Part shown: piece after piece, positions 1-64,000 of the stretch
Layout of the letters: the number at the start of each line of letters is the position of its first letter
Position numbering within the stretch: position 1 is the first letter of the stretch
Source: an uncultured virus (IMG/VR IMGVR_UViG_3300030329_002226)
Lineage: Duplodnaviria; Heunggongvirae; Uroviricota; Caudoviricetes
Direction: 5' to 3' (one strand)
DNA: 64,000 bases
Virus record (IMG/VR): IMGVR_UViG_3300030329_002226
Span: 1 to 64,000 of that record
Notes under the pieces: generated by a model
What the model was told of the DNA's origin: nothing
The model's database searches: none
The model's input: the letters and a program-made list of their open reading frames with translations, nothing else
Position numbers and translations under genes: made by a program

Positions 1-292
1 CTTCTTTAAATATGATTAAAGTAGGTACCATTCTTACTTTGTATTTCTTTTTTGCTGCAGGACATTTAGTTATGTCTGCTCTATAATAAACTACGTCTTC
101 TAGTTTATTCCAATCCTCAAATTTATTATCATCATTAAATTCTGCCCAGAACTCAACAATAACAGGTTTTGTTTGATCATCTCCAAACGCCTGTTTTTCA
201 TTTATTTTACTATCAAAATTTGCATCTGTAACCCATTCTTGTCCATAAGTATTAAAACACAATAATAGTAAAAATATATTTAAGTATTTCAT
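1..292 (-). CDS. Secreted thioredoxin-fold protein lacking CxxC (runs off window start)
   Basis: Not in ORF track. Manual translation MKYLNIFLLLLCFNTYGQEWVTDANFDSKI...PVIVEFWAEFNDDN...KYKVRMVPTLIIFKE shows a signal peptide and thioredoxin-like VIVEFWA and cis-Pro VPTLIIFK segments, but no WCxxC. Confidence 0.7.
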   Translation of the reverse strand, partial: MKYLNIFLLLLCFNTYGQEWVTDANFDSKINEKQAFGDDQTKPVIVEFWAEFNDDNKFEDWNKLEDVVYYRADITKCPAAKKKYKVRMVPTLIIFKE

Positions 293-582
293 TAGTTTAT
301 TTTTTTCGTTATTTCATACAAACGCTCATCTATTTTATCAATTGATTCTTTTATTTCTTCTACATCATCTTGAGTATCCATTATAGTATTTCTAATCAAT
401 TCATCTTTTAGTTCATATTCTGTCTTAGATATTTCTGGTTTAGGCAATTCTTTAGCTTCCGCAATATCTGCCTGCATTACAAAATACATACTTGCAATTG
501 TAATGGTAAAACCTACTATCATTCCGATAGTTTTAAGATCTAGTGTTACTTTAGTTGATTCCCCTATTTGTGGTGCTGCCAT
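292..582 (-). CDS. Single-TM membrane protein with C-terminal coiled coil
   Basis: Hydrophobic IGMIVGFTITIASMYFVM followed by a heptad-like tail; coupled to neighbours. Confidence 0.6.
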   Translation of the reverse strand: MAAPQIGESTKVTLDLKTIGMIVGFTITIASMYFVMQADIAEAKELPKPEISKTEYELKDELIRNTIMDTQDDVEEIKESIDKIDERLYEITKKIN

Positions 583-994
583 TTCCTTTATTTGTATTAG
601 AATTTGTTGGTGTATTTAAACTTGGACTTAATGATGGACCAGTTCCTGAATTAGCAGGTTTATTATATGTACCGGTCGGTTTAGTTGGTATGGTTACATT
701 AGGAATATTTACATTATTAGGTCTAGTTCCACTAGGTCTAACATAGTAATAGTTATTCCAACCCCATCCATAAAATGGAGATGGTCTCCAGTAATTATGA
801 TAATAAGGATATGTATGGTATATATTTTGATACACTCTAGGTCTTAATGAATTAACATTAAGCTGTATTGTATCACCTTCAGCTGTTACAGCTAAGACTT
901 TAATCGTGTTTGACGGTGCTGGCGTTAAAGAAGCACAACTGCTAACAAAGGCCGCAATGACCGCCACATAAAGGACAAATTTCCATATTTTCAT
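551..994 (-). CDS. Putative lipoprotein with aromatic-rich middle and Pro/Asn/Thr-rich tail
   Basis: Signal peptide ending in lipobox-like FVSS-C. Confidence 0.55.
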   Translation of the reverse strand: MKIWKFVLYVAVIAAFVSSCASLTPAPSNTIKVLAVTAEGDTIQLNVNSLRPRVYQNIYHTYPYYHNYWRPSPFYGWGWNNYYYVRPSGTRPNNVNIPNVTIPTKPTGTYNKPANSGTGPSLSPSLNTPTNSNTNKGNGSTTNRGIN

Positions 995-2181
995 TATTTA
1001 AGTGTTATGTTCAGACCAACTGAACTATTATATATTTCAGAATCCCAAAATTTAGTATATTCTCCTTCAAAGAATACACCAATGGATCTACTTAATTTCC
1101 ATCCAAAAACTAAACCAGCTTGATAATCTTCCCACTGTTCATGTATAGCATCTTCACGTAATCCACCAAGTCCCCAATTATTTCTATTTAAATAACTAAA
1201 GTCTTCATCACCTTTAACATATTTATGATACGGTGGTAAATAAGATCCATAAATGTGAGTCCAGAAATTATTTTTATAATGGTAAAAATCAAATCCGATC
1301 ACAGGAGATACTACGCCAAATGCATCTATTTCTGCCCACATTTCTTCATTATAACGATTCATCAAGTTGGTAAATACTGTCTCTCTAAACTCTAAATCTG
1401 TATGGGCTACGATATTACCATCTGGGTCAGTCCAATACCAATCATATAATGTTTGACCTTGATATTGAGTTGTAGTATAATGATCATCGTATCCATAATA
1501 AAATCCTAATGTATACCAAGGATTTACAGCATATCCTTCTTCAGTAGTTTCATTTAACCATATTTCTACAGGATTATATCCATAAGGTCTTTCATGTGTA
1601 CGATACATTATTCCTGCAGATAAACTAAATTTCTTACCAATAGGTAATTTAGCTCTTAATTCTGCTGATTGATAATTAAAATCTACTTTACCTTGTTTTC
1701 TACTTTCTAATTTAACCATGTGATATTTACCACTGTGTTTTAAAAAGTATCTATGATTATCATAGAGTTCATCTCTTTCTCTTTCTTTTTCCCAATGAAA
1801 TACATATTCTAATCCTTTAACTGGAGAATTTGTAGCAGATAAACCTACATTGTTTTCAGTACCATCATAATACTGTTTACCTTTTACTTCATAATCATAT
1901 CTAGCTAGTTTTCTTATACCTATACCATATCTATAATCAAATTCATAATAATCAGTACCATCAACTACAACTGGTATATCATATAAACCTCCATCTGGAT
2001 TAGTTCTTACAAAATAATCTGGTACATTTTCCTTAGGATTTTGCATATCACCAGCTACATAAACAGTACTGTATTTAAATAGCTCGTCATAAATAGATTT
2101 AAAAAATCTACCTTTTTCTTTTTCCTGTCCACTTATATTAAACGTGATAAGTAAACAAAGTGTAAGTAAAATTTGTTTCAT
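994..2181 (-). CDS. Putative outer-membrane beta-barrel protein
   Basis: N-terminal signal peptide, many Tyr/Trp/Phe-rich amphipathic strands, C-terminal strand SSVGLNITLK. Confidence 0.55.
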   Translation of the reverse strand: MKQILLTLCLLITFNISGQEKEKGRFFKSIYDELFKYSTVYVAGDMQNPKENVPDYFVRTNPDGGLYDIPVVVDGTDYYEFDYRYGIGIRKLARYDYEVKGKQYYDGTENNVGLSATNSPVKGLEYVFHWEKERERDELYDNHRYFLKHSGKYHMVKLESRKQGKVDFNYQSAELRAKLPIGKKFSLSAGIMYRTHERPYGYNPVEIWLNETTEEGYAVNPWYTLGFYYGYDDHYTTTQYQGQTLYDWYWTDPDGNIVAHTDLEFRETVFTNLMNRYNEEMWAEIDAFGVVSPVIGFDFYHYKNNFWTHIYGSYLPPYHKYVKGDEDFSYLNRNNWGLGGLREDAIHEQWEDYQAGLVFGWKLSRSIGVFFEGEYTKFWDSEIYNSSVGLNITLK

Positions 2182-2406
2182 TTAGTTTTTCTTTTTACGG
2201 GTTTTTCTTTTCTTTTGTAATGCATCCCACTCTTTTTTTAAATATGTTCTTACTACAATAAGATTTTTACATTTATCTATTTTAGTAACTTTAACTCTAT
2301 ATTCTTCTACATATTCTATTTTAGTGACAACACATTTTTTCTTTCTCTCCTGCCCATTAGCAGTTAAAGAAAAAGATAATAATAAGATTATAATTAAATT
2401 TTTCAT
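2182..2406 (-). CDS. Small secreted basic protein
   Basis: Signal peptide ending ANG-Q; two Cys; Lys-rich. Confidence 0.55.
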   Translation of the reverse strand: MKNLIIILLLSFSLTANGQERKKKCVVTKIEYVEEYRVKVTKIDKCKNLIVVRTYLKKEWDALQKKRKTRKKKN

Positions 2407-2495
2407 TATTTATATTTTTTAAACATTAATTTATACATTAATCGGTTCCATGCTTTTTGTATTTTATCAATACCTTTTTTAATTTTTTCTATCAT
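2406..2495 (-). CDS. 29-aa basic amphipathic peptide
   Basis: Manual translation MIEKIKKGIDKIQKAWNRLMYKLMFKKYK; fills the gap and its TAA overlaps the next ATG. Confidence 0.45.
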   Translation of the reverse strand: MIEKIKKGIDKIQKAWNRLMYKLMFKKYK

Positions 2496-2505
2496 AATTG
2501 TTTTT

Positions 2506-5500
2506 TTAAAAATTTAATTTTGGTTTAAATTCTAATCCTTTAAAATCTAAATTAGGTCCAAAATCTAAAGGACCAGTTCTACCTCTTCTTCCATTTCCAT
2601 CTTCTATATTTAATCCTAAATTCCACGTACTATATCCTAAGAAGAATAATATTCTTTGCCACATTTCAAAGTCACTATCAAATGCATTTTTTAAATTTTC
2701 TGATTTAATATACAATCTGGCTACTGGAACTTGGGTAGCTGCTTCAAATCCAAATAGAAGTGCTTTTATTAGATTAGCATTTTTTAAAATTTTATCTGCT
2801 CCTTTTTCAAGCGCCAATATATCGTTAATTTCTTGTTGATTCCACGTGTATGTTCTATATGCTTGAACGGCTTTTCTTGATATTATAGCAGCTGGTACAA
2901 TTCCTTCGGATAAAGAAAGAACAAAATCACCTTCTTTATAAATAGCTTTATCATCTTTACCCATTCTGATTGTAGTAAGAATTATGTTTTTAATCCATGA
3001 TATAAATGCTCCATATATTCCTTGACCTTTTAATGTAGAATCAACCCAACCATTTGCGAATCTATTCCAGTTTTTATTATATTTTTCTGTTGGAAGTTCT
3101 TTTTCTTCTTCGTCCCACATTGTAGCCATTAAAGCGTTTTGAAGAAAAGCAAAAATAGCATATTGTAATCCTCCATAATAACTTATAACTCCAAGATTGT
3201 GTAATAAATTACCTCGTCCTTTAGCAATATCCATTGCTTTACTTTTCATTATTCTTCCATACTGTAAAGGAGTATTTTGAAATGCTAACATTAATCTACC
3301 CAGATTTCTGGCTTGATTAAAGGATATTTTTGATGGATCTCCAGATTGCTGAGTATCTTCTGCTAATACAAACCAATCGAACTCAGCCTTTTTAATAGCT
3401 TCTTCTTCAGTAAATCCATCTTTTTTATAAGTATTTATTCTATTTCTATAAAACGTAGTACCTCCAAAAGCAATTGCAAAACTATCTACTACTCTTGTAG
3501 GTCCAAATCCTATTTTTAATAAATAAGATAGAAGGGCATTCATATATTCCATCGAGTTAGAATATTCAAATTTAGTAGCTAAATCAGCAATTTCTTGTTC
3601 CTGTAAACTATTTAACATACCTTGTCTTCTATCTTTTAAATATGAAGAATTCCATAATGTATTAAAATCTTCCATAAATTGTGGTACATTAAGTATAGCT
3701 TTTCCAGCAGCTAAAGGATTATTATCAGTTGTATTTAAAAAATTCATAAAAGAAATAGTCTGTAAAGCTGCAGAACGCATGTTAAAAAACATAGTAACAC
3801 CAATAGTATTATTTAAATAATCCATAAAAGCATGTCCTATATCTTCAGGATTATTCCTTTTGCTAATCTGTTGTTGACCATATTTCATTCTTTCTAAATT
3901 ATCCTCTATAGAAACTCTCATTGCATTTCCGTAAATAGCTTGAATTTTATTTAAATTAGCATCTGTAAATATTAAATCAACATTTTGTATAAATTTAGCT
4001 AAATATTTAGTTCTTTCTGCTTCAACAAGATTATTTTTTATTTCAGAGGAAATAGTTCGACTTGTCCACCCTTCATAAGGTTCAATCCACCCATTTGGTT
4101 GTTTGGAAATTTGTGAAGCTTTATTAGCAAATTCTCTTAATTCTTTATCTTTGTTTACTATTGCTATTAATCTAAATTTTTGTGGCATACTTAACCCTGG
4201 AATACGTTTATTTCCTTTTGCCCAGCCTTTACTCCACATATAAACTCTAACTGCATCTCCATAAGTAAATGTTTTCATTCCTTTTATAGGGGATGTTAAT
4301 TTACCTTTCAGACCTGGAGAATTTTTCCATAATTGTGTCCAAGCTTCAACAGTTTTAACTTTTGCAGTTTTTAATTCAAAATTTCCTTTCATGTAAACAT
4401 CAAATACTTTCTCCCTAAACCATTTCTTTTGTTGTTCTCCTTTTTTTCCTTTACCAGTAGCCATCAACTCCATTAATCTCAAGATATCCATATCTTTTGC
4501 TGACAATAAACCTCCACTTCTCCACCATTGACCTTTGTCAGAACCTAATCCATATTTACCTAATACTTCAGCTTTTTCTATTTGTTTTTTAGGATCTATA
4601 TTACCAGTTTCAGCTAATATTTGATTTAACGCATCACTTAAGTTATTACTATATTCATCAAAATTATAATCTTCTTTTCTACTAAATTTAACATCTCCTT
4701 CGTTTAATATTTTGCTAGTTATTTTACCAGTTGAATTCTTGGCGTTTCTAAATGTAAAATTATTATATCCTTGAGACATTTTATTTATTAAATATAAAGC
4801 AATAGCTTTATCATTTAAATTACCTAAATTAGGAACATCAAATTTAATAGAATATTTAATTTCTTGATCTCTTGATCTTAAGTCTGAATTAATGAAAGCT
4901 TGTTGAGCAACATTTGCAATAGCTATTTGTTGATCTAGAGTTCTTCCTTTAAATAATGGAGATAAATTATTGTTAATACTAAATTTAACACTATCTGATT
5001 TTCCTGTAGCCATATTATCTATAACTTCAGCTATAATATTATCTTGTTTTAGTTCTTCATATAATATTGGATTTTTTTCTGCAATTTGATTTAAAAATCT
5101 TTCACTTCTTAAAGAATTTCTAGCTTCTTGTAAAATAAGCACATCTCCAAATAATTGCATTAAAGATGTTCTTCTATCAAAAAATCCTGTTGGTCCTATT
5201 TCTCCCATTGTTTTATCAGCTTTCTCACTTAATTCAACTGGATAAGATCTTAATTGTTTTATTTCACTTTCCGGATTTTCGTTATATTTATTTATAATTT
5301 CTTCTGCTTTGTTTTTACCAAAATAAGCTTGTAAGAATAAAGCCCTAGTTATTTTTTTATTTTTTGTTGGTCTACCTTGTTCATCAAATTCTCTTAATAT
5401 AGTAGGTATTTTTTTAGCAGCATAAGTAGATTCACCAGTAACAGGATCATAAGGATTGTTTATAACTTTATATATTAATTCCCAATTATTATACATAAAG

Positions 5501-8500
5501 AAATCTAAATCTCCTTGATTTTTGAAAGTCATATATCTAGCTAAAGGAAATATAAATGATTCAAATTTATTTTTAAAGTTTCTAAAATGTAATGTAGCAA
5601 TATTTGGAGCTCTTAAAATTTGCTCTTCTACCGCTTTTATTATCATTTTAACTGGATTCATAGGAAGTGTATAAGCTTCATATGTTTTTATTACCCTACC
5701 TGATCCTAAATCATAAGCTTGAAATCCTCTTAATTTCTCTAATTCTTTTACTTCTTCATTTGTTAAATTAGATTTATTTTCTAATTCTAAACCTCTTTCA
5801 ATATTTCTTTTTTGTCGTTCTAAATCATTAATAACATCTGGATCTTCTGCTGTTTTTAATCTTTGATTAACAGCTAATGTAGGATCATTTATACCTGATA
5901 TAGTTCGTCCTCCTAAAGGTACTACATCTATTATTACTTCTGTTCCATCTTCATTTACAAAACCAAATAATGGATCTCTTAAAAAACTAACTAATTTACT
6001 TTGATTTTGCTCCCATTCTTGTTTTTGTTCTTCAGCAGTATCCTCATCTATAGTACCCATTGTTCGTGGGTCATATTCTTTGGTGTATTTTTTAGTAGTT
6101 ATTCCTGGTCTTTTTAATGCTTGTTTTATTTTATTAACTAATTGAGAATTTATCCAACCATATAAAGATTTATTTTCTTTTATTATTTCACCTTTTTCTT
6201 CTCCAGTAGTAATTTTATAACCTTGTTCGTCTTGTGTTTTTAATCTTTCTTCAATCTCACTTTTACTTAATCCTTTTTTGTATAAGCTTTCTTTATATTT
6301 GTCTCTTTCTTTTAAAAATGTTTTATTAAAATTTCTAATATGTTTTAATAATTCTTCTTGAGTTCCAAATACTATTTCATCTACTAAAACACTAGGTAGA
6401 TTAGAATAAAGAGATTCTACTTTGTTCGTTATAATTGCTTCATAATCAAATATTATATCATAAGCTACGGTATCTATTCCTGTATTTGTAGTAAATAAAT
6501 CTGCATCATAATAATTATCTATTTTCTCTCCAAATGCTTTTGGATCATATTTTTGATCTGGTATTAATGAGTATTTAGTATCAAAACCTTGTGGCTCATC
6601 AGCACTACCAGGTTTTGTTTTTTTAGTTTTAGCTGTAGCTTTTCTTCTTTTATCTATCTCTTCTTTTAAAACAGTTATTTCTTTTCTAAGCTTTTCTTCT
6701 TTTCTTTTTTCTTTTTCTGCTAATTTTTCTGATGTAGTAGTTTCTAATTCTTGTTTTTCTTTTTCTAAAGCTTTTTTATCTACTTTAGCTCCTTTGGTAC
6801 CCATTTTCTTAAAAGCTCTATTCCATTTAAGTGTTCCACTTTTAATAGCTGCATTATAATCTCTAATCATATTAAATACAGCTCTACCACTATCAAATTC
6901 AAAGTCAGTAGCTCCAATAAATTGCATTGCTCTTCTCCATGTATTCTTTAGTCTTTGAGCTACATCTTCATCAAACTTAACTAAATTTTCTCCAATAGCT
7001 TCTGAATAAATTTCTAATGCTTCTTCCCATGTATTACCATATAAGTTATTTCTTCTTCTCTCATATTCAGCTTTATCAATAACTTTATTTTTAAGATCTA
7101 TTTTTAATTTTTCTTCTGCTTTTAAAAATCTATTATAATAACTTCTAAATCTATTTACAAAATCTTTAGGTAAAACACTAGTGTCTAAATCATCATCTAG
7201 TGCTAAATCCATTTTACTTATTTCATTAAATAAAGCTTTACCTAAAAGTACTTGAGTTTCATAATCTTCACCGATTGTTTTAACCCATAACGCATGTTTA
7301 AATTCATGCTGAGCAGTTTGTGTCAAACGTTTACCTGCTCTTCCGGGTTTAGCTGCTTGCCATTTAAATTCTAAAGCAAAGTTAGTATCACCTTGTTGAA
7401 ACATAGCTCCAGTTTTGTTTGAAATAAATCTTTTCTTTAAATATTCTTCAAACTTTTTATCGTCCATGTTTTTTGTTTTCCTATTTCTAGGAATAACTCC
7501 TTTAAGATATTCTAACGCTTGTTCCTCATTTTCAAATGCTTCAAAAACTGTATTACCTGCTATTCCAGCTTTCGCCGCAGCCAAAATAGCTGCTCTATCT
7601 TTTGATGTTATAGCATCATAATATGTATTGTTTATTCTATCTTTTAAAGCTTGAATTTGATTATCATAACCAGTAAAACCTTTAGGAGAATTTTTCTTGT
7701 CATTTTCTAAATCCCTTAATTCTTTTATATCTTCTAAAATATTTTTAGCATTTTTAGCATCCATACTTTTAGGAACATCATTAATAGTGTTTTTATATAA
7801 TGATACTTCTTGTAATAAATTATCTGCTTCTTCTTGAGTATATAAACCATCTTCTACTTGTTTAGCTAATAAAGATTTTAATTCTTTTTCATTAAAAGCC
7901 ATGTAAGCTAAAGCATTAAATCTATCTACATTATCTAATCCCATAAATTGTCTATATCTATTTCTACTAGAATTTATAGTCATACCTGCTCCTGGCATAG
8001 CCATACCAGCTAAAAATGATAATTTAGAGGTTTGAATAAAATCTTCTAAATTATAATCTTCTCTAACAATTTGTTGTCCTGCTCTAATATTAGTTGCAAC
8101 TCCGATAGATTCAGTTTCGCCCCATTGTTGTATATTTTCTTGAAATAATTCTTTCCAACCTTCACGCTGCATTAAATCAGCTCCTCTAACTAATCCTTTG
8201 AATCCTTCATATGTAGTAAATTTTTTACCTTGATCTTTCCAAAATTGATTCCAACCTTGCCATCCTTTTTTCTTATATATGGTCAAAGCTGTTTCTATAG
8301 TTTCTTTTGCTGGTTTTCCAAATATTAAATTTGTGGCTTTAGTTTGAGGACTTATAGGAGCTGTTAAAGCATACCATGCTCCAGTTTGAAAAGAAGCATT
8401 AGAAGCTAATTCTCTAGCCTCTTGATCATTTATTCCTGCTTCTCTTGCTGCTAATAATGTATCTTCATATCCTCTTACAAATCCTATTGTAGACTGAGCA

Positions 8501-10407
8501 ATGATAGCATCTGCAACTATACTTTTAACTGGAAGAGATTTTAAAAAATTTTTCGTTTGACCTAAAACACCCATACCTTTAGTAAAACCTCCTATTGTAG
8601 ATTTAAGTTTACCTATTCCTCTTGTTAATGCAACTTGAAAAAACAAATCTCCAAATACTCTAGAAAATTCAAAAGCTAAACCAGCAGAAGAAGTTGATCC
8701 TCCTTGTACACCTTCTTTTTTTGTTCTTTCAATTATATCTCGTTGTTGATCTGAATTTAAAAACCCTGTAGCTTCTATTTTATTTGTAATATCAAATATT
8801 CTATTATCATCTGTAACTAAATATTCTATATTACCATATTCAGGAAATTGTAATATTTTACCTCTTTTATATCCATATCTTATTTGGTCTCCTCTTTCTA
8901 ACCCTTTAATTAAATGATTTGTTCTCCAATTTTCTGCTACATTATCCGTCCATTCTCCAGGTAAAATATCCATAGTAAAAGTACTAAAAGGAACAATTGC
9001 GTCATCCCAAAATCCTATCCAAAAATTTCCACCATTTTTAGTTAAAAAATCTCCTGTAGAAACATTACCCTTAGTTTTTAAAAGATTTTGATATTCTGTT
9101 TCTAGTTTTAATTGATTCTCTTCTAAAGTTTTATATACATAAGGTGTTTCAGTTCTCATCCAATCTTTTACCATATTAGGATTTATATTTCCTTCAGATA
9201 AATAAAATTGTATACCTTCTGTATCCGCATCTTTAGCGGGATTTTTTGTTTCCCATTCTAATTTCTGTTGTTTTAAATCTCTAGTAAATTGTTCATTTAA
9301 ATAAAGATTTAAATAATGAAGTTTTATTATCTCCCATCCTTTTTGTTTTTGAGTGGGATTATATTTTTCTAATCTTTTAATAGTGTTTTGAATATCTTCT
9401 CTATGCCCTCTGTGATTTATAAATCCATTAAAATCTTTTATATTAAAATCTTTATCTCTACTTAAAGCTTTAGTATTAAAAATACTATCAATGAATTCAT
9501 CGTCTATAGCATATTCTTCAAATATATAAGGTTGATTTAACTTTTCTGCATCTATAATTGATTCTATTTGTTTAGGAGTTTTTAAAACAAATCTATTTAC
9601 TTTTCTTCTTCCTTCTCTTTTTACTCTTTCAACATCGGTATTAAATGGCATGTCATTTTGCCACATAATTTTAAACACTTCTCTATTAGTTAGTTCTTTG
9701 CCATTAGGTAGTTTTATGCCAGAAGGACCTTCATCTATATTATTACCCATAGATTCTACCCATCCTGTATAACCTGGATACATTCCTAAAGCTAAATCTT
9801 TTTTAGTTATAAGTTTTGCATCTAATGCTTTTTTAATACTAGGTTGTCTCATAAATCCTCCAACATCTTTTTGAGAATATAATTCAAACTCAGGATCTAA
9901 TCCTAAGCCTTCATATATAGATTCTCCTTCTACTCCTGTTCTTATATAATCTTCTTTTTCAACTTTAGGATTTAATGCAGCATTTATAATAGCTGATCTT
10001 AATTCTGCATTATTAGTTATATCATCAGTAATACCGCTTATTTTAGCAAATTCAGTATCTTGTGGAGATGCTCCAAATATAGCATCTACCATTGTTATAT
10101 CACTTGGAGTTTCTTTATCGTATTGTTTGATTTTACTAGAAGTAAGTTGTTCTAGCATAGTATTTAAATCAAATTGATCATATGGTTGAGGACCAATTCC
10201 TGGATAATAGTCAGGACTTTCTACAGGTTGAATTCCACCTGGCACTCCAAATATACTAGTATCTAAAGTAATTTCTTCTTGATTTGGTTCTACCCTTTCA
10301 GCATCACTATTGTATGTTAACCATAACATTCTTGATACATCTGTAGCGTTAGTAAGATTAACTCTATCTCCTGTAGGTAATTGATAGATAAATAATTCTT
10401 CTTCCAT
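2506..10407 (-). CDS. Giant internal virion (ejection) protein, polyvalent-type, with zincin HExxH motif and a sigma-region-2-like segment
   Basis: 2633 aa, located after the tail and ejection genes; QHEFKHALW at ~7294-7308; repeated K[FY]S linkers; no RNAP DxDxD motif recognised. Confidence 0.7.
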   Translation of the reverse strand: MEEELFIYQLPTGDRVNLTNATDVSRMLWLTYNSDAERVEPNQEEITLDTSIFGVPGGIQPVESPDYYPGIGPQPYDQFDLNTMLEQLTSSKIKQYDKETPSDITMVDAIFGASPQDTEFAKISGITDDITNNAELRSAIINAALNPKVEKEDYIRTGVEGESIYEGLGLDPEFELYSQKDVGGFMRQPSIKKALDAKLITKKDLALGMYPGYTGWVESMGNNIDEGPSGIKLPNGKELTNREVFKIMWQNDMPFNTDVERVKREGRRKVNRFVLKTPKQIESIIDAEKLNQPYIFEEYAIDDEFIDSIFNTKALSRDKDFNIKDFNGFINHRGHREDIQNTIKRLEKYNPTQKQKGWEIIKLHYLNLYLNEQFTRDLKQQKLEWETKNPAKDADTEGIQFYLSEGNINPNMVKDWMRTETPYVYKTLEENQLKLETEYQNLLKTKGNVSTGDFLTKNGGNFWIGFWDDAIVPFSTFTMDILPGEWTDNVAENWRTNHLIKGLERGDQIRYGYKRGKILQFPEYGNIEYLVTDDNRIFDITNKIEATGFLNSDQQRDIIERTKKEGVQGGSTSSAGLAFEFSRVFGDLFFQVALTRGIGKLKSTIGGFTKGMGVLGQTKNFLKSLPVKSIVADAIIAQSTIGFVRGYEDTLLAAREAGINDQEARELASNASFQTGAWYALTAPISPQTKATNLIFGKPAKETIETALTIYKKKGWQGWNQFWKDQGKKFTTYEGFKGLVRGADLMQREGWKELFQENIQQWGETESIGVATNIRAGQQIVREDYNLEDFIQTSKLSFLAGMAMPGAGMTINSSRNRYRQFMGLDNVDRFNALAYMAFNEKELKSLLAKQVEDGLYTQEEADNLLQEVSLYKNTINDVPKSMDAKNAKNILEDIKELRDLENDKKNSPKGFTGYDNQIQALKDRINNTYYDAITSKDRAAILAAAKAGIAGNTVFEAFENEEQALEYLKGVIPRNRKTKNMDDKKFEEYLKKRFISNKTGAMFQQGDTNFALEFKWQAAKPGRAGKRLTQTAQHEFKHALWVKTIGEDYETQVLLGKALFNEISKMDLALDDDLDTSVLPKDFVNRFRSYYNRFLKAEEKLKIDLKNKVIDKAEYERRRNNLYGNTWEEALEIYSEAIGENLVKFDEDVAQRLKNTWRRAMQFIGATDFEFDSGRAVFNMIRDYNAAIKSGTLKWNRAFKKMGTKGAKVDKKALEKEKQELETTTSEKLAEKEKRKEEKLRKEITVLKEEIDKRRKATAKTKKTKPGSADEPQGFDTKYSLIPDQKYDPKAFGEKIDNYYDADLFTTNTGIDTVAYDIIFDYEAIITNKVESLYSNLPSVLVDEIVFGTQEELLKHIRNFNKTFLKERDKYKESLYKKGLSKSEIEERLKTQDEQGYKITTGEEKGEIIKENKSLYGWINSQLVNKIKQALKRPGITTKKYTKEYDPRTMGTIDEDTAEEQKQEWEQNQSKLVSFLRDPLFGFVNEDGTEVIIDVVPLGGRTISGINDPTLAVNQRLKTAEDPDVINDLERQKRNIERGLELENKSNLTNEEVKELEKLRGFQAYDLGSGRVIKTYEAYTLPMNPVKMIIKAVEEQILRAPNIATLHFRNFKNKFESFIFPLARYMTFKNQGDLDFFMYNNWELIYKVINNPYDPVTGESTYAAKKIPTILREFDEQGRPTKNKKITRALFLQAYFGKNKAEEIINKYNENPESEIKQLRSYPVELSEKADKTMGEIGPTGFFDRRTSLMQLFGDVLILQEARNSLRSERFLNQIAEKNPILYEELKQDNIIAEVIDNMATGKSDSVKFSINNNLSPLFKGRTLDQQIAIANVAQQAFINSDLRSRDQEIKYSIKFDVPNLGNLNDKAIALYLINKMSQGYNNFTFRNAKNSTGKITSKILNEGDVKFSRKEDYNFDEYSNNLSDALNQILAETGNIDPKKQIEKAEVLGKYGLGSDKGQWWRSGGLLSAKDMDILRLMELMATGKGKKGEQQKKWFREKVFDVYMKGNFELKTAKVKTVEAWTQLWKNSPGLKGKLTSPIKGMKTFTYGDAVRVYMWSKGWAKGNKRIPGLSMPQKFRLIAIVNKDKELREFANKASQISKQPNGWIEPYEGWTSRTISSEIKNNLVEAERTKYLAKFIQNVDLIFTDANLNKIQAIYGNAMRVSIEDNLERMKYGQQQISKRNNPEDIGHAFMDYLNNTIGVTMFFNMRSAALQTISFMNFLNTTDNNPLAAGKAILNVPQFMEDFNTLWNSSYLKDRRQGMLNSLQEQEIADLATKFEYSNSMEYMNALLSYLLKIGFGPTRVVDSFAIAFGGTTFYRNRINTYKKDGFTEEEAIKKAEFDWFVLAEDTQQSGDPSKISFNQARNLGRLMLAFQNTPLQYGRIMKSKAMDIAKGRGNLLHNLGVISYYGGLQYAIFAFLQNALMATMWDEEEKELPTEKYNKNWNRFANGWVDSTLKGQGIYGAFISWIKNIILTTIRMGKDDKAIYKEGDFVLSLSEGIVPAAIISRKAVQAYRTYTWNQQEINDILALEKGADKILKNANLIKALLFGFEAATQVPVARLYIKSENLKNAFDSDFEMWQRILFFLGYSTWNLGLNIEDGNGRRGRTGPLDFGPNLDFKGLEFKPKLNF

Positions 10408-10412
10408 AAAAT

Positions 10413-12236
10413 TTATTTAGGATAATTCTTTTTAAATCTTTTTTTATACGCGGTTTTCATTCTTTTTATCCACTCTCCTTCAGATTCTGGATCTACTCCT
10501 GTGATTTGTGGATTTTGATCATACCAATCAGCAGCCCAAGCTAATGCTCTTAATCTAGTTTTATTCTCCATGTCTTCTCTTTCTGTTTTATCAATGTTAT
10601 CTAAAACAAAATTCAATCTACCTATTGCGGTATCTAAATCATAATCTCCTATATGTCCTTGAATATTTCTTCCTTGTACTTTATATAATCCTTCTGTAGG
10701 AAAATCTGCATTAAACGCTTCTACTGGATCTAGATCTTTTGATTCATAGTATTGTTTATTAGTATAGGTCTTATACTTTGGATGTTCAGATTCCAACCAT
10801 AGTGAATATATATCTTGTTTATCCATTAATCTTAAATTAGGTTTAAATTTCTTAATGGTTTGTTTAGTGGCCTCTACTCCTGTTAAATTTTTATTTTTAG
10901 GATCAATTATAGTATCCATATAGTCTACTCTATAATCTAATGGTCCATCATCATCATCTGTTGATGGAAACGCCTTAATACTATCTTGGGTATTATGAAA
11001 TATGTTTCCATTATCATCTGTAGTTATTCCATCAAAACTAGTTAAACTTTCTATTACTTTCTTAAATAATTCATCAGCCATTTGTTCATTATCAGGTAAT
11101 AACTTTTGATAGGAATTTGCAAAACCTTCATTTAGTTTTTGTAAATCTATATTCCAAAAATTAGCCATTTGTTGTGGTCCTGTTTTTGCTAGTCCTAAAA
11201 CTTTTTGTTTTAACACGCCTTGCATATCCGTACGCAAAAGATCTAAATTTAATCTTCTTTGTATATTAGTAGTTTGCATTGAACCTCCACCAGAAACAGG
11301 AATAGTTCCTTGTATAACTTTATCATCTATCCAATATCTATCTGCTATAACTCCTTTATCGTTTAATACTCCTATTCCATTTTGATTTTTACTTTGCTCT
11401 TTAAGTTTCAACATATCAATAGTTTCATTAACTACTTGAGGAACATTTGATACAAATTGAAAATCTTGATCTCCTGATGCTACTCTTGCATTCCAAGCTC
11501 TTGCGCTAATTATTTTTTCTCTATAATCTCCTAATATCATGTTTCCGTTAGTATCTAATTGATGTTCATTTCCTGATACTCTTATCTTTATATCATTATT
11601 TTCTTCATCATAAACCATTTCAAATTGAGCATCGTCATATACTCCTCCTAAAGCATTTACTAAGTATTGATTATTAGCTATTTCATTCTCATCATTACCA
11701 ATTATTGTAATTTGAGATCCAATAGTTGGTGCTTTCTCTTTCCAATAAGTTCCTAAAGCTCCAAAGTTTGTTATAGTTTCTTTAGTTAAATTTAATAAAT
11801 CATAATAATCTGCAAGAGCTTTTTGAGCACTAGCTCTTTTTGCTTTATCACCAAATTGTGTTTTTAAATATACATTAGCTTGAGTAGCTATATCTAATCT
11901 TTGTTCTAGTGTAGCACGTAATTGATCTTCTATTGCGGTAGAACGTGGCATACTATTAAGATTACTCATCTGTTCTAGATTCCATAGATCAGCATTGACT
12001 TGGATTGTTTGCATATTTTGAATAATCTTTTGTCTGTTTGCTTCTGCTAGACGTTCTTCTTGTTTTCGCGCCTCTTCTTCTTTTTGTCTTAGAATATCTC
12101 CTTGTTGTAATACTCCTACCATAGCAGCACCTGGAGTAATAGATCTACCTCTTTGAGGATTAGAATACGCGCTGTAATTTACATTAGGTAAAGTAACTCC
12201 TGGTAAAGGGTAGCTTGATTGTGCTTTTGTTGCCAT
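10413..12236 (-). CDS. Internal virion (ejection) protein
   Basis: 607 aa helical protein in the podovirus ejection-gene position. Confidence 0.55.
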   Translation of the reverse strand: MATKAQSSYPLPGVTLPNVNYSAYSNPQRGRSITPGAAMVGVLQQGDILRQKEEEARKQEERLAEANRQKIIQNMQTIQVNADLWNLEQMSNLNSMPRSTAIEDQLRATLEQRLDIATQANVYLKTQFGDKAKRASAQKALADYYDLLNLTKETITNFGALGTYWKEKAPTIGSQITIIGNDENEIANNQYLVNALGGVYDDAQFEMVYDEENNDIKIRVSGNEHQLDTNGNMILGDYREKIISARAWNARVASGDQDFQFVSNVPQVVNETIDMLKLKEQSKNQNGIGVLNDKGVIADRYWIDDKVIQGTIPVSGGGSMQTTNIQRRLNLDLLRTDMQGVLKQKVLGLAKTGPQQMANFWNIDLQKLNEGFANSYQKLLPDNEQMADELFKKVIESLTSFDGITTDDNGNIFHNTQDSIKAFPSTDDDDGPLDYRVDYMDTIIDPKNKNLTGVEATKQTIKKFKPNLRLMDKQDIYSLWLESEHPKYKTYTNKQYYESKDLDPVEAFNADFPTEGLYKVQGRNIQGHIGDYDLDTAIGRLNFVLDNIDKTEREDMENKTRLRALAWAADWYDQNPQITGVDPESEGEWIKRMKTAYKKRFKKNYPK

Positions 12237-12359
12237 AATTTATTTTATTTATTTATCATTCCCCGTAGTCATAATAATACGAATTGGGGTCGCTTAAACT
12301 TTCGTAATCATCATCTTCTTCTCCGGAGTTTAAGTCTGGACTTACGGAATTACCGGCCG

Positions 12360-13034
12360 CTATCCCCCCCCGATTAAACCTCCTATACCTCCTACTACTT
12401 GTCCTAAAGAGTTATACATTTGAGCTTCTGCCGCAGCTTCTGATGCTCTCATATCTCTTAAATCTTGTTGTGCATTAGCTAACATTGATGCTTCTCTATT
12501 AAGTTCTGCTACTTCTCTTTGTTCTTGTGTGCCAAACATAAATTGTTGACCCATAACATCAGCTGATTGTAATCTTTGCTCTTCTTGCATCCTCATTTGA
12601 TTTAATCTTTCTTCTCCTTGAGCATATAGTTTTTGATTTTGAGCTTCTTGCAATTGAATACTAGCGCCTACTTGTTTCTTACTTTGTAATGCAGCTTGGG
12701 CTAAAGCTGTAGCACCTCCAGCACTAGCTCCTGTTGCTCTTAAAGTATCTAATGTATTAGCAAGAGAAATATCTGCTTGTTCTGCTTGAAATTTAGCTGC
12801 TTCTGTTGCAACACCTAAATTAGCATAAGTATTAGAAAGATTTCCACTAGTATCAGTCACATTAGCGTATGGATTGATAATAGGTTGTCTAGTGTTTTCT
12901 AATTCCTCTAATTCACCTTGAAGTCTATCTTTTTCAATCTGAGCATTTTTTCTATCGTTTCTCGCTCTTTTTTGTGCGGCACCTGCGCCTATAACCCCTA
13001 CTATTCCTGAGGCTACACCTGAAGCTGCTCCCAT
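12360..13034 (-). CDS. Internal virion/ejection protein (Ala/Gln-rich, Gly-rich hydrophobic ends); possible -1 frameshift extension to 12256
   Basis: Composition typical of podovirus pilot proteins; ends GGG GGG GGA TAG. Confidence 0.65.
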   Translation of the reverse strand: MGAASGVASGIVGVIGAGAAQKRARNDRKNAQIEKDRLQGELEELENTRQPIINPYANVTDTSGNLSNTYANLGVATEAAKFQAEQADISLANTLDTLRATGASAGGATALAQAALQSKKQVGASIQLQEAQNQKLYAQGEERLNQMRMQEEQRLQSADVMGQQFMFGTQEQREVAELNREASMLANAQQDLRDMRASEAAAEAQMYNSLGQVVGGIGGLIGGG

Positions 13035-13035
13035 A

Positions 13036-13455
13036 TTATTTTGGTTTATTTTTATATATTATACTGTGTTTTTTTGTTCCAATAGTGTAATCAAGTAATT
13101 TTAATTTTTCTAAAACAGAATCATATGGAGTAGTACACCATACTGCTTCTGCTCCTAAATCCCAACAAGTATTAACTGCTTTGTCTATCAATAAAATTAA
13201 TATTGCTTCTCTATTTTTTTCTTTATAATTTGGATCTGCAACTAAATAATCACAATACCAAACTGGAGAATTAGTTTCGTATATAAATACCGCTGCAACT
13301 AATTTTCCATTAATTTCAGCAACTAATCCATTCTTACCATTATTAGGTAATAATTTTTTATCTATTTTTATCTTGTGGTAACTTTCCCACCACTCATCTA
13401 TAGTAGATGCATCTTTATTAGGCTCAATAGGCCTAATAGACAATTTGTCTTCCAT
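13036..13455 (-). CDS. GNAT-family acetyltransferase-like protein
   Basis: GLVAEINGKLVAAVF...LVADPNY...GAEAVW...LDY pattern; lies between tail and ejection genes. Confidence 0.6.
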   Translation of the reverse strand: MEDKLSIRPIEPNKDASTIDEWWESYHKIKIDKKLLPNNGKNGLVAEINGKLVAAVFIYETNSPVWYCDYLVADPNYKEKNREAILILLIDKAVNTCWDLGAEAVWCTTPYDSVLEKLKLLDYTIGTKKHSIIYKNKPK

Positions 13456-13464
13456 TTAATTTAA

Positions 13465-14763
13465 TTAATATGATGATTCAACGTATTCTGTAGATACGGC
13501 AAATAATTCATTAGTTTGAGTAGCTCCTGCTGTATTAGTAGCTGTAAATTTAGCTATTCCATAAAATCCTTTTATTCCAGAAATATCTTTTCCATAAATA
13601 ACTTCTCCTTGATTTACAGTGCTTGTATTTATTAAATTTGCAAAATATTTATTTTCTTTTGCTTTAAATTCATTTTTTAACAAAGCAGCTTCCATGTCTG
13701 CTAATGTTGTTGGTATTGTATAAACACCTACGGCATTAGCTGAATCAGTAGTTGTGGTAAAAGAATCTAATGCCCAATTACTATCACCTTCATAATTAAT
13801 AGTTTTAAATGTTTTACTTGTAGAAGGTTGTATATTAAAAATAGAAGTAACATCTGATGAATTATTAACTCCATAAAACGAAGCTCTATTAGAAGTTTCA
13901 GAATAATGTTGCCATAAATCTCCATCTAAATCAAAAGTATAAAATTTATTATCTAAACTAAACATTTGAGAAGGAACATAACTATAAAAACTTGTCCACC
14001 CTTTAGTTTGTTCATCAAAAGATAATGTTACAGCATTAGCTCCTGTAGAGTTGTTTAGAGTAGGTTGAATAGAAATAGTATAACATTTGTTATGTATATC
14101 CCATCCTCCTATTACTTTACCTGATACTCCTAAATTAGCAACATTTAATTGATCTCTAAAAAAATCATACATTCCGTAATTAGATATCTCAGTTAATCCA
14201 TCTTGAGATAAACGCATTACCGAACCTTTATTAGCATCACTAAAATATTTTCTATATCCATATACTGCAAAGGATTCAGGGTTTGTAGCTATTCCAAATT
14301 CTCCTGCATATGGTTGAATTTGACCTATAACTAAATTAGTACTAGTAGTTACTGGTTGACCTTCTGCTGAATAAATAGCATCTTTATCAATTAAGGCTCT
14401 ATTTACTTTATATTCTTGGAATATAACAAGATTTGTATCTTCAGCATATAGTTTTTGTATAGTTCCTTTTCCTGGATCAACTGTTCTAGTAATATCATTA
14501 GCAACTGAAAACTGATTAGTTTCATTAATATCAGTTCTTGAATTAAATATACCAGAATAAATAATAGTATTATTAAAAGCTTCTTGGTATTTATCATCAC
14601 TGCTTAAATAAGCTCTTGGTGCTAAACCAGAAAACTTAGCATTATAATCTCCTTTTATTCTTGATTCTTCTACAAACCAATCATATTGAGCATTTGCTGT
14701 ATTACTATTAATTTTTTTAAGTATATACGTGTTATAATACTTTACATTTAACGTTGTTGCCAT
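13465..14763 (-). CDS. Tail stabilisation/nozzle protein, C-terminal part (P22 gp10-like)
   Basis: GEFGIATNPESFA, YFSDANKGSVMRLSQDGLTEIS and GWTSFYSY motifs typical of crAss-like tail stabilisers. Confidence 0.7.
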   Translation of the reverse strand: MATTLNVKYYNTYILKKINSNTANAQYDWFVEESRIKGDYNAKFSGLAPRAYLSSDDKYQEAFNNTIIYSGIFNSRTDINETNQFSVANDITRTVDPGKGTIQKLYAEDTNLVIFQEYKVNRALIDKDAIYSAEGQPVTTSTNLVIGQIQPYAGEFGIATNPESFAVYGYRKYFSDANKGSVMRLSQDGLTEISNYGMYDFFRDQLNVANLGVSGKVIGGWDIHNKCYTISIQPTLNNSTGANAVTLSFDEQTKGWTSFYSYVPSQMFSLDNKFYTFDLDGDLWQHYSETSNRASFYGVNNSSDVTSIFNIQPSTSKTFKTINYEGDSNWALDSFTTTTDSANAVGVYTIPTTLADMEAALLKNEFKAKENKYFANLINTSTVNQGEVIYGKDISGIKGFYGIAKFTATNTAGATQTNELFAVSTEYVESSY

Positions 14764-14767
14764 ATGT

Positions 14768-14796
14768 TATAATCACTTGTTTATCTTAATGTTTAC
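14768..14796 (-). promoter_or_regulatory. Putative middle/late promoter, GTAAA-N10-AACAAGTGATTATA
   Basis: One of 5 copies with identical spacing; ends 4 nt before the ATG at 14763. Confidence 0.65.
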
Positions 14797-17700
14797 TAAG
14801 CTCCAGGCCAGTTACTTGTTTTATACCACCAATCAGTTACAAATGGTGGAGATCCTGTTGCAGGTTGAATTGGTTTAGGATCAATAGGAGCTGCAGGAGT
14901 TGCCGCATTAACATCATAATATATTTCAATACCTGCTCCTCCATCACATGTGTTTAAAGAAGTAAAGGCTATTTTATTATTTATCCATACACAATCTCCA
15001 AAATCATAAGCAGCACCACTAGAATCTGTACCTTTATCTCCTGGAACTACTCCATCAGTAATTTGTTGAGCAGTAGGATTAAAAGGTTGTAATGTACCAA
15101 TTAATTGCCATGCAGTACTAGTACCACTATAACTCATATTGACTGCTCCTCCTAAAGCAGCTGTACCATCACCTTTTGCTGGAGAATTAGAGTTTTGGGT
15201 ATTTTCTCCATTCCAAGTTACTTGAAAACTAGAAAGAGCAGTAACTGTAGTATCACCTGGTCTAAATATATTTCCAATCTTTACATATATGTTTATTGGT
15301 ACACCAGCATTATAATCCCAGTTTGCAATTTCTCCAACCCATGTAGGTAGAACTGGAGTAGAATATTGAGTCTCACATCCCGCATACATGTTTACAGCTG
15401 GAGCGTTCCATTCATTAGCAGTTGCCGCAGGATTATTATTATAAAAGTTAATTTTTACTCCTGTATATCTAGTCGCTTTAGGAGTCCATTGTACTACAAT
15501 AGTTTCACTGTCTCCAGTAGAATTTAAATCAGTTAGTTTCATTACTAATTCTTGAAGAGTAGCTTCATATTGAGAATTATAAGTAGATAAGTTTCTATTT
15601 ACTTTAACACCATAAAAATTAGTATTACTTCCTGTAGTACAAGTTGATTGATTTCTCGCTTCTTGTCCACTTATTAACATATAATAATCAATGTCAGTTG
15701 AAGTAGGTTCTCCAGTAGGATTTTGACCTGTTATATAATCTCCCCATACACCTAAAGTATTTTGATATCTAAATGACTCAATAGACCATTGTATATCTTG
15801 AGTTCTTTGACATGGATTAGCACTTCCATTGTATCCTTTTAATACTCCTGGTCCATTTCCTGGTCCTGGATTTAATCCTCCTGGAGGAGTATATCCTGTA
15901 TAATCTAATATTTCTTTATCAGCTATTTCTGGAGCTGGAGCTAAAGATAAATCACATATAGGTGTATCATTAATTAAAGTATGTGTGATAGTTTGATAAG
16001 AAACACTACCATCGTTTTGAGTAAATTTAATCTTTATCTGATATTTTTCTAAATATTCAAAGTTAATTAAACAAGCTCTTTCTGCTCCTACTTTTAACTG
16101 TAAATAAAAACCTCCTCCTCCAGCGCTTACAATATTAAATAATGATATACTAGGTTGAACTGGTTGATCATTAGAATCATGAATAAGAGTTTCGACGATA
16201 GAAGCTGTACTGTATTCATCATTACCTTGAGGAGTTACAGGCCAAAACGTAGTTGTAATTTGAGCATTACCTGCATCACCTTCATTGAACAACCAACTAA
16301 AAGCAGATATTCCTGTTATTTGAGTTCCAGTAGATGTTATCTCGTAATTTAAATCAGATATTAAACCACTTGTAGAGGTTTCATAAAATAAATCTAGTTG
16401 AGAAACTGTAGGTGCAGTTTCATATACAGATAACCTCATGTATGCTGGATAATCTGGTCTTCCTGCTACAGGAACTGTATTATAAGATGTTTGTATTAAT
16501 CCAATACTTTTTTGAGTATTAACTTTTGCAACAAAAGGTTTTGATTCAACATCATAAATAGCATTGTTATTTATTTCATTATCACTTCCTCCTGGTCCGT
16601 CGCTATAAGTTATATCAGGGAATATATCTTTTATTCCTCCAATAAGCTCTACACCATCTGCGTTTATACTAGGAGAATATTGAGCATTTCCTGGAGTAGT
16701 TGCTTCATTTGTTACTCTTCCCCAACACATTAAATCACTATTAAATTGTTTATCCTGGTTACTTACATCTGTTAATTGTCTAGGAACTTTATTTATATTA
16801 TCATGTGTTAATACTATAAAAGCAGTACTACCTACTTCAGTTGTATTATCACCAATAGGATAACCATCTATAATTCCAGGTAAATATACATTATAAAATT
16901 CTTGTTGTTGTTGTTTTACTACTACTCTATAAGAATAAAACCCCATTTCATTAATAGTATATACATAGTTAGTATAAGCTTGAGATATAACAGGTTCTGG
17001 ATATATAGTACTACTTTGCGTTAAGAACATATAACTATCTGCTATTTCTTCATAAGTATAAATATTAAGAATATTGTTTGTACTAGGATCTGTTTGTCTT
17101 TCTATTTTAACATAATCTTGATATTTTCCTCTTAATTCTTTTCCTACTGCAAATAAATCTTTAGATGTTATTAAATCAGCAGCAGCATCTCCAGTGGTTG
17201 GAATATATGATAATGTATAATAATATTCACCACTCGTAGTATCTGTATTATATTTTAATTCTGCTTTTATTTGTTGATTTAAAGGCAATGCATTGTTTAA
17301 AGTAACTTTTAATTTTCCATTAGTTGGATCTGTTGGTGTAGAAGATGCGGCAGCTGTATATGTCGCTGGAGCAATAACAACCCATCCTGATCCATCATTA
17401 GAATATAAATTAAAAGTATTAGCAGCTGCTTGAGTATCTGAGTAATCTATACTTCCAAAAAAATATTTTAAATCTGCAGTTAAACTACCTGTGAATAAAG
17501 TAATAATTACGCTTGTACTACCTCCAATTACACTTGTAGAAATAGTAAATGTATCTCCTGCTACATAACCTGTTCCTGCTTCTTCTAAAGTTACACTAGT
17601 TACAGCATTACCAGTAAGAGTTATCTCAAAACTTGCTCCTGATCCCGCTGAAGAACTTGTAGTCCAACCCGAAGTAGTACCTGGAGTTCCTGAATAATCT

Positions 17701-19883
17701 CCATTATTTCCATCAGAAGTATTAGTAGTAACATTTGCAACTGCTAAAGTAGTTATTCTTGATCCTGTAGTATCTAAAATTTGAGTTGAATAATTTTTAA
17801 AATAAGAATATGGTGCTCCACCAGGAACAGCTACTGTGTATTGTTCTGGAACAGCATATAATCCTGCGTCATTTCCATTTACATTCACAGCGCTATCGAA
17901 TCTTACAGCTAGTTGCTCACCTTGCCATCCAGACAATGTACTAGCGTTTTCTACTGGTCTATAATTAGAAAAATAATTTGATCCTTCTGTAGGTTCTCCT
18001 CCTGCTACTAATACGTTATCTTTTGAAGAAAGTATAACATCTGTTTGTCTTCCCCATTTATCTGCTAAAATTATTCCTACTTGGTAATTTCTATTTTCTT
18101 TTACAGAGTGTTGAGGATATTCTTCATATTCTTGATTGTTTTTGTCTTTCTTTTCTACAGCATAATCTAGTCCTAAAGGAGCATTATAACCTTGTATAAA
18201 ATTTCCATACATTACTCTATTACCTGCGATTTCTTGAGATAAAGCTCTTACTGGAACTTTATCATAAACTCTAGTGGTTTCATCAGTAGGTAGAGTTTTA
18301 TAAGGAATAGTAGATTGATAAGTATATTGGTAAACATTAGTGTTATTAAGATTAGATATAAATGTAGTATCTACAGGTACACTTTGTAATACTTTGTAAG
18401 CTAAAGAATCAGATTCTTTATATATAATATCTATTTCTTGTATTTTATAATCATTTATAATATCTAAAGAAGGGAGTTCAATGTTTAATATAACATTATT
18501 AATATTATTTTGCATAAACTCTACTATTGTAGATGTCATTGTGTCATCTTCATCTTCATTAACAAACTTTCCTTCTTGTTGAGGAACAAAACATTCTTGT
18601 GTGAATGGAGCAATAAGAGAGTATTCACCGTCGTTATATTTAAATCTATAACTAAATCTTATAAATTTATCTTTCATTAATTCTGGATCACCTTGCCATC
18701 CTTTAAAACTAGCATCTTTTATTACTCTAACTGCTCTTCCTTGAAGATTAGAAGTTGATGCTGGAAGAGTTGGAGCAGCTCCACTATCTAAAATTTGAAA
18801 ATATTTATCTACTCCTTTAATCCAAAATTCTGCGTGTGTATTAATATTTTGAAAATCTGTTACACTACTAGTAGCTACTCTTTCTCCAGAAGGTAAAGCA
18901 TTAAAACCTAAACTATTGTTTGTTATAAGAGATGTAGAAGTCCAATATGCTGTTGATTTAATATCTGCTACTGTTCTTCCTCCAGATGTAGTATAAGTTT
19001 CAAGAGCAGTATAATTAGCTTCAGTAGCTAAAGTATATCCATAAGGAGCTAAATTTCTGGAATCTTCTACTGCCCATTTATTATATAGTTTTCCATATAT
19101 AACTCCATTATCATAATCATTACTATAATAACACCACGCTCCTACTTGTCTAGTATTTGCATCTACCCAATCCGCCCATGTAGTTGCGTGTTCTATTAGA
19201 TCTCCATTTCTATATCTAGTTACATCTAAGTTAACTGTTGCCCAATCCAATGCATCTATTAGTATAGTAGGAATATCAGCTCCATTACTCATTGTGCTTG
19301 GAAGAGTAGAACTAACACTTCTTAAATCTACTAATCTTGGAGCGACATATGGAGAATATTTACAAACAGTTATATCTGATTCATCAGTATAATAAGTTTT
19401 TCCAGAACCACTAGGACTGGCTGTTTGAACATTAATAACTCTTGGTTGATTCCTATTATCTGTCCAAAATAAAAGATTTTCTAATAAATTTACCCCATGT
19501 ATAGGAGCTTGAGTAGAAAAGTTGAGAAAATGACCTTCTACTAAAACATCTGGGGTATTTGTTCCTGAGCTAGGTGACCATCTACATATTTGACAAGAGT
19601 TTGTAGTAGCGATATCTTGACTTAATGTTCCTGAAAAATCTGTTAAAAAATAGTATATAAATCCTCCGGCTTGATCTACATAAGTTCCTATAGTTTCTAA
19701 AGAACCAGTACTTGAAAATACAGCTTCATTACCTAAAACAGCTTCTAAAGCCCCTACGTCTTGATTCTCTGATCTAGAAACTGCAATATTATTAGCGTCT
19801 CTGTATTCATTTTTTGGAATTAGTCTATCATCTAAGTCTTTATTCATTTTAGACTTAATGAAACTATTTTTATTTTCAGCCAT
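14796..19883 (-). CDS. Tail stabilisation/nozzle protein, N-terminal part, with inserted Fib_succ_major-like and other adhesin-like domains
   Basis: MNKDLDDRLIPKNEYRDANNI start, LLFWTDNRNQPRVIN and FSYRFKYNDGEYS motifs; insert at ~18714-19270. Confidence 0.7.
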   Translation of the reverse strand: MAENKNSFIKSKMNKDLDDRLIPKNEYRDANNIAVSRSENQDVGALEAVLGNEAVFSSTGSLETIGTYVDQAGGFIYYFLTDFSGTLSQDIATTNSCQICRWSPSSGTNTPDVLVEGHFLNFSTQAPIHGVNLLENLLFWTDNRNQPRVINVQTASPSGSGKTYYTDESDITVCKYSPYVAPRLVDLRSVSSTLPSTMSNGADIPTILIDALDWATVNLDVTRYRNGDLIEHATTWADWVDANTRQVGAWCYYSNDYDNGVIYGKLYNKWAVEDSRNLAPYGYTLATEANYTALETYTTSGGRTVADIKSTAYWTSTSLITNNSLGFNALPSGERVATSSVTDFQNINTHAEFWIKGVDKYFQILDSGAAPTLPASTSNLQGRAVRVIKDASFKGWQGDPELMKDKFIRFSYRFKYNDGEYSLIAPFTQECFVPQQEGKFVNEDEDDTMTSTIVEFMQNNINNVILNIELPSLDIINDYKIQEIDIIYKESDSLAYKVLQSVPVDTTFISNLNNTNVYQYTYQSTIPYKTLPTDETTRVYDKVPVRALSQEIAGNRVMYGNFIQGYNAPLGLDYAVEKKDKNNQEYEEYPQHSVKENRNYQVGIILADKWGRQTDVILSSKDNVLVAGGEPTEGSNYFSNYRPVENASTLSGWQGEQLAVRFDSAVNVNGNDAGLYAVPEQYTVAVPGGAPYSYFKNYSTQILDTTGSRITTLAVANVTTNTSDGNNGDYSGTPGTTSGWTTSSSAGSGASFEITLTGNAVTSVTLEEAGTGYVAGDTFTISTSVIGGSTSVIITLFTGSLTADLKYFFGSIDYSDTQAAANTFNLYSNDGSGWVVIAPATYTAAASSTPTDPTNGKLKVTLNNALPLNQQIKAELKYNTDTTSGEYYYTLSYIPTTGDAAADLITSKDLFAVGKELRGKYQDYVKIERQTDPSTNNILNIYTYEEIADSYMFLTQSSTIYPEPVISQAYTNYVYTINEMGFYSYRVVVKQQQQEFYNVYLPGIIDGYPIGDNTTEVGSTAFIVLTHDNINKVPRQLTDVSNQDKQFNSDLMCWGRVTNEATTPGNAQYSPSINADGVELIGGIKDIFPDITYSDGPGGSDNEINNNAIYDVESKPFVAKVNTQKSIGLIQTSYNTVPVAGRPDYPAYMRLSVYETAPTVSQLDLFYETSTSGLISDLNYEITSTGTQITGISAFSWLFNEGDAGNAQITTTFWPVTPQGNDEYSTASIVETLIHDSNDQPVQPSISLFNIVSAGGGGFYLQLKVGAERACLINFEYLEKYQIKIKFTQNDGSVSYQTITHTLINDTPICDLSLAPAPEIADKEILDYTGYTPPGGLNPGPGNGPGVLKGYNGSANPCQRTQDIQWSIESFRYQNTLGVWGDYITGQNPTGEPTSTDIDYYMLISGQEARNQSTCTTGSNTNFYGVKVNRNLSTYNSQYEATLQELVMKLTDLNSTGDSETIVVQWTPKATRYTGVKINFYNNNPAATANEWNAPAVNMYAGCETQYSTPVLPTWVGEIANWDYNAGVPINIYVKIGNIFRPGDTTVTALSSFQVTWNGENTQNSNSPAKGDGTAALGGAVNMSYSGTSTAWQLIGTLQPFNPTAQQITDGVVPGDKGTDSSGAAYDFGDCVWINNKIAFTSLNTCDGGAGIEIYYDVNAATPAAPIDPKPIQPATGSPPFVTDWWYKTSNWPGA

Positions 19884-19885
19884 GT

Positions 19886-21160
19886 TTAATGTTTAATCCA
19901 TTTAGATTTATTACGCATTACCTGTACTATTTCATCTAATTTAATATTAGATAATCTTATTTTGGCGTTTTTTAGTTTAGCGGCTTTATCTTTTTTTAAT
20001 CTTTGTACTACATATTCAGGTTGATTAATTCTTCCAGCTATTATAGAATATAATATGTAAGAATACATTGCATCTTCTGCTAATTTAGGTACTCTACTAT
20101 CTAAATCATATGCTAACCCATCTGATATATATTCAAATACAACTAATAATCCAGATAAATTACTAGAAAAAGAAAGTTTATTTTCTCTTTCATTTATATT
20201 AAACCATCCGTTCATTTGAGAAGCAGATGGTTCTAAACCATATCTTTGACCCCATCCATAACCAGTTCCTAGTCCCCAGCCATATCCATAACCATACCAA
20301 TCTGGATCTACTCCTTGATTAACTTCATCATTAGTTAAATTATTATTTATTAAATAATCTTCTGCTCCATGCCAACGTTCTTGAGTAATAGAATCTCCTT
20401 CGGTATCATTACCAAAATTATCTTGTGTAGGAATTCCAGCTTCATCTTGAAGTTGAGTGTAATAAGGACTTATAGTAATATTATTAGTAGGATAAATAAT
20501 ATGTTTAACTCCTAAATCATCTATCCATGATAATCTTACATAATTAACATAATCCTGTGGAAGAACTAGCGTTAAACTTGGAGGAATATTTAATTCTGAA
20601 GACTTAATACTTTTTAATGTATCATAACTAAACTCTTGCATAGCTCTTTTTGCAAAGAAAATAACATCACTTCTTTTAACATTAGGAATTAATTTATCTT
20701 TACCTACATATCCTACTAAAAAATTATTTACAATATCGTTTAATTTTATATATTGATATCCTCCATAATTATCTTCTACAGCTTCTCCAAATGCTTTATC
20801 AGCATCTGTAGCTCCATATTTACCACCAGATAAACTTTTTAATTGAACAACAATAAAAACACTTGCACCTGGATTTCCAGTTATAGTTATAATATTATCT
20901 TCCAATGTAAAAGCTGAAGTATATTCAGTCCAAGTACCTGGTGTACCAAGTGTACTTGTATATATTTTAAAATTATTTAAACTATAATCAACGTTAGTAG
21001 GATCATAACTACCTAAATATAAATCGGTGTCAAAAGTTGTTGTAAATTTTTGACCAGCGGTATTACCCGCATCACCTCTAAATTGTTGAGATCCTGCATA
21101 ATATTGTTGCGCTGTTTCTGTTATTAAACCGTTATTAGGTGGTTGTATTACACTTGCCAT
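19886..21160 (-). CDS. Tail/head-tail adaptor (ring) protein
   Basis: LPQDYVNYVRLS motif; position downstream of the capsid gene. Confidence 0.55.
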   Translation of the reverse strand: MASVIQPPNNGLITETAQQYYAGSQQFRGDAGNTAGQKFTTTFDTDLYLGSYDPTNVDYSLNNFKIYTSTLGTPGTWTEYTSAFTLEDNIITITGNPGASVFIVVQLKSLSGGKYGATDADKAFGEAVEDNYGGYQYIKLNDIVNNFLVGYVGKDKLIPNVKRSDVIFFAKRAMQEFSYDTLKSIKSSELNIPPSLTLVLPQDYVNYVRLSWIDDLGVKHIIYPTNNITISPYYTQLQDEAGIPTQDNFGNDTEGDSITQERWHGAEDYLINNNLTNDEVNQGVDPDWYGYGYGWGLGTGYGWGQRYGLEPSASQMNGWFNINERENKLSFSSNLSGLLVVFEYISDGLAYDLDSRVPKLAEDAMYSYILYSIIAGRINQPEYVVQRLKKDKAAKLKNAKIRLSNIKLDEIVQVMRNKSKWIKH

Positions 21161-21166
21161 AATTTA

Positions 21167-22090
21167 TTATTGTTTTTCGTTTATTTCATTAGCAGCTAAT
21201 TCTTGAGATGCTGCTTGAATTATTGTAGGATCTTTTATTGTTACCCCTGCATATTTTAATATTTCTAATATGACAGTACTTTGTTCGGATATATCTAATT
21301 CAAAATCTACAGAAGTAGTAGCGTCATATACATAATATCCTGTTGCTGAAGAAAAATTCCAAACAACATCATTAGGTTTTCTTAAATATGATATAGTAAT
21401 ATCAGATGTTATACTTTGTGGATATATTATTATATATCCTTTTTCATATAAATAAACTGGAAAATATGTAGAAGGTTTAGTAATAGTTGACATGTTCATT
21501 TGAGCTAATTCATTTCTTTGAATAGCTTGTACTTCTTTATCTGTTTTATATAAAACTGTTCCTAATTTATAAAAATTTTCAGGATATAAAGTTATAACTA
21601 AAGTAGAACCAGCCGCGATAGCTCCTGCGGTTAAATTAAACACTCCTCCAGTAATATTATAATTAGCATAATCTACACCATCTAATTTTACTACTACTGT
21701 ACTTGTTTCTACTTGTGCTTGTGTTATTGTTGTGAGGGTATAAGCCGTTTGGCCATTAACGGTAGCAAAGGTTTGTGTACCGCTAGCAACTCCTGAAGTT
21801 GTTGGAGTTGTAAAATAATCTTCACCACCAGCTACAGCTGTATAAGTTCCTGTACCTAATACTCTAAAGATATCTATTTTTTCTTGAACTGTTTTATAAC
21901 GATCTCCATATTCACTTTCGTTTTGAGGAAGACGCATTTGTTGATTTAACGTTTCAAAGTAAGTCTCAAATATTTCTAATTGTACTTGAGTTGCAATTTT
22001 ATTAAACTCGTCTGGAGTTAAGTAACCTCTTTGTTCTTTATTTATTATTAACAAGACCGTTTTATAAACTTTGTCTACGTTTATCGCCAT
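21167..22090 (-). CDS. Tail tubular/adaptor protein
   Basis: NKEQRGYLTPDEFN...YLRKP motifs; synteny. Confidence 0.55.
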   Translation of the reverse strand: MAINVDKVYKTVLLIINKEQRGYLTPDEFNKIATQVQLEIFETYFETLNQQMRLPQNESEYGDRYKTVQEKIDIFRVLGTGTYTAVAGGEDYFTTPTTSGVASGTQTFATVNGQTAYTLTTITQAQVETSTVVVKLDGVDYANYNITGGVFNLTAGAIAAGSTLVITLYPENFYKLGTVLYKTDKEVQAIQRNELAQMNMSTITKPSTYFPVYLYEKGYIIIYPQSITSDITISYLRKPNDVVWNFSSATGYYVYDATTSVDFELDISEQSTVILEILKYAGVTIKDPTIIQAASQELAANEINEKQ

Positions 22091-22113
22091 TGTATTTTTT
22101 TTATAATAATAAT

Positions 22114-22139
22114 TAAGTAGCCGTCGAAACGACTACTTA
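22114..22139 (-). terminator. Hairpin with TTCG loop, putative terminator
   Basis: Minus strand TAAGTAGTCGT-TTCG-ACGGCTACTTA. Confidence 0.5.
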
Positions 22140-22154
22140 TTATTATACATTAAT

Positions 22155-22922
22155 CTATTTTAACTTTTTTTCTATAGATTTAAAGACTTCTACACCTTCA
22201 TCTGTTTTAAAGAATGCAGCCATAGCTGAATAAGGGTTTTCATCAAATGGAATATTCATTAATTTTTTGTTATTACTAGCCCAACTAAAAGATCTTTGAT
22301 CTTGAGCAAGTCTAATAATTCCTGCTTCTTGAGCTTTAATAGCAACATTTCTTAACTGAACATTTTCATCTTGTACTAGTTCAATAAATAAAACTGGATT
22401 TTGTCTAGCAAATACTAAAATATCTCTTTTAATTTCTTTTGAAGACATTTCATTTACTTTACTTCCCATTTCTACTCTTAAAATAGCTTCAGCAATATCT
22501 ACATCTATTGATCGAGCAGCGTTAAGCGCATCTACTTGTAAGTTTAATAAAGTTAAATCATCAGTTGCTTCTTCTACTGCATCAAATTCTCCATAAGATT
22601 TATTACGTAATGGATGATATAATGATAATAGTTTTTGCAAATTTTGTTTTTCCTTTGGTACAATTAATGCTCCATCTTTAAATATGATATGACCTAATGT
22701 AGCTTCTCCTTGTTGTTCATCTACAAAAGGTGAATCTTGATTAGTAGCATATCTTAATTCTCGTTGTGAACCTTTTTCTTCATCAAAATACAATAAAGCA
22801 TGTTTACGAGTATGTTTGCTTGGTATAGTATAAGTTAAAGGTTCAATATTATTTTTTAAATAATATCTTCTATCTTTCATTTCCCAACCGTCAGGTTGAG
22901 TAGTTTTTTTATTTTTTCCCAT
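22155..22922 (-). CDS. Conserved structural-module protein downstream of MCP
   Basis: 255-aa ORF; synteny only. Confidence 0.5.
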   Translation of the reverse strand: MGKNKKTTQPDGWEMKDRRYYLKNNIEPLTYTIPSKHTRKHALLYFDEEKGSQRELRYATNQDSPFVDEQQGEATLGHIIFKDGALIVPKEKQNLQKLLSLYHPLRNKSYGEFDAVEEATDDLTLLNLQVDALNAARSIDVDIAEAILRVEMGSKVNEMSSKEIKRDILVFARQNPVLFIELVQDENVQLRNVAIKAQEAGIIRLAQDQRSFSWASNNKKLMNIPFDENPYSAMAAFFKTDEGVEVFKSIEKKLK

Positions 22923-22945
22923 GATATAATATAATTAAATAAGTT

Positions 22946-22978
22946 AAAGGTATATGGGCGCCGAAGCGCCCTTACCTT
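22946..22978 (-). terminator. Intrinsic terminator after the major capsid gene
   Basis: Minus strand AAGGTA-A-GGGCGC-TTCG-GCGCCC-ATA-TACCTTT. Confidence 0.65.
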
Positions 22979-22987
22979 ATAAATCAA

Positions 22988-24430
22988 CTATACTCCTTTG
23001 AATAATACAAAGTTGTTAGCTGCTTGAGTTACTAGACATCTTTCTGATAAGAAGTTAACTTCCATAGCATCAAGAGTAGAAGTATAAGCACCGCCAACAG
23101 AACCTGTTAACCATGACTTCATTCTTCTATCATCAGCTTGAGAAGCTCTATATCTTACATGTAAGAAAGGTCTTCTAATGTTAGTACCTAGAATTTGATC
23201 GTAAACAGTAGAAGTTCCAGCAGGTATTAAAACACCTTCAATAGAACTAGTACCAGTCATACCTCCTCTAGTTGACGCATCATTTAGATATTTCCAGTCA
23301 GTTTTATAGAAGTCATAAGAACCTCTTCTAAAACCAGAGAAACCTAAATTAAGAGCCATTTCTTCTGAATTCTCAAATAAACCGAATGCAGTACCACCAA
23401 CAGATCCTCCTGATATAGCTGAAAGCATATCATCGAAATCTAAGGCAGTTTGTCTTTGTAAGAAAAGCATGTTTTCTTCAATAGCACCCTGTGTATCTAA
23501 GTTTTTAAGAATAGCATCAAACGTATCAATACCAGCAGCAGCAGTAAACCCAACATTTACATTACCTCTATCAGCGATAGCAGCAAATAAACCTTGAGTA
23601 CCTTTAGAAAGAGTTTTTAGAGCAGCAGGTCCGTTTTCACTTAATTCACCTTCTACCATTGCCATTTCTAAATAATCTTCAAATCTTAATCTAGTTTCAG
23701 ATTCTGCTTTAAGATACCATAAATATCCGCTTGTTCCGTCTTCAGTAGCAACTTCCACCCAACCAATCTGAGCAGTGTCAGAACCAGAAACAACATATTT
23801 GCTTCTAATTATAATTGGAGAGTTAGAGTACTGTTGAAAAGCTGGATCAACACTTATATACTGATCACCTGTTACAGCACCTGCAGTATCAGAAGCGTTT
23901 GATACAGATTGACCTTTTTGAACGTCAGAACCATAAACAAACATCTTACCTGTTGCTGCTAAGCTTTGTAAGTCAGCTGCTGTATAAGGATATACCGCAA
24001 GTACACCAGTAGCAGTATTACTAGATAATACGTAACATTTCATTTCTACACCAAGACTGTCCATAAGAACAATAGTGCTTTTAGGAGATACTACATTTTT
24101 TACTGTAGCAGTTACAGCAATTGTAACAGTATTTACACCTACACCGTTTCCGATAGTAACATTGTCATAAGCAATATGTAATCTATTTTGCTCAGACCAA
24201 ATTACTTGATCAGATGTCATTGGCATTTCCGCACCTACCATTCTCAAGAATCCTGATAACGTTCTGTTTCCATAACGCTCAACTTCTTGTTCGTAGATTT
24301 CAGGAAGATATTGCTGCGCAAAGTCAGCAAAATTATCGCCAGCTGAATCTGTCCACTGTAAGTAATTACTGTTAAGTAGCTCCTGTTTTTGTGATGGGAC
24401 AATAGCCCCAAATTGTGGAGTTAAACTCAT
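22988..24430 (-). CDS. Major capsid protein
   Basis: 480 aa, downstream of scaffold and portal, highly biased codon usage, followed by a strong hairpin. Confidence 0.8.
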   Translation of the reverse strand: MSLTPQFGAIVPSQKQELLNSNYLQWTDSAGDNFADFAQQYLPEIYEQEVERYGNRTLSGFLRMVGAEMPMTSDQVIWSEQNRLHIAYDNVTIGNGVGVNTVTIAVTATVKNVVSPKSTIVLMDSLGVEMKCYVLSSNTATGVLAVYPYTAADLQSLAATGKMFVYGSDVQKGQSVSNASDTAGAVTGDQYISVDPAFQQYSNSPIIIRSKYVVSGSDTAQIGWVEVATEDGTSGYLWYLKAESETRLRFEDYLEMAMVEGELSENGPAALKTLSKGTQGLFAAIADRGNVNVGFTAAAGIDTFDAILKNLDTQGAIEENMLFLQRQTALDFDDMLSAISGGSVGGTAFGLFENSEEMALNLGFSGFRRGSYDFYKTDWKYLNDASTRGGMTGTSSIEGVLIPAGTSTVYDQILGTNIRRPFLHVRYRASQADDRRMKSWLTGSVGGAYTSTLDAMEVNFLSERCLVTQAANNFVLFKGV

Positions 24431-24441
24431 TTTTGATTTTT

Positions 24442-25647
24442 TTAATTGTTAAATTTTCGTGTTTTTATTTTCAGTTTTGAAGCATCAGAGCCACTTATCG
24501 CTTTTACTTTAATACCACCAACAAACACATCTCCACCACTTTCTTTTCTAGGTTCAGTACTTAAATTTTTAGTTTTAGCAACTAAATCTTTAGTAGCATC
24601 TGCCTTTCCTTGTTCGTAAAAATGTTTTGCAATAGTATCAGAATGTCTAGCTGCATACATAGCTTTGTGATATCCCTGTGGATCTGTTAACATACCTTTA
24701 TCATCTAAGAACGTCTTAACAAAACCGGTAATGTCTGTTTGATTATCCACTATTTCTTTAGGATTTTTTACTCCGTATCTAAATTTTTTCTCACCTACTT
24801 TAAAATCAAAACCTTTGAATTCATCAGTAAAAGTATCTTTAGTTACTTTTTGAAAAACCTCTCTCTGTTGAGATAATGTTTTCTGATCTTCATTATAGCG
24901 ATTGAAAAAATCTATAGCTTTTTGTTGATCTTTATTTACGTTAGATTTCAACTTGATTTCTTCGTAATATTTAGTTTTAAGATCATCTAAATAACTTTTT
25001 GCTTTTCCAATCTCTTCTTTTTTTGCGAGTTTCTTTTTTCGGATATCTCGCTCCTCATCCACGTCTTCATTTATTTTAAAGTTGTCTTCTAATAAAAAGT
25101 TAACTTCTTCAAAAGTTAAATGAGGTCGTGTTTTACTGTAATATTCTCTTAATAATACGTCAGTATCTACATTAGAATAATCTGCGCTTAATCTGACGTA
25201 ATCTTCTACCGTTCCTCCAGTTTCTTCCATAAATGAAACCAGTTTTTCTATATTTTCTGGTAATTCTTTGACAGGTTGTTCTACTGGTTTGGTATCTTCA
25301 ATCTTTTCTTTTGCCTTTTCTTCTTTCTTTTCTTCTTCAGTTACTGGTATTTCTTCAATAACATTCTCAGTGGGCTCTTCGTGTGTTTGTCCCACTTCTT
25401 GCAATCCCACCTTGGATCCTTCTTCGCGTAACACGCTCTCCTCTGTTTTTTGTTCTTGAACGGCATCTTTTGTTTCTGTTTTAGTTAAATCTACTTTAAT
25501 TGGTTCACTAGCTTTTTTCACAGCTGCTAAATCAATTTTTACTGTTTCTTCTGGAACAGCAAGTTTTTTAGGAGTTTTTCTTTTTTTAACTTTAAAATCT
25601 CCTTCTTGTTTTACTTCTTCTTGTGAAGTTTCTTTTGTTTCTGACAT
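24442..25647 (-). CDS. Capsid scaffolding-like protein
   Basis: Acidic, Lys-rich disordered N-half; between portal and MCP. Confidence 0.6.
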   Translation of the reverse strand: MSETKETSQEEVKQEGDFKVKKRKTPKKLAVPEETVKIDLAAVKKASEPIKVDLTKTETKDAVQEQKTEESVLREEGSKVGLQEVGQTHEEPTENVIEEIPVTEEEKKEEKAKEKIEDTKPVEQPVKELPENIEKLVSFMEETGGTVEDYVRLSADYSNVDTDVLLREYYSKTRPHLTFEEVNFLLEDNFKINEDVDEERDIRKKKLAKKEEIGKAKSYLDDLKTKYYEEIKLKSNVNKDQQKAIDFFNRYNEDQKTLSQQREVFQKVTKDTFTDEFKGFDFKVGEKKFRYGVKNPKEIVDNQTDITGFVKTFLDDKGMLTDPQGYHKAMYAARHSDTIAKHFYEQGKADATKDLVAKTKNLSTEPRKESGGDVFVGGIKVKAISGSDASKLKIKTRKFNN

Positions 25648-25680
25648 AATATAATATAATTAAATAATTAATAAATAATT

Positions 25681-28095
25681 TTATCGTGGTTCAAATTGTT
25701 CTAAATCAAAACCACCTAATGAATCAAAACCTGCAGATTCAAAATCAGTAGGCAAAGCATTGTTTTGTCTTTGTTGTATTAACTCTGATTCCTGAGTTCC
25801 TTGCATTTTAATTCTCTTATCTTTTCTATCTTCTATTTCTCTTTCTTTAACTGTTTCTGCATCAGCTTTAATTCTTGCTAATTGCATGTTATACTGAAAC
25901 TCTTCTGCCATTAATTCTTTTTTAATACTTGCTTCTGTTTGCATTCTTTGTATTTCAAATTGAGATTTAGCTTGTTCTATTTGAACTTCTGTTTCAGCTA
26001 AAGCTTGTTGCTTTTGCATTTCAGCTAATGTAGCTTTTTCAGCTGCATCAGCATTTGCTTGTGCTTGTAACTTAATATTTTCTTGTTGATGAGCTTGATC
26101 TTTTGCTAATTTTTGTTTACGTTTTAATTTAAGTAATTGATTAGCTAATTTAAGATTTTTTATTTGTCTAATATCAATAGCGTCATCAAGATCTATACCA
26201 CCTGAAGCTAATGCTGCTTGTACATTTTGTTCTAACATTTGTCTTTCAACATCGTCAGGTTCTAGTTCTAAGAATATACCGAATTCTTGTAAATTTTTCT
26301 CCTGTAATTCCTCTAATGTTCCAGTATTATAAGCGGAAATAGAGTCTATTAAAGCAGCTCTTGTTAATGGATATTGTAAAACATCAGCTATTCTTAAAGA
26401 AATATTTTCGCATAATCGTAATGTCACGTATAATCCAGCTTTCATTACATGTCTTAAAGCTGTATTACTATTAGCTGCTGCTATTTTTTGTAGTCCAACT
26501 AAAGCTTTAGTATCAGGAGTACTAGCGTCTGTTGCTTCATTTAATCCGGTTACATCCCTTATCATTTGTAAATAATACTGATATGTTTGAATTAAACTAG
26601 CAATTTTTTGACCACCTGAAGATGTTTGTAATTCTTGTATTGGTACTTTTGCTCTATTTATATCTCCCTCTTGTGTCATAGATCTACCCACTATACTACC
26701 AGTTTGGAAATACATATTTAGTGCTTCAGCAGGATTATAATTAGTTCCATTACCCAAATCAACCTCTGTTAAACCATCTACATCCATAAAAACTCCATCT
26801 GGAACCATACGTGCTAACACTTGTTGAAGTTTTAAATGAGTAAGTTGAATCATATCAGCAAAACCTGTGATACGACTGACTGTAGATTCAATCATTCCTT
26901 TGTACATTTTAGGTGCACAAATACAATAATTCATATTAACTCTACTCACATTAGAATTAGGTCTAGTCATATTCTCTGCTAATTTCCATTCTAACATCAT
27001 TTCATGTCCTAAGATTTTAGCGCCTTGATATAATACCTCTATAGCTCTTCCTACTCTTTCAAAATTTTCACTATCTGGAGGATTAAATGTATCTGGTTTT
27101 TCTAATGCTTTTTCTAATCCTTGTTCGGTTTGTTTTATTTTAAAAACTTGATTACTATAAGTTTTGTATTCAAAATATAAAACCTGTACTTGATTATATG
27201 AATCTTGTTGAGCGTAAAAGTTTCTAGTATAATTAGCATTTCCAGGATATTTTTGAATTTTTTCTAATTCTTCATCTGTTAACCAAGGAAATTGTTTTTT
27301 AACTTCTACTAAACTTAATGATTTAACTTCTCCAACATAGTATATATCTTCAAAATTTGGATCTTCTGTATAAGAATATACTAAATTAGCTGGATCAACA
27401 TATTCAACATTAATTCCATTTGCTAAATTAAAACTAGTCTTTGTTGCTCCTATTCCTATCACAGTTAAATCTTGTAATAACCTACGTTTTACTAGTTCAT
27501 ATTTATTAGAAGCTAAAACGTTTTCTATAGCTTCTTCTTCTGCTATTTCAATACTTTGTTTATAACTTAATTGCATATGAAGATCTAAATCTTCTTGAGT
27601 TTCTGGAATATTATTAGGATCAGCAGAATTAAAAAAGTTCATACCAGTTGCTTCTTGAGTAGCTTTTATCATTTCTTTAGCATACATGTCTCTCATTATA
27701 GCTTCCGCGTATTTTGTTCTTTGTTGTAAAGCTTCAGGATCTTGAGCAAAAGCTTTTATGTCATATACTTTTTGTGACATTCCATTTACTATAATATCTA
27801 CAAATTTAGGAATTATAGGAACTGGTTTCCAATCTAAATTTAAATAAGATAAATCACCATTAACAGCTAGTTCATCTTTATATTTTTGAACAGGTTGTTC
27901 GCCTCTTGCATATAGTCTTAATCTATGGAAATTTAACCAACTATTTTGATATCTGTTTCCCATACCACCTCTATCTCCAGAAAACCACTCTCCTTCAATA
28001 GCACGTCCTACAGCATAACCATATTCCATTGTTTGCTTTTCCGCGTCTGGTACCACCTGACTAGGAAATGAACCCGCATAATTGTATGTTATCAT
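25681..28095 (-). CDS. Portal protein
   Basis: 804 aa with PIIPKFVDIIVNG motif and C-terminal coiled coil; directly follows terminase. Confidence 0.8.
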   Translation of the reverse strand: MITYNYAGSFPSQVVPDAEKQTMEYGYAVGRAIEGEWFSGDRGGMGNRYQNSWLNFHRLRLYARGEQPVQKYKDELAVNGDLSYLNLDWKPVPIIPKFVDIIVNGMSQKVYDIKAFAQDPEALQQRTKYAEAIMRDMYAKEMIKATQEATGMNFFNSADPNNIPETQEDLDLHMQLSYKQSIEIAEEEAIENVLASNKYELVKRRLLQDLTVIGIGATKTSFNLANGINVEYVDPANLVYSYTEDPNFEDIYYVGEVKSLSLVEVKKQFPWLTDEELEKIQKYPGNANYTRNFYAQQDSYNQVQVLYFEYKTYSNQVFKIKQTEQGLEKALEKPDTFNPPDSENFERVGRAIEVLYQGAKILGHEMMLEWKLAENMTRPNSNVSRVNMNYCICAPKMYKGMIESTVSRITGFADMIQLTHLKLQQVLARMVPDGVFMDVDGLTEVDLGNGTNYNPAEALNMYFQTGSIVGRSMTQEGDINRAKVPIQELQTSSGGQKIASLIQTYQYYLQMIRDVTGLNEATDASTPDTKALVGLQKIAAANSNTALRHVMKAGLYVTLRLCENISLRIADVLQYPLTRAALIDSISAYNTGTLEELQEKNLQEFGIFLELEPDDVERQMLEQNVQAALASGGIDLDDAIDIRQIKNLKLANQLLKLKRKQKLAKDQAHQQENIKLQAQANADAAEKATLAEMQKQQALAETEVQIEQAKSQFEIQRMQTEASIKKELMAEEFQYNMQLARIKADAETVKEREIEDRKDKRIKMQGTQESELIQQRQNNALPTDFESAGFDSLGGFDLEQFEPR

Positions 28096-30309
28096 TTAAT
28101 CTATTATTTTTGAAATATATCCTTTGTTATTATATTTTCTAAAACCTAATGGTTTTGGATCTAATTGTCTTTTAAATATAGGTTTATAAAGATTTTTATT
28201 ACAACCCATTATAGCTAAACCTGAGCTAATAGAAGCATCATGTTTTGTTCTATTATTTATATCAAATCTAGCCCAATCTTCTAATGTTTTTTGAAGATAC
28301 ATATCTCCATATTTAGTTCCCAAGTTACCAACGTAGGTTTCAATATAAGATTCTATCGCAGCTGCATGAGCTTGTTTTACATCTTCACTAGAGTTTGGTA
28401 TACCTCCAATCTCTCTTTCAGTAACTGATAATTTATTATAAAGTTTATCAGGTCTATTCATACTAAACCCTCTATATCCTCTTCTTTTAAAATGATATAA
28501 AAGTCTAGGTTTATTATTTTCTACTAATATTGGCATTCCATAAAATACACATGCCATTAATACATCTTCAAAGAATATTTCTGCTGTTTGAGGTCTAGCT
28601 ATGTATTCTAAAAAGAAATGATTAGGTGGAATATCTTCCATGCTAAATTTCGTAAGTCCGTGTAACGAACCATTTGATCCTCTAATATCCACTGTACCTG
28701 AGATATCATATGGGTCACAACCAAAACATCCACAGTGTTCGTTACCAGGATACCTTATTCCATCTTTCATTATTACATTATTTTGTAAATTATATGGAGG
28801 TGTCCATGATATTTTAAATCTTCCTGAAGGATTTGGTACAAATAATACTTTTGTATCCTTAACTCCGTGTTCCCATTGAAAAGAACCTTTAGTTACTAAC
28901 GCGTGATTTTGAGAATCTTCGTTATAATCTATTTGTTCATATATTTTAACTAGATTAAATAGTGAAGCTTTTGATTCATCTCTAAAAGCGTGTTGCGTTG
29001 TTCGTGGAAATTGTCTATAAAATTCATTTAAACCATTTTGATCTTGTTTAAGACCATCTACTTCATTTTGCCAATATTCAATAACACCTAATTCAATTTC
29101 TTCGTTTCTCGGACCTTTGACAGGTTTCGACGGTGTTTCGAAGACAGGTATTCCATAAGAATCAATGTATCCTTCGTAATTCCATTCCATAGGAATGAAC
29201 AAAGAATAGAGTCCTGAGCGAGTCTGTCCGTTGGCGTTTCTTTTTGTGACATCTGAATCATCGTATAGTTTTTTAAAGTTATCTCCACCTTTATCTAAAG
29301 CATTAGAAGTAGAACCCATCATACACTTACCTATAATTCTACTACCTAACCTTAATGTGGTTTTTGTTACTCTCCAATTATTTAGAATATTGTTTGGTTT
29401 TTCCCATTTGCCACTTTCATCATGTACTAATAGTTTTAATTTTTCACCATCATAACTATTATCTCCTGTATTTTTCCAGTCAATAGTTGTATCTAATCCT
29501 TGTAAATCTTCACTTTCTGTTCCTAACTCTATCTTTCTTCTAGTAAATTTAGAAGCTGGGACTCTATATGCTAATTCTGTTTTAGGTCGATCCATACCAT
29601 CTTGGATGGGCTTAAAAAAGAATGGATAATTAACTGATATTGGTACAACTTTATCAGTAAACATTTTTTTAGCATCTGGTCCAGTTTTAGATAATATTCC
29701 ATATCGGGAATCACTAGATATTGTTGCTAAATTAACAACCTCTCCTGATGCCATAAAAGAAAATCCAGAACGTCTATTCTTAAGATAACACATTCCATAA
29801 CATCTTTTATCAGCTTTACATGCTTCCCAAAACACAAAGAATAATCTATTAGCTTCTCTAAAATCTGGAGCTCCTACATCAATTTTACTCCATTGTAAAT
29901 ACATATAATGTGTACCAGTTAAATAAGTAGGAATATCTTTATTATAATACCAAAATCCTTCTTCCCGTCTTTTAAATTCTTGATCAATATATTCAAACCA
30001 TTTTTCTTTAAAATCTTGTGGATATTGTTTCCAATCAAAAACTGTTTTAATTCTACTTAATTCCTTAGGATATTCAGCTTTTTCAAATTTGTTAGTTTTA
30101 AATCTATGTGGTTTATTAGATTGTTTAGGAAGTGCTATTTTTAAATTTTGAATTTCATATATATCACCAATTTGACCTGTTTTAGATATAACAATAACAT
30201 CATGTTCTTTATTGTATCCATATTCCCATTTTTTATTTTTATTATTTCTTTTTATTATATGGGGCTTTATATGGTCTGTTAATATCTTATATAAAGTTTG
30301 TACGTACAT
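28096..30309 (-). CDS. terL: Terminase large subunit
   Basis: Walker A variant LKNRRSGFS, Walker B LLVHDESGKW, nuclease GCDPYD. Confidence 0.85.
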   Translation of the reverse strand: MYVQTLYKILTDHIKPHIIKRNNKNKKWEYGYNKEHDVIVISKTGQIGDIYEIQNLKIALPKQSNKPHRFKTNKFEKAEYPKELSRIKTVFDWKQYPQDFKEKWFEYIDQEFKRREEGFWYYNKDIPTYLTGTHYMYLQWSKIDVGAPDFREANRLFFVFWEACKADKRCYGMCYLKNRRSGFSFMASGEVVNLATISSDSRYGILSKTGPDAKKMFTDKVVPISVNYPFFFKPIQDGMDRPKTELAYRVPASKFTRRKIELGTESEDLQGLDTTIDWKNTGDNSYDGEKLKLLVHDESGKWEKPNNILNNWRVTKTTLRLGSRIIGKCMMGSTSNALDKGGDNFKKLYDDSDVTKRNANGQTRSGLYSLFIPMEWNYEGYIDSYGIPVFETPSKPVKGPRNEEIELGVIEYWQNEVDGLKQDQNGLNEFYRQFPRTTQHAFRDESKASLFNLVKIYEQIDYNEDSQNHALVTKGSFQWEHGVKDTKVLFVPNPSGRFKISWTPPYNLQNNVIMKDGIRYPGNEHCGCFGCDPYDISGTVDIRGSNGSLHGLTKFSMEDIPPNHFFLEYIARPQTAEIFFEDVLMACVFYGMPILVENNKPRLLYHFKRRGYRGFSMNRPDKLYNKLSVTEREIGGIPNSSEDVKQAHAAAIESYIETYVGNLGTKYGDMYLQKTLEDWARFDINNRTKHDASISSGLAIMGCNKNLYKPIFKRQLDPKPLGFRKYNNKGYISKIID

Positions 30310-30590
30310 TATTTAGACCTTCCTTCTGCAAAACCTTTAAAAGGTTTTTCTTTTTTAACTTCATCTTTTTTAGGTTTGTCTTCTAACATATTTTTTTCTT
30401 CTTCAATTCTATTTAAAATCTCAAAAGCATCAAAAATAGCTAATTTTTTAGTAGCAGCTGCATTCTTTAGTCTATCTGCTGAGATATCATCATCTGAATC
30501 AACAATAGGTTCTTTAGCTACTTTAATTAGCTCATCTACTGCTACTTGCCCAGCTTGGATTATATTCTTCTTGGTTTCCTTTATTTTCAT
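30309..30590 (-). CDS. Probable terminase small subunit
   Basis: Small helical protein whose stop overlaps the terL start. Confidence 0.45.
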   Translation of the reverse strand: MKIKETKKNIIQAGQVAVDELIKVAKEPIVDSDDDISADRLKNAAATKKLAIFDAFEILNRIEEEKNMLEDKPKKDEVKKEKPFKGFAEGRSK

Positions 30591-31140
30591 ATTTAATTAC
30601 AATATCATTTGATTTCATACAATATAAACGTTCATTATCTATAATAAATTCCCATTCACCGTAAGGAGTGTAACCTACGAGATCTCCAGGATATATTTCT
30701 TTATCATCTAATGAACTATTTCCATATTTTAATATCCCTATTAAACTAACTTCTTTATCGTTGTTTAGAGATTCTTTATTTTCAATAGGTTTTATAAAAC
30801 ATCTATCATTAAAAGAATTCCATGTATCATTTCTTTTATATAAATATACTTGATCGGGTTGACAAAAATATAAATTATCTTTAAACCATGATCTACTTTT
30901 TTTCTGAACACCTTTAGTGTTATAAAAAGTTCTAAACACGTTTTGATGAATAATTAATATATCATCTACTTGTATTCCTGTATAATATGCCAAAGGAATT
31001 GCTTTTACTTTAGCATATCTATTTACAAATTTAAAATTTTCTATACTTGAATTTAAAATTAGTTCTTGGTTCTCTACTTGAATCTTATTACTATATGTTT
31101 CACCTAGGGGTTCTACGATAAAATCATATAAACTTCTCAT
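30532..31140 (-). CDS. GroES-like (tandem co-chaperonin-fold) protein
   Basis: Two GroES-like halves (IQVDDILII; IYPGDLVGY...EFIIDNERLYCMKSNDI). Confidence 0.5.
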   Translation of the reverse strand: MRSLYDFIVEPLGETYSNKIQVENQELILNSSIENFKFVNRYAKVKAIPLAYYTGIQVDDILIIHQNVFRTFYNTKGVQKKSRSWFKDNLYFCQPDQVYLYKRNDTWNSFNDRCFIKPIENKESLNNDKEVSLIGILKYGNSSLDDKEIYPGDLVGYTPYGEWEFIIDNERLYCMKSNDIVIKYENKGNQEEYNPSWASSSR

Positions 31141-31370
31141 TAGTACTCTAAATCATATTCAACTGATATAGCCATGTTAGAATTAAATTTTTTCCATGGT
31201 AATACTTCGTTGTTTTTCTTTATATAAATGTTATATGAATTATCTTTTTCTTCAAATAAAATATGAGATATCTCATGCCCTCCATAAACTTGTTGTCCTA
31301 CAGCATAATGCATTGCATCATTTTTATAATCAGATCCAATACTTATTTTTCTAATATTATTTTCCATCAT
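31140..31370 (-). CDS. Hypothetical protein
   Basis: 76-aa ORF coupled to neighbours. Confidence 0.55.
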   Translation of the reverse strand: MMENNIRKISIGSDYKNDAMHYAVGQQVYGGHEISHILFEEKDNSYNIYIKKNNEVLPWKKFNSNMAISVEYDLEY

Positions 31371-31614
31371 TTTCTACAGATTCTTTTATAGAACCATCAT
31401 TCAAATCTATAGTTACTTCACCATATGTTTTCTGAAGATTGTTTTTAACTTCAACTATCTTAGCGTCGTTTTCATTAAAAGTTTTTATCAAATTAGAAGT
31501 TTGAATTTGTAAACTTCCTATTTGCATTGCTAAAGTATTAGCATGTGCAGTTAATTCTTGAACTTCTTTTAATTCTTCTTCTTTAATTTTATTTACTTTT
31601 TCTTTTGTTGCCAT
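31357..31614 (-). CDS. Small coiled-coil (prefoldin-like) protein
   Basis: Heptad pattern ending YGEVTIDLNDGSI. Confidence 0.45.
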   Translation of the reverse strand: MATKEKVNKIKEEELKEVQELTAHANTLAMQIGSLQIQTSNLIKTFNENDAKIVEVKNNLQKTYGEVTIDLNDGSIKESVENDGK

Positions 31615-31645
31615 AATTTAATTTAATTTAATTATTAATTATTAT

Positions 31646-32161
31646 TTAGTTTGATTTCTCTAATGCTACAATATTAGATACCCCACTAGTTCCAGTAGAA
31701 TACACTCTAACAATTTGTAGATCATATATAGTATTAGCTTCTATTCCTTCTAAAGTAACTTGATTTCCACTAATATCTAATACTTTTATTTTTTTATCTC
31801 CTGCAGAAGTTCCTACATAAAATGAATATCCATTATTTCCAGCTTGATTGCCTTTATATATTTCATATCCATCTGTCGCTCCTTGGAATACATTAGTACT
31901 TATAGATAATACTGTATCACTATCTACTTTTGAAATTTGTGATATATTATTAGGACTATCTGTAGTATTATATACTACATCGCCATTTTCAATATTATAA
32001 CCTACAAGATTAGTTTTTGCATTAGTCCATTCTGCACCCGTATCTTCTATTTTACCAGCTCCAGCACCAGCAGTACTTGTTCCACTGTCTAGAACACCAG
32101 GTTGAGGTATATTAATAGTGTCACTTGGAATTACACTAATTGCTGCTATGTATGTGCTCAT
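31646..32161 (-). CDS. Beta-rich virion protein (decoration or spike base?)
   Basis: Gly/Thr/Ser-rich; ends IVRVYSTGT...IVAL. Confidence 0.4.
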   Translation of the reverse strand: MSTYIAAISVIPSDTINIPQPGVLDSGTSTAGAGAGKIEDTGAEWTNAKTNLVGYNIENGDVVYNTTDSPNNISQISKVDSDTVLSISTNVFQGATDGYEIYKGNQAGNNGYSFYVGTSAGDKKIKVLDISGNQVTLEGIEANTIYDLQIVRVYSTGTSGVSNIVALEKSN

Positions 32162-32183
32162 TTTTTTATTTATTTATTTGTTA

Positions 32184-32639
32184 TTATTTTTTAAAAATAC
32201 TAGTTGCCTTTTCTGTCGTGCGTCCTCCGAAATAGGCTAAGACGACCGACATCATCACCTTCTCGAAAGTATCATTCCATAATTCATTTATATGAAACGG
32301 TATTGTTTCCACACTATCTAATATTCCAGCTAATGAAAATATACATATACACCATACTAATACTAATGGACGTACATTTTTCGACATCCAAGAATCAGAC
32401 ATTGAATCTGCTTCCCATCGTGATGTTATAGCTTCTAGTTCTTTGTTTTGTTGATCGTATATTAATTGCTGTAATTTAATTTTATCTTCTTGTGGAGCTT
32501 CGGATTTAGTTATTTCTGCTATTGCTTCTTGAGGTGAAGTAACCCCTTGTAAAACATTTCCTAAAGTGGGATTAATAACTGAAGCTGCTCCAAACAATAA
32601 TTGTCCAACAGTAGTATCTTTAAATTTTTTCTTTGCCAT
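32184..32639 (-). CDS. Holin (GTA 3TM-holin-like)
   Basis: RWEAD..SDSWMSKNVRPL motif, TM helices, AYFGGR. Confidence 0.65.
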   Translation of the reverse strand: MAKKKFKDTTVGQLLFGAASVINPTLGNVLQGVTSPQEAIAEITKSEAPQEDKIKLQQLIYDQQNKELEAITSRWEADSMSDSWMSKNVRPLVLVWCICIFSLAGILDSVETIPFHINELWNDTFEKVMMSVVLAYFGGRTTEKATSIFKK

Positions 32640-32643
32640 TTTA

Positions 32644-32672
32644 TATAATTACTTGTTTTTATATTATTTTAC
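32644..32672 (-). promoter_or_regulatory. Putative middle/late promoter, GTAAA-N10-AACAAGTAATTATA
   Basis: Same spacing as the other copies; ends 4 nt before the holin ATG. Confidence 0.65.
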
Positions 32673-32684
32673 CTCGTTATATTT

Positions 32685-33047
32685 TCATGTATTTTGATAT
32701 GCTTCTTGTTCCCAAATAAATCCTGGCCAACCTTCTTCCTTCCATTCACCTTCATAATATATTTTACCATCTTTTCGTGGATATTTTACCCCATCAAACA
32801 TTAAATAATCGTCTTCATAATCTAAACCTTTTTCACCATTAGATGCATGAAATTCTTTTACTTGTAAATTATGAGTTTTTTCATGATTATAAGTTTCTTG
32901 TTCTTCTAATGGAGATAGTTTTTCATTAATTAGAATACTACCATTTTTAGTAGCCATTCCTCTAGTATTATCATCCATTGGTTGATGATAAACTGGAGTG
33001 TGTAAAGTTTCTCTGCAATAGGGAGCACCTTTCATTTTAAAAGCCAT
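32685..33047 (-). CDS. Small zincin-like metallopeptidase
   Basis: HEKTH motif with downstream WEQEAY. Confidence 0.6.
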   Translation of the reverse strand: MAFKMKGAPYCRETLHTPVYHQPMDDNTRGMATKNGSILINEKLSPLEEQETYNHEKTHNLQVKEFHASNGEKGLDYEDDYLMFDGVKYPRKDGKIYYEGEWKEEGWPGFIWEQEAYQNT

Positions 33048-33048
33048 A

Positions 33049-33252
33049 CTATATAGGTTTCTCTACAACGTAACGTGCCCCGGGAAACGTATAATCGTAA
33101 CCGGGGTACATTATCTTTGTATATCCTCTATCATCAGTTCCTAGTACTTTAAAATCAACTCCTTTCATAGTGATTTTATTTCCTGGTATAATGTTTTGAG
33201 GTTGATTAATATCTGGGCTATTGTTTAAATAACCGGTTTTTGATATATTCAT
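33049..33252 (-). CDS. Hypothetical protein
   Basis: 67-aa ORF in operon. Confidence 0.5.
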   Translation of the reverse strand: MNISKTGYLNNSPDINQPQNIIPGNKITMKGVDFKVLGTDDRGYTKIMYPGYDYTFPGARYVVEKPI

Positions 33253-33436
33253 TTTTCATTTTTATTCCTATAATTCTTAAACCATACCCTAACCATAATA
33301 AAAAGGCTAAAGGTGTTAAAATACTCATATCCCAAGCTATATATGATACACTTTCATATTGTTGTAAAATATAAATTACGCCTGGATACACAAATGGTAA
33401 TAATAAGTATAAGAATACTTTAAATAAGTTTTTCAT
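33218..33436 (-). CDS. Two-TM membrane protein
   Basis: Two hydrophobic segments. Confidence 0.5.
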   Translation of the reverse strand: MKNLFKVFLYLLLPFVYPGVIYILQQYESVSYIAWDMSILTPLAFLLWLGYGLRIIGIKMKNEYIKNRLFKQ

Positions 33437-33466
33437 TAGATTTGATTTAATTAATTAATAATGATA

Positions 33467-34234
33467 TTACCTATTCCACCAGTTTGCCAATCTTCGTAAA
33501 CCTCTACCTAACATCGTACCATCTTGATTATAATCGTGGAATACATTGTCTAAACCACCAGATGGATTACCTTCAGTAAAAGGATTTGGATTAGCTGGAA
33601 CTACTTTCCCTTCAATTGGATTTTCAGGTGGAAATAAATTTGCTCCTGGATTAGTATAACCCCATCTATTTACAGATCCTTTTGGACCTCCACTCATTCT
33701 CCACTTATGAAGTACATCGCCTGGACGTTGTCCTCCGCCTCCTAAATTAAAATCTGAAGTTCTTAGATTATTAGCCCATCTACCAATTGGACCTAAATCT
33801 TCATGTACTGGATCCCATGTAATTGTTTTACCGTCTACTTCTTGACCTACTCTACTTTGTTTTACTGGATGTCCATGCATATAATCTCTATGCGTTGCAG
33901 ATTGATCTCCATGTGATGCACCTGTGTGTCCATGATAATGTGGATCTGTATCTTTAAAATGTGCATAATCTTTATGCGTTGCAGATTGATCTCCTTTCAT
34001 AGCTCCTTTATGAGGCGCTGGTGAATTGGAATCTCCCATAACGTTATAAGCTCCTGACATATCTTTGATTTCACGTGAATCTGCTAAATTTTTAGCTGGA
34101 TGATGAGTTTCATCATTCTCTAAATAATGTAATCTTGCAGAAGCGGTTAAATCTTTATCATGTGCCATTTTAGCATCATAACGCTCTTCTTGTTTTTTTG
34201 AAAACCTTGGGTGGTTTCCTGAATATTCTCCCAT
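33467..34234 (-). CDS. His-rich low-complexity protein with HPAKN/HPVKQ motifs (candidate head cargo)
   Basis: Internal GDQSATH(K/R)DY duplication. Confidence 0.55.
   Translation of the reverse strand: MGEYSGNHPRFSKKQEERYDAKMAHDKDLTASARLHYLENDETHHPAKNLADSREIKDMSGAYNVMGDSNSPAPHKGAMKGDQSATHKDYAHFKDTDPHYHGHTGASHGDQSATHRDYMHGHPVKQSRVGQEVDGKTITWDPVHEDLGPIGRWANNLRTSDFNLGGGGQRPGDVLHKWRMSGGPKGSVNRWGYTNPGANLFPPENPIEGKVVPANPNPFTEGNPSGGLDNVFHDYNQDGTMLGRGLRRLANWWNR
33881..33994. repeat. 30-bp direct repeat, 1 mismatch (33881-33910 and 33965-33994)
   Basis: ATAATCTYTATGCGTTGCAGATTGATCTCC twice. Confidence 0.85.
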
Positions 34235-34250
34235 TTCTTTTGTTTTAATA

Positions 34251-34279
34251 AAACCCTGCTAGAAAACTAACAGGGATTT
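34251..34279 (-). terminator. Putative intrinsic terminator
   Basis: Minus strand CCCTGTTAG-TTTT-CTAGCAGGG-TTTT. Confidence 0.5.
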
Positions 34280-34304
34280 GTGATTAATAATTTGTGTTAT
34301 GATG

Positions 34305-34610
34305 TTATGAACCTGATATTCCAGATATTTTTACACCTGTACTATTTTGTACGATTGACATAACGCCTCCTGGATTAGCTGTTACTGCTGAAATCACTTG
34401 ATTAGCCCAATCTAAACCTTTTCCAGTAACTGTATATGTCCAAACAGATGCACCTTCAGCACCTTCAGTCACAACGCTAAAAGTATCCGCGCTACCAGTA
34501 CCATCTGCTGCTCCTTGAGCAACATATATAATTTTACCGATTAGTATATCAGAACCATTAGTTGTGCCTCCGTCTATATCAGCTGCTTTAATTTTAATGT
34601 AATTTGCCAT
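34305..34610 (-). CDS. Small structural (capsid auxiliary?) protein
   Basis: Gly/Ala/Thr-rich, MCP-like codon bias, followed by a terminator. Confidence 0.45.
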   Translation of the reverse strand: MANYIKIKAADIDGGTTNGSDILIGKIIYVAQGAADGTGSADTFSVVTEGAEGASVWTYTVTGKGLDWANQVISAVTANPGGVMSIVQNSTGVKISGISGS

Positions 34611-34621
34611 AATTTTTGTTT

Positions 34622-34656
34622 TTAAATGTTAAATGTTAAATGTTAAATGTTAAATG
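34622..34656. repeat. 5 x TTAAATG tandem repeat
   Basis: Read directly; lies in the leader of the 34305-34610 gene. Confidence 0.9.
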
Positions 34657-34679
34657 AGTTTTATACAGCTCTCATACTG

Positions 34680-34829
34680 TTATTTTTTCATACGGGCTTT
34701 TTGAGCAGCAGTAGGTCCAGAACCAGCACCTTTTAATTTAGCATTAGCTATAGAACCAGCTATTTTTAGTGCTGAAGTTCTTGATTTACCTTCTCTCATA
34801 AGCTTATCTACTAGGCTTTCGAAACTCAT
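34680..34829 (-). CDS. 49-aa basic protein
   Basis: Manual translation MSFESLVDKLMREGKSRTSALKIAGSIANAKLKGAGSGPTAAQKARMKK. Confidence 0.55.
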   Translation of the reverse strand: MSFESLVDKLMREGKSRTSALKIAGSIANAKLKGAGSGPTAAQKARMKK

Positions 34830-34832
34830 AAC

Positions 34833-35045
34833 TTATTTTTTTGCTAATTGAGTTATAGGACCTGCCTTATACATAGAAGGTGCTTTTAATACCTGCATAC
34901 CGTTTATACCTGAACTAGATCCCTCTCCATGAGGTCTTCCAGTTTGATCTAGTGGCCCATCCCATATATGAGATTCTCCAACTATACCAACTTTAGTTCC
35001 TGGTTTTAATTTTTCCATTGCTGGATCATATTTTTTGTTGTGCAT
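34833..35045 (-). CDS. Hypothetical protein
   Basis: 70-aa ORF in operon. Confidence 0.55.
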   Translation of the reverse strand: MHNKKYDPAMEKLKPGTKVGIVGESHIWDGPLDQTGRPHGEGSSSGINGMQVLKAPSMYKAGPITQLAKK

Positions 35046-35056
35046 AATTTTAATTT

Positions 35057-35665
35057 TTAACTTAGTTTGTATAATTGTTCAAATGGGTTCTGTGATACTT
35101 TTGTATCACTTGCCATTACATTGTTTATAGTTTCGTTTTTAAATTGAGTTTTATCTACAGGATCTATTTCTGAAGAAAAAGTATTTAAAGCTTCATTTTG
35201 AATATCATTTGTAGGGGCTATTGTCCCATCTTTGTTAACAACATTATCTCTTAATCCTTCATTTAATGATCCTAGAGATAAAGTATCAGAACCTGAAACT
35301 TGTTGTGTTTCACCTGTAGGTAAACTAGTTGGCTTAAAATCTCCACTACCAAAAGGTCTATTTTCAATAGTAGCACCTGTTATTTTATCTTGTCTAGTGT
35401 TAGCATTATTAGCTCCCCAATTTTGATTTATACCCGCTGCATTCATAGCTCCTTGATCAAAGCTTCCTCCACTACCATAAGTAGAATTATAAGAACCTAC
35501 TCTAAATTGTTGATTAAAAGCTGCAGCTTGGTTTTGATTTATATTTTGTTGAGACCAGTTATTTATTCCTTGTTGATCCCATTGAGCTCCTCCTAATTGC
35601 ATAGCAGCAGCGTTATTTAATTGTCTTAAAGGTGGAATTTTATATGATATTTTTCTTCTTGCCAT
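35057..35665 (-). CDS. Gln/Asn-rich low-complexity protein (PPLRQ near N-terminus)
   Basis: 202-aa ORF; candidate head cargo. Confidence 0.5.
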   Translation of the reverse strand: MARRKISYKIPPLRQLNNAAAMQLGGAQWDQQGINNWSQQNINQNQAAAFNQQFRVGSYNSTYGSGGSFDQGAMNAAGINQNWGANNANTRQDKITGATIENRPFGSGDFKPTSLPTGETQQVSGSDTLSLGSLNEGLRDNVVNKDGTIAPTNDIQNEALNTFSSEIDPVDKTQFKNETINNVMASDTKVSQNPFEQLYKLS

Positions 35666-36291
35666 TATAACCAGTTTTTAGGATTAATTTTATCCCAGAA
35701 ATTTCCTGTTGCTCTAGCGCTTTGATTGTCTTGGAAGTTTTGTTGTTTTCTCTTTAATCTAGCTGCTTTAGCATCTTTACCTCTAGCTTCGGCATCATCT
35801 ATTCTAGCTTGTAAAGATTGATCATCTCTTTTCCAAAAACCAAATTTATTTCTATTTGGATCATCAAATTTTGCTTGTGGTCCTTCTGTTATATCTTCTA
35901 AAAAACTATAATTGAAAGCACTACTATTATTATTAGCATTAGAATCAGTTGTACCTTGTGGATTAGTATAACTACCAGAACCAAAAGTTTGTACGTCTGC
36001 TTCAGGTAAAGCAACTGTAGTTGAACCAGTTCCCATACCGTGTGATCCTTGAGGCATGTTACCATGGTATCTACCACTTCTAGGATCTAATTGAGTTTTG
36101 AGTTGATTGATAGCTTCCATCGCATTATAACCAGCATTAGCGGCTATTACACCCACTTGTTTTAATGGATGAGGCATTTCTCTTTCATGCTCTGCACCAT
36201 ATATTTTATTGGCAGCATTTACTGTTTTTTCTGAAAAAGGATGAGTTACATTTCCTGCTTTAGATTTAAGATTTGGTTTTGTGTTAGGCAT
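35665..36291 (-). CDS. Low-complexity protein with HPLKQ motif
   Basis: 208-aa ORF; candidate head cargo. Confidence 0.5.
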   Translation of the reverse strand: MPNTKPNLKSKAGNVTHPFSEKTVNAANKIYGAEHEREMPHPLKQVGVIAANAGYNAMEAINQLKTQLDPRSGRYHGNMPQGSHGMGTGSTTVALPEADVQTFGSGSYTNPQGTTDSNANNNSSAFNYSFLEDITEGPQAKFDDPNRNKFGFWKRDDQSLQARIDDAEARGKDAKAARLKRKQQNFQDNQSARATGNFWDKINPKNWL

Positions 36292-36293
36292 AA

Positions 36294-36740
36294 TTATCTA
36301 TTTTTATCTCTATTTACGTTATATATAGAGGTCTGTAATACTTTGTCAATATATGATTTACCTTTCATAATTGAGTTTCGTCTTTCACTAGTAGGAATAT
36401 CTTCTTCTCCTAGCATAATTCTATATATTTTATTTATAAGTTGTTTTCCTTTAAAAGAAATCTTATAAATATTATATTTTTGAGTAGTTCTATTGCGGTT
36501 TCTCCAAACTACTATCCAATTATTTTTTATTAATCTGTTCCATCTTCTATTGTCCCAACTATAAGAATATACTCCCATTTCAAAATCTTTCTTAGTAAAA
36601 AGATCAATACAATCTAAATAAATTAATAATTCAAGATCTGCGTTATTTAAGCCGTTGTTCTTACAAGCCCATTTGCGTATTATACGGTAATGTTTTAACA
36701 GGTTCATATCTTTGATATCTCCCGCTTCTAGCCTTTTCAT
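36294..36740 (-). CDS. Winged-helix (MarR-like) DNA-binding protein
   Basis: GLNNADLELLIYL...RLIKNNWI...YKISFKGKQLI pattern. Confidence 0.5.
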   Translation of the reverse strand: MKRLEAGDIKDMNLLKHYRIIRKWACKNNGLNNADLELLIYLDCIDLFTKKDFEMGVYSYSWDNRRWNRLIKNNWIVVWRNRNRTTQKYNIYKISFKGKQLINKIYRIMLGEEDIPTSERRNSIMKGKSYIDKVLQTSIYNVNRDKNR

Positions 36741-37000
36741 ACAACAACGACTACATCTTGAGATTTTATAACATGATATGTTTTATCTTCTACTTCTATT
36801 TTATGACCAGCATGTCTATCGAAATAAATAGTGTCATTAGACTTTAAACCATTTACTTCATCACCTACTGATAAAATAGTAGCTTCAGTATATCTTATAT
36901 CTTCTTTTTGTTTTTCTCCTAATAATAAACCACCTTGTGTTTTAGTAGTTCCTTCTTTAGTTTTTTCTATTATCAAATTTCTACCTATTGCTTTCATCAA
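36737..37000 (-). CDS. groES: Co-chaperonin GroES
   Basis: KTQGGLLL mobile loop, ATILSVGDEV, adjacent to groEL. Confidence 0.85.
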   Translation of the reverse strand: MMKAIGRNLIIEKTKEGTTKTQGGLLLGEKQKEDIRYTEATILSVGDEVNGLKSNDTIYFDRHAGHKIEVEDKTYHVIKSQDVVVVV

Positions 37001-38534
37001 CTCTAATATTATTAATTACACAATCTGTAGATAAAATGGTTTTAGCAACTGAAGCCGCATTTTTTAGTGCACTTTTAGTTACTAATAAAGGATCAATAAT
37101 ACCATTTTTAACCATATCTACTTGTTTTCCGCTTGTAACATCTATTCCTATCCCTTCTTTTTTAGGTAAAATAGGATCAATACCCGCGTTTTCTAGTATT
37201 GTTTTATATGGTGAGATTAATGCTTTTGCTAGAATTTTTTCTCCTTCATTTTCTTCTTTTAAATTCATTGCAGCATTTAATAAAGCTATTCCACCTCCTG
37301 GTACTATACCTTCTTTTATTGCAGCTTTAGTTGCACAAATAGCATCTTCAGCTCTATCTAATTTTTCTTTTAATTCTACTTCAGAATTAGCACCGATTTT
37401 TACTACAGCAATTTTAGCACATAATCTTGCTAATCTTTTTTCTAAAGATATTATTTTATCCGGAATTTTACATGTTATTAATTCTTTCTTAATATCTTCT
37501 ATAATAGCTATAGTTTCTGTTTTTGTGTCTCCTATTTGAATAATAGTTTCAGTATTATTAGTTATACTTTTTAAACAGCTTCCTAAATAATCTACACTTA
37601 AAAGATCCATATCATCTCCTAAGTTTTCATTTATTATAGTAGCTCCTGTTAATAAAGATATATCATCAAATATTTCTTTTCTATTAACTCCTAATACTGG
37701 AGCTTCTATTACATTTATTTTAATATTACCTTTTGTTTTGTTCATAGCTAAAGCTGCTAAAACATCTTGACTTAAATCTCCTATTATTAATAAAGGTTTT
37801 CTTTTTTTAATAACATGTTCTAAAATACTTTGTATTTGTCTTATACTATTTATTTCAGAATCTAATAATAAAACTAAAGGATTTTCTAGTTCTGCTGTTT
37901 TCTTTTCTTTATTAGTAATAAAATGAGGACTAGTTAATCCTTTTGGATATTGAGCTCCATCAATTATTTCTACTAATGTTTCACCAGATAAAGACATTTC
38001 CATCATTACTACTCCAGTAGTATCTACTGATCTAAAAGCATTAGCTATTAAACTACCTAATTTAGAATCATTATTAGTAGATATAGTAGCTACATTATCT
38101 AGCATTTTATCTTTTACAGGAATAGATATTTTATTTAAATATTTTATAACTTTATCTACTGCACTGTCAATTCCTTCTTTTATATCTCTTATATTTTGCT
38201 TATCAATAACCTTATAAGCTTCAGTTAAAATAGAATGAGATAAAACTGTAGCGGTGGTTGTTCCATCACCTGCTTCTTCTACAGTTTTTTTAGCAGCGTG
38301 TTTTAATAAAGTACAACCCATATTTTCTACTGGATGTCTTAATATTATATTTTCTGCTACAGTAACACCATCTTTGGTTATAGTTGGATTACCACTAGAA
38401 TCTTCTAAAATCACACATTTACCGCTAGCTCCTAATGTAGAGCTAACGGCTTTAGTGAGTTTTTCAATTCCTTCAAATACTTTATCTCTAGCTTCGTTTC
38501 CAAAGTTAAGATTTTTTACTATCATATTTGACAT
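36981..38534 (-). CDS. groEL: Chaperonin GroEL (phage-encoded)
   Basis: ITKDGVTVA, AGDGTTTATVL, GIVPGGG and GIIDP motifs. Confidence 0.95.
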   Translation of the reverse strand: MSNMIVKNLNFGNEARDKVFEGIEKLTKAVSSTLGASGKCVILEDSSGNPTITKDGVTVAENIILRHPVENMGCTLLKHAAKKTVEEAGDGTTTATVLSHSILTEAYKVIDKQNIRDIKEGIDSAVDKVIKYLNKISIPVKDKMLDNVATISTNNDSKLGSLIANAFRSVDTTGVVMMEMSLSGETLVEIIDGAQYPKGLTSPHFITNKEKKTAELENPLVLLLDSEINSIRQIQSILEHVIKKRKPLLIIGDLSQDVLAALAMNKTKGNIKINVIEAPVLGVNRKEIFDDISLLTGATIINENLGDDMDLLSVDYLGSCLKSITNNTETIIQIGDTKTETIAIIEDIKKELITCKIPDKIISLEKRLARLCAKIAVVKIGANSEVELKEKLDRAEDAICATKAAIKEGIVPGGGIALLNAAMNLKEENEGEKILAKALISPYKTILENAGIDPILPKKEGIGIDVTSGKQVDMVKNGIIDPLLVTKSALKNAASVAKTILSTDCVINNIRVDESNR

Positions 38535-38559
38535 AATTTAATTGAATTTGATTTAATTG

Positions 38560-38850
38560 TTATTTAAAGGTTTTAACGACTTTTGGACCTTTTAAGAAAT
38601 CTACTTTCTTCGCATAATGTGCTACTGATCCATCAATAGCTGCTTCTGCTCCTTCAATAGTTTCTCTTCGGGTTACGTCGTGCCAAGTATCTTCCTTTTC
38701 TAGGTCTTGGTACTCGGTTTGATAGAAACCGTTTGGTAATTGAACTATTCTCCAATTTTTTTTATTTGAAAGATGAGTCCATAGGTTTACAGTTTCTTGG
38801 TTAATTTGTGGTTGACTATTCCACGTTCTAGTCGAATAATAAAACGTCAT
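38560..38850 (-). CDS. Hypothetical protein heading the chaperonin operon
   Basis: 96-aa ORF downstream of a promoter motif. Confidence 0.6.
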   Translation of the reverse strand: MTFYYSTRTWNSQPQINQETVNLWTHLSNKKNWRIVQLPNGFYQTEYQDLEKEDTWHDVTRRETIEGAEAAIDGSVAHYAKKVDFLKGPKVVKTFK

Positions 38851-38908
38851 TGGTTTTGGTTTTAAATTAATATTTGGTTTGTTGCTCTTCCCGAGCCGGG
38901 TATGTGTT

Positions 38909-38937
38909 TATAATCACTTGTTTTTTTTTATTTTTAC
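38909..38937 (-). promoter_or_regulatory. Putative middle/late promoter, GTAAA-N10-AACAAGTGATTATA
   Basis: Consensus copy upstream of the groEL operon. Confidence 0.65.
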
Positions 38938-39641
38938 TATTGAAGTCCATTAACACCTACAAAACTTGTATAAGCAACTGAATTTAATGTTTCTTGAGGT
39001 GATGTTGTGCTGTTTATATCACCAGCTGACCAACCTGTTAGTGTAGCTGTAAAAGATAGGTAAAATCTATTTCCTATACTACCATTTCCAAAACCAGAAA
39101 TATTAGTAGCAGCAAAAGGAGAATTATCACTATAATCATGTGTCCACTCTAGTATACATAGTTTAAGATAACCAGTACTAGTTATTGCACTTACTGCTGT
39201 TGAATTTAAATCAAAATAGCTTAAAGTTGTACTATCTTGCCACACTAACGAACCATCAGTAGCAGCATAAGTTACACTATCATCAAAACTATCATAATCT
39301 GCTGTTGTTAAATTAGTATCAGCATCGCCTTGAGCAGTTGATTTAACTATAGCTACTTTACATGTTCCAGAACCGGAACTTGTAGGCTTGTAATAAAATT
39401 TTAGATCTGATATTGTATAACCAGTTTGATAAGTTGTCATATCAAAAGCAAAAAATCCTCTATTAAGCGTCCATTCACTACCTTTACCACCTGAAGCATA
39501 ATAAGCGTATATATATCTTTGATTAGTACCTGTGCCATTGTTTGATAATGTATTACCTGAAGCTTGACCTCTAGTATTAGCAAAAGAAGTAGTACCACTG
39601 TATCCTACCATTCCCCATTTATCTACTGTTTTTGTTGCCAT
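38937..39641 (-). CDS. Tail-fibre-associated beta-rich protein
   Basis: RGFFAFDM motif; Ser/Thr-rich; follows the fibre gene. Confidence 0.45.
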   Translation of the reverse strand: MATKTVDKWGMVGYSGTTSFANTRGQASGNTLSNNGTGTNQRYIYAYYASGGKGSEWTLNRGFFAFDMTTYQTGYTISDLKFYYKPTSSGSGTCKVAIVKSTAQGDADTNLTTADYDSFDDSVTYAATDGSLVWQDSTTLSYFDLNSTAVSAITSTGYLKLCILEWTHDYSDNSPFAATNISGFGNGSIGNRFYLSFTATLTGWSAGDINSTTSPQETLNSVAYTSFVGVNGLQ

Positions 39642-39650
39642 ACTGTTTTT

Positions 39651-41777
39651 TTAAGATATTTGAATCCAAGTATTATCTGGGCAGAAGTAAATATGATTTG
39701 CATCTATAGCGTATCCCATTACCCTAACTATTTCTGAACTTGATGATGGAGCAGTAGTAGTTACTACATTATTATTATCTGCACTTAAATACAAAGGTGC
39801 TCCAATTGTAAAACCATGACTTGAATGATAGTATATTCCATGTGTTAACATACCTACCGTACTAGCAGTGCCAGTTCCTAAAGCAACAGCTATTAATCCT
39901 TTTGAAGTAGATGCAGCATCAGCTTGAGTGTCATCCCAACCACTACTACCATTTAAAATATAATACTCTGTCGCTGTTACACTAGTACTACCAAAATTAA
40001 TTATAGTACCAGAACCACCTGATGTTAAAGAAGTATCAAGTTGAATATTAGAATCACCACTTAATACTAAATCAGTACCGGATAAAGTGATATTGCCATC
40101 ACTAGTAATACCAGTTACAAGTAGATTTTCACTTATACTTACTGTTCTACTACTATTACAACTTATTACTGTACCAGATGTATTAATAATAGAAAAAGTA
40201 TTCATACCCCATTCTAATCTAGTATCTGTACTAGCTCCATAAGCTAAAGTGTCTAAGGTAAGAGTTCCATCAATATCTGCACCTGTACTTGTCGTTTCGA
40301 ATTTTTTACTTCCATTGTGATAAAGTTCTACAGCTCCTCCATTAATAAATTTTGCCATTTCTGTAGAATCATCATTATCTCTAATAACAACATCATCTTC
40401 AGCTAATATCTTAATATCATCTCCATCACTTTGAAGAATTAAATCGCCAGTTCCAACTTTTACAAATCCATTTGCACCATTATGATACACTTGCATATCG
40501 TTATCATCACCAAGCTGTAATTGAGCTGAATCGCTATCTAAATGAACAGTGCCAAAAAAAGTTGATTCACCAGTATCATCTATTTGAAATCTTGTATATT
40601 GTGTACCACCTGAGCTAGCAGCTTCTTGGAATAACAATCTACCACTACTATCAATACTTAATTCCCATAACTGAGTAGTTGCATCTGATCTATATAATTG
40701 TAGATTTGGATTAGTAGCTTCATTAATACGTAAATTACCACAAGTTATGTCTTCTGAGGTTATAGTACCTGTAAAAGTTGCATTACCAGTAGATGTTAAA
40801 CTTAAAGGTGTAGTACTGTCAGCGGTATTTTGAAATGAAAAACCTTCACCAGCAGTTCCACTTGTTGCTTCCCAAGCGCCAAACTTTCTTAAAGATCCTG
40901 TAAAATAAACATTTTGATCAGACCATATACCAGCTTCATTTGCTCTAAACCTTCTTACTCCGTCTGTTGCTATAGATACTTGTTCTTTGTTACTTGATGC
41001 ATCATATTCTTCCAGATACATTCCATTACCATCATGTGAGGTAAAGTTATAAGCAGGAGTAGTTGCGCTTCCATCTGAAGTATTTATAATACCTGCAAAA
41101 GTTGCATTTTGTGATGTATCAAATTCTAATGCCTGAGTGCTGTTTGAAAATAATTTTAACGCGTGATTGCTGTATGTACCAATAACAGAACTACTATCCT
41201 GTGAATACATTTTTAAAATACAGTCATTCGTTGTATCTGTTATAGTTAAAGTTGGACTACTAGCAGAAGACAAAGTTAAATTACCCCCAGCTGTAATAGT
41301 ACCAGTTGTAGTTATTACGTCTATGTAAGCATTAGCCCAATAATAACTTGTTGTACCTAAATCATATGTACTATCAGCGCTGGGCATGCATGCACCACTA
41401 AACTCTGTACTACCACTACTTATTTCTTGTCTAACAGATCCACTTGTTACAATTTGAAGTTTACCGCTTGAGTTTAAATACATTGCCCCGGTATCATCAC
41501 TACCGTTTATCCATTGTACTTGTGGGGTAGCTCCAGATCCATCATCTAAAACTATATTACCTGCAAAAGTATTAGCAGTTGTTCCAGTTTGAGTTAATTT
41601 ACCACCATAATTTATATCATCATTAAACGTAGCTGAACCACCTTCTGACATATCTAAGGTAAGAGCATCAATAGTTGAGCCACCATCTACACCTCGTAAT
41701 ATTAAATCACCATCAGATATTCTTGATCTTAATTGTAAATCGTTTCCACTCTTACTAAATNNNNNNNNNNGCATCAT
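39651..41777 (-). CDS. Tail fibre, C-terminal part (probably one gene with 41755-45441, split by an assembly gap)
   Basis: Same repeats continue across the NNNNNNNNNN at 41761-41770. Confidence 0.7.
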   Translation of the reverse strand: MMXXXXFSKSGNDLQLRSRISDGDLILRGVDGGSTIDALTLDMSEGGSATFNDDINYGGKLTQTGTTANTFAGNIVLDDGSGATPQVQWINGSDDTGAMYLNSSGKLQIVTSGSVRQEISSGSTEFSGACMPSADSTYDLGTTSYYWANAYIDVITTTGTITAGGNLTLSSASSPTLTITDTTNDCILKMYSQDSSSVIGTYSNHALKLFSNSTQALEFDTSQNATFAGIINTSDGSATTPAYNFTSHDGNGMYLEEYDASSNKEQVSIATDGVRRFRANEAGIWSDQNVYFTGSLRKFGAWEATSGTAGEGFSFQNTADSTTPLSLTSTGNATFTGTITSEDITCGNLRINEATNPNLQLYRSDATTQLWELSIDSSGRLLFQEAASSGGTQYTRFQIDDTGESTFFGTVHLDSDSAQLQLGDDNDMQVYHNGANGFVKVGTGDLILQSDGDDIKILAEDDVVIRDNDDSTEMAKFINGGAVELYHNGSKKFETTSTGADIDGTLTLDTLAYGASTDTRLEWGMNTFSIINTSGTVISCNSSRTVSISENLLVTGITSDGNITLSGTDLVLSGDSNIQLDTSLTSGGSGTIINFGSTSVTATEYYILNGSSGWDDTQADAASTSKGLIAVALGTGTASTVGMLTHGIYYHSSHGFTIGAPLYLSADNNNVVTTTAPSSSSEIVRVMGYAIDANHIYFCPDNTWIQIS

Positions 41778-44700
41778 CGCTTAAAATAATATCACCACCA
41801 CCTGCATCTAAAGTAAGATCAGTAACTGAAGCAATTTTAAATTCACCATCTGAACTTTCTGTAAGTGTTGCAGCGTTACTACCATCTCCACTTATAGATA
41901 AAGCACCAGCGGTAATACTTAAAGCATCATCTACTATTACATTACCATTGAAATAACTAGTTCCATTGTTATATAAGTCATAACTTATATTTACAGCGCC
42001 AATATACATACCTGCTACTTGTACATCTCCAGTACAAGTTATGGCTTGAGAAGAATCTATTGTAAGAGCGCTTGTACCAGCTGTTACTATTCTAAAAGTA
42101 TCAGCGCCTCCTCCAAAACCAAAATAAGTATTTGTATCACCTACATGATAAATATCATCAGTTATGTTTCCAGTTCCCATTGACCAAGCACCAGCTGATA
42201 TTCCATCATTAAAATATGCGTATCCAGCATTTGACATATCTAAGGTAAGAGCAGTTATAGTAGAACCGCCATCATTACCTTTGAATAATATGTCTTCATT
42301 TTCTATTGATGAAAATATTGCAAGATTGTTACTATCACTTTTAAATTTACCATATTCAACACCTGATTTAAATAATCTTATATCATTACCAGCTGCATCT
42401 AAAGTTATATCTCCTGCAACGTCTAGTGTTAAATCACCTGAAGTTTTATTAATGTCTCCGCCAATACTAAAACTACCAGTTGCGGAAAGATTATTTGTAA
42501 AAATTGTATCACCATCTACATAAAAATCTGAATCAGAATCAATAGAGCTAGTGCCATTCCAAAGAGCTATTCTATTATCAGCACCAGAACCTGTCACATT
42601 ACCAACTTGAGTATTATCTATCTTCTGCCAAGCATCTGTTGCTAAATCAGAAAATACTGCCCAATCTCCTACAGCCCAATCTGTAATACCATCTAAATCG
42701 GTAGAACCTGCAACTGATACAATATAGTAATAACCTGGGGTTCCAGATCCACTACTTAATGTTGGTGAGTTTGTATCAGCGTTCCATGTTCCTTGGTATG
42801 TTAATACTCCTGTTGTAGAGCTATCAACATATGCTTTAATACTTTGTTGTGTAGCTAGCGCTGTTGCACTATCACTAGCCATGTTATCTTCATCTAATAT
42901 TGCTGTTACTGTAGTACTAGTTCCAATTAATAAACTATCAGTATCAGTTAACCCAGTTACTTGTACACCTGTAGATATTGTGGCAATTTTTAAAGCATTA
43001 TCATGAAATAATTCTACTCCGTTTGTAACAGCTCCACTATAAAATCTAGCCATTTTTTCTCCATCAGTAGGATTATCCAGTCTAATTTGTCCATCAGATT
43101 GAATATATAAGTCTCCTGTTCCAACCTCACTTATATAACTATTACTTCCATTGTGATATAATACAAGATCTTTTCCATCACCTAGAGCTACTCTTGAATT
43201 ATCTTTCCATTTAGTATAATATTCATCTGTAGCAGCACTACCACCATCTAATGTAAAATATATTGTAGTTCCACCACTTCCATCGTCACATTTAAATGCC
43301 ATGTTACCATCATTTGTATGCTGTGTAAAGTAAAATGTTCCTGTATAATTTTCTAAATAACTATCTGATCCATCATGAAAAATTTCTAAATCTCCAGAAG
43401 TCCCAAGTTTAAGCTTTGCGTTATCAATAAATCTTACTTCTTTATTAAAAGTAGTTCTAACTTCTGAACCATCTAAAAAGAAATATGTAGCTGTACCTCC
43501 TGAACCATCATCAGATTTAAAGTTTATATCTCCATCATCTAAGTTTTGTATAATCTGTAAATCACCTACAAAATTTTCTATATTAGAATTTGTTCCGTTA
43601 TGGTAAATTCTTAAATCATCAGCATTACCAAATGTAGCATTTACATCATCAACATGCCTTGTTAATTTTTCAAATATAGTTTTTGTACCGCTTCCATCTA
43701 AATAGAAGTATGTAGCTAAACCACCTGCCCCATCATCACTTCTAAACAATATATCTGCATCATCTGCATTATTTTGTATTTGTAAATCTCCAGTGAAGTT
43801 TTGAATATATGACTGTGAGCCATTATGTTGAATTTGTAGATCATCACCATCTCCAAAACAAAGAGGTATACTATCTGGTATATCAATTCTTTTTGAACTA
43901 CCATCTAATCTAAGATAAGTTGTATCACCACCACTACCATCATCACATTGCAATACCAAATCGCTATCATTTGTACGCTGCATAATATACAAATGTCCAG
44001 TTGTATTTTCTATATAACTACTAGTACCATCGTGATACATTTTCATATCACCCTGATTTCCAAATTGTGCTTTTACACTATCTTGATGCTCTGTGTCTTT
44101 TAAAAATAGTGTTTGTTCTGTACTTCCACTTAAATGGAAATATGTTTCTACACCGCCTGAACCATCATCACATGCAAAACTCATATTTCCATCATCAGTT
44201 CTATTTGTAAAAGTTACATTCCCAGTATCATTAAAGAAATTAAAATTACTCCCATCGTGTTTAAAGAAAGCATCTATACCTGTTCCAAATGCTGCGGCTA
44301 CACCATCATTACACACTAAATCACCGGTCATATTACCACCAGCAAGTGGTAAATATGGGCCACCTGGTAATCCAGCAGATGAAAACGCATTTTCTATAAT
44401 ATTACCAGAAGAATCTACTGTTAAGAAATAAGTCGCTGTACCTGTAAAAGTTCCTGAACCATAATCTAAAAATTCTACATCACCACCATTATTAAATACT
44501 ACATGAGCAGTACCTCCGCCATCTATAAGTTGTAGTTGATCAGCTGTAGCAGTTTTTACATATGTAATTTTATAAGCATTCCAAGATCCTGCAGAATCAC
44601 CAGCTTTAAAATTTATTTGAGAAGAACTATAACTACCACTTGCTCTACCATCTAAAGTAAGGATGTCAGTGGCTGTGGAATTTATTGCTAACTTAGCGTT

Positions 44701-45441
44701 CATAGTTGAGCTAGCTGAAGTTGTAAGTCCGCCAGTTATTGCTATTCCACTTGCAGTTGTTTCAAATGTTTTTACGTTATTGTGGTATAGATTTACAGCG
44801 CCATCATTTACTGCGTAAATCATATTTTCACCAGTATCACTTTGTAATCTTATAGCACCAGCGCTTCTAATATATAAACTACCAGTTCCAACTTCATCAA
44901 TATATGAGTTACTACCATCGTGATATATTTCTAAATCTGGAGTTGTTATATTTCCAAGGGTTAACTTTACATTATCTTCAAGTTGTACTCTTTTATAAAA
45001 TCTATTTAATTCATTATTACCATCTATTACTAAATAAGATGTCATACTTCCAGAACCATCATCATTTCTAAAATCTATATATCCATTATCTGCACTCTGC
45101 ATAAAATACCAAGTATCTGTCCCATTATGATATATCTGGGCGTCAGCTGAATTTCCAAAATACGCATATACATTATCCATGTGTTTGGTGTTCTTAGGAA
45201 GTTCTGTAAGTTCTTGCGCTCCGTCTAGTTTTATATAATTCTGAGTTGTACCACTACCATTAGTAGCTTGAATATAAGTTTGTTGACTATTAGATTCATT
45301 TCTAATATATAAATCCCCAGCTGTAACGGTAACATAATTACTTTCTGTTCCGTCATGATATATCTTCATGTCTCCACTATCTCCAAATGTTATTTCAACT
45401 TCATCTGGGAAACTAGTTTGATATAAGAAATTTATAGGCAT
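41755..45441 (-). CDS. Long repetitive tail fibre, N-terminal part
   Basis: Many ~70-aa repeats of the form FGxxxDLxIYHDGSNSYI...DDGSGG..TYFxLDG. Confidence 0.75.
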   Translation of the reverse strand: MPINFLYQTSFPDEVEITFGDSGDMKIYHDGTESNYVTVTAGDLYIRNESNSQQTYIQATNGSGTTQNYIKLDGAQELTELPKNTKHMDNVYAYFGNSADAQIYHNGTDTWYFMQSADNGYIDFRNDDGSGSMTSYLVIDGNNELNRFYKRVQLEDNVKLTLGNITTPDLEIYHDGSNSYIDEVGTGSLYIRSAGAIRLQSDTGENMIYAVNDGAVNLYHNNVKTFETTASGIAITGGLTTSASSTMNAKLAINSTATDILTLDGRASGSYSSSQINFKAGDSAGSWNAYKITYVKTATADQLQLIDGGGTAHVVFNNGGDVEFLDYGSGTFTGTATYFLTVDSSGNIIENAFSSAGLPGGPYLPLAGGNMTGDLVCNDGVAAAFGTGIDAFFKHDGSNFNFFNDTGNVTFTNRTDDGNMSFACDDGSGGVETYFHLSGSTEQTLFLKDTEHQDSVKAQFGNQGDMKMYHDGTSSYIENTTGHLYIMQRTNDSDLVLQCDDGSGGDTTYLRLDGSSKRIDIPDSIPLCFGDGDDLQIQHNGSQSYIQNFTGDLQIQNNADDADILFRSDDGAGGLATYFYLDGSGTKTIFEKLTRHVDDVNATFGNADDLRIYHNGTNSNIENFVGDLQIIQNLDDGDINFKSDDGSGGTATYFFLDGSEVRTTFNKEVRFIDNAKLKLGTSGDLEIFHDGSDSYLENYTGTFYFTQHTNDGNMAFKCDDGSGGTTIYFTLDGGSAATDEYYTKWKDNSRVALGDGKDLVLYHNGSNSYISEVGTGDLYIQSDGQIRLDNPTDGEKMARFYSGAVTNGVELFHDNALKIATISTGVQVTGLTDTDSLLIGTSTTVTAILDEDNMASDSATALATQQSIKAYVDSSTTGVLTYQGTWNADTNSPTLSSGSGTPGYYYIVSVAGSTDLDGITDWAVGDWAVFSDLATDAWQKIDNTQVGNVTGSGADNRIALWNGTSSIDSDSDFYVDGDTIFTNNLSATGSFSIGGDINKTSGDLTLDVAGDITLDAAGNDIRLFKSGVEYGKFKSDSNNLAIFSSIENEDILFKGNDGGSTITALTLDMSNAGYAYFNDGISAGAWSMGTGNITDDIYHVGDTNTYFGFGGGADTFRIVTAGTSALTIDSSQAITCTGDVQVAGMYIGAVNISYDLYNNGTSYFNGNVIVDDALSITAGALSISGDGSNAATLTESSDGEFKIASVTDLTLDAGGGDIILSDDXXXXI
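41761..41770. other. Assembly gap (10 N)
   Basis: Run of n in sequence. Confidence 1.
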
Positions 45442-45465
45442 TCTTAATTATTTTATTTATATTGA

Positions 45466-47766
45466 TTATCCAATATCTCTTATCATTACACCATATTCAT
45501 CATTTGCAACTGTTCCTTTAAATTTAATGAATACTTCGTCAGCGTCTCTATATACTTGTGGATAAACTGTCGAATAAGCTGGTGTATTGGCATTTGGACT
45601 ATCGGAAGCTACTTGATATACTTCTACCATACACGATGTTCCTGCAGCTCCTGCTCCTATTAAAGTAGTAGTTGTACAATCAAATATTGTATATCCTCCA
45701 GCAACTGTTCTATCAATACCTGATGTAGAATCTGTAAGATTCCCATTAAATGCACCAACTGAACCTGAAGCTAATGCTACTGTATATACACCAGAAGAAT
45801 CTGATACACTTATTCCAGCACCTGCTTGTACCGCCGCTGCACCTACTGTAGTACCTGTTGCATTACTAATTGCTATTGTTCCACTACCTGTTATAGTACC
45901 TCCTGTTATAGGTGCTGTAGTTGCAATACTTGTTACAGTACCACCACTATCAGTGTCTGACCAAGGAACGTTAACTACTAAGTTATCACTAGCATCAACT
46001 TGAACTTTATATGTTCTACCGGATGTAGTAGAAGAAGTATTTGCTGCTACACTTTGTGTTCCATCTACATTAGCGTTAAATGTAGTAGAACTTAACGAAA
46101 GACCTGTACCCGCTGTATATGTGGTATTTGTGTCTGTAGAGGCTATTGTCATTTCAGTAGCACTATTACGAGTTAACGTAACATTACTACCTGCTGTAAA
46201 TTGTAAAGTAGTATCTGTTCCACTACTAGCATCTAAAGTTAAATCTACATCACTACCGTCAGTAGCAAAATTCATACTATAAGTAGTATTGTCATTATCT
46301 GGTGTTACCCATGTTGCATCACCACGTAAGAATGTACTAGCACTACCACCTGTTGGAACGTGACCTACATTAGTAGATCCTGCATAAGCAAATGATTGAA
46401 CTGTTACAGAACCTGTAGCCCCTGTGTTAGATGTTATTGCATTTCCTGTAGAACCACTTACAGCATTACCTGATGTTAAAGCTACAACACCTTCATCAGA
46501 TTGAACAATAACCCAATCATTTACATCTGAAGCTCCTTCTGCTGCTGCTTCTTTACATATTACAGAGTCACCAGCATCTAAGGTTACAGATCCATAAAAA
46601 CTACCAGAAGTTGTTACTACATAGTAATCACCTACAGATATTGCTACTCTTGAAGCACCAGTAGTAAGATTACCTCCTCCGTCAATTGCACCTGTGCCAG
46701 CATTAAATCCATCTTTAAAAGTTAAACCTCCAGAAACAAGTCCATCAACATATCCTTTAGATGCAGCATCTGTAGAAGCAGAAACAGTGTCAATACCTTG
46801 AATACGTCCTGTACCACTTAAAGTTATATCACCACCACCAACTGTTAAATCCCCAACTATACTAACATCTGTTGGAAGATCAACAGTTATTGTGCCACCT
46901 GATTCTTCTACTGTTACTCTAGTAGTTGCTCCACCAGCTATTGTTACTGTATCTGTAGAACCTGTGCTTGGTACTAAATTTATATCAGCTGTATTAGTTC
47001 CATCACTACTTGTTAAATCATAAGTAGTATTGTCATTAGTATCTGTCCATGGTACATTTACTACTAATTGATTACTAGAGTTATCAGTTATACCATATGT
47101 TCTGGAAGCGGTTTCAGTTTTGCTTTCTGCCGCTGGAGTAGAACCTCTTGCATATCTTAATTTACCTAACCCTAATGTAGCAGTGTTCATAGCGTTATAA
47201 GTAGTATCACCTGGAGATGTTAATGCTAATATAAATGGATCACCTGTGGTACCTGCTCCTGATAGATTAGTACCAGCTGTACCATTAGCCATTGTAACTT
47301 TTAAATATTTATTGCTACTATTTAATGTTTTATCATCATTATCATCATCTCTTATTATCCATTCACTCATTTCACTACCAGTCGCTGGTGCGCTGTTAGT
47401 TATAGTAACTGCTCCTGTAGCTGCACTAACTGTTATTCCTGTACCAGCTACAACTGATGTTACACCTGTGTTTGTTAATAAAAACTCTCCTGAACCTGTT
47501 ATAGGATTGGAACCTGAGTTCATTGCAACACTTATTCCTGTTCCTGTTGCAATTCCTACAGAAGTAACTGTACCGGTGGTTGAACTAGTACCAAGGGCTA
47601 TCCAAGATCCACCTTCACCATACTTTACTTGATTATTTGTTGTGTCATAATAAAGCTGACCATCTGCGGGAGTTCCAGCAGCACCATCATTTAACTGATT
47701 TTCTAATACAGGTTGTGTTAGTTGGTTTTTATTAAACGCAACATCATTTAAAAAATTTATTGCCAT
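45466..47766 (-). CDS. Tail fibre/spike protein
   Basis: Gly/Thr-rich GTVTSV repeats, LVVNVPW twice; shares a domain and the M-x-INFL start with the long fibre. Confidence 0.7.
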   Translation of the reverse strand: MAINFLNDVAFNKNQLTQPVLENQLNDGAAGTPADGQLYYDTTNNQVKYGEGGSWIALGTSSTTGTVTSVGIATGTGISVAMNSGSNPITGSGEFLLTNTGVTSVVAGTGITVSAATGAVTITNSAPATGSEMSEWIIRDDDNDDKTLNSSNKYLKVTMANGTAGTNLSGAGTTGDPFILALTSPGDTTYNAMNTATLGLGKLRYARGSTPAAESKTETASRTYGITDNSSNQLVVNVPWTDTNDNTTYDLTSSDGTNTADINLVPSTGSTDTVTIAGGATTRVTVEESGGTITVDLPTDVSIVGDLTVGGGDITLSGTGRIQGIDTVSASTDAASKGYVDGLVSGGLTFKDGFNAGTGAIDGGGNLTTGASRVAISVGDYYVVTTSGSFYGSVTLDAGDSVICKEAAAEGASDVNDWVIVQSDEGVVALTSGNAVSGSTGNAITSNTGATGSVTVQSFAYAGSTNVGHVPTGGSASTFLRGDATWVTPDNDNTTYSMNFATDGSDVDLTLDASSGTDTTLQFTAGSNVTLTRNSATEMTIASTDTNTTYTAGTGLSLSSTTFNANVDGTQSVAANTSSTTSGRTYKVQVDASDNLVVNVPWSDTDSGGTVTSIATTAPITGGTITGSGTIAISNATGTTVGAAAVQAGAGISVSDSSGVYTVALASGSVGAFNGNLTDSTSGIDRTVAGGYTIFDCTTTTLIGAGAAGTSCMVEVYQVASDSPNANTPAYSTVYPQVYRDADEVFIKFKGTVANDEYGVMIRDIG

Positions 47767-47773
47767 TTCTTGT

Positions 47774-48466
47774 TTAATTTAAATAAGCAGTTCCAGCAAA
47801 TGCGGCTGAAAAGGTTATTGTTAGTTGTGTGTTTGATATATATTTTACTTCGCCAAATATGACGATGTCATTATTGTTTATTACTGTTACAGAAGGATAT
47901 GGTCCCCATCTACCTTCATGATCTATTGTCCATAACGTGTTAGAAGCATGTGTAAATACTCCTGTTCCTCCATCTGCATCAGATAAAGAAAATTCTGCGA
48001 TATCATAGTATCTATCATTAGTGACAATTCCGCTTCCTCCTATATAACTTAATCCTAAAGTATATGAGTCCGCAAAACTTCCTGGACTTGTATACGATGT
48101 TATAGTATAGTGACCAAATGTAGAAATTGAATTTTGTTCACTTATTATTATTTGATTACCTACTAAATAATTAACAAATGCCACTACATTTTGGCCGGAG
48201 CGATCTTTTATAGCTAAATCTAAAGAAGTTATATTAGCTAAGGGCGTACCATCCGCAACTCCAGTAAATGTTCCAGTTGTAGGTAATGAAGCTACAAACT
48301 TAAATACCATCTGAGCAGATACAGATATCTTACCTTTTGTATTTAAATAATTAGCTACAGCTTCTGCTGTGAAATTTTTAGTAGACCTATTTGAAGAGTC
48401 GGTTCCAATCCACGCGTCTTGATCCTGAACTTCTGAGTCTCTAGGATAGGAATTAATTCTAGGCAT
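47774..48466 (-). CDS. Tail-associated protein
   Basis: N-terminus related to the 48479 ORF; C-terminal WTIDH...PSVTV...GTAYLN domain. Confidence 0.5.
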   Translation of the reverse strand: MPRINSYPRDSEVQDQDAWIGTDSSNRSTKNFTAEAVANYLNTKGKISVSAQMVFKFVASLPTTGTFTGVADGTPLANITSLDLAIKDRSGQNVVAFVNYLVGNQIIISEQNSISTFGHYTITSYTSPGSFADSYTLGLSYIGGSGIVTNDRYYDIAEFSLSDADGGTGVFTHASNTLWTIDHEGRWGPYPSVTVINNNDIVIFGEVKYISNTQLTITFSAAFAGTAYLN

Positions 48467-48478
48467 CTGTTAATTTAT

Positions 48479-48943
48479 TTATGAATATACTCTTATTTCA
48501 AGGGCTCCTGCTGTTATTCTATCATCAGCCCCGTTTGTTTTGAATGTTATAACTGAACTACTCGTTCTAGTCCACATTACCATCTGATTTGGTTCTCCAT
48601 CTCCAGGATTAACAAATACCATGGTTTTTAAATTAGTAAAAGGAGTACCAGAATTAGTAACAGTGTATACTCCAGCACCTGTTCTAGCCCATGTCATTGT
48701 ACCTGTAATAGTATTTTGTAAAACTGTAACGGTAGGAGCTGCTCCAGCTGCTTGACTCATTATACCTGAATATAAAGTATATCCTAAAGTTCCAGAATTA
48801 GTAGCTATATCAGCAATTTGTTTTATTGTGAAGTTCCTAGTCTTATTAGTATCACCTGCTACATTAGGATCTGCTAGTTCTGTTCCCAAAACTAGGTCAC
48901 TTGCGGAAGGAGTACCTGTAGGATAAGCGGTTATTTCTGCCAT
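48479..48943 (-). CDS. Tail-associated protein
   Basis: YP...DLVLGT...TRNFTI N-terminus; RTGAGVY...EIRVY C-terminus. Confidence 0.5.
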   Translation of the reverse strand: MAEITAYPTGTPSASDLVLGTELADPNVAGDTNKTRNFTIKQIADIATNSGTLGYTLYSGIMSQAAGAAPTVTVLQNTITGTMTWARTGAGVYTVTNSGTPFTNLKTMVFVNPGDGEPNQMVMWTRTSSSVITFKTNGADDRITAGALEIRVYS

Positions 48944-48954
48944 TTGTGTTATTT

Positions 48955-49203
48955 TTATTTATTTTTACTTTGAGGTTTGGTTCCTTTACCATATCCACCT
49001 CGGTTTTGTGATGTTTTTACAAATCTTTTCTTAGTATGATCGTAATCTTTGTCTATTAACCAGTTTGTTCCATGTTTTTTAGCAGCTTTGCGTCTTTTTC
49101 GCTGATTTTCTGCTTTTTTACGTCTTCTATCTGGAGTTTTTGCTGCGGCAAGATCTCTTTTAGCCTTAGCTTTTGCTGCTTTTGGACTTAATTTTTGAGA
49201 CAT
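48955..49203 (-). CDS. Small very basic protein with minimal HNH-like DYDH...NR motif
   Basis: Lys/Arg-rich; motif by eye. Confidence 0.45.
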   Translation of the reverse strand: MSQKLSPKAAKAKAKRDLAAAKTPDRRRKKAENQRKRRKAAKKHGTNWLIDKDYDHTKKRFVKTSQNRGGYGKGTKPQSKNK

Positions 49204-49206
49204 GTC

Positions 49207-49542
49207 TTATTTATCTTCTCCCCATTGAGGCATAGGAATTGAACGCTGTTTTTTGTATCTATCCGCATGAGCAGATAAAAAGTTTTTTACGTTTTTACTA
49301 AAATTCTTAAATTTTTGTACAAAACGGTTTGCAGGAATGTTAACTGCAGGTTGTAAAGGCTTAGGAATATAGTCTGCCCCTACCAATGTAGAGTCATTTA
49401 CTGGTCTAGCTTGTGGTCTAGTAGCGTCGTGCTTTGCTCTTTCAGCTGCATTTGCTAATGCTTCTGCTTTTGCATCTGCATATTTACCGTAAGTCTCCTG
49501 ATATATTTCCTCATCTGTTTGTTTTGCAGGATGTTTTCTCAT
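49207..49542 (-). CDS. Hypothetical protein with N-terminal HPAKQ
   Basis: ORF track. Confidence 0.5.
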   Translation of the reverse strand: MRKHPAKQTDEEIYQETYGKYADAKAEALANAAERAKHDATRPQARPVNDSTLVGADYIPKPLQPAVNIPANRFVQKFKNFSKNVKNFLSAHADRYKKQRSIPMPQWGEDK

Positions 49543-49976
49543 TTTTTAATGTTTTTAATAATTGGACCGAAATCTTTAGAATAGTTTAATATATAATCAA
49601 TGTTTTCTTTTGAAGGACCCATAGGTTTATTTGGATTAGAATATCTTTTTAAATTATCAAAAGCTTGTTTACTACCACCTTTATTCCAACCCTTAGGCAT
49701 TGAACTAGGATATTTAAGTTTATTTTCTAAATTTAGTCTTCTTTGAATTGTTGCTTTTATACTCTGGTTAATTTTTGAACCTATATTTCCAAAGTTAACA
49801 GTACTTCCTTTCCAGAAATTAGTTGATGGAGTTTTTAACCAACTAACCCCCCTACCTATAGGTAACATAGAAGCTATAGTACCTAATGCTCTAGGAATTC
49901 CTTTCTTTACTTTATGCCAAGTACCGGCATGATCTAATTGAGTGAGTTTAGTTTGTTTAAGTGGATGTGATTTCAT
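49539..49976 (-). CDS. Basic hypothetical protein with N-terminal HPLKQ; first gene of the late arm
   Basis: ORF track. Confidence 0.5.
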   Translation of the reverse strand: MKSHPLKQTKLTQLDHAGTWHKVKKGIPRALGTIASMLPIGRGVSWLKTPSTNFWKGSTVNFGNIGSKINQSIKATIQRRLNLENKLKYPSSMPKGWNKGGSKQAFDNLKRYSNPNKPMGPSKENIDYILNYSKDFGPIIKNIKK

Positions 49977-50002
49977 CTTTTTTTACTTTAAGTGTCTATA
50001 TA

Positions 50003-50031
50003 TATCCTTACAGGTTTATCAAGAAATTTAC
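50003..50031 (-). promoter_or_regulatory. Putative middle/late promoter, GTAAA-N10-AACCTGTAAGGATA, at the head of the late arm
   Basis: Same spacing, variant 3' element. Confidence 0.55.
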
Positions 50032-50287
50032 ATAAAATGTGACAAAAGCCATTTATTTATATATATCTAATCCTAGATATTATACTTAGTATAATATCAT
50101 AAGGGTATTACTTATAGAGGGATATGGGGTTACTACCTATTTTTGAGACGAGCTTTGTAAAAGGAAAATCGTTTTGTTTTTGCCGGGTTGCCCTTGTTTT
50201 TAGGATTTTGGCATTAAGGTTTCAGCTTTGATCGTGATTACCGTAGGGGTTTTAGACTTTTTTCTACTACTACTATCTCGCGCGACT

Positions 50288-50320
50288 CACGGACTTATAT
50301 TCTATTCTATTCGATACTAT
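50288..50320 (+). promoter_or_regulatory. Putative early promoter 1, CACGGACTTA-N15-GATACTAT
   Basis: 7 copies with exact 15-nt spacer. Confidence 0.7.
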
Positions 50321-50344
50321 CTATAATATGTTTGGTGAATACCA

Positions 50345-50377
50345 CACGGACTTATCTAATATTAATATAGATAATAT
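50345..50377 (+). promoter_or_regulatory. Putative early promoter 2, CACGGACTTA-N15-GATAATAT
   Basis: Exact consensus. Confidence 0.75.
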
Positions 50378-50417
50378 AATTGAGTTTTAAAATAAATATT
50401 AATTAAATAATTTAACT

Positions 50418-50681
50418 ATGAAAAAACCACAAATTAAAACCAAAACAAGTACTAATGAACTACAAACTAAAAGGTTTGTTATTAGAAAATCATTAATAGG
50501 TTCAAATACAATTATAGTATTTATGAATCATAAAAATGAAGAATGTCGATACAATCATGACTTAGTATACAATCAATTAAAAGATAAATTCGAGTCAATG
50601 AATTGTTTCCAGAAGTACAAAAGTTATACTAATTCTAAAAATCTACCTAAATTTGTTAGAGAATTAAAATCAATAGTATAA
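50418..50681 (+). CDS. Early protein, paralog A
   Basis: Strongly similar to 51524-51772 (TKRFVIRKSLIG...YNHD.VYNQLK...YTN..NLP.FVREL). Confidence 0.75.
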   Translation: MKKPQIKTKTSTNELQTKRFVIRKSLIGSNTIIVFMNHKNEECRYNHDLVYNQLKDKFESMNCFQKYKSYTNSKNLPKFVRELKSIV

Positions 50682-50688
50682 TTAGTCC

Positions 50689-50722
50689 AAAAGGAGGTAA
50701 CTTCGGTTATCTCCTTTTTTTT
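50689..50722 (+). terminator. Intrinsic terminator
   Basis: GGAGGTAAC-TTCG-GTTATCTCC followed by T8. Confidence 0.85.
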
Positions 50723-50741
50723 AACCCTTTGTGGCGACTAT

Positions 50742-50774
50742 CACGGACTTATACTAATTTATTATAGATAATAT
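50742..50774 (+). promoter_or_regulatory. Putative early promoter 3
   Basis: CACGGACTTA-N15-GATAATAT. Confidence 0.75.
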
Positions 50775-50818
50775 AATTGAGAAATTTTAAATATTTATTA
50801 ACTAAAAAATTTATAACT

Positions 50819-50995
50819 ATGTCTAAATATAAAATTCAAAACTCAACAATAAAAACAACTATCAATTTATTAACTAACAAACATATTAATATTAAAACCA
50901 ATAATAATATTATATATATAATTAAAAACCCTTTTAATATTAATATACCAAAATTATTAACTAATAATTATATACCATTTAAATTAATTAAATAA
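50819..50995 (+). CDS. 58-aa early protein encoded by a G-less ORF
   Basis: ATG in TAACT-ATG context (track start at TTG 50777 abuts the promoter); the only G is in the ATG. Confidence 0.55.
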   Translation: MSKYKIQNSTIKTTINLLTNKHINIKTNNNIIYIIKNPFNINIPKLLTNNYIPFKLIK

Positions 50996-51013
50996 CCTTT
51001 AAAACCAATAACT

Positions 51014-51166
51014 ATGAACTATGAATTCACATTTGAGTTTAAAAACTCAGAACCTTTATATCTTACTCATACGAGTAATATATTAGATAACGAATTACTT
51101 CAATTTATGATAGAAATTGATGTAGACTTTAAAAACATTATTAACTTTAAAACAAATAAACTATGA
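51014..51166 (+). CDS. 50-aa early protein
   Basis: Manual translation MNYEFTFEFKNSEPLYLTH...; ATGA overlap with the next gene. Confidence 0.55.
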   Translation: MNYEFTFEFKNSEPLYLTHTSNILDNELLQFMIEIDVDFKNIINFKTNKL

Positions 51167-51408
51167 ATTACAATCAATTTGAAGAAAAATTACTAGATGA
51201 GTTTAGTTACACATTCTTTGACTATGCACCTGGTGATGAAGATGGAGGTTTTGATCCCTTTATTCAGTTTACTATTAAAACACTGTTTGACTCTGGTGTA
51301 ACAGACACTGTGAAGATGATGGAAATAATAGAACCGATGCTAATTAAAAGAGATAATCACCTCGGTAAGCTGCTAGATGAAGGAATACTACTTGCTCGTC
51401 ACCAATAG
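51163..51408 (+). CDS. Acidic early protein
   Basis: ORF track; followed by a terminator. Confidence 0.65.
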   Translation: MNYNQFEEKLLDEFSYTFFDYAPGDEDGGFDPFIQFTIKTLFDSGVTDTVKMMEIIEPMLIKRDNHLGKLLDEGILLARHQ

Positions 51409-51420
51409 TAGTAATAAAGA

Positions 51421-51445
51421 AGGGTTCTTCGGAGCCCTTTTTTTT
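51421..51445 (+). terminator. Intrinsic terminator
   Basis: AGGGTTC-TTCG-GAGCCCT followed by a T-run. Confidence 0.85.
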
Positions 51446-51464
51446 ATCCTCTTTATATGACTTT

Positions 51465-51497
51465 CACGGACTTATATTAATTAATATTAGATAATAT
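51465..51497 (+). promoter_or_regulatory. Putative early promoter 4
   Basis: CACGGACTTA-N15-GATAATAT. Confidence 0.75.
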
Positions 51498-51523
51498 ATA
51501 TGAACTTTAAAAATTAATACACT

Positions 51524-51772
51524 ATGAAGACTAAAATTAAATTAAATCAACTAGCAACAAAGAGATTTGTTATTAGAAAATCATTAATTGGTAAAAACAC
51601 AGTAATAACTTTTACTAATAAGAAAAATGAGAAATGTACTTATAATCATGACATAGTATATAATCAACTAAAAACTAAGTTTGATAATATGATGTGTTTT
51701 AATAAGTATGGTAATTATACTAACACTAATAACCTTCCAAGGTTTGTTAGAGAATTAGATAAAATAGTATAA
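51524..51772 (+). CDS. Early protein, paralog B
   Basis: Paralog of 50418-50681. Confidence 0.75.
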   Translation: MKTKIKLNQLATKRFVIRKSLIGKNTVITFTNKKNEKCTYNHDIVYNQLKTKFDNMMCFNKYGNYTNTNNLPRFVRELDKIV

Positions 51773-51780
51773 TTCAATAG

Positions 51781-51823
51781 TGACATTAGGGTGTTATTAT
51801 ATAATATTAATACCCTTTTGTCA
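51781..51823. promoter_or_regulatory. 43-bp palindromic operator-like site, TGACA-WWAGSS-N21-SSCTWW-TGTCA
   Basis: Same geometry as 56581-56623; may also act as a hairpin terminator. Confidence 0.55.
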
Positions 51824-51849
51824 CTTTTTATTCTCCTTGTATTAACTCT

Positions 51850-51882
51850 CACGGACTTATATATAATTTCTATGGATAATAT
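51850..51882 (+). promoter_or_regulatory. Putative early promoter 5
   Basis: CACGGACTTA-N15-GATAATAT. Confidence 0.75.
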
Positions 51883-51966
51883 ATATAAATTAGTTGGATA
51901 ATGTGAGATAGTGCATTAGAAATACTAATAAATTTAAATAACTAAACAAAATAACACTTTTAAACT

Positions 51967-52110
51967 ATGAACTTAGAAGAATTAATATCAAACTTATTGA
52001 TTAAAGAAATAAAAGAGAAGTTTCCATTTAATGAAGAAACTGATTGTAAAAAGAAATATAATGAAATCATACAAGATTACTTATATGAAACAATAATAAC
52101 TAAACTATAA
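51967..52110 (+). CDS. 47-aa early protein
   Basis: Manual translation MNLEELISNLLIKEIKEKFPF... Confidence 0.5.
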   Translation: MNLEELISNLLIKEIKEKFPFNEETDCKKKYNEIIQDYLYETIITKL

Positions 52111-52113
52111 ATT

Positions 52114-52329
52114 ATGACTAGAGAAGATAAACTTCATGAAGAATTCCATGAAGAAGCGAGAGAATTAATGGAAAAACTTATTGATAAATACAATCTTGAT
52201 AAGTATACTAGTGAAAGAAAAAGAAATAATCCATTTCCAATGTCACTAGATGAATTCTTATATGAATATGTATCTATTTTTAATAAAAGAGAAATAGATG
52301 AAATTAATAACTTAATAAACAAATTTTAA
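52114..52329 (+). CDS. Early hypothetical protein
   Basis: ORF track. Confidence 0.6.
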   Translation: MTREDKLHEEFHEEARELMEKLIDKYNLDKYTSERKRNNPFPMSLDEFLYEYVSIFNKREIDEINNLINKF

Positions 52330-52334
52330 ATCTA

Positions 52335-52559
52335 ATGAGTGTAACTAAAGAAATAGATAGGATTTCAAGTGAAATCGCAAAGGAATTAGAACCGAAGTTA
52401 TTTGAAATGATATCTTGGGGATTAGATAAAGACTTCATCATTAAGAAAAATGGTGAAAAAATGAATTTAAGTGATGTAGAAGGTGATGAGTTTATAGAAC
52501 TTATTACTTACATTGCTAATAAATCAATAGAAAAATTAACTAAAAGTATAAATAAATAG
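52335..52559 (+). CDS. Early hypothetical protein
   Basis: ORF track. Confidence 0.6.
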   Translation: MSVTKEIDRISSEIAKELEPKLFEMISWGLDKDFIIKKNGEKMNLSDVEGDEFIELITYIANKSIEKLTKSINK

Positions 52560-52633
52560 TGAAAGACGTAAGACGAGGTGCACTTATTAAAGTAGTGGTA
52601 ACACGGCGCGGGTTGATTAGCTAAAACAACTAA

Positions 52634-52666
52634 CACGGACTTATAAACAAAAACTTTAGATAATAT
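52634..52666 (+). promoter_or_regulatory. Putative early promoter 6
   Basis: Consensus; ends 4 nt before the ATG at 52671. Confidence 0.75.
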
Positions 52667-52670
52667 TAAT

Positions 52671-52901
52671 ATGGAAAATTTATATGAACAATTATTACCT
52701 GATGTTAAGTTTGAACTTAAGAAAAATAAAGGTAAATATAAAAATGCAGTGAAGCAAGTGATTGCTAAACTACACGTCTATCATAACTACTCACAGATGA
52801 GTATGGATGATATTAAAACTTTAATAACTTTTTCTGATACTAACTGTTACGAGTGGACAGCGAGTGATTGGAAATATGGAGAAAAACTATTTAAACAATG
52901 A
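52671..52901 (+). CDS. Early hypothetical protein
   Basis: ORF track. Confidence 0.6.
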   Translation: MENLYEQLLPDVKFELKKNKGKYKNAVKQVIAKLHVYHNYSQMSMDDIKTLITFSDTNCYEWTASDWKYGEKLFKQ

Positions 52902-53050
52902 AGCATAAAGTATTTATTAAAATAACAGATATACTAATAAAATCATTAGTGGCAAGTCTTGCCGCTCTATTTGTAGCTGGTTGGTTATTTTTGGTATTTG
53001 GTTTTATATCAGGTGTCATTGAACCACCTTCATTTGGTATATATAAATAG
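52898..53050 (+). CDS. 50-aa single-TM membrane peptide
   Basis: Manual translation MKHKVFIKITDILIKSLVASLAALFVAGWLFLVFGFISGVIEPPSFGIYK. Confidence 0.55.
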   Translation: MKHKVFIKITDILIKSLVASLAALFVAGWLFLVFGFISGVIEPPSFGIYK

Positions 53051-53408
53051 TATTAGACGAGTAGCTTAATAGGATTATTGGAAGTTAGCGCGTAAATCTG
53101 CAAGACAGTAGCTCACTAACTCATATATAATCACGTAAGTGAATTGCTAATACTAAACCGGAAGCGCACCGCTATCTGACGAGATTGACCAGGGAATCCC
53201 ATGGTAATATCTCCGGACGATATGAGCGACTCGAGGTTGGTAGGTTGTGGTTGAACCAGTAAACGTTTTCACGAGCTGGTTACTACAACCGATAACTAGG
53301 TTTGGATATTGGAGAAGGCATAAGACTCGGCGGGAGTATTCCTCAGAGCGCTGATTATCCCAATAACTACTGACGAGTAAAGAGGTTCGATTCCTCTTCT
53401 AGTTACTA
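53048..53408 (+). ncRNA. Structured non-coding RNA array ending in a tRNA-like T-arm and acceptor stem
   Basis: GC-enriched non-coding stretch with four closed stem modules (see findings). Confidence 0.55.
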
Positions 53409-53419
53409 AATTATAAATT

Positions 53420-53809
53420 ATGAATTGGAAACAAGAACAAGAAGTATTGGAAAATGCTTTTGCAAGAAGATTACTAATTGAATATGGTATTCAAGAAGTA
53501 ACTACGCAAAGACAAGCTAAGAATGGTACAAGAGAATTTGAATTTCCTGTATCTGCTCACAAGCAATGGAATAGGAAAGATAGACTTAGATTAGCTTGTT
53601 TTAAAACAGGATATGTAAGAAATCAAAATTCTTGCGCATCTCCTTATCAACTAAATCCTCAATATAAAAGAACAAAGAAATGGGTTTTCTTAACTAAAGA
53701 TGGATTAAAAACTAAAGAATACATAACAATTTCGCGAGCAAAGATCTATTCAGGTATGGCTCGATTAGTTTTTATGTTAGAATTTTATAAAAGAAATTAT
53801 AAGATATGA
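53420..53809 (+). CDS. Early hypothetical protein
   Basis: 129-aa ORF. Confidence 0.65.
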   Translation: MNWKQEQEVLENAFARRLLIEYGIQEVTTQRQAKNGTREFEFPVSAHKQWNRKDRLRLACFKTGYVRNQNSCASPYQLNPQYKRTKKWVFLTKDGLKTKEYITISRAKIYSGMARLVFMLEFYKRNYKI

Positions 53810-53940
53810 ATAAATGTAAGTTTTGTAATAGTACAGCTTTGGTATATCACTATTATATTTGTGATTCTAAATGTGAAGAGTGTGGAGATTGGCAAGAAGG
53901 AGAAGAGTTTAACTTACACGGACTTAATAACAAACACTAA
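53806..53940 (+). CDS. 44-aa zinc-ribbon peptide
   Basis: Manual translation MNKCKFC...KCEECGDWQ...; ATGA overlap with the previous gene. Confidence 0.5.
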   Translation: MNKCKFCNSTALVYHYYICDSKCEECGDWQEGEEFNLHGLNNKH

Positions 53941-53949
53941 CGATAATAT
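53917..53949 (+). promoter_or_regulatory. Putative early promoter 7
   Basis: Consensus; ends 4 nt before the ATG at 53954. Confidence 0.75.
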
Positions 53950-53953
53950 AATT

Positions 53954-54193
53954 ATGCAAAAAATAAAATTTACATCTAAAACAACACTTAGAATAACTAA
54001 TAAACATGGTTATTCTATTAAATACAAAGGTTATAACGTAGGAGAATTACCTAATTCTTTTGGTTTTAAATACAAGTTTAATGGATATGATGATGATGGA
54101 TATGAAACTTTTAAAGAAGGTAAAGATAAATGGTTTAATTATAAAGGTCTAACTTGGGTAATAGATAAAGACCATTGGAGTAAATCTTTATAA
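53954..54193 (+). CDS. Early hypothetical protein (start revised from 53861)
   Basis: ATG immediately after promoter 7. Confidence 0.6.
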   Translation: MQKIKFTSKTTLRITNKHGYSIKYKGYNVGELPNSFGFKYKFNGYDDDGYETFKEGKDKWFNYKGLTWVIDKDHWSKSL

Positions 54194-54194
54194 T

Positions 54195-54332
54195 ATGGAT
54201 AGAAACGATGATTTTTTAAATCCACATGAGCAACCAGAAGATGAATGTGTAGTATGTGGTAAACCAATGGATTTCTGGTATTCTAAAAGTGATACATGTA
54301 GTGATGATTGCTTTAGAGCTAGTTTAATATAA
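54195..54332 (+). CDS. 45-aa zinc-finger peptide (CxxC...CSxxC)
   Basis: Manual translation MDRNDDFLNPHEQPEDECVVCGKPM...TCSDDCFRASLI. Confidence 0.55.
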   Translation: MDRNDDFLNPHEQPEDECVVCGKPMDFWYSKSDTCSDDCFRASLI

Positions 54333-54386
54333 ATCTACTGGAGTTTTTCATAGTTATAACAGTAGATTAGGTCTGTACAGACAACA

Positions 54387-54433
54387 GAGCGTGCTACGGT
54401 ACTAAGGTGCGGGTTCGATTCCCGCCACGCTCT
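54387..54433 (+). ncRNA. Armless tRNA-like minihelix (acceptor stem and T-arm only)
   Basis: GAGCGTG/CACGCTC stem, GCGGG-TTCGATT-CCCGC arm, 15-nt connector. Confidence 0.6.
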
Positions 54434-54557
54434 CTAATGGGTAAAAGATAAGAGTATGAAAAACCTCAAATAAGTTTATCCAACCGCATATGTATGTGGT
54501 GTCGAAGATTTGATCACTGGTACGTACGGAAGTGTATTACATATTGCGGTAAAATAT

Positions 54558-54630
54558 TGCGGGATAGAGCAGTGGCCAGCTCGCGAGCCTCATAAGCTCG
54601 AGGTCGTAGGTTCGAATCCTACTCCCGCAA
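54558..54630 (+). tRNA. trnM: tRNA-Met (CAT), no encoded CCA
   Basis: Full cloverleaf: TGCGGGA/TCCCGCA, D-arm GAGC/GCTC, anticodon CGAGC-CTCATAA-GCTCG, T-arm GTAGG-TTCGAAT-CCTAC. Confidence 0.9.
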
Positions 54631-54645
54631 CTAAATAAATAAATT

Positions 54646-54975
54646 ATGAGTGATTCAAAGAAAAAATATGAAGAAATGGTAGAAGAGGGAGAAATCCCTA
54701 AATCTAGCGACATAAGACCAACACATGAATATAAATCTATGACTGAAGTAATACAAGAGGTTTATAAAGAAAAGTTTGAACGAACTAAATATATTTGGGT
54801 GTTAGACTTTACTGATGGTAAAATATATAGATATAATGTAAGAGCATTATGTAATGAAGATAATGAATGGAATCCTGATTCAGAAAGTTGTGAAGCATTT
54901 TTATTAGGTGCAGGTCATAAGATAAATAGTATTGAATGGATGGTAACTAATAATGAGACATGGGAAACAGATTAG
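54646..54975 (+). CDS. Hypothetical protein
   Basis: ORF track. Confidence 0.6.
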   Translation: MSDSKKKYEEMVEEGEIPKSSDIRPTHEYKSMTEVIQEVYKEKFERTKYIWVLDFTDGKIYRYNVRALCNEDNEWNPDSESCEAFLLGAGHKINSIEWMVTNNETWETD

Positions 54976-55178
54976 AAAGATTATTTACTGGATTTATTCT
55001 TATTGGACTTAGTTTCTTTTGTGGTGTGTTCTTTACATTTTACAAAATAGACCAAAGAACTTGGAATGAAAATATATTAAAAGCTAGAGATATGGAAACT
55101 AGATACTTAAACTATCCAGAGAAAAGATGTTATAAACAAGATGATTTAAAAAGAATAATATACGGAAAAAATAAATAA
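54960..55178 (+). CDS. Single-TM membrane protein
   Basis: Hydrophobic N-terminal segment. Confidence 0.55.
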   Translation: MGNRLERLFTGFILIGLSFFCGVFFTFYKIDQRTWNENILKARDMETRYLNYPEKRCYKQDDLKRIIYGKNK

Positions 55179-55255
55179 AATGAAAAATAAAAAAACAAAA
55201 AAACGAGAAATGGTTCTTTTATATTCTCAATTAAATAAAATAAATAAAAAATAAA

Positions 55256-55414
55256 ATGAGAAATATATATGATAGAATATTTGGTGAGGAATTTATGAAC
55301 TCACCAGTTCAAGGAACAAAAGAAGAAGCTAAATTTATGGAGCGAAAGTTAAATGAATTTAGAAAGAAACAAGAAATGGATATTAATATACTTAAAAAAA
55401 TTAAAGGATTATGA
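55256..55414 (+). CDS. 52-aa hypothetical protein
   Basis: Manual ORF; ATGA overlap with the next gene. Confidence 0.45.
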   Translation: MRNIYDRIFGEEFMNSPVQGTKEEAKFMERKLNEFRKKQEMDINILKKIKGL

Positions 55415-55602
55415 GAAAATTTAATAGATATAAAGAAAATTTACGTAGAGTTGGTAATGCTATATGGTCTTACTCAACACACGTAGCAACAATAGATTAC
55501 CCTGATAAACTAATACAACATGGTTGGTGGAGTGTAACTACACAGAAACATATTAACTATGTAGCAAGAGAATTAGGTTTAACTATTGAAAAAGATTACT
55601 AA
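55411..55602 (+). CDS. Small phage protein (SY.THVA...WSVTTQKHIN type)
   Basis: ORF track. Confidence 0.6.
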   Translation: MRKFNRYKENLRRVGNAIWSYSTHVATIDYPDKLIQHGWWSVTTQKHINYVARELGLTIEKDY

Positions 55603-55617
55603 TTTAAAATTAATAAA

Positions 55618-56067
55618 ATGAAAAAAATACTTACCGAAGAATTGATTCTTGAAAAACTACTAGAAGAAAAAGAACTTAAAGAACCAGGAGATATAGATAC
55701 TCCTGAGATGCAAGAAATAATATGCGAGTTTTATGGTTCTGAAATTAGACATGATTGGAGTAATTGTAATATGTATTTCACTACTGTTAGTACAGCTGAT
55801 GGGTATGAATTATATCTTGCAGCAGAAGATGAATCATCTCCTTATTATGACCAAGACGTATACTATTATGAATCAGATTGGTTTGAAAAACTACCTGATT
55901 GTATTGTAAGTGGTTTTATGATTCATGTAGATGAGCATGCTATGGAAGATTATGGATTTGAAGATGCTATAGCTTCAGTGTATGAAGATTATTGGAGAGA
56001 TATGTATAATGAAGTAGAAGGTGAATTAATGGAAGAAGGATATGATTGGCCAGAAGATGAAAAATAA
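55618..56067 (+). CDS. Highly acidic protein (possible DNA mimic)
   Basis: Very Asp/Glu-rich with many aromatic residues. Confidence 0.6.
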   Translation: MKKILTEELILEKLLEEKELKEPGDIDTPEMQEIICEFYGSEIRHDWSNCNMYFTTVSTADGYELYLAAEDESSPYYDQDVYYYESDWFEKLPDCIVSGFMIHVDEHAMEDYGFEDAIASVYEDYWRDMYNEVEGELMEEGYDWPEDEK

Positions 56068-56258
56068 ATTAAGAGAACTTAAGAAATATATTCCTTTATT
56101 TTTAGTTATTTCACTTATTATATTATATACTATAATAGTAAATATACTTGTACCTTTAAATTAAAAACCTATGAGAAGAAATATATATAAACATTTAATA
56201 TCTACTAACTATATGGGTATAACCGATAGAATAAAACAATTTAAAAAGAGAAAACACA

Positions 56259-56537
56259 ATGACAGAAAAAGAAATGCATAAATTAGCTGATATAATAATA
56301 GATAAATTAGTTGAAAAACAAATGGCGCATGATGATGAGTTTAGACAAGATCTAGCTGAGATGATGAAAGAAAATCCCGGATTAGAAATAGGAGAAATAA
56401 CTCAACAAGAATTAATAGAACAAGAATTAAATTTCTTACAAGACTTATTAAAAGAACAAGAAGAAAAAGAGAATTATCGTGACGCCTCAATAACCTTAAT
56501 TAAAATAGAAAAATTTAAAAAGAAATATAATCTATAA
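56259..56537 (+). CDS. Protein with C-terminal UVR-like helical hairpin
   Basis: EEKENYRDASITLIKI pattern. Confidence 0.5.
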   Translation: MTEKEMHKLADIIIDKLVEKQMAHDDEFRQDLAEMMKENPGLEIGEITQQELIEQELNFLQDLLKEQEEKENYRDASITLIKIEKFKKKYNL

Positions 56538-56580
56538 TCTTGCAAGCAATGTGTATAGCATAATCACTATTATGCATATA

Positions 56581-56623
56581 TGACAATAGGGATTATAATT
56601 ATAAAAATAACAGGCTAATGTCA
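56581..56623. promoter_or_regulatory. 43-bp palindromic operator-like site overlapping the HTH gene start codon
   Basis: TGACAATAGGG-N21-GGCTAATGTCA. Confidence 0.6.
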
Positions 56624-57238
56624 CACGAAAGAAACATGAAATGGTTAAATGATAGACAAATTATTTATAGAAGAGATCCTATTAATGATAAACCTACTAT
56701 TGAGACAGATACATATAGATATTATGAGCAAGGCACACATGAATGTTATACACTATTTAACACCAGTGCTAAAATACCTACTTATAAATCATTAAAATGG
56801 CATTTTCTTGTATTATACTATTTAAATAGTGACATTTTGTCACCTGAAGAAGAGATAATAACTTTATTTAAATTTATAGCTAAAAAAGAGAATGGATTTG
56901 TTACATTTTTTATTAGTAAACAAAAACTAGAAGAAATAATACAAAACGTACTGACAATAGGTGGTGAACCACCAATAAATAGAAAAAGAAAAATAATATT
57001 TAAAGACTTTACAGGATTATCTACTAAAGAAAAACTATCAATTGTAGGAAAATTAATAGGTAGATCAAGCATAGATAAAGAAATGATATATGAAACTATG
57101 TTAGATTTAAATGACTGGGGTAAGAAAATTACTATTAGTCGTATTGCTGGTTTACTTAATTGTTCCGTGAGAACAATACATAGAAATATGGGAGATGAAT
57201 TAAAACGAGAAAAAGTAAGATTAAATGAAGAAATATAA
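56618..57238 (+). CDS. DNA-binding protein with C-terminal HTH (regulator or replication initiator)
   Basis: KITISRIAGLLNCSVRTIHRNM HTH. Confidence 0.7.
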   Translation: MSHERNMKWLNDRQIIYRRDPINDKPTIETDTYRYYEQGTHECYTLFNTSAKIPTYKSLKWHFLVLYYLNSDILSPEEEIITLFKFIAKKENGFVTFFISKQKLEEIIQNVLTIGGEPPINRKRKIIFKDFTGLSTKEKLSIVGKLIGRSSIDKEMIYETMLDLNDWGKKITISRIAGLLNCSVRTIHRNMGDELKREKVRLNEEI

Positions 57239-57986
57239 CGTAAACAATTACATTAGATATAAAGAAGATTTAAAAGAATCTTTAAAAAATATACCCGATT
57301 ATGGAGACGACTATCATAAATATACTAGAAAGCAACTTATAATTAGATTTTTACCATTAGTAGAAACAATGTCAAGAAAGTTCTCAACAGATAGTAGAGC
57401 TTCTGGTGTGTTAACTATAATGGATTTAATACAAGCAGGTTCAGAAGGACTTACTAGAGCAGTAGATAAATTAGATTGGGAAACTCTTAGTCAATCACAA
57501 GATAAAGAAAAAACTTTAAAAGCTTTTTTTAGTAAAAGAATAAAAGGAAATATAAGAAGAAGAATAGATATGATGAGAGGTAATATGAGAATACCTGAAC
57601 ATAAACTAAATGAAATACGTAGTAATCCTAAAGATAAAAAAATGGTATCAATGTTTTTTAATAGTATATTTTTATCTATAGATGCTAAACCAGAAACAGA
57701 TGAGAACATGTTATATCAAATACCAGATAAATCTGAACCTTATAATATTCCTTTATTAAATATTTATTTAAAAAGTTTAATGCAGAAATATTTAGAAAAA
57801 AATGAATATGAAGTATTACGATTAAGTTATGGTTTAGACTGTGATAAACACTCTGCTAAAGATATAGCTAACAAGTTAAATATATTAGGACCAAGTGCTT
57901 ATGTTAGAATTTCAGAACTAAAAAAGCAAGCGGTTCAAAAACTTATAGATAATGTAGATCACTCGCAAGTGATTGATTATCTGTAA
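57225..57986 (+). CDS. Phage sigma-70-family factor
   Basis: Region 2 DLIQAGSEGLTRAVDK, MRIPEH, region 4 EVLRLSYGL...SAKDIANKL...ISELKKQAVQKL. Confidence 0.85.
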   Translation: MKKYNVNNYIRYKEDLKESLKNIPDYGDDYHKYTRKQLIIRFLPLVETMSRKFSTDSRASGVLTIMDLIQAGSEGLTRAVDKLDWETLSQSQDKEKTLKAFFSKRIKGNIRRRIDMMRGNMRIPEHKLNEIRSNPKDKKMVSMFFNSIFLSIDAKPETDENMLYQIPDKSEPYNIPLLNIYLKSLMQKYLEKNEYEVLRLSYGLDCDKHSAKDIANKLNILGPSAYVRISELKKQAVQKLIDNVDHSQVIDYL

Positions 57987-57995
57987 GTTAAGAAT

Positions 57996-58024
57996 GTAAA
58001 TTTAAAAATAAACATGTAATTATA
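57996..58024 (+). promoter_or_regulatory. Putative middle/late promoter, GTAAA-N10-AACATGTAATTATA, for the replication operon
   Basis: Same family and spacing as the minus-strand copies. Confidence 0.65.
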
Positions 58025-58049
58025 TTAATAACGCTTAAAACAAACACGA

Positions 58050-58559
58050 ATGACAATCAACGAAAAATTAGCGACAATTCAAACAAAGTTTAAATCGAAG
58101 AAAAGTAGATTTAACTCTTTCGGCAAATATTACTTTCGCTCTGCCGAAGATATTCTCGAAGCAATAAAACCCTTTATTAAGGAGCTTGGTGTAACAGTAG
58201 TTATAAATGAAGAATTAGTAGATTCTGCAGTTATTAAAACTACAGCCACTGTAACTGATGGAAAAGAAACAATTAATGCTACAGCAGTAGTTGGAGTAGA
58301 TCTAGATCAGAAAGGTATGCAAATGCCTCAACGATATGGTTCAGCATCTAGTTATGGTAAGAAATATGCACTAGGTAATTTATTTCTTATTGATGATACT
58401 CAAGACAGTGACGCAACTAATAATCATGGTAAAGTTAAAAATAAATTAACTGATATCATTGCAGCTAAGAATTATATAGTAAATGGTGGTAAACTAGATA
58501 CTATAAAAAATAAATATGATTTAACAGTTGCTCAAGAAAAAGAATTAAGTACTTTATAA
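58050..58559 (+). CDS. erf: ERF-family single-strand annealing protein
   Basis: FNSFGKYYFRSAEDILEAIKP and GSASSYGKKYALGNLFLIDD..DSD motifs. Confidence 0.85.
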   Translation: MTINEKLATIQTKFKSKKSRFNSFGKYYFRSAEDILEAIKPFIKELGVTVVINEELVDSAVIKTTATVTDGKETINATAVVGVDLDQKGMQMPQRYGSASSYGKKYALGNLFLIDDTQDSDATNNHGKVKNKLTDIIAAKNYIVNGGKLDTIKNKYDLTVAQEKELSTL

Positions 58560-59290
58560 TGAAAAAAGAAGATGTAATTAATAAGTTAAGAGATGATGAG
58601 CACTACTATGGAGACTTTGGTAAAAAGTATCTTAGTAATTCAGATATCAAAACTTTACTTACAAATCCTTTAGCTTTAGGGAAGGCGTCTGCAAAGACTG
58701 CTGCATTTCTAGTAGGTGGATATTTTCATACCGCTATACTTGAACCAGATAAACTCAAGAAATACCGAGTAATACCTTCATCTACTAGAAATACTAAAGT
58801 TTATAGAGAAATGTCAGAAGGAGAATTATGTTTACTTCAACATGAAGTAGATATGTTAGAAGTTATGATAGATAAAGTATTAAGTAATAATGTATGTAAA
58901 GGATTAATAAGAGGAGATAATGTAGAGTATGAAGTTCCTGGAATTACAAAGATATGTGGTAAAGAATGGAAAGGAAAAGCTGATATTATAAATCATGATG
59001 AAAAACTTATTGTCGACTTAAAAACAACTAATGATATAAATAAATTTAGAAAATCCTCTTGGTTATATAATTATGATAGTCAATCATATATATATCAGAA
59101 ATTATTTGGATATGAATTTATTTTTATAGTAATAGATAAAAACACGCATCAAATAGGTATATTTGACTGCTCACCTGAATTTATAGAGCGTGGATTTGAA
59201 AAAGTAGAAAGAGCAGTAGAACAATATAAACTGTTTTATGAAACAAAAGATTTCAAACCTGAACAGTATTTTATTAACCAAACATTATAA
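58559..59290 (+). CDS. PD-(D/E)xK exonuclease (RecE/DUF3799-like)
   Basis: LSNSDIK, G..FHTAILEP, KGKADI, IVDLKTT, Y..Q..IY motifs. Confidence 0.75.
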   Translation: MKKEDVINKLRDDEHYYGDFGKKYLSNSDIKTLLTNPLALGKASAKTAAFLVGGYFHTAILEPDKLKKYRVIPSSTRNTKVYREMSEGELCLLQHEVDMLEVMIDKVLSNNVCKGLIRGDNVEYEVPGITKICGKEWKGKADIINHDEKLIVDLKTTNDINKFRKSSWLYNYDSQSYIYQKLFGYEFIFIVIDKNTHQIGIFDCSPEFIERGFEKVERAVEQYKLFYETKDFKPEQYFINQTL

Positions 59291-59292
59291 CA

Positions 59293-59610
59293 ATGGCATC
59301 AATTATTAGAGCTAGTATTAATCTCAACAATATTGATAAAACAAAAATTGTTGAAGGAAAAAAAGGTAAGTATTTACCTATTGTAATTACAGTAAATGAT
59401 GAAGTGGATCAATTTGGAAATCAAGGTCCAATTACTGTAGCACAAAGCAAAGAAGAAAGAGAAGCTAAAGAGGCTAGAACTTATTTAGGTAATGTTCAAG
59501 TCGTATGGACTAATGGTCATAACGTGGAGGTAACTCCTAGACAAGATCAGCAATCTAAACCAAAAGCAACTCCAGTTACTAAACAAGTAGAAGACGATTT
59601 ACCATTTTAA
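59293..59610 (+). CDS. Probable single-stranded DNA-binding protein
   Basis: Acidic DDLPF C-terminus; between exonuclease and helicase. Confidence 0.6.
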   Translation: MASIIRASINLNNIDKTKIVEGKKGKYLPIVITVNDEVDQFGNQGPITVAQSKEEREAKEARTYLGNVQVVWTNGHNVEVTPRQDQQSKPKATPVTKQVEDDLPF

Positions 59611-59613
59611 TAT

Positions 59614-61326
59614 ATGATAGAACAAAACGAGATTAATGGATTTTTGATTGATAAGTTCAATCAACATAACTTAGAAGTTGGGAAGAAACAAGGGATTTGT
59701 CCTTTGTGCTCACATACTAGGAAACCTCAGAATAAGAAAGCTAAATGTTGTTCTTATGATTGGGAACGGGGTCTCGGAACTTGTCATAACTGTAATTCTA
59801 CATTTCAACTCCATACATATCAACGTAAAGGAGCTAGTGATAAAGAATATACTAGACCAGTAATAACTAAATACTTGCCAGTTAAGGATAAAGTTACTAC
59901 ATGGTTTGAAAAAAGAGGGATATCTCAAAGGACTTTGGACGACCTTAAAGTTGGTCAAGGTCCTGAGTATATGCCACAGACTGGCAAAGAAGAGAATACC
60001 ATTCAATTTAACTATATAATAGGTGATCAACTTATTAATGTTAAATATAGAGATGGTAGAAAGAACTTTAAATTATATAAAGGAGCAGAAAAAGTATTTT
60101 ATAATATTAATAGTATTGTAGGGTATGACAATTGCGTTATAACTGAAGGTGAAATGGATGTATTAGCATTACATGAAGCTGGTGTTACTAATGTTATTTC
60201 AGTTCCTAATGGCGCAACATTACATCATAACAATTTAGATTATCTTGATAATTGTATAGACTATTTTGAAGATAAACAAAAAATAATATTAGCATTAGAT
60301 ACCGACGAACCTGGATTAGCATTACGAAGAGAATTAGTTAGAAGACTAGGAGCTGAAGTATGTTACTTAATTGATTTTGAAGAATGTAAAGACGCTAATG
60401 AATACTTAATAAAACATGGCAAAGAAAAACTTAAAGAAACAATCCAAAAAGCAAGAGCATATCCACTCGAAAATGTCACAACGTTCAAAGATATTGAAGG
60501 AGACGTTAAAGACTTTGTCACAAACGGATTCAAACCAGGATTCCAAATCGGTTTACCAAACTTTGATAGAATATTTTCAACGTATACCGGGCAGTTCATT
60601 ACTGTTACTGGCATACCTTCTAGCGGTAAGTCTGATTTTGTTGACCAAATGGTTGTAGGATATAATAAACTATATGGTTGGAGAACAGGATTTGCATCAC
60701 CAGAAAATGCTCCTAATTATTTACATGCTCATAAGTTAATGAGAAAAGTTTGGGGTGATATGCCTCAACGAGATGATATTGGAGGTTCTAAATGGGATGA
60801 GGTAGCAAATCATGTTAATGATAATTTCTTTTTTATTGATATGGAGAAATACACATTAGAATCTGTATTAAGAAAAGGAGCTGAACTTGTTAAACGTAAA
60901 GGTATTAAATGTTTGGTTATTGACCCTTTTAATAAAGTTAGAGATAAGAATGCTTCATCAATAGATGTTAATATATATACTATGGAATATCTAACTAAAA
61001 TAGAAACATTTGCAAAGAAATATGATGTGTTAGTATTTATTGTAGCGCATCCAACTAAAATGTATAAAGATAAAGATGGGAAAATCGAAGAACCTAATAT
61101 GTATAACATTAAAGGTGGAGGAGAGTGGTATGACGCGAGTTATCACGGCATTCTTGTACACCGCGATTATATACTCAAGAACACGAAGGTCAAAGTACTC
61201 AAGGTCAAATTCCAAAATTTAGGAGAAAATGGAGGAGAATGCTTTTTTACTTGGGAACCTAAATCAGGTAGTTTTATTCCTCAAGTTACTGATGAATTAG
61301 AATTAGAAAAAATGCCATGGGAATAA
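59614..61326 (+). CDS. T7 gp4/Twinkle-like primase-helicase
   Basis: Zn finger CPLC...CHNC, TOPRIM ITEGEMD and DTD, Walker A GIPSSGKS. Confidence 0.9.
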   Translation: MIEQNEINGFLIDKFNQHNLEVGKKQGICPLCSHTRKPQNKKAKCCSYDWERGLGTCHNCNSTFQLHTYQRKGASDKEYTRPVITKYLPVKDKVTTWFEKRGISQRTLDDLKVGQGPEYMPQTGKEENTIQFNYIIGDQLINVKYRDGRKNFKLYKGAEKVFYNINSIVGYDNCVITEGEMDVLALHEAGVTNVISVPNGATLHHNNLDYLDNCIDYFEDKQKIILALDTDEPGLALRRELVRRLGAEVCYLIDFEECKDANEYLIKHGKEKLKETIQKARAYPLENVTTFKDIEGDVKDFVTNGFKPGFQIGLPNFDRIFSTYTGQFITVTGIPSSGKSDFVDQMVVGYNKLYGWRTGFASPENAPNYLHAHKLMRKVWGDMPQRDDIGGSKWDEVANHVNDNFFFIDMEKYTLESVLRKGAELVKRKGIKCLVIDPFNKVRDKNASSIDVNIYTMEYLTKIETFAKKYDVLVFIVAHPTKMYKDKDGKIEEPNMYNIKGGGEWYDASYHGILVHRDYILKNTKVKVLKVKFQNLGENGGECFFTWEPKSGSFIPQVTDELELEKMPWE

Positions 61327-61581
61327 ATGAGTCCTATAAAAAGAAAAGACAAAATGGGACAATATATGCCTACAGTAGAAGAATACAAGGCATACGCTTG
61401 GTGTATAAATAATTATATTTATATATCTCCATTTGCTACAGGAGAAGGAGCATGGTATATAGATATAAATTTAAATGGTAAAATACATAGATCTCCTGAA
61501 AGTTATGGTAAAGTAACTATATGGATAAAGATATATGAGTATTATAAATATTATTATAATAAATATGAAGACAAAGTTTAG
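61327..61581 (+). CDS. Hypothetical protein
   Basis: ORF track. Confidence 0.55.
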   Translation: MSPIKRKDKMGQYMPTVEEYKAYAWCINNYIYISPFATGEGAWYIDINLNGKIHRSPESYGKVTIWIKIYEYYKYYYNKYEDKV

Positions 61582-62209
61582 AAATGCTGAAGAAGCTTAT
61601 AATTATTTCTTTGATAAAATATTATTAGAAGGAATAAACTATGGGGATACAAAAGCTTTATTTAATATAGGATTTACTTTACAAAAACCTATGGAAAATT
61701 ATATTGTAAATGAAGAACGTAATTGGAAATTAAATTATGCTCAAGCAGAATGGGAATGGTATTTATCTGGAGATTCCAACATTGCTAAATTAAAAGAAAT
61801 ATATGGTAAAATACCAGCAATATGGGAGCGTATGGCAGATAGTTATGGATATGTTAATTCTAATTATGGTTGGCAATGGCAACGTAATGACCAGATAGAT
61901 TATGTAGTTGCAAAGTTAAAAAATTGTAAAGATACTAGACACGCGGCTATTAGTATTTATGACTGCAAAGAACATAAAATATATACCAAAGATACTCCTT
62001 GTACTTATGCAGTTCAGTTTTATATATTAAACAACGTGTTAAATATGTGTGTTGTAATGCGTTCTAATGATCTCTGGTATGGCTTCTGTAACGATCAATA
62101 TCAATTCAGTATGTTACAAAAAATGATTGCAGAGAGACTGTCTATTGAAATAGGAACTTATTACCATTTTGCACATAATTTACACTTATATAATAATAAA
62201 ATAAACTAA
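61565..62209 (+). CDS. Thymidylate-synthase-superfamily enzyme with dCMP hydroxymethylase signature (start revised from 61535)
   Basis: VNSNYGW, DTPCT, MRSNDLWYGFCND and NLHLY motifs. Confidence 0.8.
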   Translation: MKTKFRNAEEAYNYFFDKILLEGINYGDTKALFNIGFTLQKPMENYIVNEERNWKLNYAQAEWEWYLSGDSNIAKLKEIYGKIPAIWERMADSYGYVNSNYGWQWQRNDQIDYVVAKLKNCKDTRHAAISIYDCKEHKIYTKDTPCTYAVQFYILNNVLNMCVVMRSNDLWYGFCNDQYQFSMLQKMIAERLSIEIGTYYHFAHNLHLYNNKIN

Positions 62210-63000
62210 TGTATTATATATATCATATACCTGGTAAAAAAATTGGAGTTACACGTAATTTAGAAATGAGAGTAACTTTAATGCAAGGATATAAAAAAGG
62301 AGAGTATGAAGTTCTAGAACAAAATGAAGATATAAATTATATATCTAATAGAGAATTAGAATTACAAAATACTTATGGATATAAAATAGATAATCAATCA
62401 TATAAAGAATTAATAAATAATAATAAAAAGAAAATGAAAGTAAACGCAACTGAACAAACTACAACATTTCCTTGTCCACTTAATAAATTAAAAGGACGAT
62501 TAATGGATAATATAGGTATGACATGGAAAACTGACCATGGAGTATTTGTGTTAGATAAACATATGATTACATGGATAATGGATAATGCTAGAATATCTAT
62601 GTATAATAATGATAGAAGTTATGTATATAATAAAGCATTAGCTGAATGGTTTAATGAACGAAATAGTTTAGAATCTTTAATTGATTATAGTGATGATATA
62701 GAAAGAATAGAAGTATTTAACAAAATAAGATATTGGGCTAAATCTAGAGGTTTATTTGATAAAGGAGATACTAGAACTCAATATATTAAATTACAAGAAG
62801 AAGCAGGAGAATTAGCTAAAGCATTATTAAAAAATGATGAAGCAGAAATAATAGATGCTATTGGTGATATGGTAGTAGTATTAACCAATCTAGCTCACAT
62901 ACAAGGCGTGAGTATAGAAAGGTGTATAGCATACGCTTATGATATAATCAATAAGCGTACAGGTAAAATGATTAACGGAACATTTGTAAAAGATGAATAA
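62209..63000 (+). CDS. MazG-like NTP pyrophosphohydrolase with N-terminal GIY-YIG-like domain
   Basis: KLQEEAGELA...DAIGD C-terminal domain; YIY..KIGVT N-terminus. Confidence 0.7.
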   Translation: MYYIYHIPGKKIGVTRNLEMRVTLMQGYKKGEYEVLEQNEDINYISNRELELQNTYGYKIDNQSYKELINNNKKKMKVNATEQTTTFPCPLNKLKGRLMDNIGMTWKTDHGVFVLDKHMITWIMDNARISMYNNDRSYVYNKALAEWFNERNSLESLIDYSDDIERIEVFNKIRYWAKSRGLFDKGDTRTQYIKLQEEAGELAKALLKNDEAEIIDAIGDMVVVLTNLAHIQGVSIERCIAYAYDIINKRTGKMINGTFVKDE

Positions 63001-63268
63001 TTACACAGTAAAGACTGAAGATAGAATAGTACAAAAAGTTATCGAAAAGATAGATCAACGTAGTCTGGTTGGTCAAGCTAAGTACGGAGCAATGATGATG
63101 GAAGAAGTAGAAGGTAAAGATAAAAATTTAATGGACTTCTTAACTGATGTTCAAGAAGAAATAATGGATGCTTTATTATATATTCAAGCGGCAAAAGCTT
63201 GTTTAACTGATGAGATAGAAGAAGCAATGCTACGAAGAATAGAAGTACACGATGAAAAGGAAATATAA
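62993..63268 (+). CDS. Small all-alpha NTP-pyrophosphatase-like protein
   Basis: R..VG.AKYG...QEEIMDALLY pattern. Confidence 0.45.
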   Translation: MNNYTVKTEDRIVQKVIEKIDQRSLVGQAKYGAMMMEEVEGKDKNLMDFLTDVQEEIMDALLYIQAAKACLTDEIEEAMLRRIEVHDEKEI

Positions 63269-63698
63269 AAGAAAAAAAGGCCCTGTTAACAGTAAGAAAA
63301 TTACTGTTGACGGGATAACCTTTGCCTCAGGACTTGAGAAGTATATGTATCAAGCTTTGAAGAATGCGGGAATAGACGCGGTTTACGAAGGTAGAACATA
63401 CACTGTATTTCCTGAATTTGAATTTCCAAATATATCTATAGAAAGATGTGCTAATGGTAAAGGAGAGTATAAGAATAGAGGAGAAAAGAAAATACTACCA
63501 ATTAAATATACTCCAGACTTTATAGGAGATGATTTTATAATTGAATGTAAGGGTAGAGCCAATGAAAGTTTTCCTTTACGTTGGAAAATGTTTAAAAAAT
63601 ATGTAAGTATTGAATTACCTCATGTAATTATATATAAACCACAAAATCAAAAAGAATGCGACGAAACAATAAAGTACATCCAGCAGTTGCAAAAGTAA
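63252..63698 (+). CDS. T7 endonuclease I-like PD-(D/E)xK nuclease
   Basis: FASGLE, YTPDF and IIECKG motifs. Confidence 0.75.
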   Translation: MKRKYKRKKGPVNSKKITVDGITFASGLEKYMYQALKNAGIDAVYEGRTYTVFPEFEFPNISIERCANGKGEYKNRGEKKILPIKYTPDFIGDDFIIECKGRANESFPLRWKMFKKYVSIELPHVIIYKPQNQKECDETIKYIQQLQK

Positions 63699-63826
63699 TA
63701 GCTAGAAAAAAGTATGCCGAGCGTCAAATAGATAAATGGTGGAAATGGAGCTGGGAAAAAAGAAATAAAGTAAAATATAAAGAATTAGTAGAAAAACACG
63801 AACAATATAATATTAAATGTTATTAA
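63656..63826 (+). CDS. 56-aa basic hypothetical protein
   Basis: Manual ORF MRRNNKVHPAVAKVIARKKYAERQ... Confidence 0.4.
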   Translation: MRRNNKVHPAVAKVIARKKYAERQIDKWWKWSWEKRNKVKYKELVEKHEQYNIKCY

Positions 63827-63830
63827 AATT

Positions 63831-63977
63831 ATGAAAGAAAAACCCACATATTCAATAGAAATAGGAATATATCCAGGATTATTATTTGGAATAAGAACAT
63901 ATGATGAACCAGAACAAATTTCATTTGTAGCTTATATTCCTTTTATTGATTTTTGTATAACTTTTTACAAAGAATAA
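63831..63977 (+). CDS. 48-aa hypothetical protein
   Basis: Manual ORF MKEKPTYSIEIGIYPGLLFGIRTY... Confidence 0.5.
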   Translation: MKEKPTYSIEIGIYPGLLFGIRTYDEPEQISFVAYIPFIDFCITFYKE

Positions 63978-63978
63978 A

Positions 63979-64000
63979 ATGAGTTTATTTAAAGAAAGAA
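63979..64000 (+). CDS. Start of a gene truncated by the window end (MSLFKER, possibly ribonucleotide reductase beta)
   Basis: Only 7 codons visible; product is a guess. Confidence 0.25.

Follow-up and report, generated by a model that had tools for sequence, protein, structure and literature searches.

Phages are known to have their early genes transcribed either by the holoenzyme of the host or by a polymerase that they inject. The described systems closest to the locus studied here include the virion RNA polymerases of crAss-like phi14:2 (gp66) and of N4, which in the available portions of PMC10172136 and PMC13434306 are giant cargo proteins that are encoded last in a podovirus virion module, have a zincin linked to them and serve early transcription. 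Our locus resembles them in these respects and in its crAss muzzle-like tail genes. A second group consists of phage sigma factors such as phiEco32 gp36, 7-11 gp47 and T4 gp55, which are synthesised as free proteins in the infected cell and act on middle or late genes, the early genes being left to host sigma-70. A third, the phage polyvalent proteins with a zincin-like MPTase (PMC5512222), comprises large multidomain proteins built around an HExxH hub, for which the part of that paper available to us proposes self-processing and a jump-start of transcription.

The stretch analysed here, called the window, covers positions 1 to 64,000 of record IMGVR_UViG_3300030329_002226, a genome of 67,276 bp with a completeness rating of 100%. 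An earlier note had seen, just after a KYSL linker in its largest protein, a segment resembling region 2 of sigma-70/ECF factors, and had proposed that the phage injects this domain to redirect host core RNA polymerase to seven early promoters. In the present study we find that the segment has the predicted fold of sigma-factor region 2 and that the early promoter changes in step with the giant protein among related phages; because of these two observations, the phage likely injects a promoter-recognition factor of its own.

Genome context and the giant protein

Terminase, portal, capsid and crAss muzzle-like tail genes follow one another in the leftward direction of transcription from about 50 kb, and the tail genes are succeeded by a GNAT-like gene, by two ORFs (224 and 607 aa) and, at the end, by the giant ORF (Table 1). 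The GNAT-like gene (13036-13455, minus strand) heads the cargo block, as it does in Elemovirus-like phages; the arrangement of a GroEL gene (36984-38534, minus strand) and a GroES-like gene before the terminase (30535-31140, minus strand) is likewise as in those phages. The tail protein of family phrog_14478 (crAss muzzle-like) is divided into two ORFs (13465-14763 and 14796-19883, minus strand), the larger of which contains a Fib_succ_major domain. In the 3.3 kb past the window are ORFs that by eye resemble ribonucleotide reductase and a peptidase.

The nearest annotated terminases belong to phages of Flavobacterium, Cellulophaga, Tenacibaculum and Maribacter and to one uncultured record, and one homologue of the sigma domain lies on a phage-like contig within a Flavobacteriaceae MAG; from these we infer a host among the Bacteroidota. 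The phage-like contig L185, which carries a giant of the insertion type (see below) and was binned in an uncultured Flavobacteriaceae MAG, is either a host hint or a binning artefact.

Table 1. Features of the window discussed in the text (aa, residues of the giant protein)
Feature	Position	Strand	Basis and reading
Giant multidomain protein, 2,633 aa	2506..10407	-	ORF; final gene of virion module; putative ejected cargo
Linker KFSI (aa 1808)	4975..4986	-	downstream boundary of sigma module
Acidic linker and companion domain (aa ~1436-1807)	4987..6102	-	same linker-bounded unit; candidate upstream-element reader
Sigma-70-family region-2 domain (aa ~1289-1435)	6103..6543	-	fold search, homologue HMM matches, ESM features
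47-aa clade-specific insertion between sigma-2 helices 2 and 3	6184..6324	-	present in the window's clade, absent from others
Linker KYSL (aa 1278)	6565..6576	-	bounds sigma module upstream; candidate site of cleavage
Zincin-type HExxH motif (HEFKH, aa 1034-1038)	7294..7308	-	motif; predicted zincin
Putative early promoter 1 (CACGGACTTA-N15-GATACTA)	50288..50319	+	motif search
Putative early promoter 2 (CACGGACTTA-N15-GATAATA)	50345..50376	+	motif search
First early gene, 87 aa	50418..50681	+	paralogue 51524-51772; FastTree 0.83 and 0.94
Putative early promoter 3	50742..50773	+	motif search
Putative early promoter 4	51465..51496	+	motif search
Putative early promoter 5	51850..51881	+	motif search
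Putative early promoter 6	52634..52665	+	motif search
Putative early promoter 7	53917..53948	+	motif search
Separately encoded phage sigma, 253 aa	57225..57986	+	phrog_351 E 8e-14; candidate middle/late sigma

In Elemovirus, phi38:1 and phi13:2 a giant gene annotated 'structural protein' occupies the equivalent position, and because of this gene order alone the window giant is called likely packaged and ejected with the DNA. The giants of these three phages share no detectable sequence with it, a tblastn search of the giant and its module against 50,697 annotated phages gave no real match, and HMMs run over the sequence taken from Elemovirus, phi38:1, phi13:2 and MW202828 detected no sigma domain. 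Existing virion proteomics is therefore inapplicable, the four cultured or annotated relatives checked having no detectable copy of the domain.

All 14 giants examined have a single HExxH motif upstream of the sigma domain, and thus join a zincin motif to unrelated domains in one large protein, in the manner of MPTase-type polyvalent proteins. Motifs of the form K[FY]S[LIR] occur in the window giant at aa 1278, 1808, 1851 and 1907 and are aligned in homologues; the 530-aa unit between the first two aligns end to end in 16 insertion-type rows. A scan of viral contigs found 62 loci with the domain, in ORFs of ~2,100-3,850 aa where whole and with an upstream HExxH in every one. The order zincin, linker, sigma-2, companion domain, linker recurs in many related phages. 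Release of the sigma module by the predicted zincin at the K[FY]S linkers is plausible, since zincins of this kind were proposed as polyprotein processors by Iyer et al. 2017 (PMC5512222), yet the N4 virion polymerase, in the available text of the same paper, is packaged uncut despite its zincin.

A sigma region-2 domain within the giant protein

Searched alone against Pfam, PHROGs and PDB sequences, the window segment matched no sigma model. It is blank in Pfam because of its 47-aa insertion, which many homologues lack: the spacing between helices 2 and 3 is 14 residues in insertion-free homologues and 57-61 in the insertion type, and in the AlphaFold model the inserted residues form two helices and a hairpin. 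Among 26 insertion-free homologues, 14 matched Pfam Sigma70_r2 (PF04542) at E<=1 (best E 1.1e-6) and 20 matched TIGR02937 (best E 1.4e-7); for the first insertion-free member the bit score was below the profile cut-off. A profile of the insertion-free sequences found four PDB sequences at E<=10, three of them sigma factors, with weak values (E 0.33-0.99). ESM features of the segment ranked Sigma70_r2 clusters first (0.91), at a recognition value under the level the tool calls reliable.

The AlphaFold model of aa 1276-1812 (537 aa) has a mean pLDDT of 74, with mostly 76-93 in the sigma-2 domain. In a VIA fold search of 48,161 chains its best 16 matches were sigma-factor entries by title, with Z values of 6.4-7.8 (below 8, a range the tool calls middling), and all 16 align to model residues ~14-160; SigB, for example, scored Z 7.7 (86 aa superposed at an rmsd of 2.9 A) and SigC scored Z 7.6. 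Foldseek returned nothing at E<=0.001 for the 537-aa model. As to structure entries, we take 7d7d_F to be T4 gp55, and 7lq4_A is presumably WhiG. Because independent tests (ESM features, HMMs of insertion-free homologues, fold search) agree, the likeness goes beyond chance, and since the Z values are middling it is the agreement of HMM, profile and fold that carries the call. From sequence comparison and model together, aa ~1289-1435 are thus assigned as a sigma-70-family region-2 domain, and the likeness reported earlier is borne out. The extent then given, 6105-6460, is in frame (aa ~1317-1434), but the domain is slightly larger and the pattern quoted for it had skipped the insertion.

The D, F, L, W and N columns of region 2 can be matched to those of SigR and SigH, and across 40 homologues they vary little or not at all, although the invariance of INSQLxNK and the conservation of W..N were partly selected by the search pattern itself. 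These columns include the acidic, core-binding motif of region 2.2 and the aromatic positions of region 2.3. The window departs from the pattern in region 2.2, where it has E in the D column and G in the E column (EIVFGT against DLVQET of SigR). The sigma-2 motifs are maintained across giants that are elsewhere only 25-45% identical.

A subfamily (P0046, P0050, P0051, P0064, P0065 and L186:10001-16987) has a distinct region 2.3-2.4, for example YINKNLPLRA for WINSQLxNK; no viral locus was found for P0065. In P0046, P0050 and P0051 the companion domain fused to the divergent sigma-2 has ~46-55% identity to the G021 one, an arrangement that looks, from the sequences, like a natural sigma-2 swap. 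Region 2.3-2.4 is also divergent in G046 (L188-L191), a record with two virion modules, a replication block ~100% identical to that of G022 and no early region, which by its sequence looks chimeric.

The companion domain

The region that follows sigma-2 is homologous between the insertion and the insertion-free clades (HHalign 97%) and very divergent among phages that have ACAAAC sites in common. The companion domain of one homologue was modelled at pLDDT 87; a fold search with this model reached a best Z of 3.9, with no sigma factor among the best 50 rows, and Foldseek gave nothing at E<=0.001. The window model gave weak winged-helix rows in its fold search, with DpnI at Z 5.7. A sigma-4-like helix-turn-helix had been read by eye in insertion-free companion domains, and the fold search gave it no support; a complete sigma factor is therefore not claimed. 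The structure prediction that had been suggested as a check against Sigma70_r2 and r4 thus returned the sigma-2 fold but no match to region 4.

An array of putative early promoters

The sequence CACGGACTTA occurs in seven copies on the plus strand between 50288 and 53917, in a region of small genes that precedes the free sigma gene. In six of them GATAATAT follows after a gap of exactly 15 nt, and in the first GATACTAT takes its place; written as hexamers the promoter is CGGACT-N17-GATAAT. Seven such sites stand against 0.2 expected per shuffle. Flavobacterium sigma-A promoters, in the part of PMC9723704 available, vary around TAnnTTTG, and the earlier description of the seven promoters as unlike the TTTG / TAnnTTTG consensus stands, as none of them matches TAnnTTTG. 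Nine TAnnTTTG octamers lie on the plus strand at 49.5-58 kb (a raw count), one of them adjoining promoter 1.

The exact promoter pattern was found in 37 stretches on 20 viral contigs. The sigma domain is present on 10 of the 20 and on seven of the eight near-complete ones, the single exception (G004) ending just short of the giant gene; in all 10 it is of the insertion type. One metatranscriptome (n=1) gave scattered contigs.

An eighth CACGGACTTA lies at 28662 (minus strand) within the terminase gene, where the downstream element is poor, and G020 has one minus-strand copy as well. The 10-mer GTGTATAGCA / TGCTATACAC is present in 6-13 copies per genome in G001, G002, G004, G009, G014, G021, G022 and G039, often directly upstream of early promoters, and is possibly, to judge from its sequence, a terminator stem or a recombination repeat.

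Promoter type and gene trees

Fifteen relatives were read whole, eight of them reached via the protein and not via the promoter. G043, the only insertion-type genome of the protein-reached set, has six sites of the CGGACT type. Six of the seven insertion-free genomes have 3-7 sites of the type ACAAAC[TA], with GATAATA and the spacing unchanged, and in the seventh, G025, three sites of yet another type (CACCNRTTAA-N15-GATAATA) lie 9.3-9.7 kb upstream of the free sigma. The -10-like GATAATA is thus constant across 15 related phages, and the upstream element comes in types.

The eight CGGACT genomes form a clade in the tree of the giant's C-terminal part (100/100) and in that of the insertion-stripped sigma-2 core (14 rows, support 0.996); the promoter-type labels were set within the script that drew the first trees, and G014, identical to G001, was dropped later, leaving 15 rows. 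For markers picked after quick trees had been viewed, AU tests rejected this clade for free sigma (p 0.029), portal (p 0.0016), primase-helicase (p 0.032, G039 fragment dropped) and terminase (p 0.039, G021 fragment dropped), and did not reject it for the major capsid protein (p 0.054). The clade was recovered by four of 27 shared markers, namely the giant (1.0), two early-gene paralogues (0.83, 0.94) and, unsupported, a tail protein (0.03). The giant and the early region, 40 kb apart, therefore share a history that most other genes lack. By these trees, promoter type follows the giant protein and not free sigma, portal, terminase or primase, a covariation that amounts to one split among 15 genomes and not to multiple independent changes.

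Such a single split would also arise by shared descent of two modules if the domain were a sigma-derived helical module with a structural part in ejection or DNA pulling and no role at promoters. Middling Z values and the uncut packaging of the N4 polymerase in spite of its zincin (in the available text of PMC5512222) agree with a purely structural role, which we consider very improbable, since the sigma-2 motifs are kept across otherwise divergent giants and no polymerase could be recognised in the complete genome.

The first early gene is duplicated, with a promoter ahead of each copy, and its tree follows promoter type, so that this small gene is a possible alternative partner of the promoter type as far as sequence goes. 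It enters into another reading, which we judge unlikely, in which the injected sigma-2 would act as a decoy or appropriator that blocks the core's sigma site and shuts off the host, and in which host sigma, perhaps with a small early protein, reads the early promoters. The first transcript of an early gene cannot be started by that gene's own product, however, and the early sites do not match TAnnTTTG. That region 4 was not detected is in keeping with such a decoy, as is the behaviour of the first early gene (50418/51524), and precedents exist in the available parts of two reports, where host polymerase reads those middle promoters of phi14:2 that have -35/-10 boxes (bioRxiv 10.1101/2020.03.07.982082) and phiEco32-like phages leave their early genes to host sigma-70 (PMC8948821). 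Under a decoy role there would be no reason, though, why a giant 40 kb away should track promoter type while the intervening genes do not. We accordingly prefer to read the domain as a promoter-recognition factor.

The free sigma factor and the search for a virion polymerase

The free sigma gives weak matches to Sigma70_r2 and r4, and 14 of the 15 near-complete relatives carry its gene. In G015 and G043 a promoter of the CGGACT class lies directly after it. These observations, with the TAnnTTTG sites within the early region, would suit a reading in which free sigma itself reads the early promoters by positive feedback, primed from weak host promoters, the virion domain having some other job. 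Both the rejection of the promoter grouping by the free sigma tree (AU p 0.029) and the identities among free sigmas make this improbable: that of G000 is 73-74% identical to those of G024, G026 and G029, whose upstream element differs, and only 52-57% identical to those of G001, G002, G004 and G009, whose upstream element is the same. Reading of the early promoters by the virion domain is again preferred.

The start of the free sigma gene is overlapped by that of a 206-aa protein (56618-57238, plus strand) with a weak C-terminal HTH match, conserved in 15 of 15 relatives. A candidate motif ACA[AT]GT[AG]ATTAT has four sites in the window against 0.8 expected, a weak excess, all near gene starts (58012, plus strand; 38921, 32656 and 14780, minus strand). 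Genomes of both promoter types have it again behind the free sigma gene, but in several genomes it is missing or no commoner than expected by chance; possibly it is a middle/late motif read by free sigma. Of the earlier suggestion that the phage's own sigma drives a second promoter class, the separate sigma gene holds up (phrog_351, Table 1), but the class consists of this weak motif.

No D[FYLIVH]DGD or DID motif was found in the giants of 16 genomes, except in a D/L-rich tail in G015, and the ORFs of more than 300 aa in the window genome hold a single DxDGD-type motif, in a tail protein. A DFDxD-type catalytic motif, by which a crAss-like virion RNA polymerase would be recognised, is absent from the window giant. 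As judged from these motifs there is no recognisable virion RNA polymerase in the complete genome, which confirms the earlier observation on the window.

Discussion

We consider it fairly probable that an ejected sigma-like module equips host core RNA polymerase for the seven early promoters. The giant protein would be packaged and then ejected along with the DNA, as gene order suggests, and the zincin may cut at the K[FY]S linkers to free the ~530-aa unit (aa 1278-1808), a step that is optional for the model. Sigma-2 would dock on the host core polymerase and open the constant GATAATA element, and the companion domain or the insertion would recognise the upstream element, which is variable and lies 17 bp from GATAAT. 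The early transcript would yield free sigma, and this in turn would drive middle and late genes. Early RNA is predicted to be rifampicin-sensitive and chloramphenicol-resistant. The proposal that a virion sigma-like domain redirects host core polymerase thus gains from the sigma-2 fold and from a promoter type that follows the giant, but no region 4 was found to complete it.

In a broader form, to which we would give about an even chance, a widespread group of uncultured Bacteroidota podoviruses has a third start route, with an injected sigma carried in a self-cleaving polyprotein, a new fold replacing region 4, and a sigma module and promoter array that, though 40 kb apart, pass from lineage to lineage as a matched pair. 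The first phage genes would in that case be transcribed by a reprogrammed host polymerase without new protein synthesis. An injected sigma, if true, would be a third solution for phage early transcription and would explain how promoters unlike the host TAnnTTTG class could work from the first minute. The natural variants of promoter and module would offer ready-made orthogonal sigma-promoter pairs, and the companion domain is a candidate new DNA-reading fold. In the literature searched, mostly outside subscription papers, a virion-carried bacterial sigma was not found among the matches listed.

Set against known systems, the window domain shares with sigma-70 region 2 (PF04542; SigR 1h3l, SigC 2o7g, SigB 8x6g, sigma-32 8hkc) a three-helix bundle and the pattern D..(E)T...F...L..W...N, and differs in being embedded at aa 1289-1435 of 2,633 aa, in its 47-aa insertion and in being followed by a companion domain for which no resemblance to region 4 was detected. 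With the phage sigmas phiEco32 gp36, 7-11 gp47 and T4 gp55 it would have in common the redirection of host core to phage promoters; gp36, in the available text of PMC8948821, is also without region 4. Whereas those sigmas are free, here a second sigma domain lies within a particle-type protein and tracks early promoters. In contrast to the virion polymerases, the window giant has no DFDxD-type motif, and its early transcription is predicted to be sensitive to rifampicin; the window also has a strong early promoter consensus, whereas the early genes of phi14:2 have none. The word 'sigma' is absent from the main text of PMC5512222 on polyvalent proteins, and neither the domain nor its promoter link is described in that main text. 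The window giant thus fits the fold family of sigma region 2 and the layout of the polyvalent proteins, and is not a virion polymerase.

What the first reader, a model, noticed from the sequence alone, without database searches (positions are those of the whole stretch)
50782..51015. A G-less early gene: 234 nt whose only G is in the start codon
Seen: from 50782 to 51015 the plus strand has one G (50821, in ATG), and 50822-51015 is 194 nt with none, although C is present and neighbouring genes use G freely. At an assumed ~15% G the chance is roughly 0.85^194, about 1e-14. The frame still stays open for 58 codons (MSKYKIQNSTIKTTINLLTNKHINIKTNNNIIYIIKNPFNINIPKLLTNNYIPFKLIK) despite many off-frame TAA triplets. 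It has its own early promoter and the same AACT-ATG context as its neighbours. Inference: selection for an mRNA that escapes a G-dependent host defence (GTP depletion, G-containing-site RNases, or CmdT-like ADP-ribosylation of GA), so an antidote can still be made. A C-free template strand is an alternative explanation, relevant if the phage modifies cytosine. A non-coding role such as an unwinding element is also possible.
Basis: partly seen in the sequence, partly recalled or inferred. Interest (0 to 1): 0.88.

Follow-up and report, generated by a model that had tools for sequence, protein, structure and literature searches.

The report
Conserved phage gene written without G
A small early gene of marine flavobacterial phages is a real, conserved, well-folding protein gene whose message is kept free of the base G by natural selection, which has no precedent that I could find and hints at an unknown G-dependent process that this message must escape.

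Summary
Window 50822-51015 is 194 nt without G; the next-longest G-free run is 62 nt.

It is a real gene:
- ORF 50819-50995 (58 aa) has 0 in-frame and 19 off-frame TAA.
- It sits behind a five-copy promoter-like motif, in a terminator-flanked three-gene unit.
- It belongs to an unannotated family found in marine phage contigs.
- AlphaFold gives a ferredoxin-like fold at pLDDT 95.7.

In 44 distinct homologous ORFs (44-100% aa identity), G is 27 of 7362 bases and 22 ORFs have none beyond ATG. G is also excluded at synonymous sites:
- 2 G-bearing synonymous codons against 186 expected.
- AAA 323 to AAG 0.
- The other third positions vary freely among A, C and T.

RNA-structure minimisation does not explain this, and a G-containing paralogue exists.

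So selection acts on the nucleotide. Why it does is inferred: most likely escape from G-dependent RNA cleavage or modification. Interest is high and the mechanism is open.

The parts
50688..50724 (+). Intrinsic-terminator hairpin (UUCG loop followed by a U run) that closes the preceding early unit
   Evidence: RNA fold -16.3 kcal/mol, z -6.1, 0 of 200 shuffles as good. The simple terminator scan did not call it.
50742..50777 (+). Promoter-like element CACGGACTTAT-N14-GATAATAT(AAT) of the G-less unit. It contains a TATAAT at 50772-50777.
   Evidence: There are 5 exact copies on the + strand (50345, 50742, 51465, 51850, 52634) against 0 expected in 100 shuffles. The motif is shared by 9 other IMG/VR records. 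Use as a promoter is inferred. The generic sigma-70 scan was uninformative: 22 hits against 16 expected.
50782..50818 (+). G-free predicted 5' leader ending in AACT before the ATG
   Evidence: Read directly from the sequence. The transcription start is inferred from the TATAAT position and was not mapped.
50819..50995 (+). G-less ORF of 58 codons plus TAA, encoding MSKYKIQNSTIKTTINLLTNKHINIKTNNNIIYIIKNPFNINIPKLLTNNYIPFKLIK. It uses 12 amino-acid types including Met1.
   Evidence: Open-frame statistics. Homologues. AlphaFold2 pLDDT 95.7, pTM 0.78, strand-helix-strand-strand-helix-strand. Composition.
50822..51015 (+). The 194-nt G-free run. It reaches from just after the start codon to the G of the next gene's ATG.
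51014..51166 (+). Second gene of the unit: a 50-aa acidic protein of unknown function with normal G content (14 G in 150 nt)
   Evidence: ORF list. A homologue lies directly downstream of the G-less ORF in L063. No Pfam or PHROG hit.
51163..51408 (+). Third gene of the unit: an 81-aa protein of unknown function
   Evidence: ORF list. A 76% identical homologue is found in L042 without a G-less gene upstream.
51418..51448 (+). Intrinsic-terminator hairpin closing the three-gene unit
   Evidence: RNA fold -12.9 kcal/mol, z -3.7, 0 of 200 shuffles as good.
50418..50681 (+). Flanking early gene, an 87-aa 'RFVIRKSLIG' family paralogue. The second copy is at 51524-51772.
   Evidence: All 9 related records carry 2-3 copies. 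In the closest relative, G009, the two copies are adjacent and the three-gene unit between them is missing.

Best explanation
SHOWN. Window 50819-50995 is a genuine early protein-coding gene. It has its own promoter-like element and is the first gene of a terminator-flanked three-gene accessory unit. It encodes a 58-aa lysine-rich protein with no acidic residues and a ferredoxin-like fold (strand-helix-strand-strand-helix-strand). The protein belongs to a conserved, unannotated family in the early regions of marine phages whose portal resembles those of Flavobacterium, Maribacter and Cellulophaga podophages.

SHOWN STATISTICALLY. Purifying selection on the nucleotide itself keeps the sense strand of this family free of G:
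- G is excluded at synonymous third positions and in the short flanking untranslated stretches.
- The protein is confined to the roughly 11 amino acids that have G-free codons.
- Neither protein function nor RNA-structure minimisation explains this.

INFERRED. The unit of selection is the transcript, and each G carries a cost. The most likely reason is that G is required by an RNA-cleaving or RNA-modifying activity. Candidates are a housekeeping G-preferring endonuclease, a host toxin or defence RNase or RNA-modifying enzyme, or the phage's own early-mRNA shut-off nuclease. A message without G would then stay intact and translatable when other messages are inactivated, keeping this accessory protein, possibly a counter-defence or host-takeover factor, in production.
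For: Gene reality:
- The frame is open at p of about 0.003 against shuffles, with 0 in-frame and 19 off-frame TAA.
- 24 homologous proteins at 53-97% identity, and 7 representative clusters in an exhaustive HMMER search.
- Invariant and near-invariant columns in the alignments.
- pLDDT 95.7. Generic ferredoxin-like matches, best Z 8.1, rmsd 2.0 over 57 residues to 4zoq_A.

Selection against G:
- 44 distinct ORF DNAs from 54 loci carry 27 G in 7362 bases. Per ORF the counts are 0 G in 22, 1 in 18, 2 in 3 and 3 in 1.
- G-bearing synonymous codons: 186.4 expected from 13,201 flanking same-strand codons, 2 observed.
- Codon counts: AAA 323 to AAG 0 (background 24% AAG), CAA 91 to CAG 0, TTG 0, AGY 0.
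- Synonymous sites are otherwise free to vary. Minimum parsimony changes are N 51, T 46, I 71 and L 47, against K 0 of 301 cells and Q 0 of 72 cells, on a tree of 6.87 substitutions per site.
- Among 1471 distinct ORFs of 40 aa or more in these loci, family ORFs called from the family start codon have 0-1.8% G. The rest have a median of 17% and a 5th percentile of 9%.
- 9 of 9 strain substitutions in an independent study stay within A, C and T.

Not the protein: a paralogue in the same contig (L061 2577-2783) keeps the family sequence but has 13 G in 204 nt and uses E, D, V, R and M.

Not RNA structure: natural messages fold at -6.98 kcal/mol. G-free synonymous recodes fold at -5.18, and recodes with G allowed at -6.27. 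Only 14 of 44 natural messages are weaker than their G-free recodes.

Early, accessory character:
- 43 of 44 have GATAATA within 70 nt upstream, a median of 21 nt before the ATG.
- The gene is absent from 9 of 9 promoter-sharing relatives and 5 of 5 cultured relatives, with a positive control of 5 of 5.
Against: - No G-dependent RNase or RNA-modifying enzyme of the host or the phage was identified. All early neighbours lack any Pfam or functional PHROG annotation.
- No direct evidence of transcription, translation or message stability. The one RNA run held only short, 85-90% alike pieces on the ORF.
- All other phage messages contain G, so immunity of a single message needs a special role for its protein, and that role is unknown.
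- Half of the family tolerates 1-3 Gs, 22 of 27 of them in a GA context. The constraint is therefore quantitative, and a GA-specific enzyme such as CmdT is not favoured.
- RNA-level and DNA- or transcription-level selection cannot be separated from sequence alone, because the G-free strand is always the sense strand by construction.
- The 44 ORFs are related, so counts of cells overstate independence. The parsimony event counts are the safer figures.
Confidence: 0.4

Rival explanations
1. Transcription-level economy. A C-free template strand lets RNA polymerase copy the gene almost without GTP, so the protein is made fast or at all when GTP is scarce, for example in a starved, stringent-response host or under guanine-nucleotide depletion.
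For: - The G-free stretch begins at the promoter-like -10 element and ends at the next G-containing signal, either the next ATG or the next promoter.
- Most members have near-leaderless messages starting about 21 nt after GATAATA.
- The cost per G would be quantitative, which fits the 0-3 tolerated Gs.
Against: - Every message still needs the G of its AUG.
- Translation itself consumes GTP.
- All other early genes driven by the same motif use G normally: 16-17% beyond codon 10.
- No GTP-depleting function was recognised in the phage.
Confidence: 0.15
2. Translation-level cause. The message is kept as an unstructured A/U/C-only RNA, without internal AUG, GUG, UUG or Shine-Dalgarno-like sites, for very efficient ribosome loading in Bacteroidota, which do not rely on Shine-Dalgarno pairing.
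For: - The family folds far more weakly than other small same-strand ORFs, at -0.041 against -0.161 kcal/mol per nt.
- Other genes in these loci also show G depletion around the start: 7.6% at -20..0 and 11.8% at +3..+30.
- G-free 5' leaders are common here.
Against: - Allowing G at synonymous sites does not raise predicted structure (-6.27 against an observed -6.98).
- Natural messages are, if anything, more structured than random G-free recodes; only 14 of 44 are weaker.
- The general depletion near starts is mild and gone by +30 nt, whereas here it spans the whole gene and beyond.
Confidence: 0.1
3. DNA-level cause. The strand asymmetry itself (no C on the template strand, no G on the coding strand) is what is selected. 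Possible reasons are that the phage or host modifies or damages one of these bases, or that a strand-specific DNA-binding or single-strand-specific enzyme acts there.
For: - The asymmetry is total while C stays at 11.8% on the sense strand.
- G-free non-coding runs of 117 nt (G002) and 101 nt (L042) occur in relatives near the early/late divergence point.
Against: - No cytosine- or guanine-modifying enzyme was recognised among the ORFs scanned.
- The template strand still carries G opposite every sense C.
- The boundaries follow the transcription and translation unit.
- Only this one gene per genome is affected.
Confidence: 0.08
4. By-product. An Asn/Ile/Lys-rich protein in an AT-rich genome, plus ordinary codon bias or a local mutation bias, happens to need no G.
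For: - The genome has 31% G+C.
- The conserved residues are N, I, L, K and T, all of which have G-free codons.
- Single ORFs with zero G-bearing synonymous codons do occur by chance: about 20 of the 1261 non-family ORFs with an expected count of 3 or more.
Against: - 2 observed against 186 expected G-bearing synonymous codons over 44 diverged members.
- 0 K or Q synonymous changes against 72 at the two-fold pyrimidine-ending sites N, F, Y and H.
- No strong preference among A, C and T at third positions.
- Neighbours with the same promoter-like motif use AAG, CAG and AGT.
- A paralogue uses E, D, V, R and M.
- C is not depleted, which argues against transcription-associated deamination of the exposed strand.
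Confidence: 0.03
5. Not a gene: an AT-rich non-coding element such as an unwinding element or leader, or an assembly artefact.
For: 12.4% G+C locally. Low-complexity appearance.
Against: - Protein-level conservation with synonymous variation.
- pLDDT 95.7.
- Open frame p of about 0.003.
- Identical or near-identical sequence in independent assemblies and runs.
Confidence: 0.01

Closest known systems
G-less cassette of in vitro transcription assays (engineered; recalled from memory, Sawadogo and Roeder 1985; only papers that use such cassettes turned up in the listing)
   Same: A promoter followed by a few hundred bases with no G on the non-template strand, giving a transcript that can be made without GTP and resists G-specific RNase T1.
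   Different: That cassette is an artificial, non-coding tool. This is a natural protein-coding gene family, conserved under selection, and it still carries the G of its AUG.
ACA-less messages in the MazF single-protein-production system, and target-site avoidance by toxin-resistant mRNAs (recalled from memory; not retrieved here)
   Same: A message escapes a sequence-specific mRNA interferase by lacking its recognition sequence, so only that protein keeps being made.
   Different: That system is engineered and removes a trinucleotide. Here a whole nucleotide is excluded, naturally, and the attacking activity, if there is one, is unknown.
CmdTAC defence (PMC11618068; abstract and passages read)
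   Same: It is an example of a G-dependent attack on single-stranded mRNA: CmdT ADP-ribosylates the adenine in GA dinucleotides and blocks translation. A G-free message would be immune.
   Different: It was described in E. coli against T-even phages. In this family 22 of the 27 tolerated Gs form GA, so GA does not look like the selected-against unit. No CmdT homologue was sought in hosts.
Restriction-site or palindrome avoidance in phage genomes (established knowledge, recalled)
   Same: Selection removes the sequence that an enzyme needs.
   Different: That avoidance is genome-wide, at the DNA level, and concerns short motifs. Here it is confined to one roughly 200-nt transcription unit, is strand-specific, and concerns a single base.
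Small early accessory or anti-defence proteins such as T7 Ocr or T4 Dmd (recalled)
   Same: Small size, own early promoter, first genes expressed, and patchy presence among close relatives.
   Different: There is no sequence or specific structural similarity. The function of this protein is untested, and the fold is a generic ferredoxin-like domain.
Reduced-alphabet proteins (bioRxiv 10.64898/2026.03.06.710107 and 10.1101/2025.10.29.685319; only the starts of the abstracts were seen, in the listing)
   Same: A compact fold built from about a dozen amino-acid types.
   Different: Those are designed proteins, or database rarities with fewer than 10 types. Here the restriction (12 types, none of G, A, V, D, E, R, C or W) appears to be imposed by a nucleotide constraint on a natural family.

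Membership tests
Protein-coding gene (as opposed to a non-coding element) | Open frame beyond chance, with stops in the other frames | tested here: met
   0 in-frame against 19 off-frame TAA. 14 of 5000 mononucleotide and 12 of 5000 dinucleotide shuffles reached the observed open length.
Protein-coding gene (as opposed to a non-coding element) | Amino-acid conservation with synonymous variation among homologues | tested here: met
   Invariant L, T, N, I and K columns are encoded by 2-4 different codons each. There are 51, 46, 71 and 47 minimum synonymous changes at N, T, I and L.
Protein-coding gene (as opposed to a non-coding element) | Product detected (Ribo-seq, mass spectrometry) | not testable with these tools
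   Only one metatranscriptome run held fragments. The pieces on the ORF were 31-36 nt with 4-5 mismatches.
G-less cassette-like unit | Promoter followed by about 200 nt or more with no G on the non-template strand | tested here: met
   194-nt run behind the promoter-like motif. Runs of 66-211 nt through the ORF mid-point in the 44 distinct ORF DNAs, of which 43 are 111 nt or longer (L059, with two ACG codons, has 66). Promoter activity was not assayed.
G-less cassette-like unit | Transcript fully free of G | tested here: not met
   The AUG always supplies one G. 22 of 44 members carry 1-3 more. One member (L096) has ATA in place of ATG, and its status is unclear.
Ferredoxin-like (strand-helix-strand-strand-helix-strand) fold | Order of secondary-structure elements and structural superposition | tested here: met
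   Model elements E3-6, H8-20, E24-28, E31-36, H43-49, E54-57. Z 8.1, rmsd 2.0 over 57 residues to 4zoq_A, plus HMA, UreE and designed ferredoxin folds. This is a predicted model only, and a shared fold shows no function.
Any curated protein family (Pfam, PHROGs, PDB sequences) | Significant profile or sequence match | tested here: not met
   0 Pfam families. 0 PHROGs. Best PDB profile hit E 3.4. The protein atlas gave no usable hit.
CmdT-type (GA-specific) evasion | GA dinucleotides specifically avoided | tested here: inconclusive
   GA is absent in 22 of 44 members only because G is absent. Of the 27 tolerated Gs, 22 are in GA, which argues against GA as the avoided unit. However, these are mostly N-to-D changes that the protein may favour.
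DNA unwinding element or replication origin | AT-rich on both strands without coding constraint, with repeats or initiator boxes | tested here: not met
   C is kept at 11.8% while G is 0.37%, and coding conservation is clear. Initiator boxes were not searched for.
Phage anti-defence or host-takeover early protein | Early promoter, small size, accessory distribution among close relatives | tested here: met
   Own promoter-like motif in 43 of 44 members. Absent from 9 of 9 promoter-sharing and 5 of 5 cultured relatives. The closest relative, G009, lacks the whole unit.
Phage anti-defence or host-takeover early protein | Demonstrated inhibition of a defence system or host target | not testable with these tools
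   No partner or target was identified.

The most novel reading that the evidence does not exclude
This is the first natural class of one-base-free genes. A phage keeps an entire message free of G because flavobacterial cells, or the phage itself, deploy a G-dependent RNA-level weapon or shut-off that is still undescribed in these hosts. The nucleotide constraint has forced a folded protein into an 11-12-letter amino-acid alphabet. The family could serve as bait to discover that mechanism.
Probability: 0.35. Interest if true: 0.92.

Novelty: categorically new. Interest (0 to 1): 0.86.

Why it matters
Selection is normally seen acting on codons, motifs or structures. Here it appears to remove one of the four nucleotides from a whole gene, and it has done so across a family that has diverged to 44% amino-acid identity.

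If this is confirmed, it would matter in four ways:
1. It points to a G-dependent process at the RNA or transcription level that is strong enough to shape a gene.
2. It provides a natural G-less cassette and a simple recoding experiment to find that process.
3. It gives a natural example of a stable fold encoded with a reduced alphabet imposed from the nucleotide side.
4. It suggests a new, easily computed signature (single-base-free ORFs) for mining phage genomes for genes that must be expressed under attack.

Two full-text searches found no report of a natural guanine-free gene. One methods paper states that long stretches lacking one nucleotide are rare in natural DNA and RNA (PMC6526412, passages).

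Tried and rejected
- DNA similarity to GenBank phages: no match for 50300-52300 or 40000-50000. tblastn of a family member (P0022) against that collection also found nothing; the low-complexity filter may hide matches.
- Single-protein scan of IMG/VR: 200 pattern hits, none confirmed. The alignment-based scan then found 9.
- Weak resemblance to the G-poor N-terminus of an 86-aa ORF in L042: BLASTP E 0.29, not pursued. The 50-aa neighbour showed no similarity to it.
- L097 (a 435-aa bacterial protein with a 20-residue match) was dropped as a false positive. L096 was set aside because no ATG was found; it has ATA at the expected start.
- Generic sigma-70 and terminator scan: 22 promoter-like hits against 16 expected and 0 terminators, so uninformative. 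The hairpins were shown by folding instead.
- Rfam on 49900-54000: no match.
- Fold searches: only generic ferredoxin-like matches, with no functional lead. The protein atlas gave nothing usable.
- The giant 2633-aa virion ORF as a possible injected RNA polymerase: no PDB sequence match and no Pfam or PHROG hit. This remains undecided.
- RNA evidence: metatranscriptome run X20 gave one near-identical 158-nt contig on the neighbouring 87-aa gene and only 31-36-nt pieces with 4-5 mismatches on the G-less ORF. This is not evidence of transcription.
- Other single ORFs with no G-bearing synonymous codons occur at about the chance rate, so the signal is the family-wide consistency and not any one ORF.
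- No complex prediction was run, because I make no binding claim.
- Supplementary files of the papers were not consulted.
Full report
**1. The observation**

The plus strand of window 50782-51015 contains A 122, T 83, C 28 and a single G, at 50821 in an ATG. Positions 50822-51015 form a 194-nt G-free run.
- The next-longest G-free run in the window is 62 nt. The longest C-, A- and T-free runs are 95, 39 and 27 nt.
- G makes up 17.0% of the plus strand in the early region 50401-64000. By my arithmetic a run of 194 has a chance of about 2e-16 per position.
- Even allowing for the local AT-richness (12.4% G+C), the chance that all 28 G/C bases are C is about 7e-12.

It is not an artefact. Two independent metagenome assemblies carry the identical ORF (L052, L053). 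Contigs of a separate 2025 study carry a strain variant with 9 substitutions inside the ORF, all among A, C and T.

**2. Setting**

The window is 64 kb of a 67,276-bp IMG/VR virus record that CheckV rates 100% complete, with 31% G+C.
- Structural and lysis genes lie on the minus strand from 994 to 49976. They include portal, large terminase, GroEL- and GroES-like proteins, a holin, and giant 2633- and 1695-aa ORFs.
- Early and replication genes run on the plus strand from 50418. They include a sigma-like protein, Erf, an exonuclease, a primase/helicase, thymidylate synthase, MazG, a resolvase and ribonucleotide reductase.
- The portal is 51% identical to that of an uncultured podovirus record (MW202828), 45% to Maribacter phage Panino, 43% to Flavobacterium elemoviruses and 33% to Cellulophaga phage phi38:1. 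The host is therefore most likely a marine member of the Flavobacteriia. One family member lies on a contig binned in a Flavobacterium MAG.

The start of the early region carries five exact copies of CACGGACTTAT-N14-GATAATAT, against 0 expected by chance. Nine other IMG/VR records share this motif.

The G-free ORF is the first gene of one such unit:
- motif at 50742;
- ORF 50819-50995;
- a 50-aa acidic ORF at 51014-51166;
- an 81-aa ORF at 51163-51408;
- UUCG-loop terminator hairpins before and after the unit (50688-50724 at -16.3 kcal/mol; 51418-51448 at -12.9 kcal/mol).

That the motif is a promoter is inferred. A generic sigma-70 scan was uninformative. Passages of the phi14:2 preprint state that Cellulophaga baltica RNA polymerase transcribes a fragment carrying the T7 A1 promoter. 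They also state that the phi14:2 middle promoters resemble the -35 and -10 consensus elements of primary sigma factors and were transcribed in vitro by E. coli sigma-70 holoenzyme (10.1101/2020.03.07.982082).

**3. It is a gene**

- The frame has no in-frame TAA, against 5 and 14 in the other two frames. An equally long open frame arose in 14 of 5000 mononucleotide and 12 of 5000 dinucleotide shuffles.
- A word-indexed search of 5.8 billion proteins found 24 relatives at 53-97% identity, of 42-89 aa, none with a Pfam domain or a name.
- An exhaustive HMMER pass over 1.84 billion cluster representatives found 7.
Of the last three, one is a false positive (L097, dropped) and one has ATA where the ATG should be (L096, set aside).
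- With the window this makes 54 loci and 44 distinct ORF sequences.
- Invariant columns (for example L17, L18, T19, N20, I23, N30, I34, N37, K45, L46 and L47 in alignment A1) are encoded by several synonymous codons each. T19 (alignment column 18), for instance, is ACT 22, ACA 12, ACC 9 and ACG 1, and N20 (column 19) is AAC 23 and AAT 21.
- AlphaFold2 on a 60-sequence alignment gives mean pLDDT 95.7 and pTM 0.78, with the element order strand-helix-strand-strand-helix-strand.
- Structure searches give only generic ferredoxin-like matches. The best is Z 8.1, rmsd 2.0 over 57 residues, to a lanthipeptide-protease prodomain, followed by HMA, UreE and designed ferredoxin folds. There is no functional lead.
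- The window protein uses 12 amino-acid types (I 13, N 12, K 9, T 6, L 5 and others) and has no acidic residue.

**4. G-avoidance is conserved and acts on the nucleotide**

- Across the 44 distinct ORFs (44-100% identical to the query protein), G is 27 of 7362 bases outside the start codon (0.37%), while C is 11.8%.
- 22 ORFs have no further G, 18 have one, 3 have two and 1 has three.
- 22 Gs are at codon position 1, 3 at position 2 and only 2 at position 3.
- Residues that need G (D, E, G, A, V, R, C, W, M) are 24 of 2410, against 33.6% in the flanking same-strand ORFs.
- Given the proteins and the codon usage of those flanking ORFs (13,201 codons), 186.4 G-bearing synonymous codons are expected and 2 are seen.
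- Codon counts are AAA 323 to AAG 0 (background 24% AAG), CAA 91 to CAG 0, TTG 0 beside 214 TTA, and no AGY serine.

Because the ORFs are related, I also counted events on a tree of total length 6.87 substitutions per site. The minimum numbers of synonymous changes are 51 (N), 46 (T), 71 (I) and 47 (L). They are 0 in 301 lysine cells and 0 in 72 glutamine cells. So third positions turn over freely among A, C and T but not to G.

Among 1471 distinct ORFs of 40 aa or more in all loci and related genomes, family ORFs called from the family start codon have 0-1.8% G. The remainder have a median of 17% and a 5th percentile of 9%. The G-free run usually continues past the stop codon to the next G-containing signal.

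**5. What does not explain it**

*Protein need.* One contig (L061) carries, 215 nt upstream of its G-free copy, a paralogue with E, D, V, R and M and 13 G in 204 nt. The two proteins are 46% identical over 39 aa (E 9e-8), and the paralogue is 64% identical to other G-free members.

*RNA structure.*
- Natural messages average -6.98 kcal/mol.
- Random G-free synonymous recodes average -5.18, and recodes with background codon usage (G allowed) -6.27.
- Only 14 of 44 natural messages are weaker than their G-free recodes.
- The 234-nt stretch folds no better than shuffles (z -1.39).

*The usual G dip around start codons.* Other genes show 7.6% G at -20..0 and 11.8% at +3..+30, but are back to 16-17% beyond +30.

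*Relic of a G-free origin or a mutation bias.* The tree is saturated at synonymous sites, C is not depleted, and neighbours behind the same motif use G-ending codons.

**6. Distribution**

- 43 of 44 members have GATAATA within 70 nt upstream, a median of 21 nt before the ATG. This implies very short leaders in most members.
- 23 of 42 have another copy within 90 nt downstream.
- 31 of 44 loci also carry the 87-aa 'RFVIRKSLIG' early gene.
- The gene is accessory. None of the 9 records sharing the window's promoter motif has it.
- The closest relative, G009, has the two 87-aa paralogues side by side without the three-gene unit.
- None of 5 cultured relatives has it, and the profile found all 5 of 5 positive controls. 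Those cultured genomes have no base-free run above 83 nt.

**7. How it most likely works**

*Shown:* a real early accessory gene whose sense strand is kept G-free by selection on the nucleotide.

*Inferred:* the selected object is the transcript and each G carries a cost, because exclusion covers coding, synonymous and flanking untranslated positions of one transcription unit yet tolerates 1-3 Gs.

My preferred reading (about 0.4) is that G is needed by an RNA-cleaving or RNA-modifying activity, and that a G-free message therefore stays intact and translatable when others do not. Candidate activities are:
- a G-preferring housekeeping endonuclease;
- a host toxin or defence enzyme;
- the phage's own early-message shut-off.

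CmdT shows that G-dependent attack on mRNA exists: it ADP-ribosylates the A in GA dinucleotides of single-stranded RNA (PMC11618068, abstract and passages). However, 22 of the 27 tolerated Gs here form GA, so a GA-specific enzyme is not favoured.

The rivals are GTP-sparing transcription (0.15), ribosome loading on structure-free RNA (0.10), a DNA-level strand constraint (0.08), a by-product (0.03) and a non-gene or artefact (0.01). The rest is unknown.

There is no direct evidence for expression. The only RNA run gave short, imperfect pieces on the ORF.

**8. Comparison and novelty**

- The nearest analogues are engineered: the G-less cassette and ACA-less messages in MazF-expressing cells. 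Both are recalled from memory and were not retrieved.
- Restriction-site avoidance is conceptually similar, but it acts on motifs, genome-wide, at the DNA level.
- Two full-text searches for natural guanine-free genes or messages found none. A methods paper states that long stretches lacking one nucleotide are rare in natural nucleic acids (PMC6526412, passages).
- The protein family is absent from Pfam, PHROGs and PDB sequences.

I therefore rate the phenomenon as categorically new, with the mechanism open.

Noticed in passing
window 53050-53420: A roughly 370-nt stretch without a convincing ORF between early genes. It has 42% G+C in a 25-30% region, and its 3' end resembles a tRNA T-arm. There was no Rfam match and ARAGORN called no tRNA. 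It may be a structured non-coding RNA.
   Followed up: partly
window 54558-54631: ARAGORN calls a tRNA with a CAT anticodon as tRNA-Met. Because ATA isoleucine codons are used heavily here, it could instead be an AUA-reading tRNA-Ile2. This was not tested.
   Followed up: no
window 50345, 50742, 51465, 51850, 52634 (+); a variant at about 50288: A five-copy early promoter-like motif CACGGACTTAT-N14-GATAATAT is shared by 9 other IMG/VR records. More distant relatives pair a different upstream box (TTACAAACAAAATA) with the same GGATAATATAAT box.
   Followed up: partly
window 50418-50681 and 51524-51772; G001-G009: An 82-101-aa early protein family (…KRFVIRKSLIG…) is present in 2-3 tandem paralogues at the head of the early region in every related record. 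It has no Pfam hit and only a weak match to a PHROG of unknown function.
   Followed up: partly
G002 3454-3570 (L019); L042 1533-1633: Non-coding G-free runs of 117 and 101 nt lie near the early/late divergence region of two relatives. In each, the G-free strand is the sense strand of the next downstream gene.
   Followed up: partly
L096 2583-2724: A family member on a contig binned in a Clostridium MAG has ATA where the ATG is expected (AACTATA), which would make the gene fully G-free up to one GAT. It could be a non-canonical start, a pseudogene or a sequencing error.
   Followed up: partly
L045 2157-2327 (same as G010, reverse strand): A second, apparently unrelated 56-aa early ORF (MQKLINQILTHKN…) has only 2 Gs besides its ATG and no G-bearing synonymous codon (4.4 expected). 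No homologue was found in the other loci held.
   Followed up: partly
L072 3168-3338; L078 473-643; L067 1305-1469: A 54-56-aa ORF family lying directly downstream of the G-free gene in some contigs is also G-poor, at 3.6-4.3% G.
   Followed up: partly
L061 2577-2783: A G-containing paralogue of the family lies in the same contig as a G-free copy. It is a natural control for recoding experiments.
   Followed up: yes
window 2506-10407 (-): A 2633-aa ORF in the structural module has no Pfam, PHROG or PDB sequence match. Whether it is an injected enzyme such as a virion RNA polymerase is unknown.
   Followed up: partly
window 36981-38534 and 30532-31140 (-): The phage encodes GroEL-like (PHROG E 6.6e-137) and GroES-like (E 2e-20) chaperonins.
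   Followed up: no
window 41761-41770: A run of 10 N (a scaffold gap) lies at the junction of two large tail-fibre-like ORFs.
   Followed up: no
window 50996-51444, in runs X11 and X16: Contigs of an independent study join 50996 to 51000 with 50 other letters between them. A second joint links 51003 to 51435 and skips 431 bases, with the sequence between not known. This suggests a strain with a different arrangement just behind the G-free gene.
   Followed up: no
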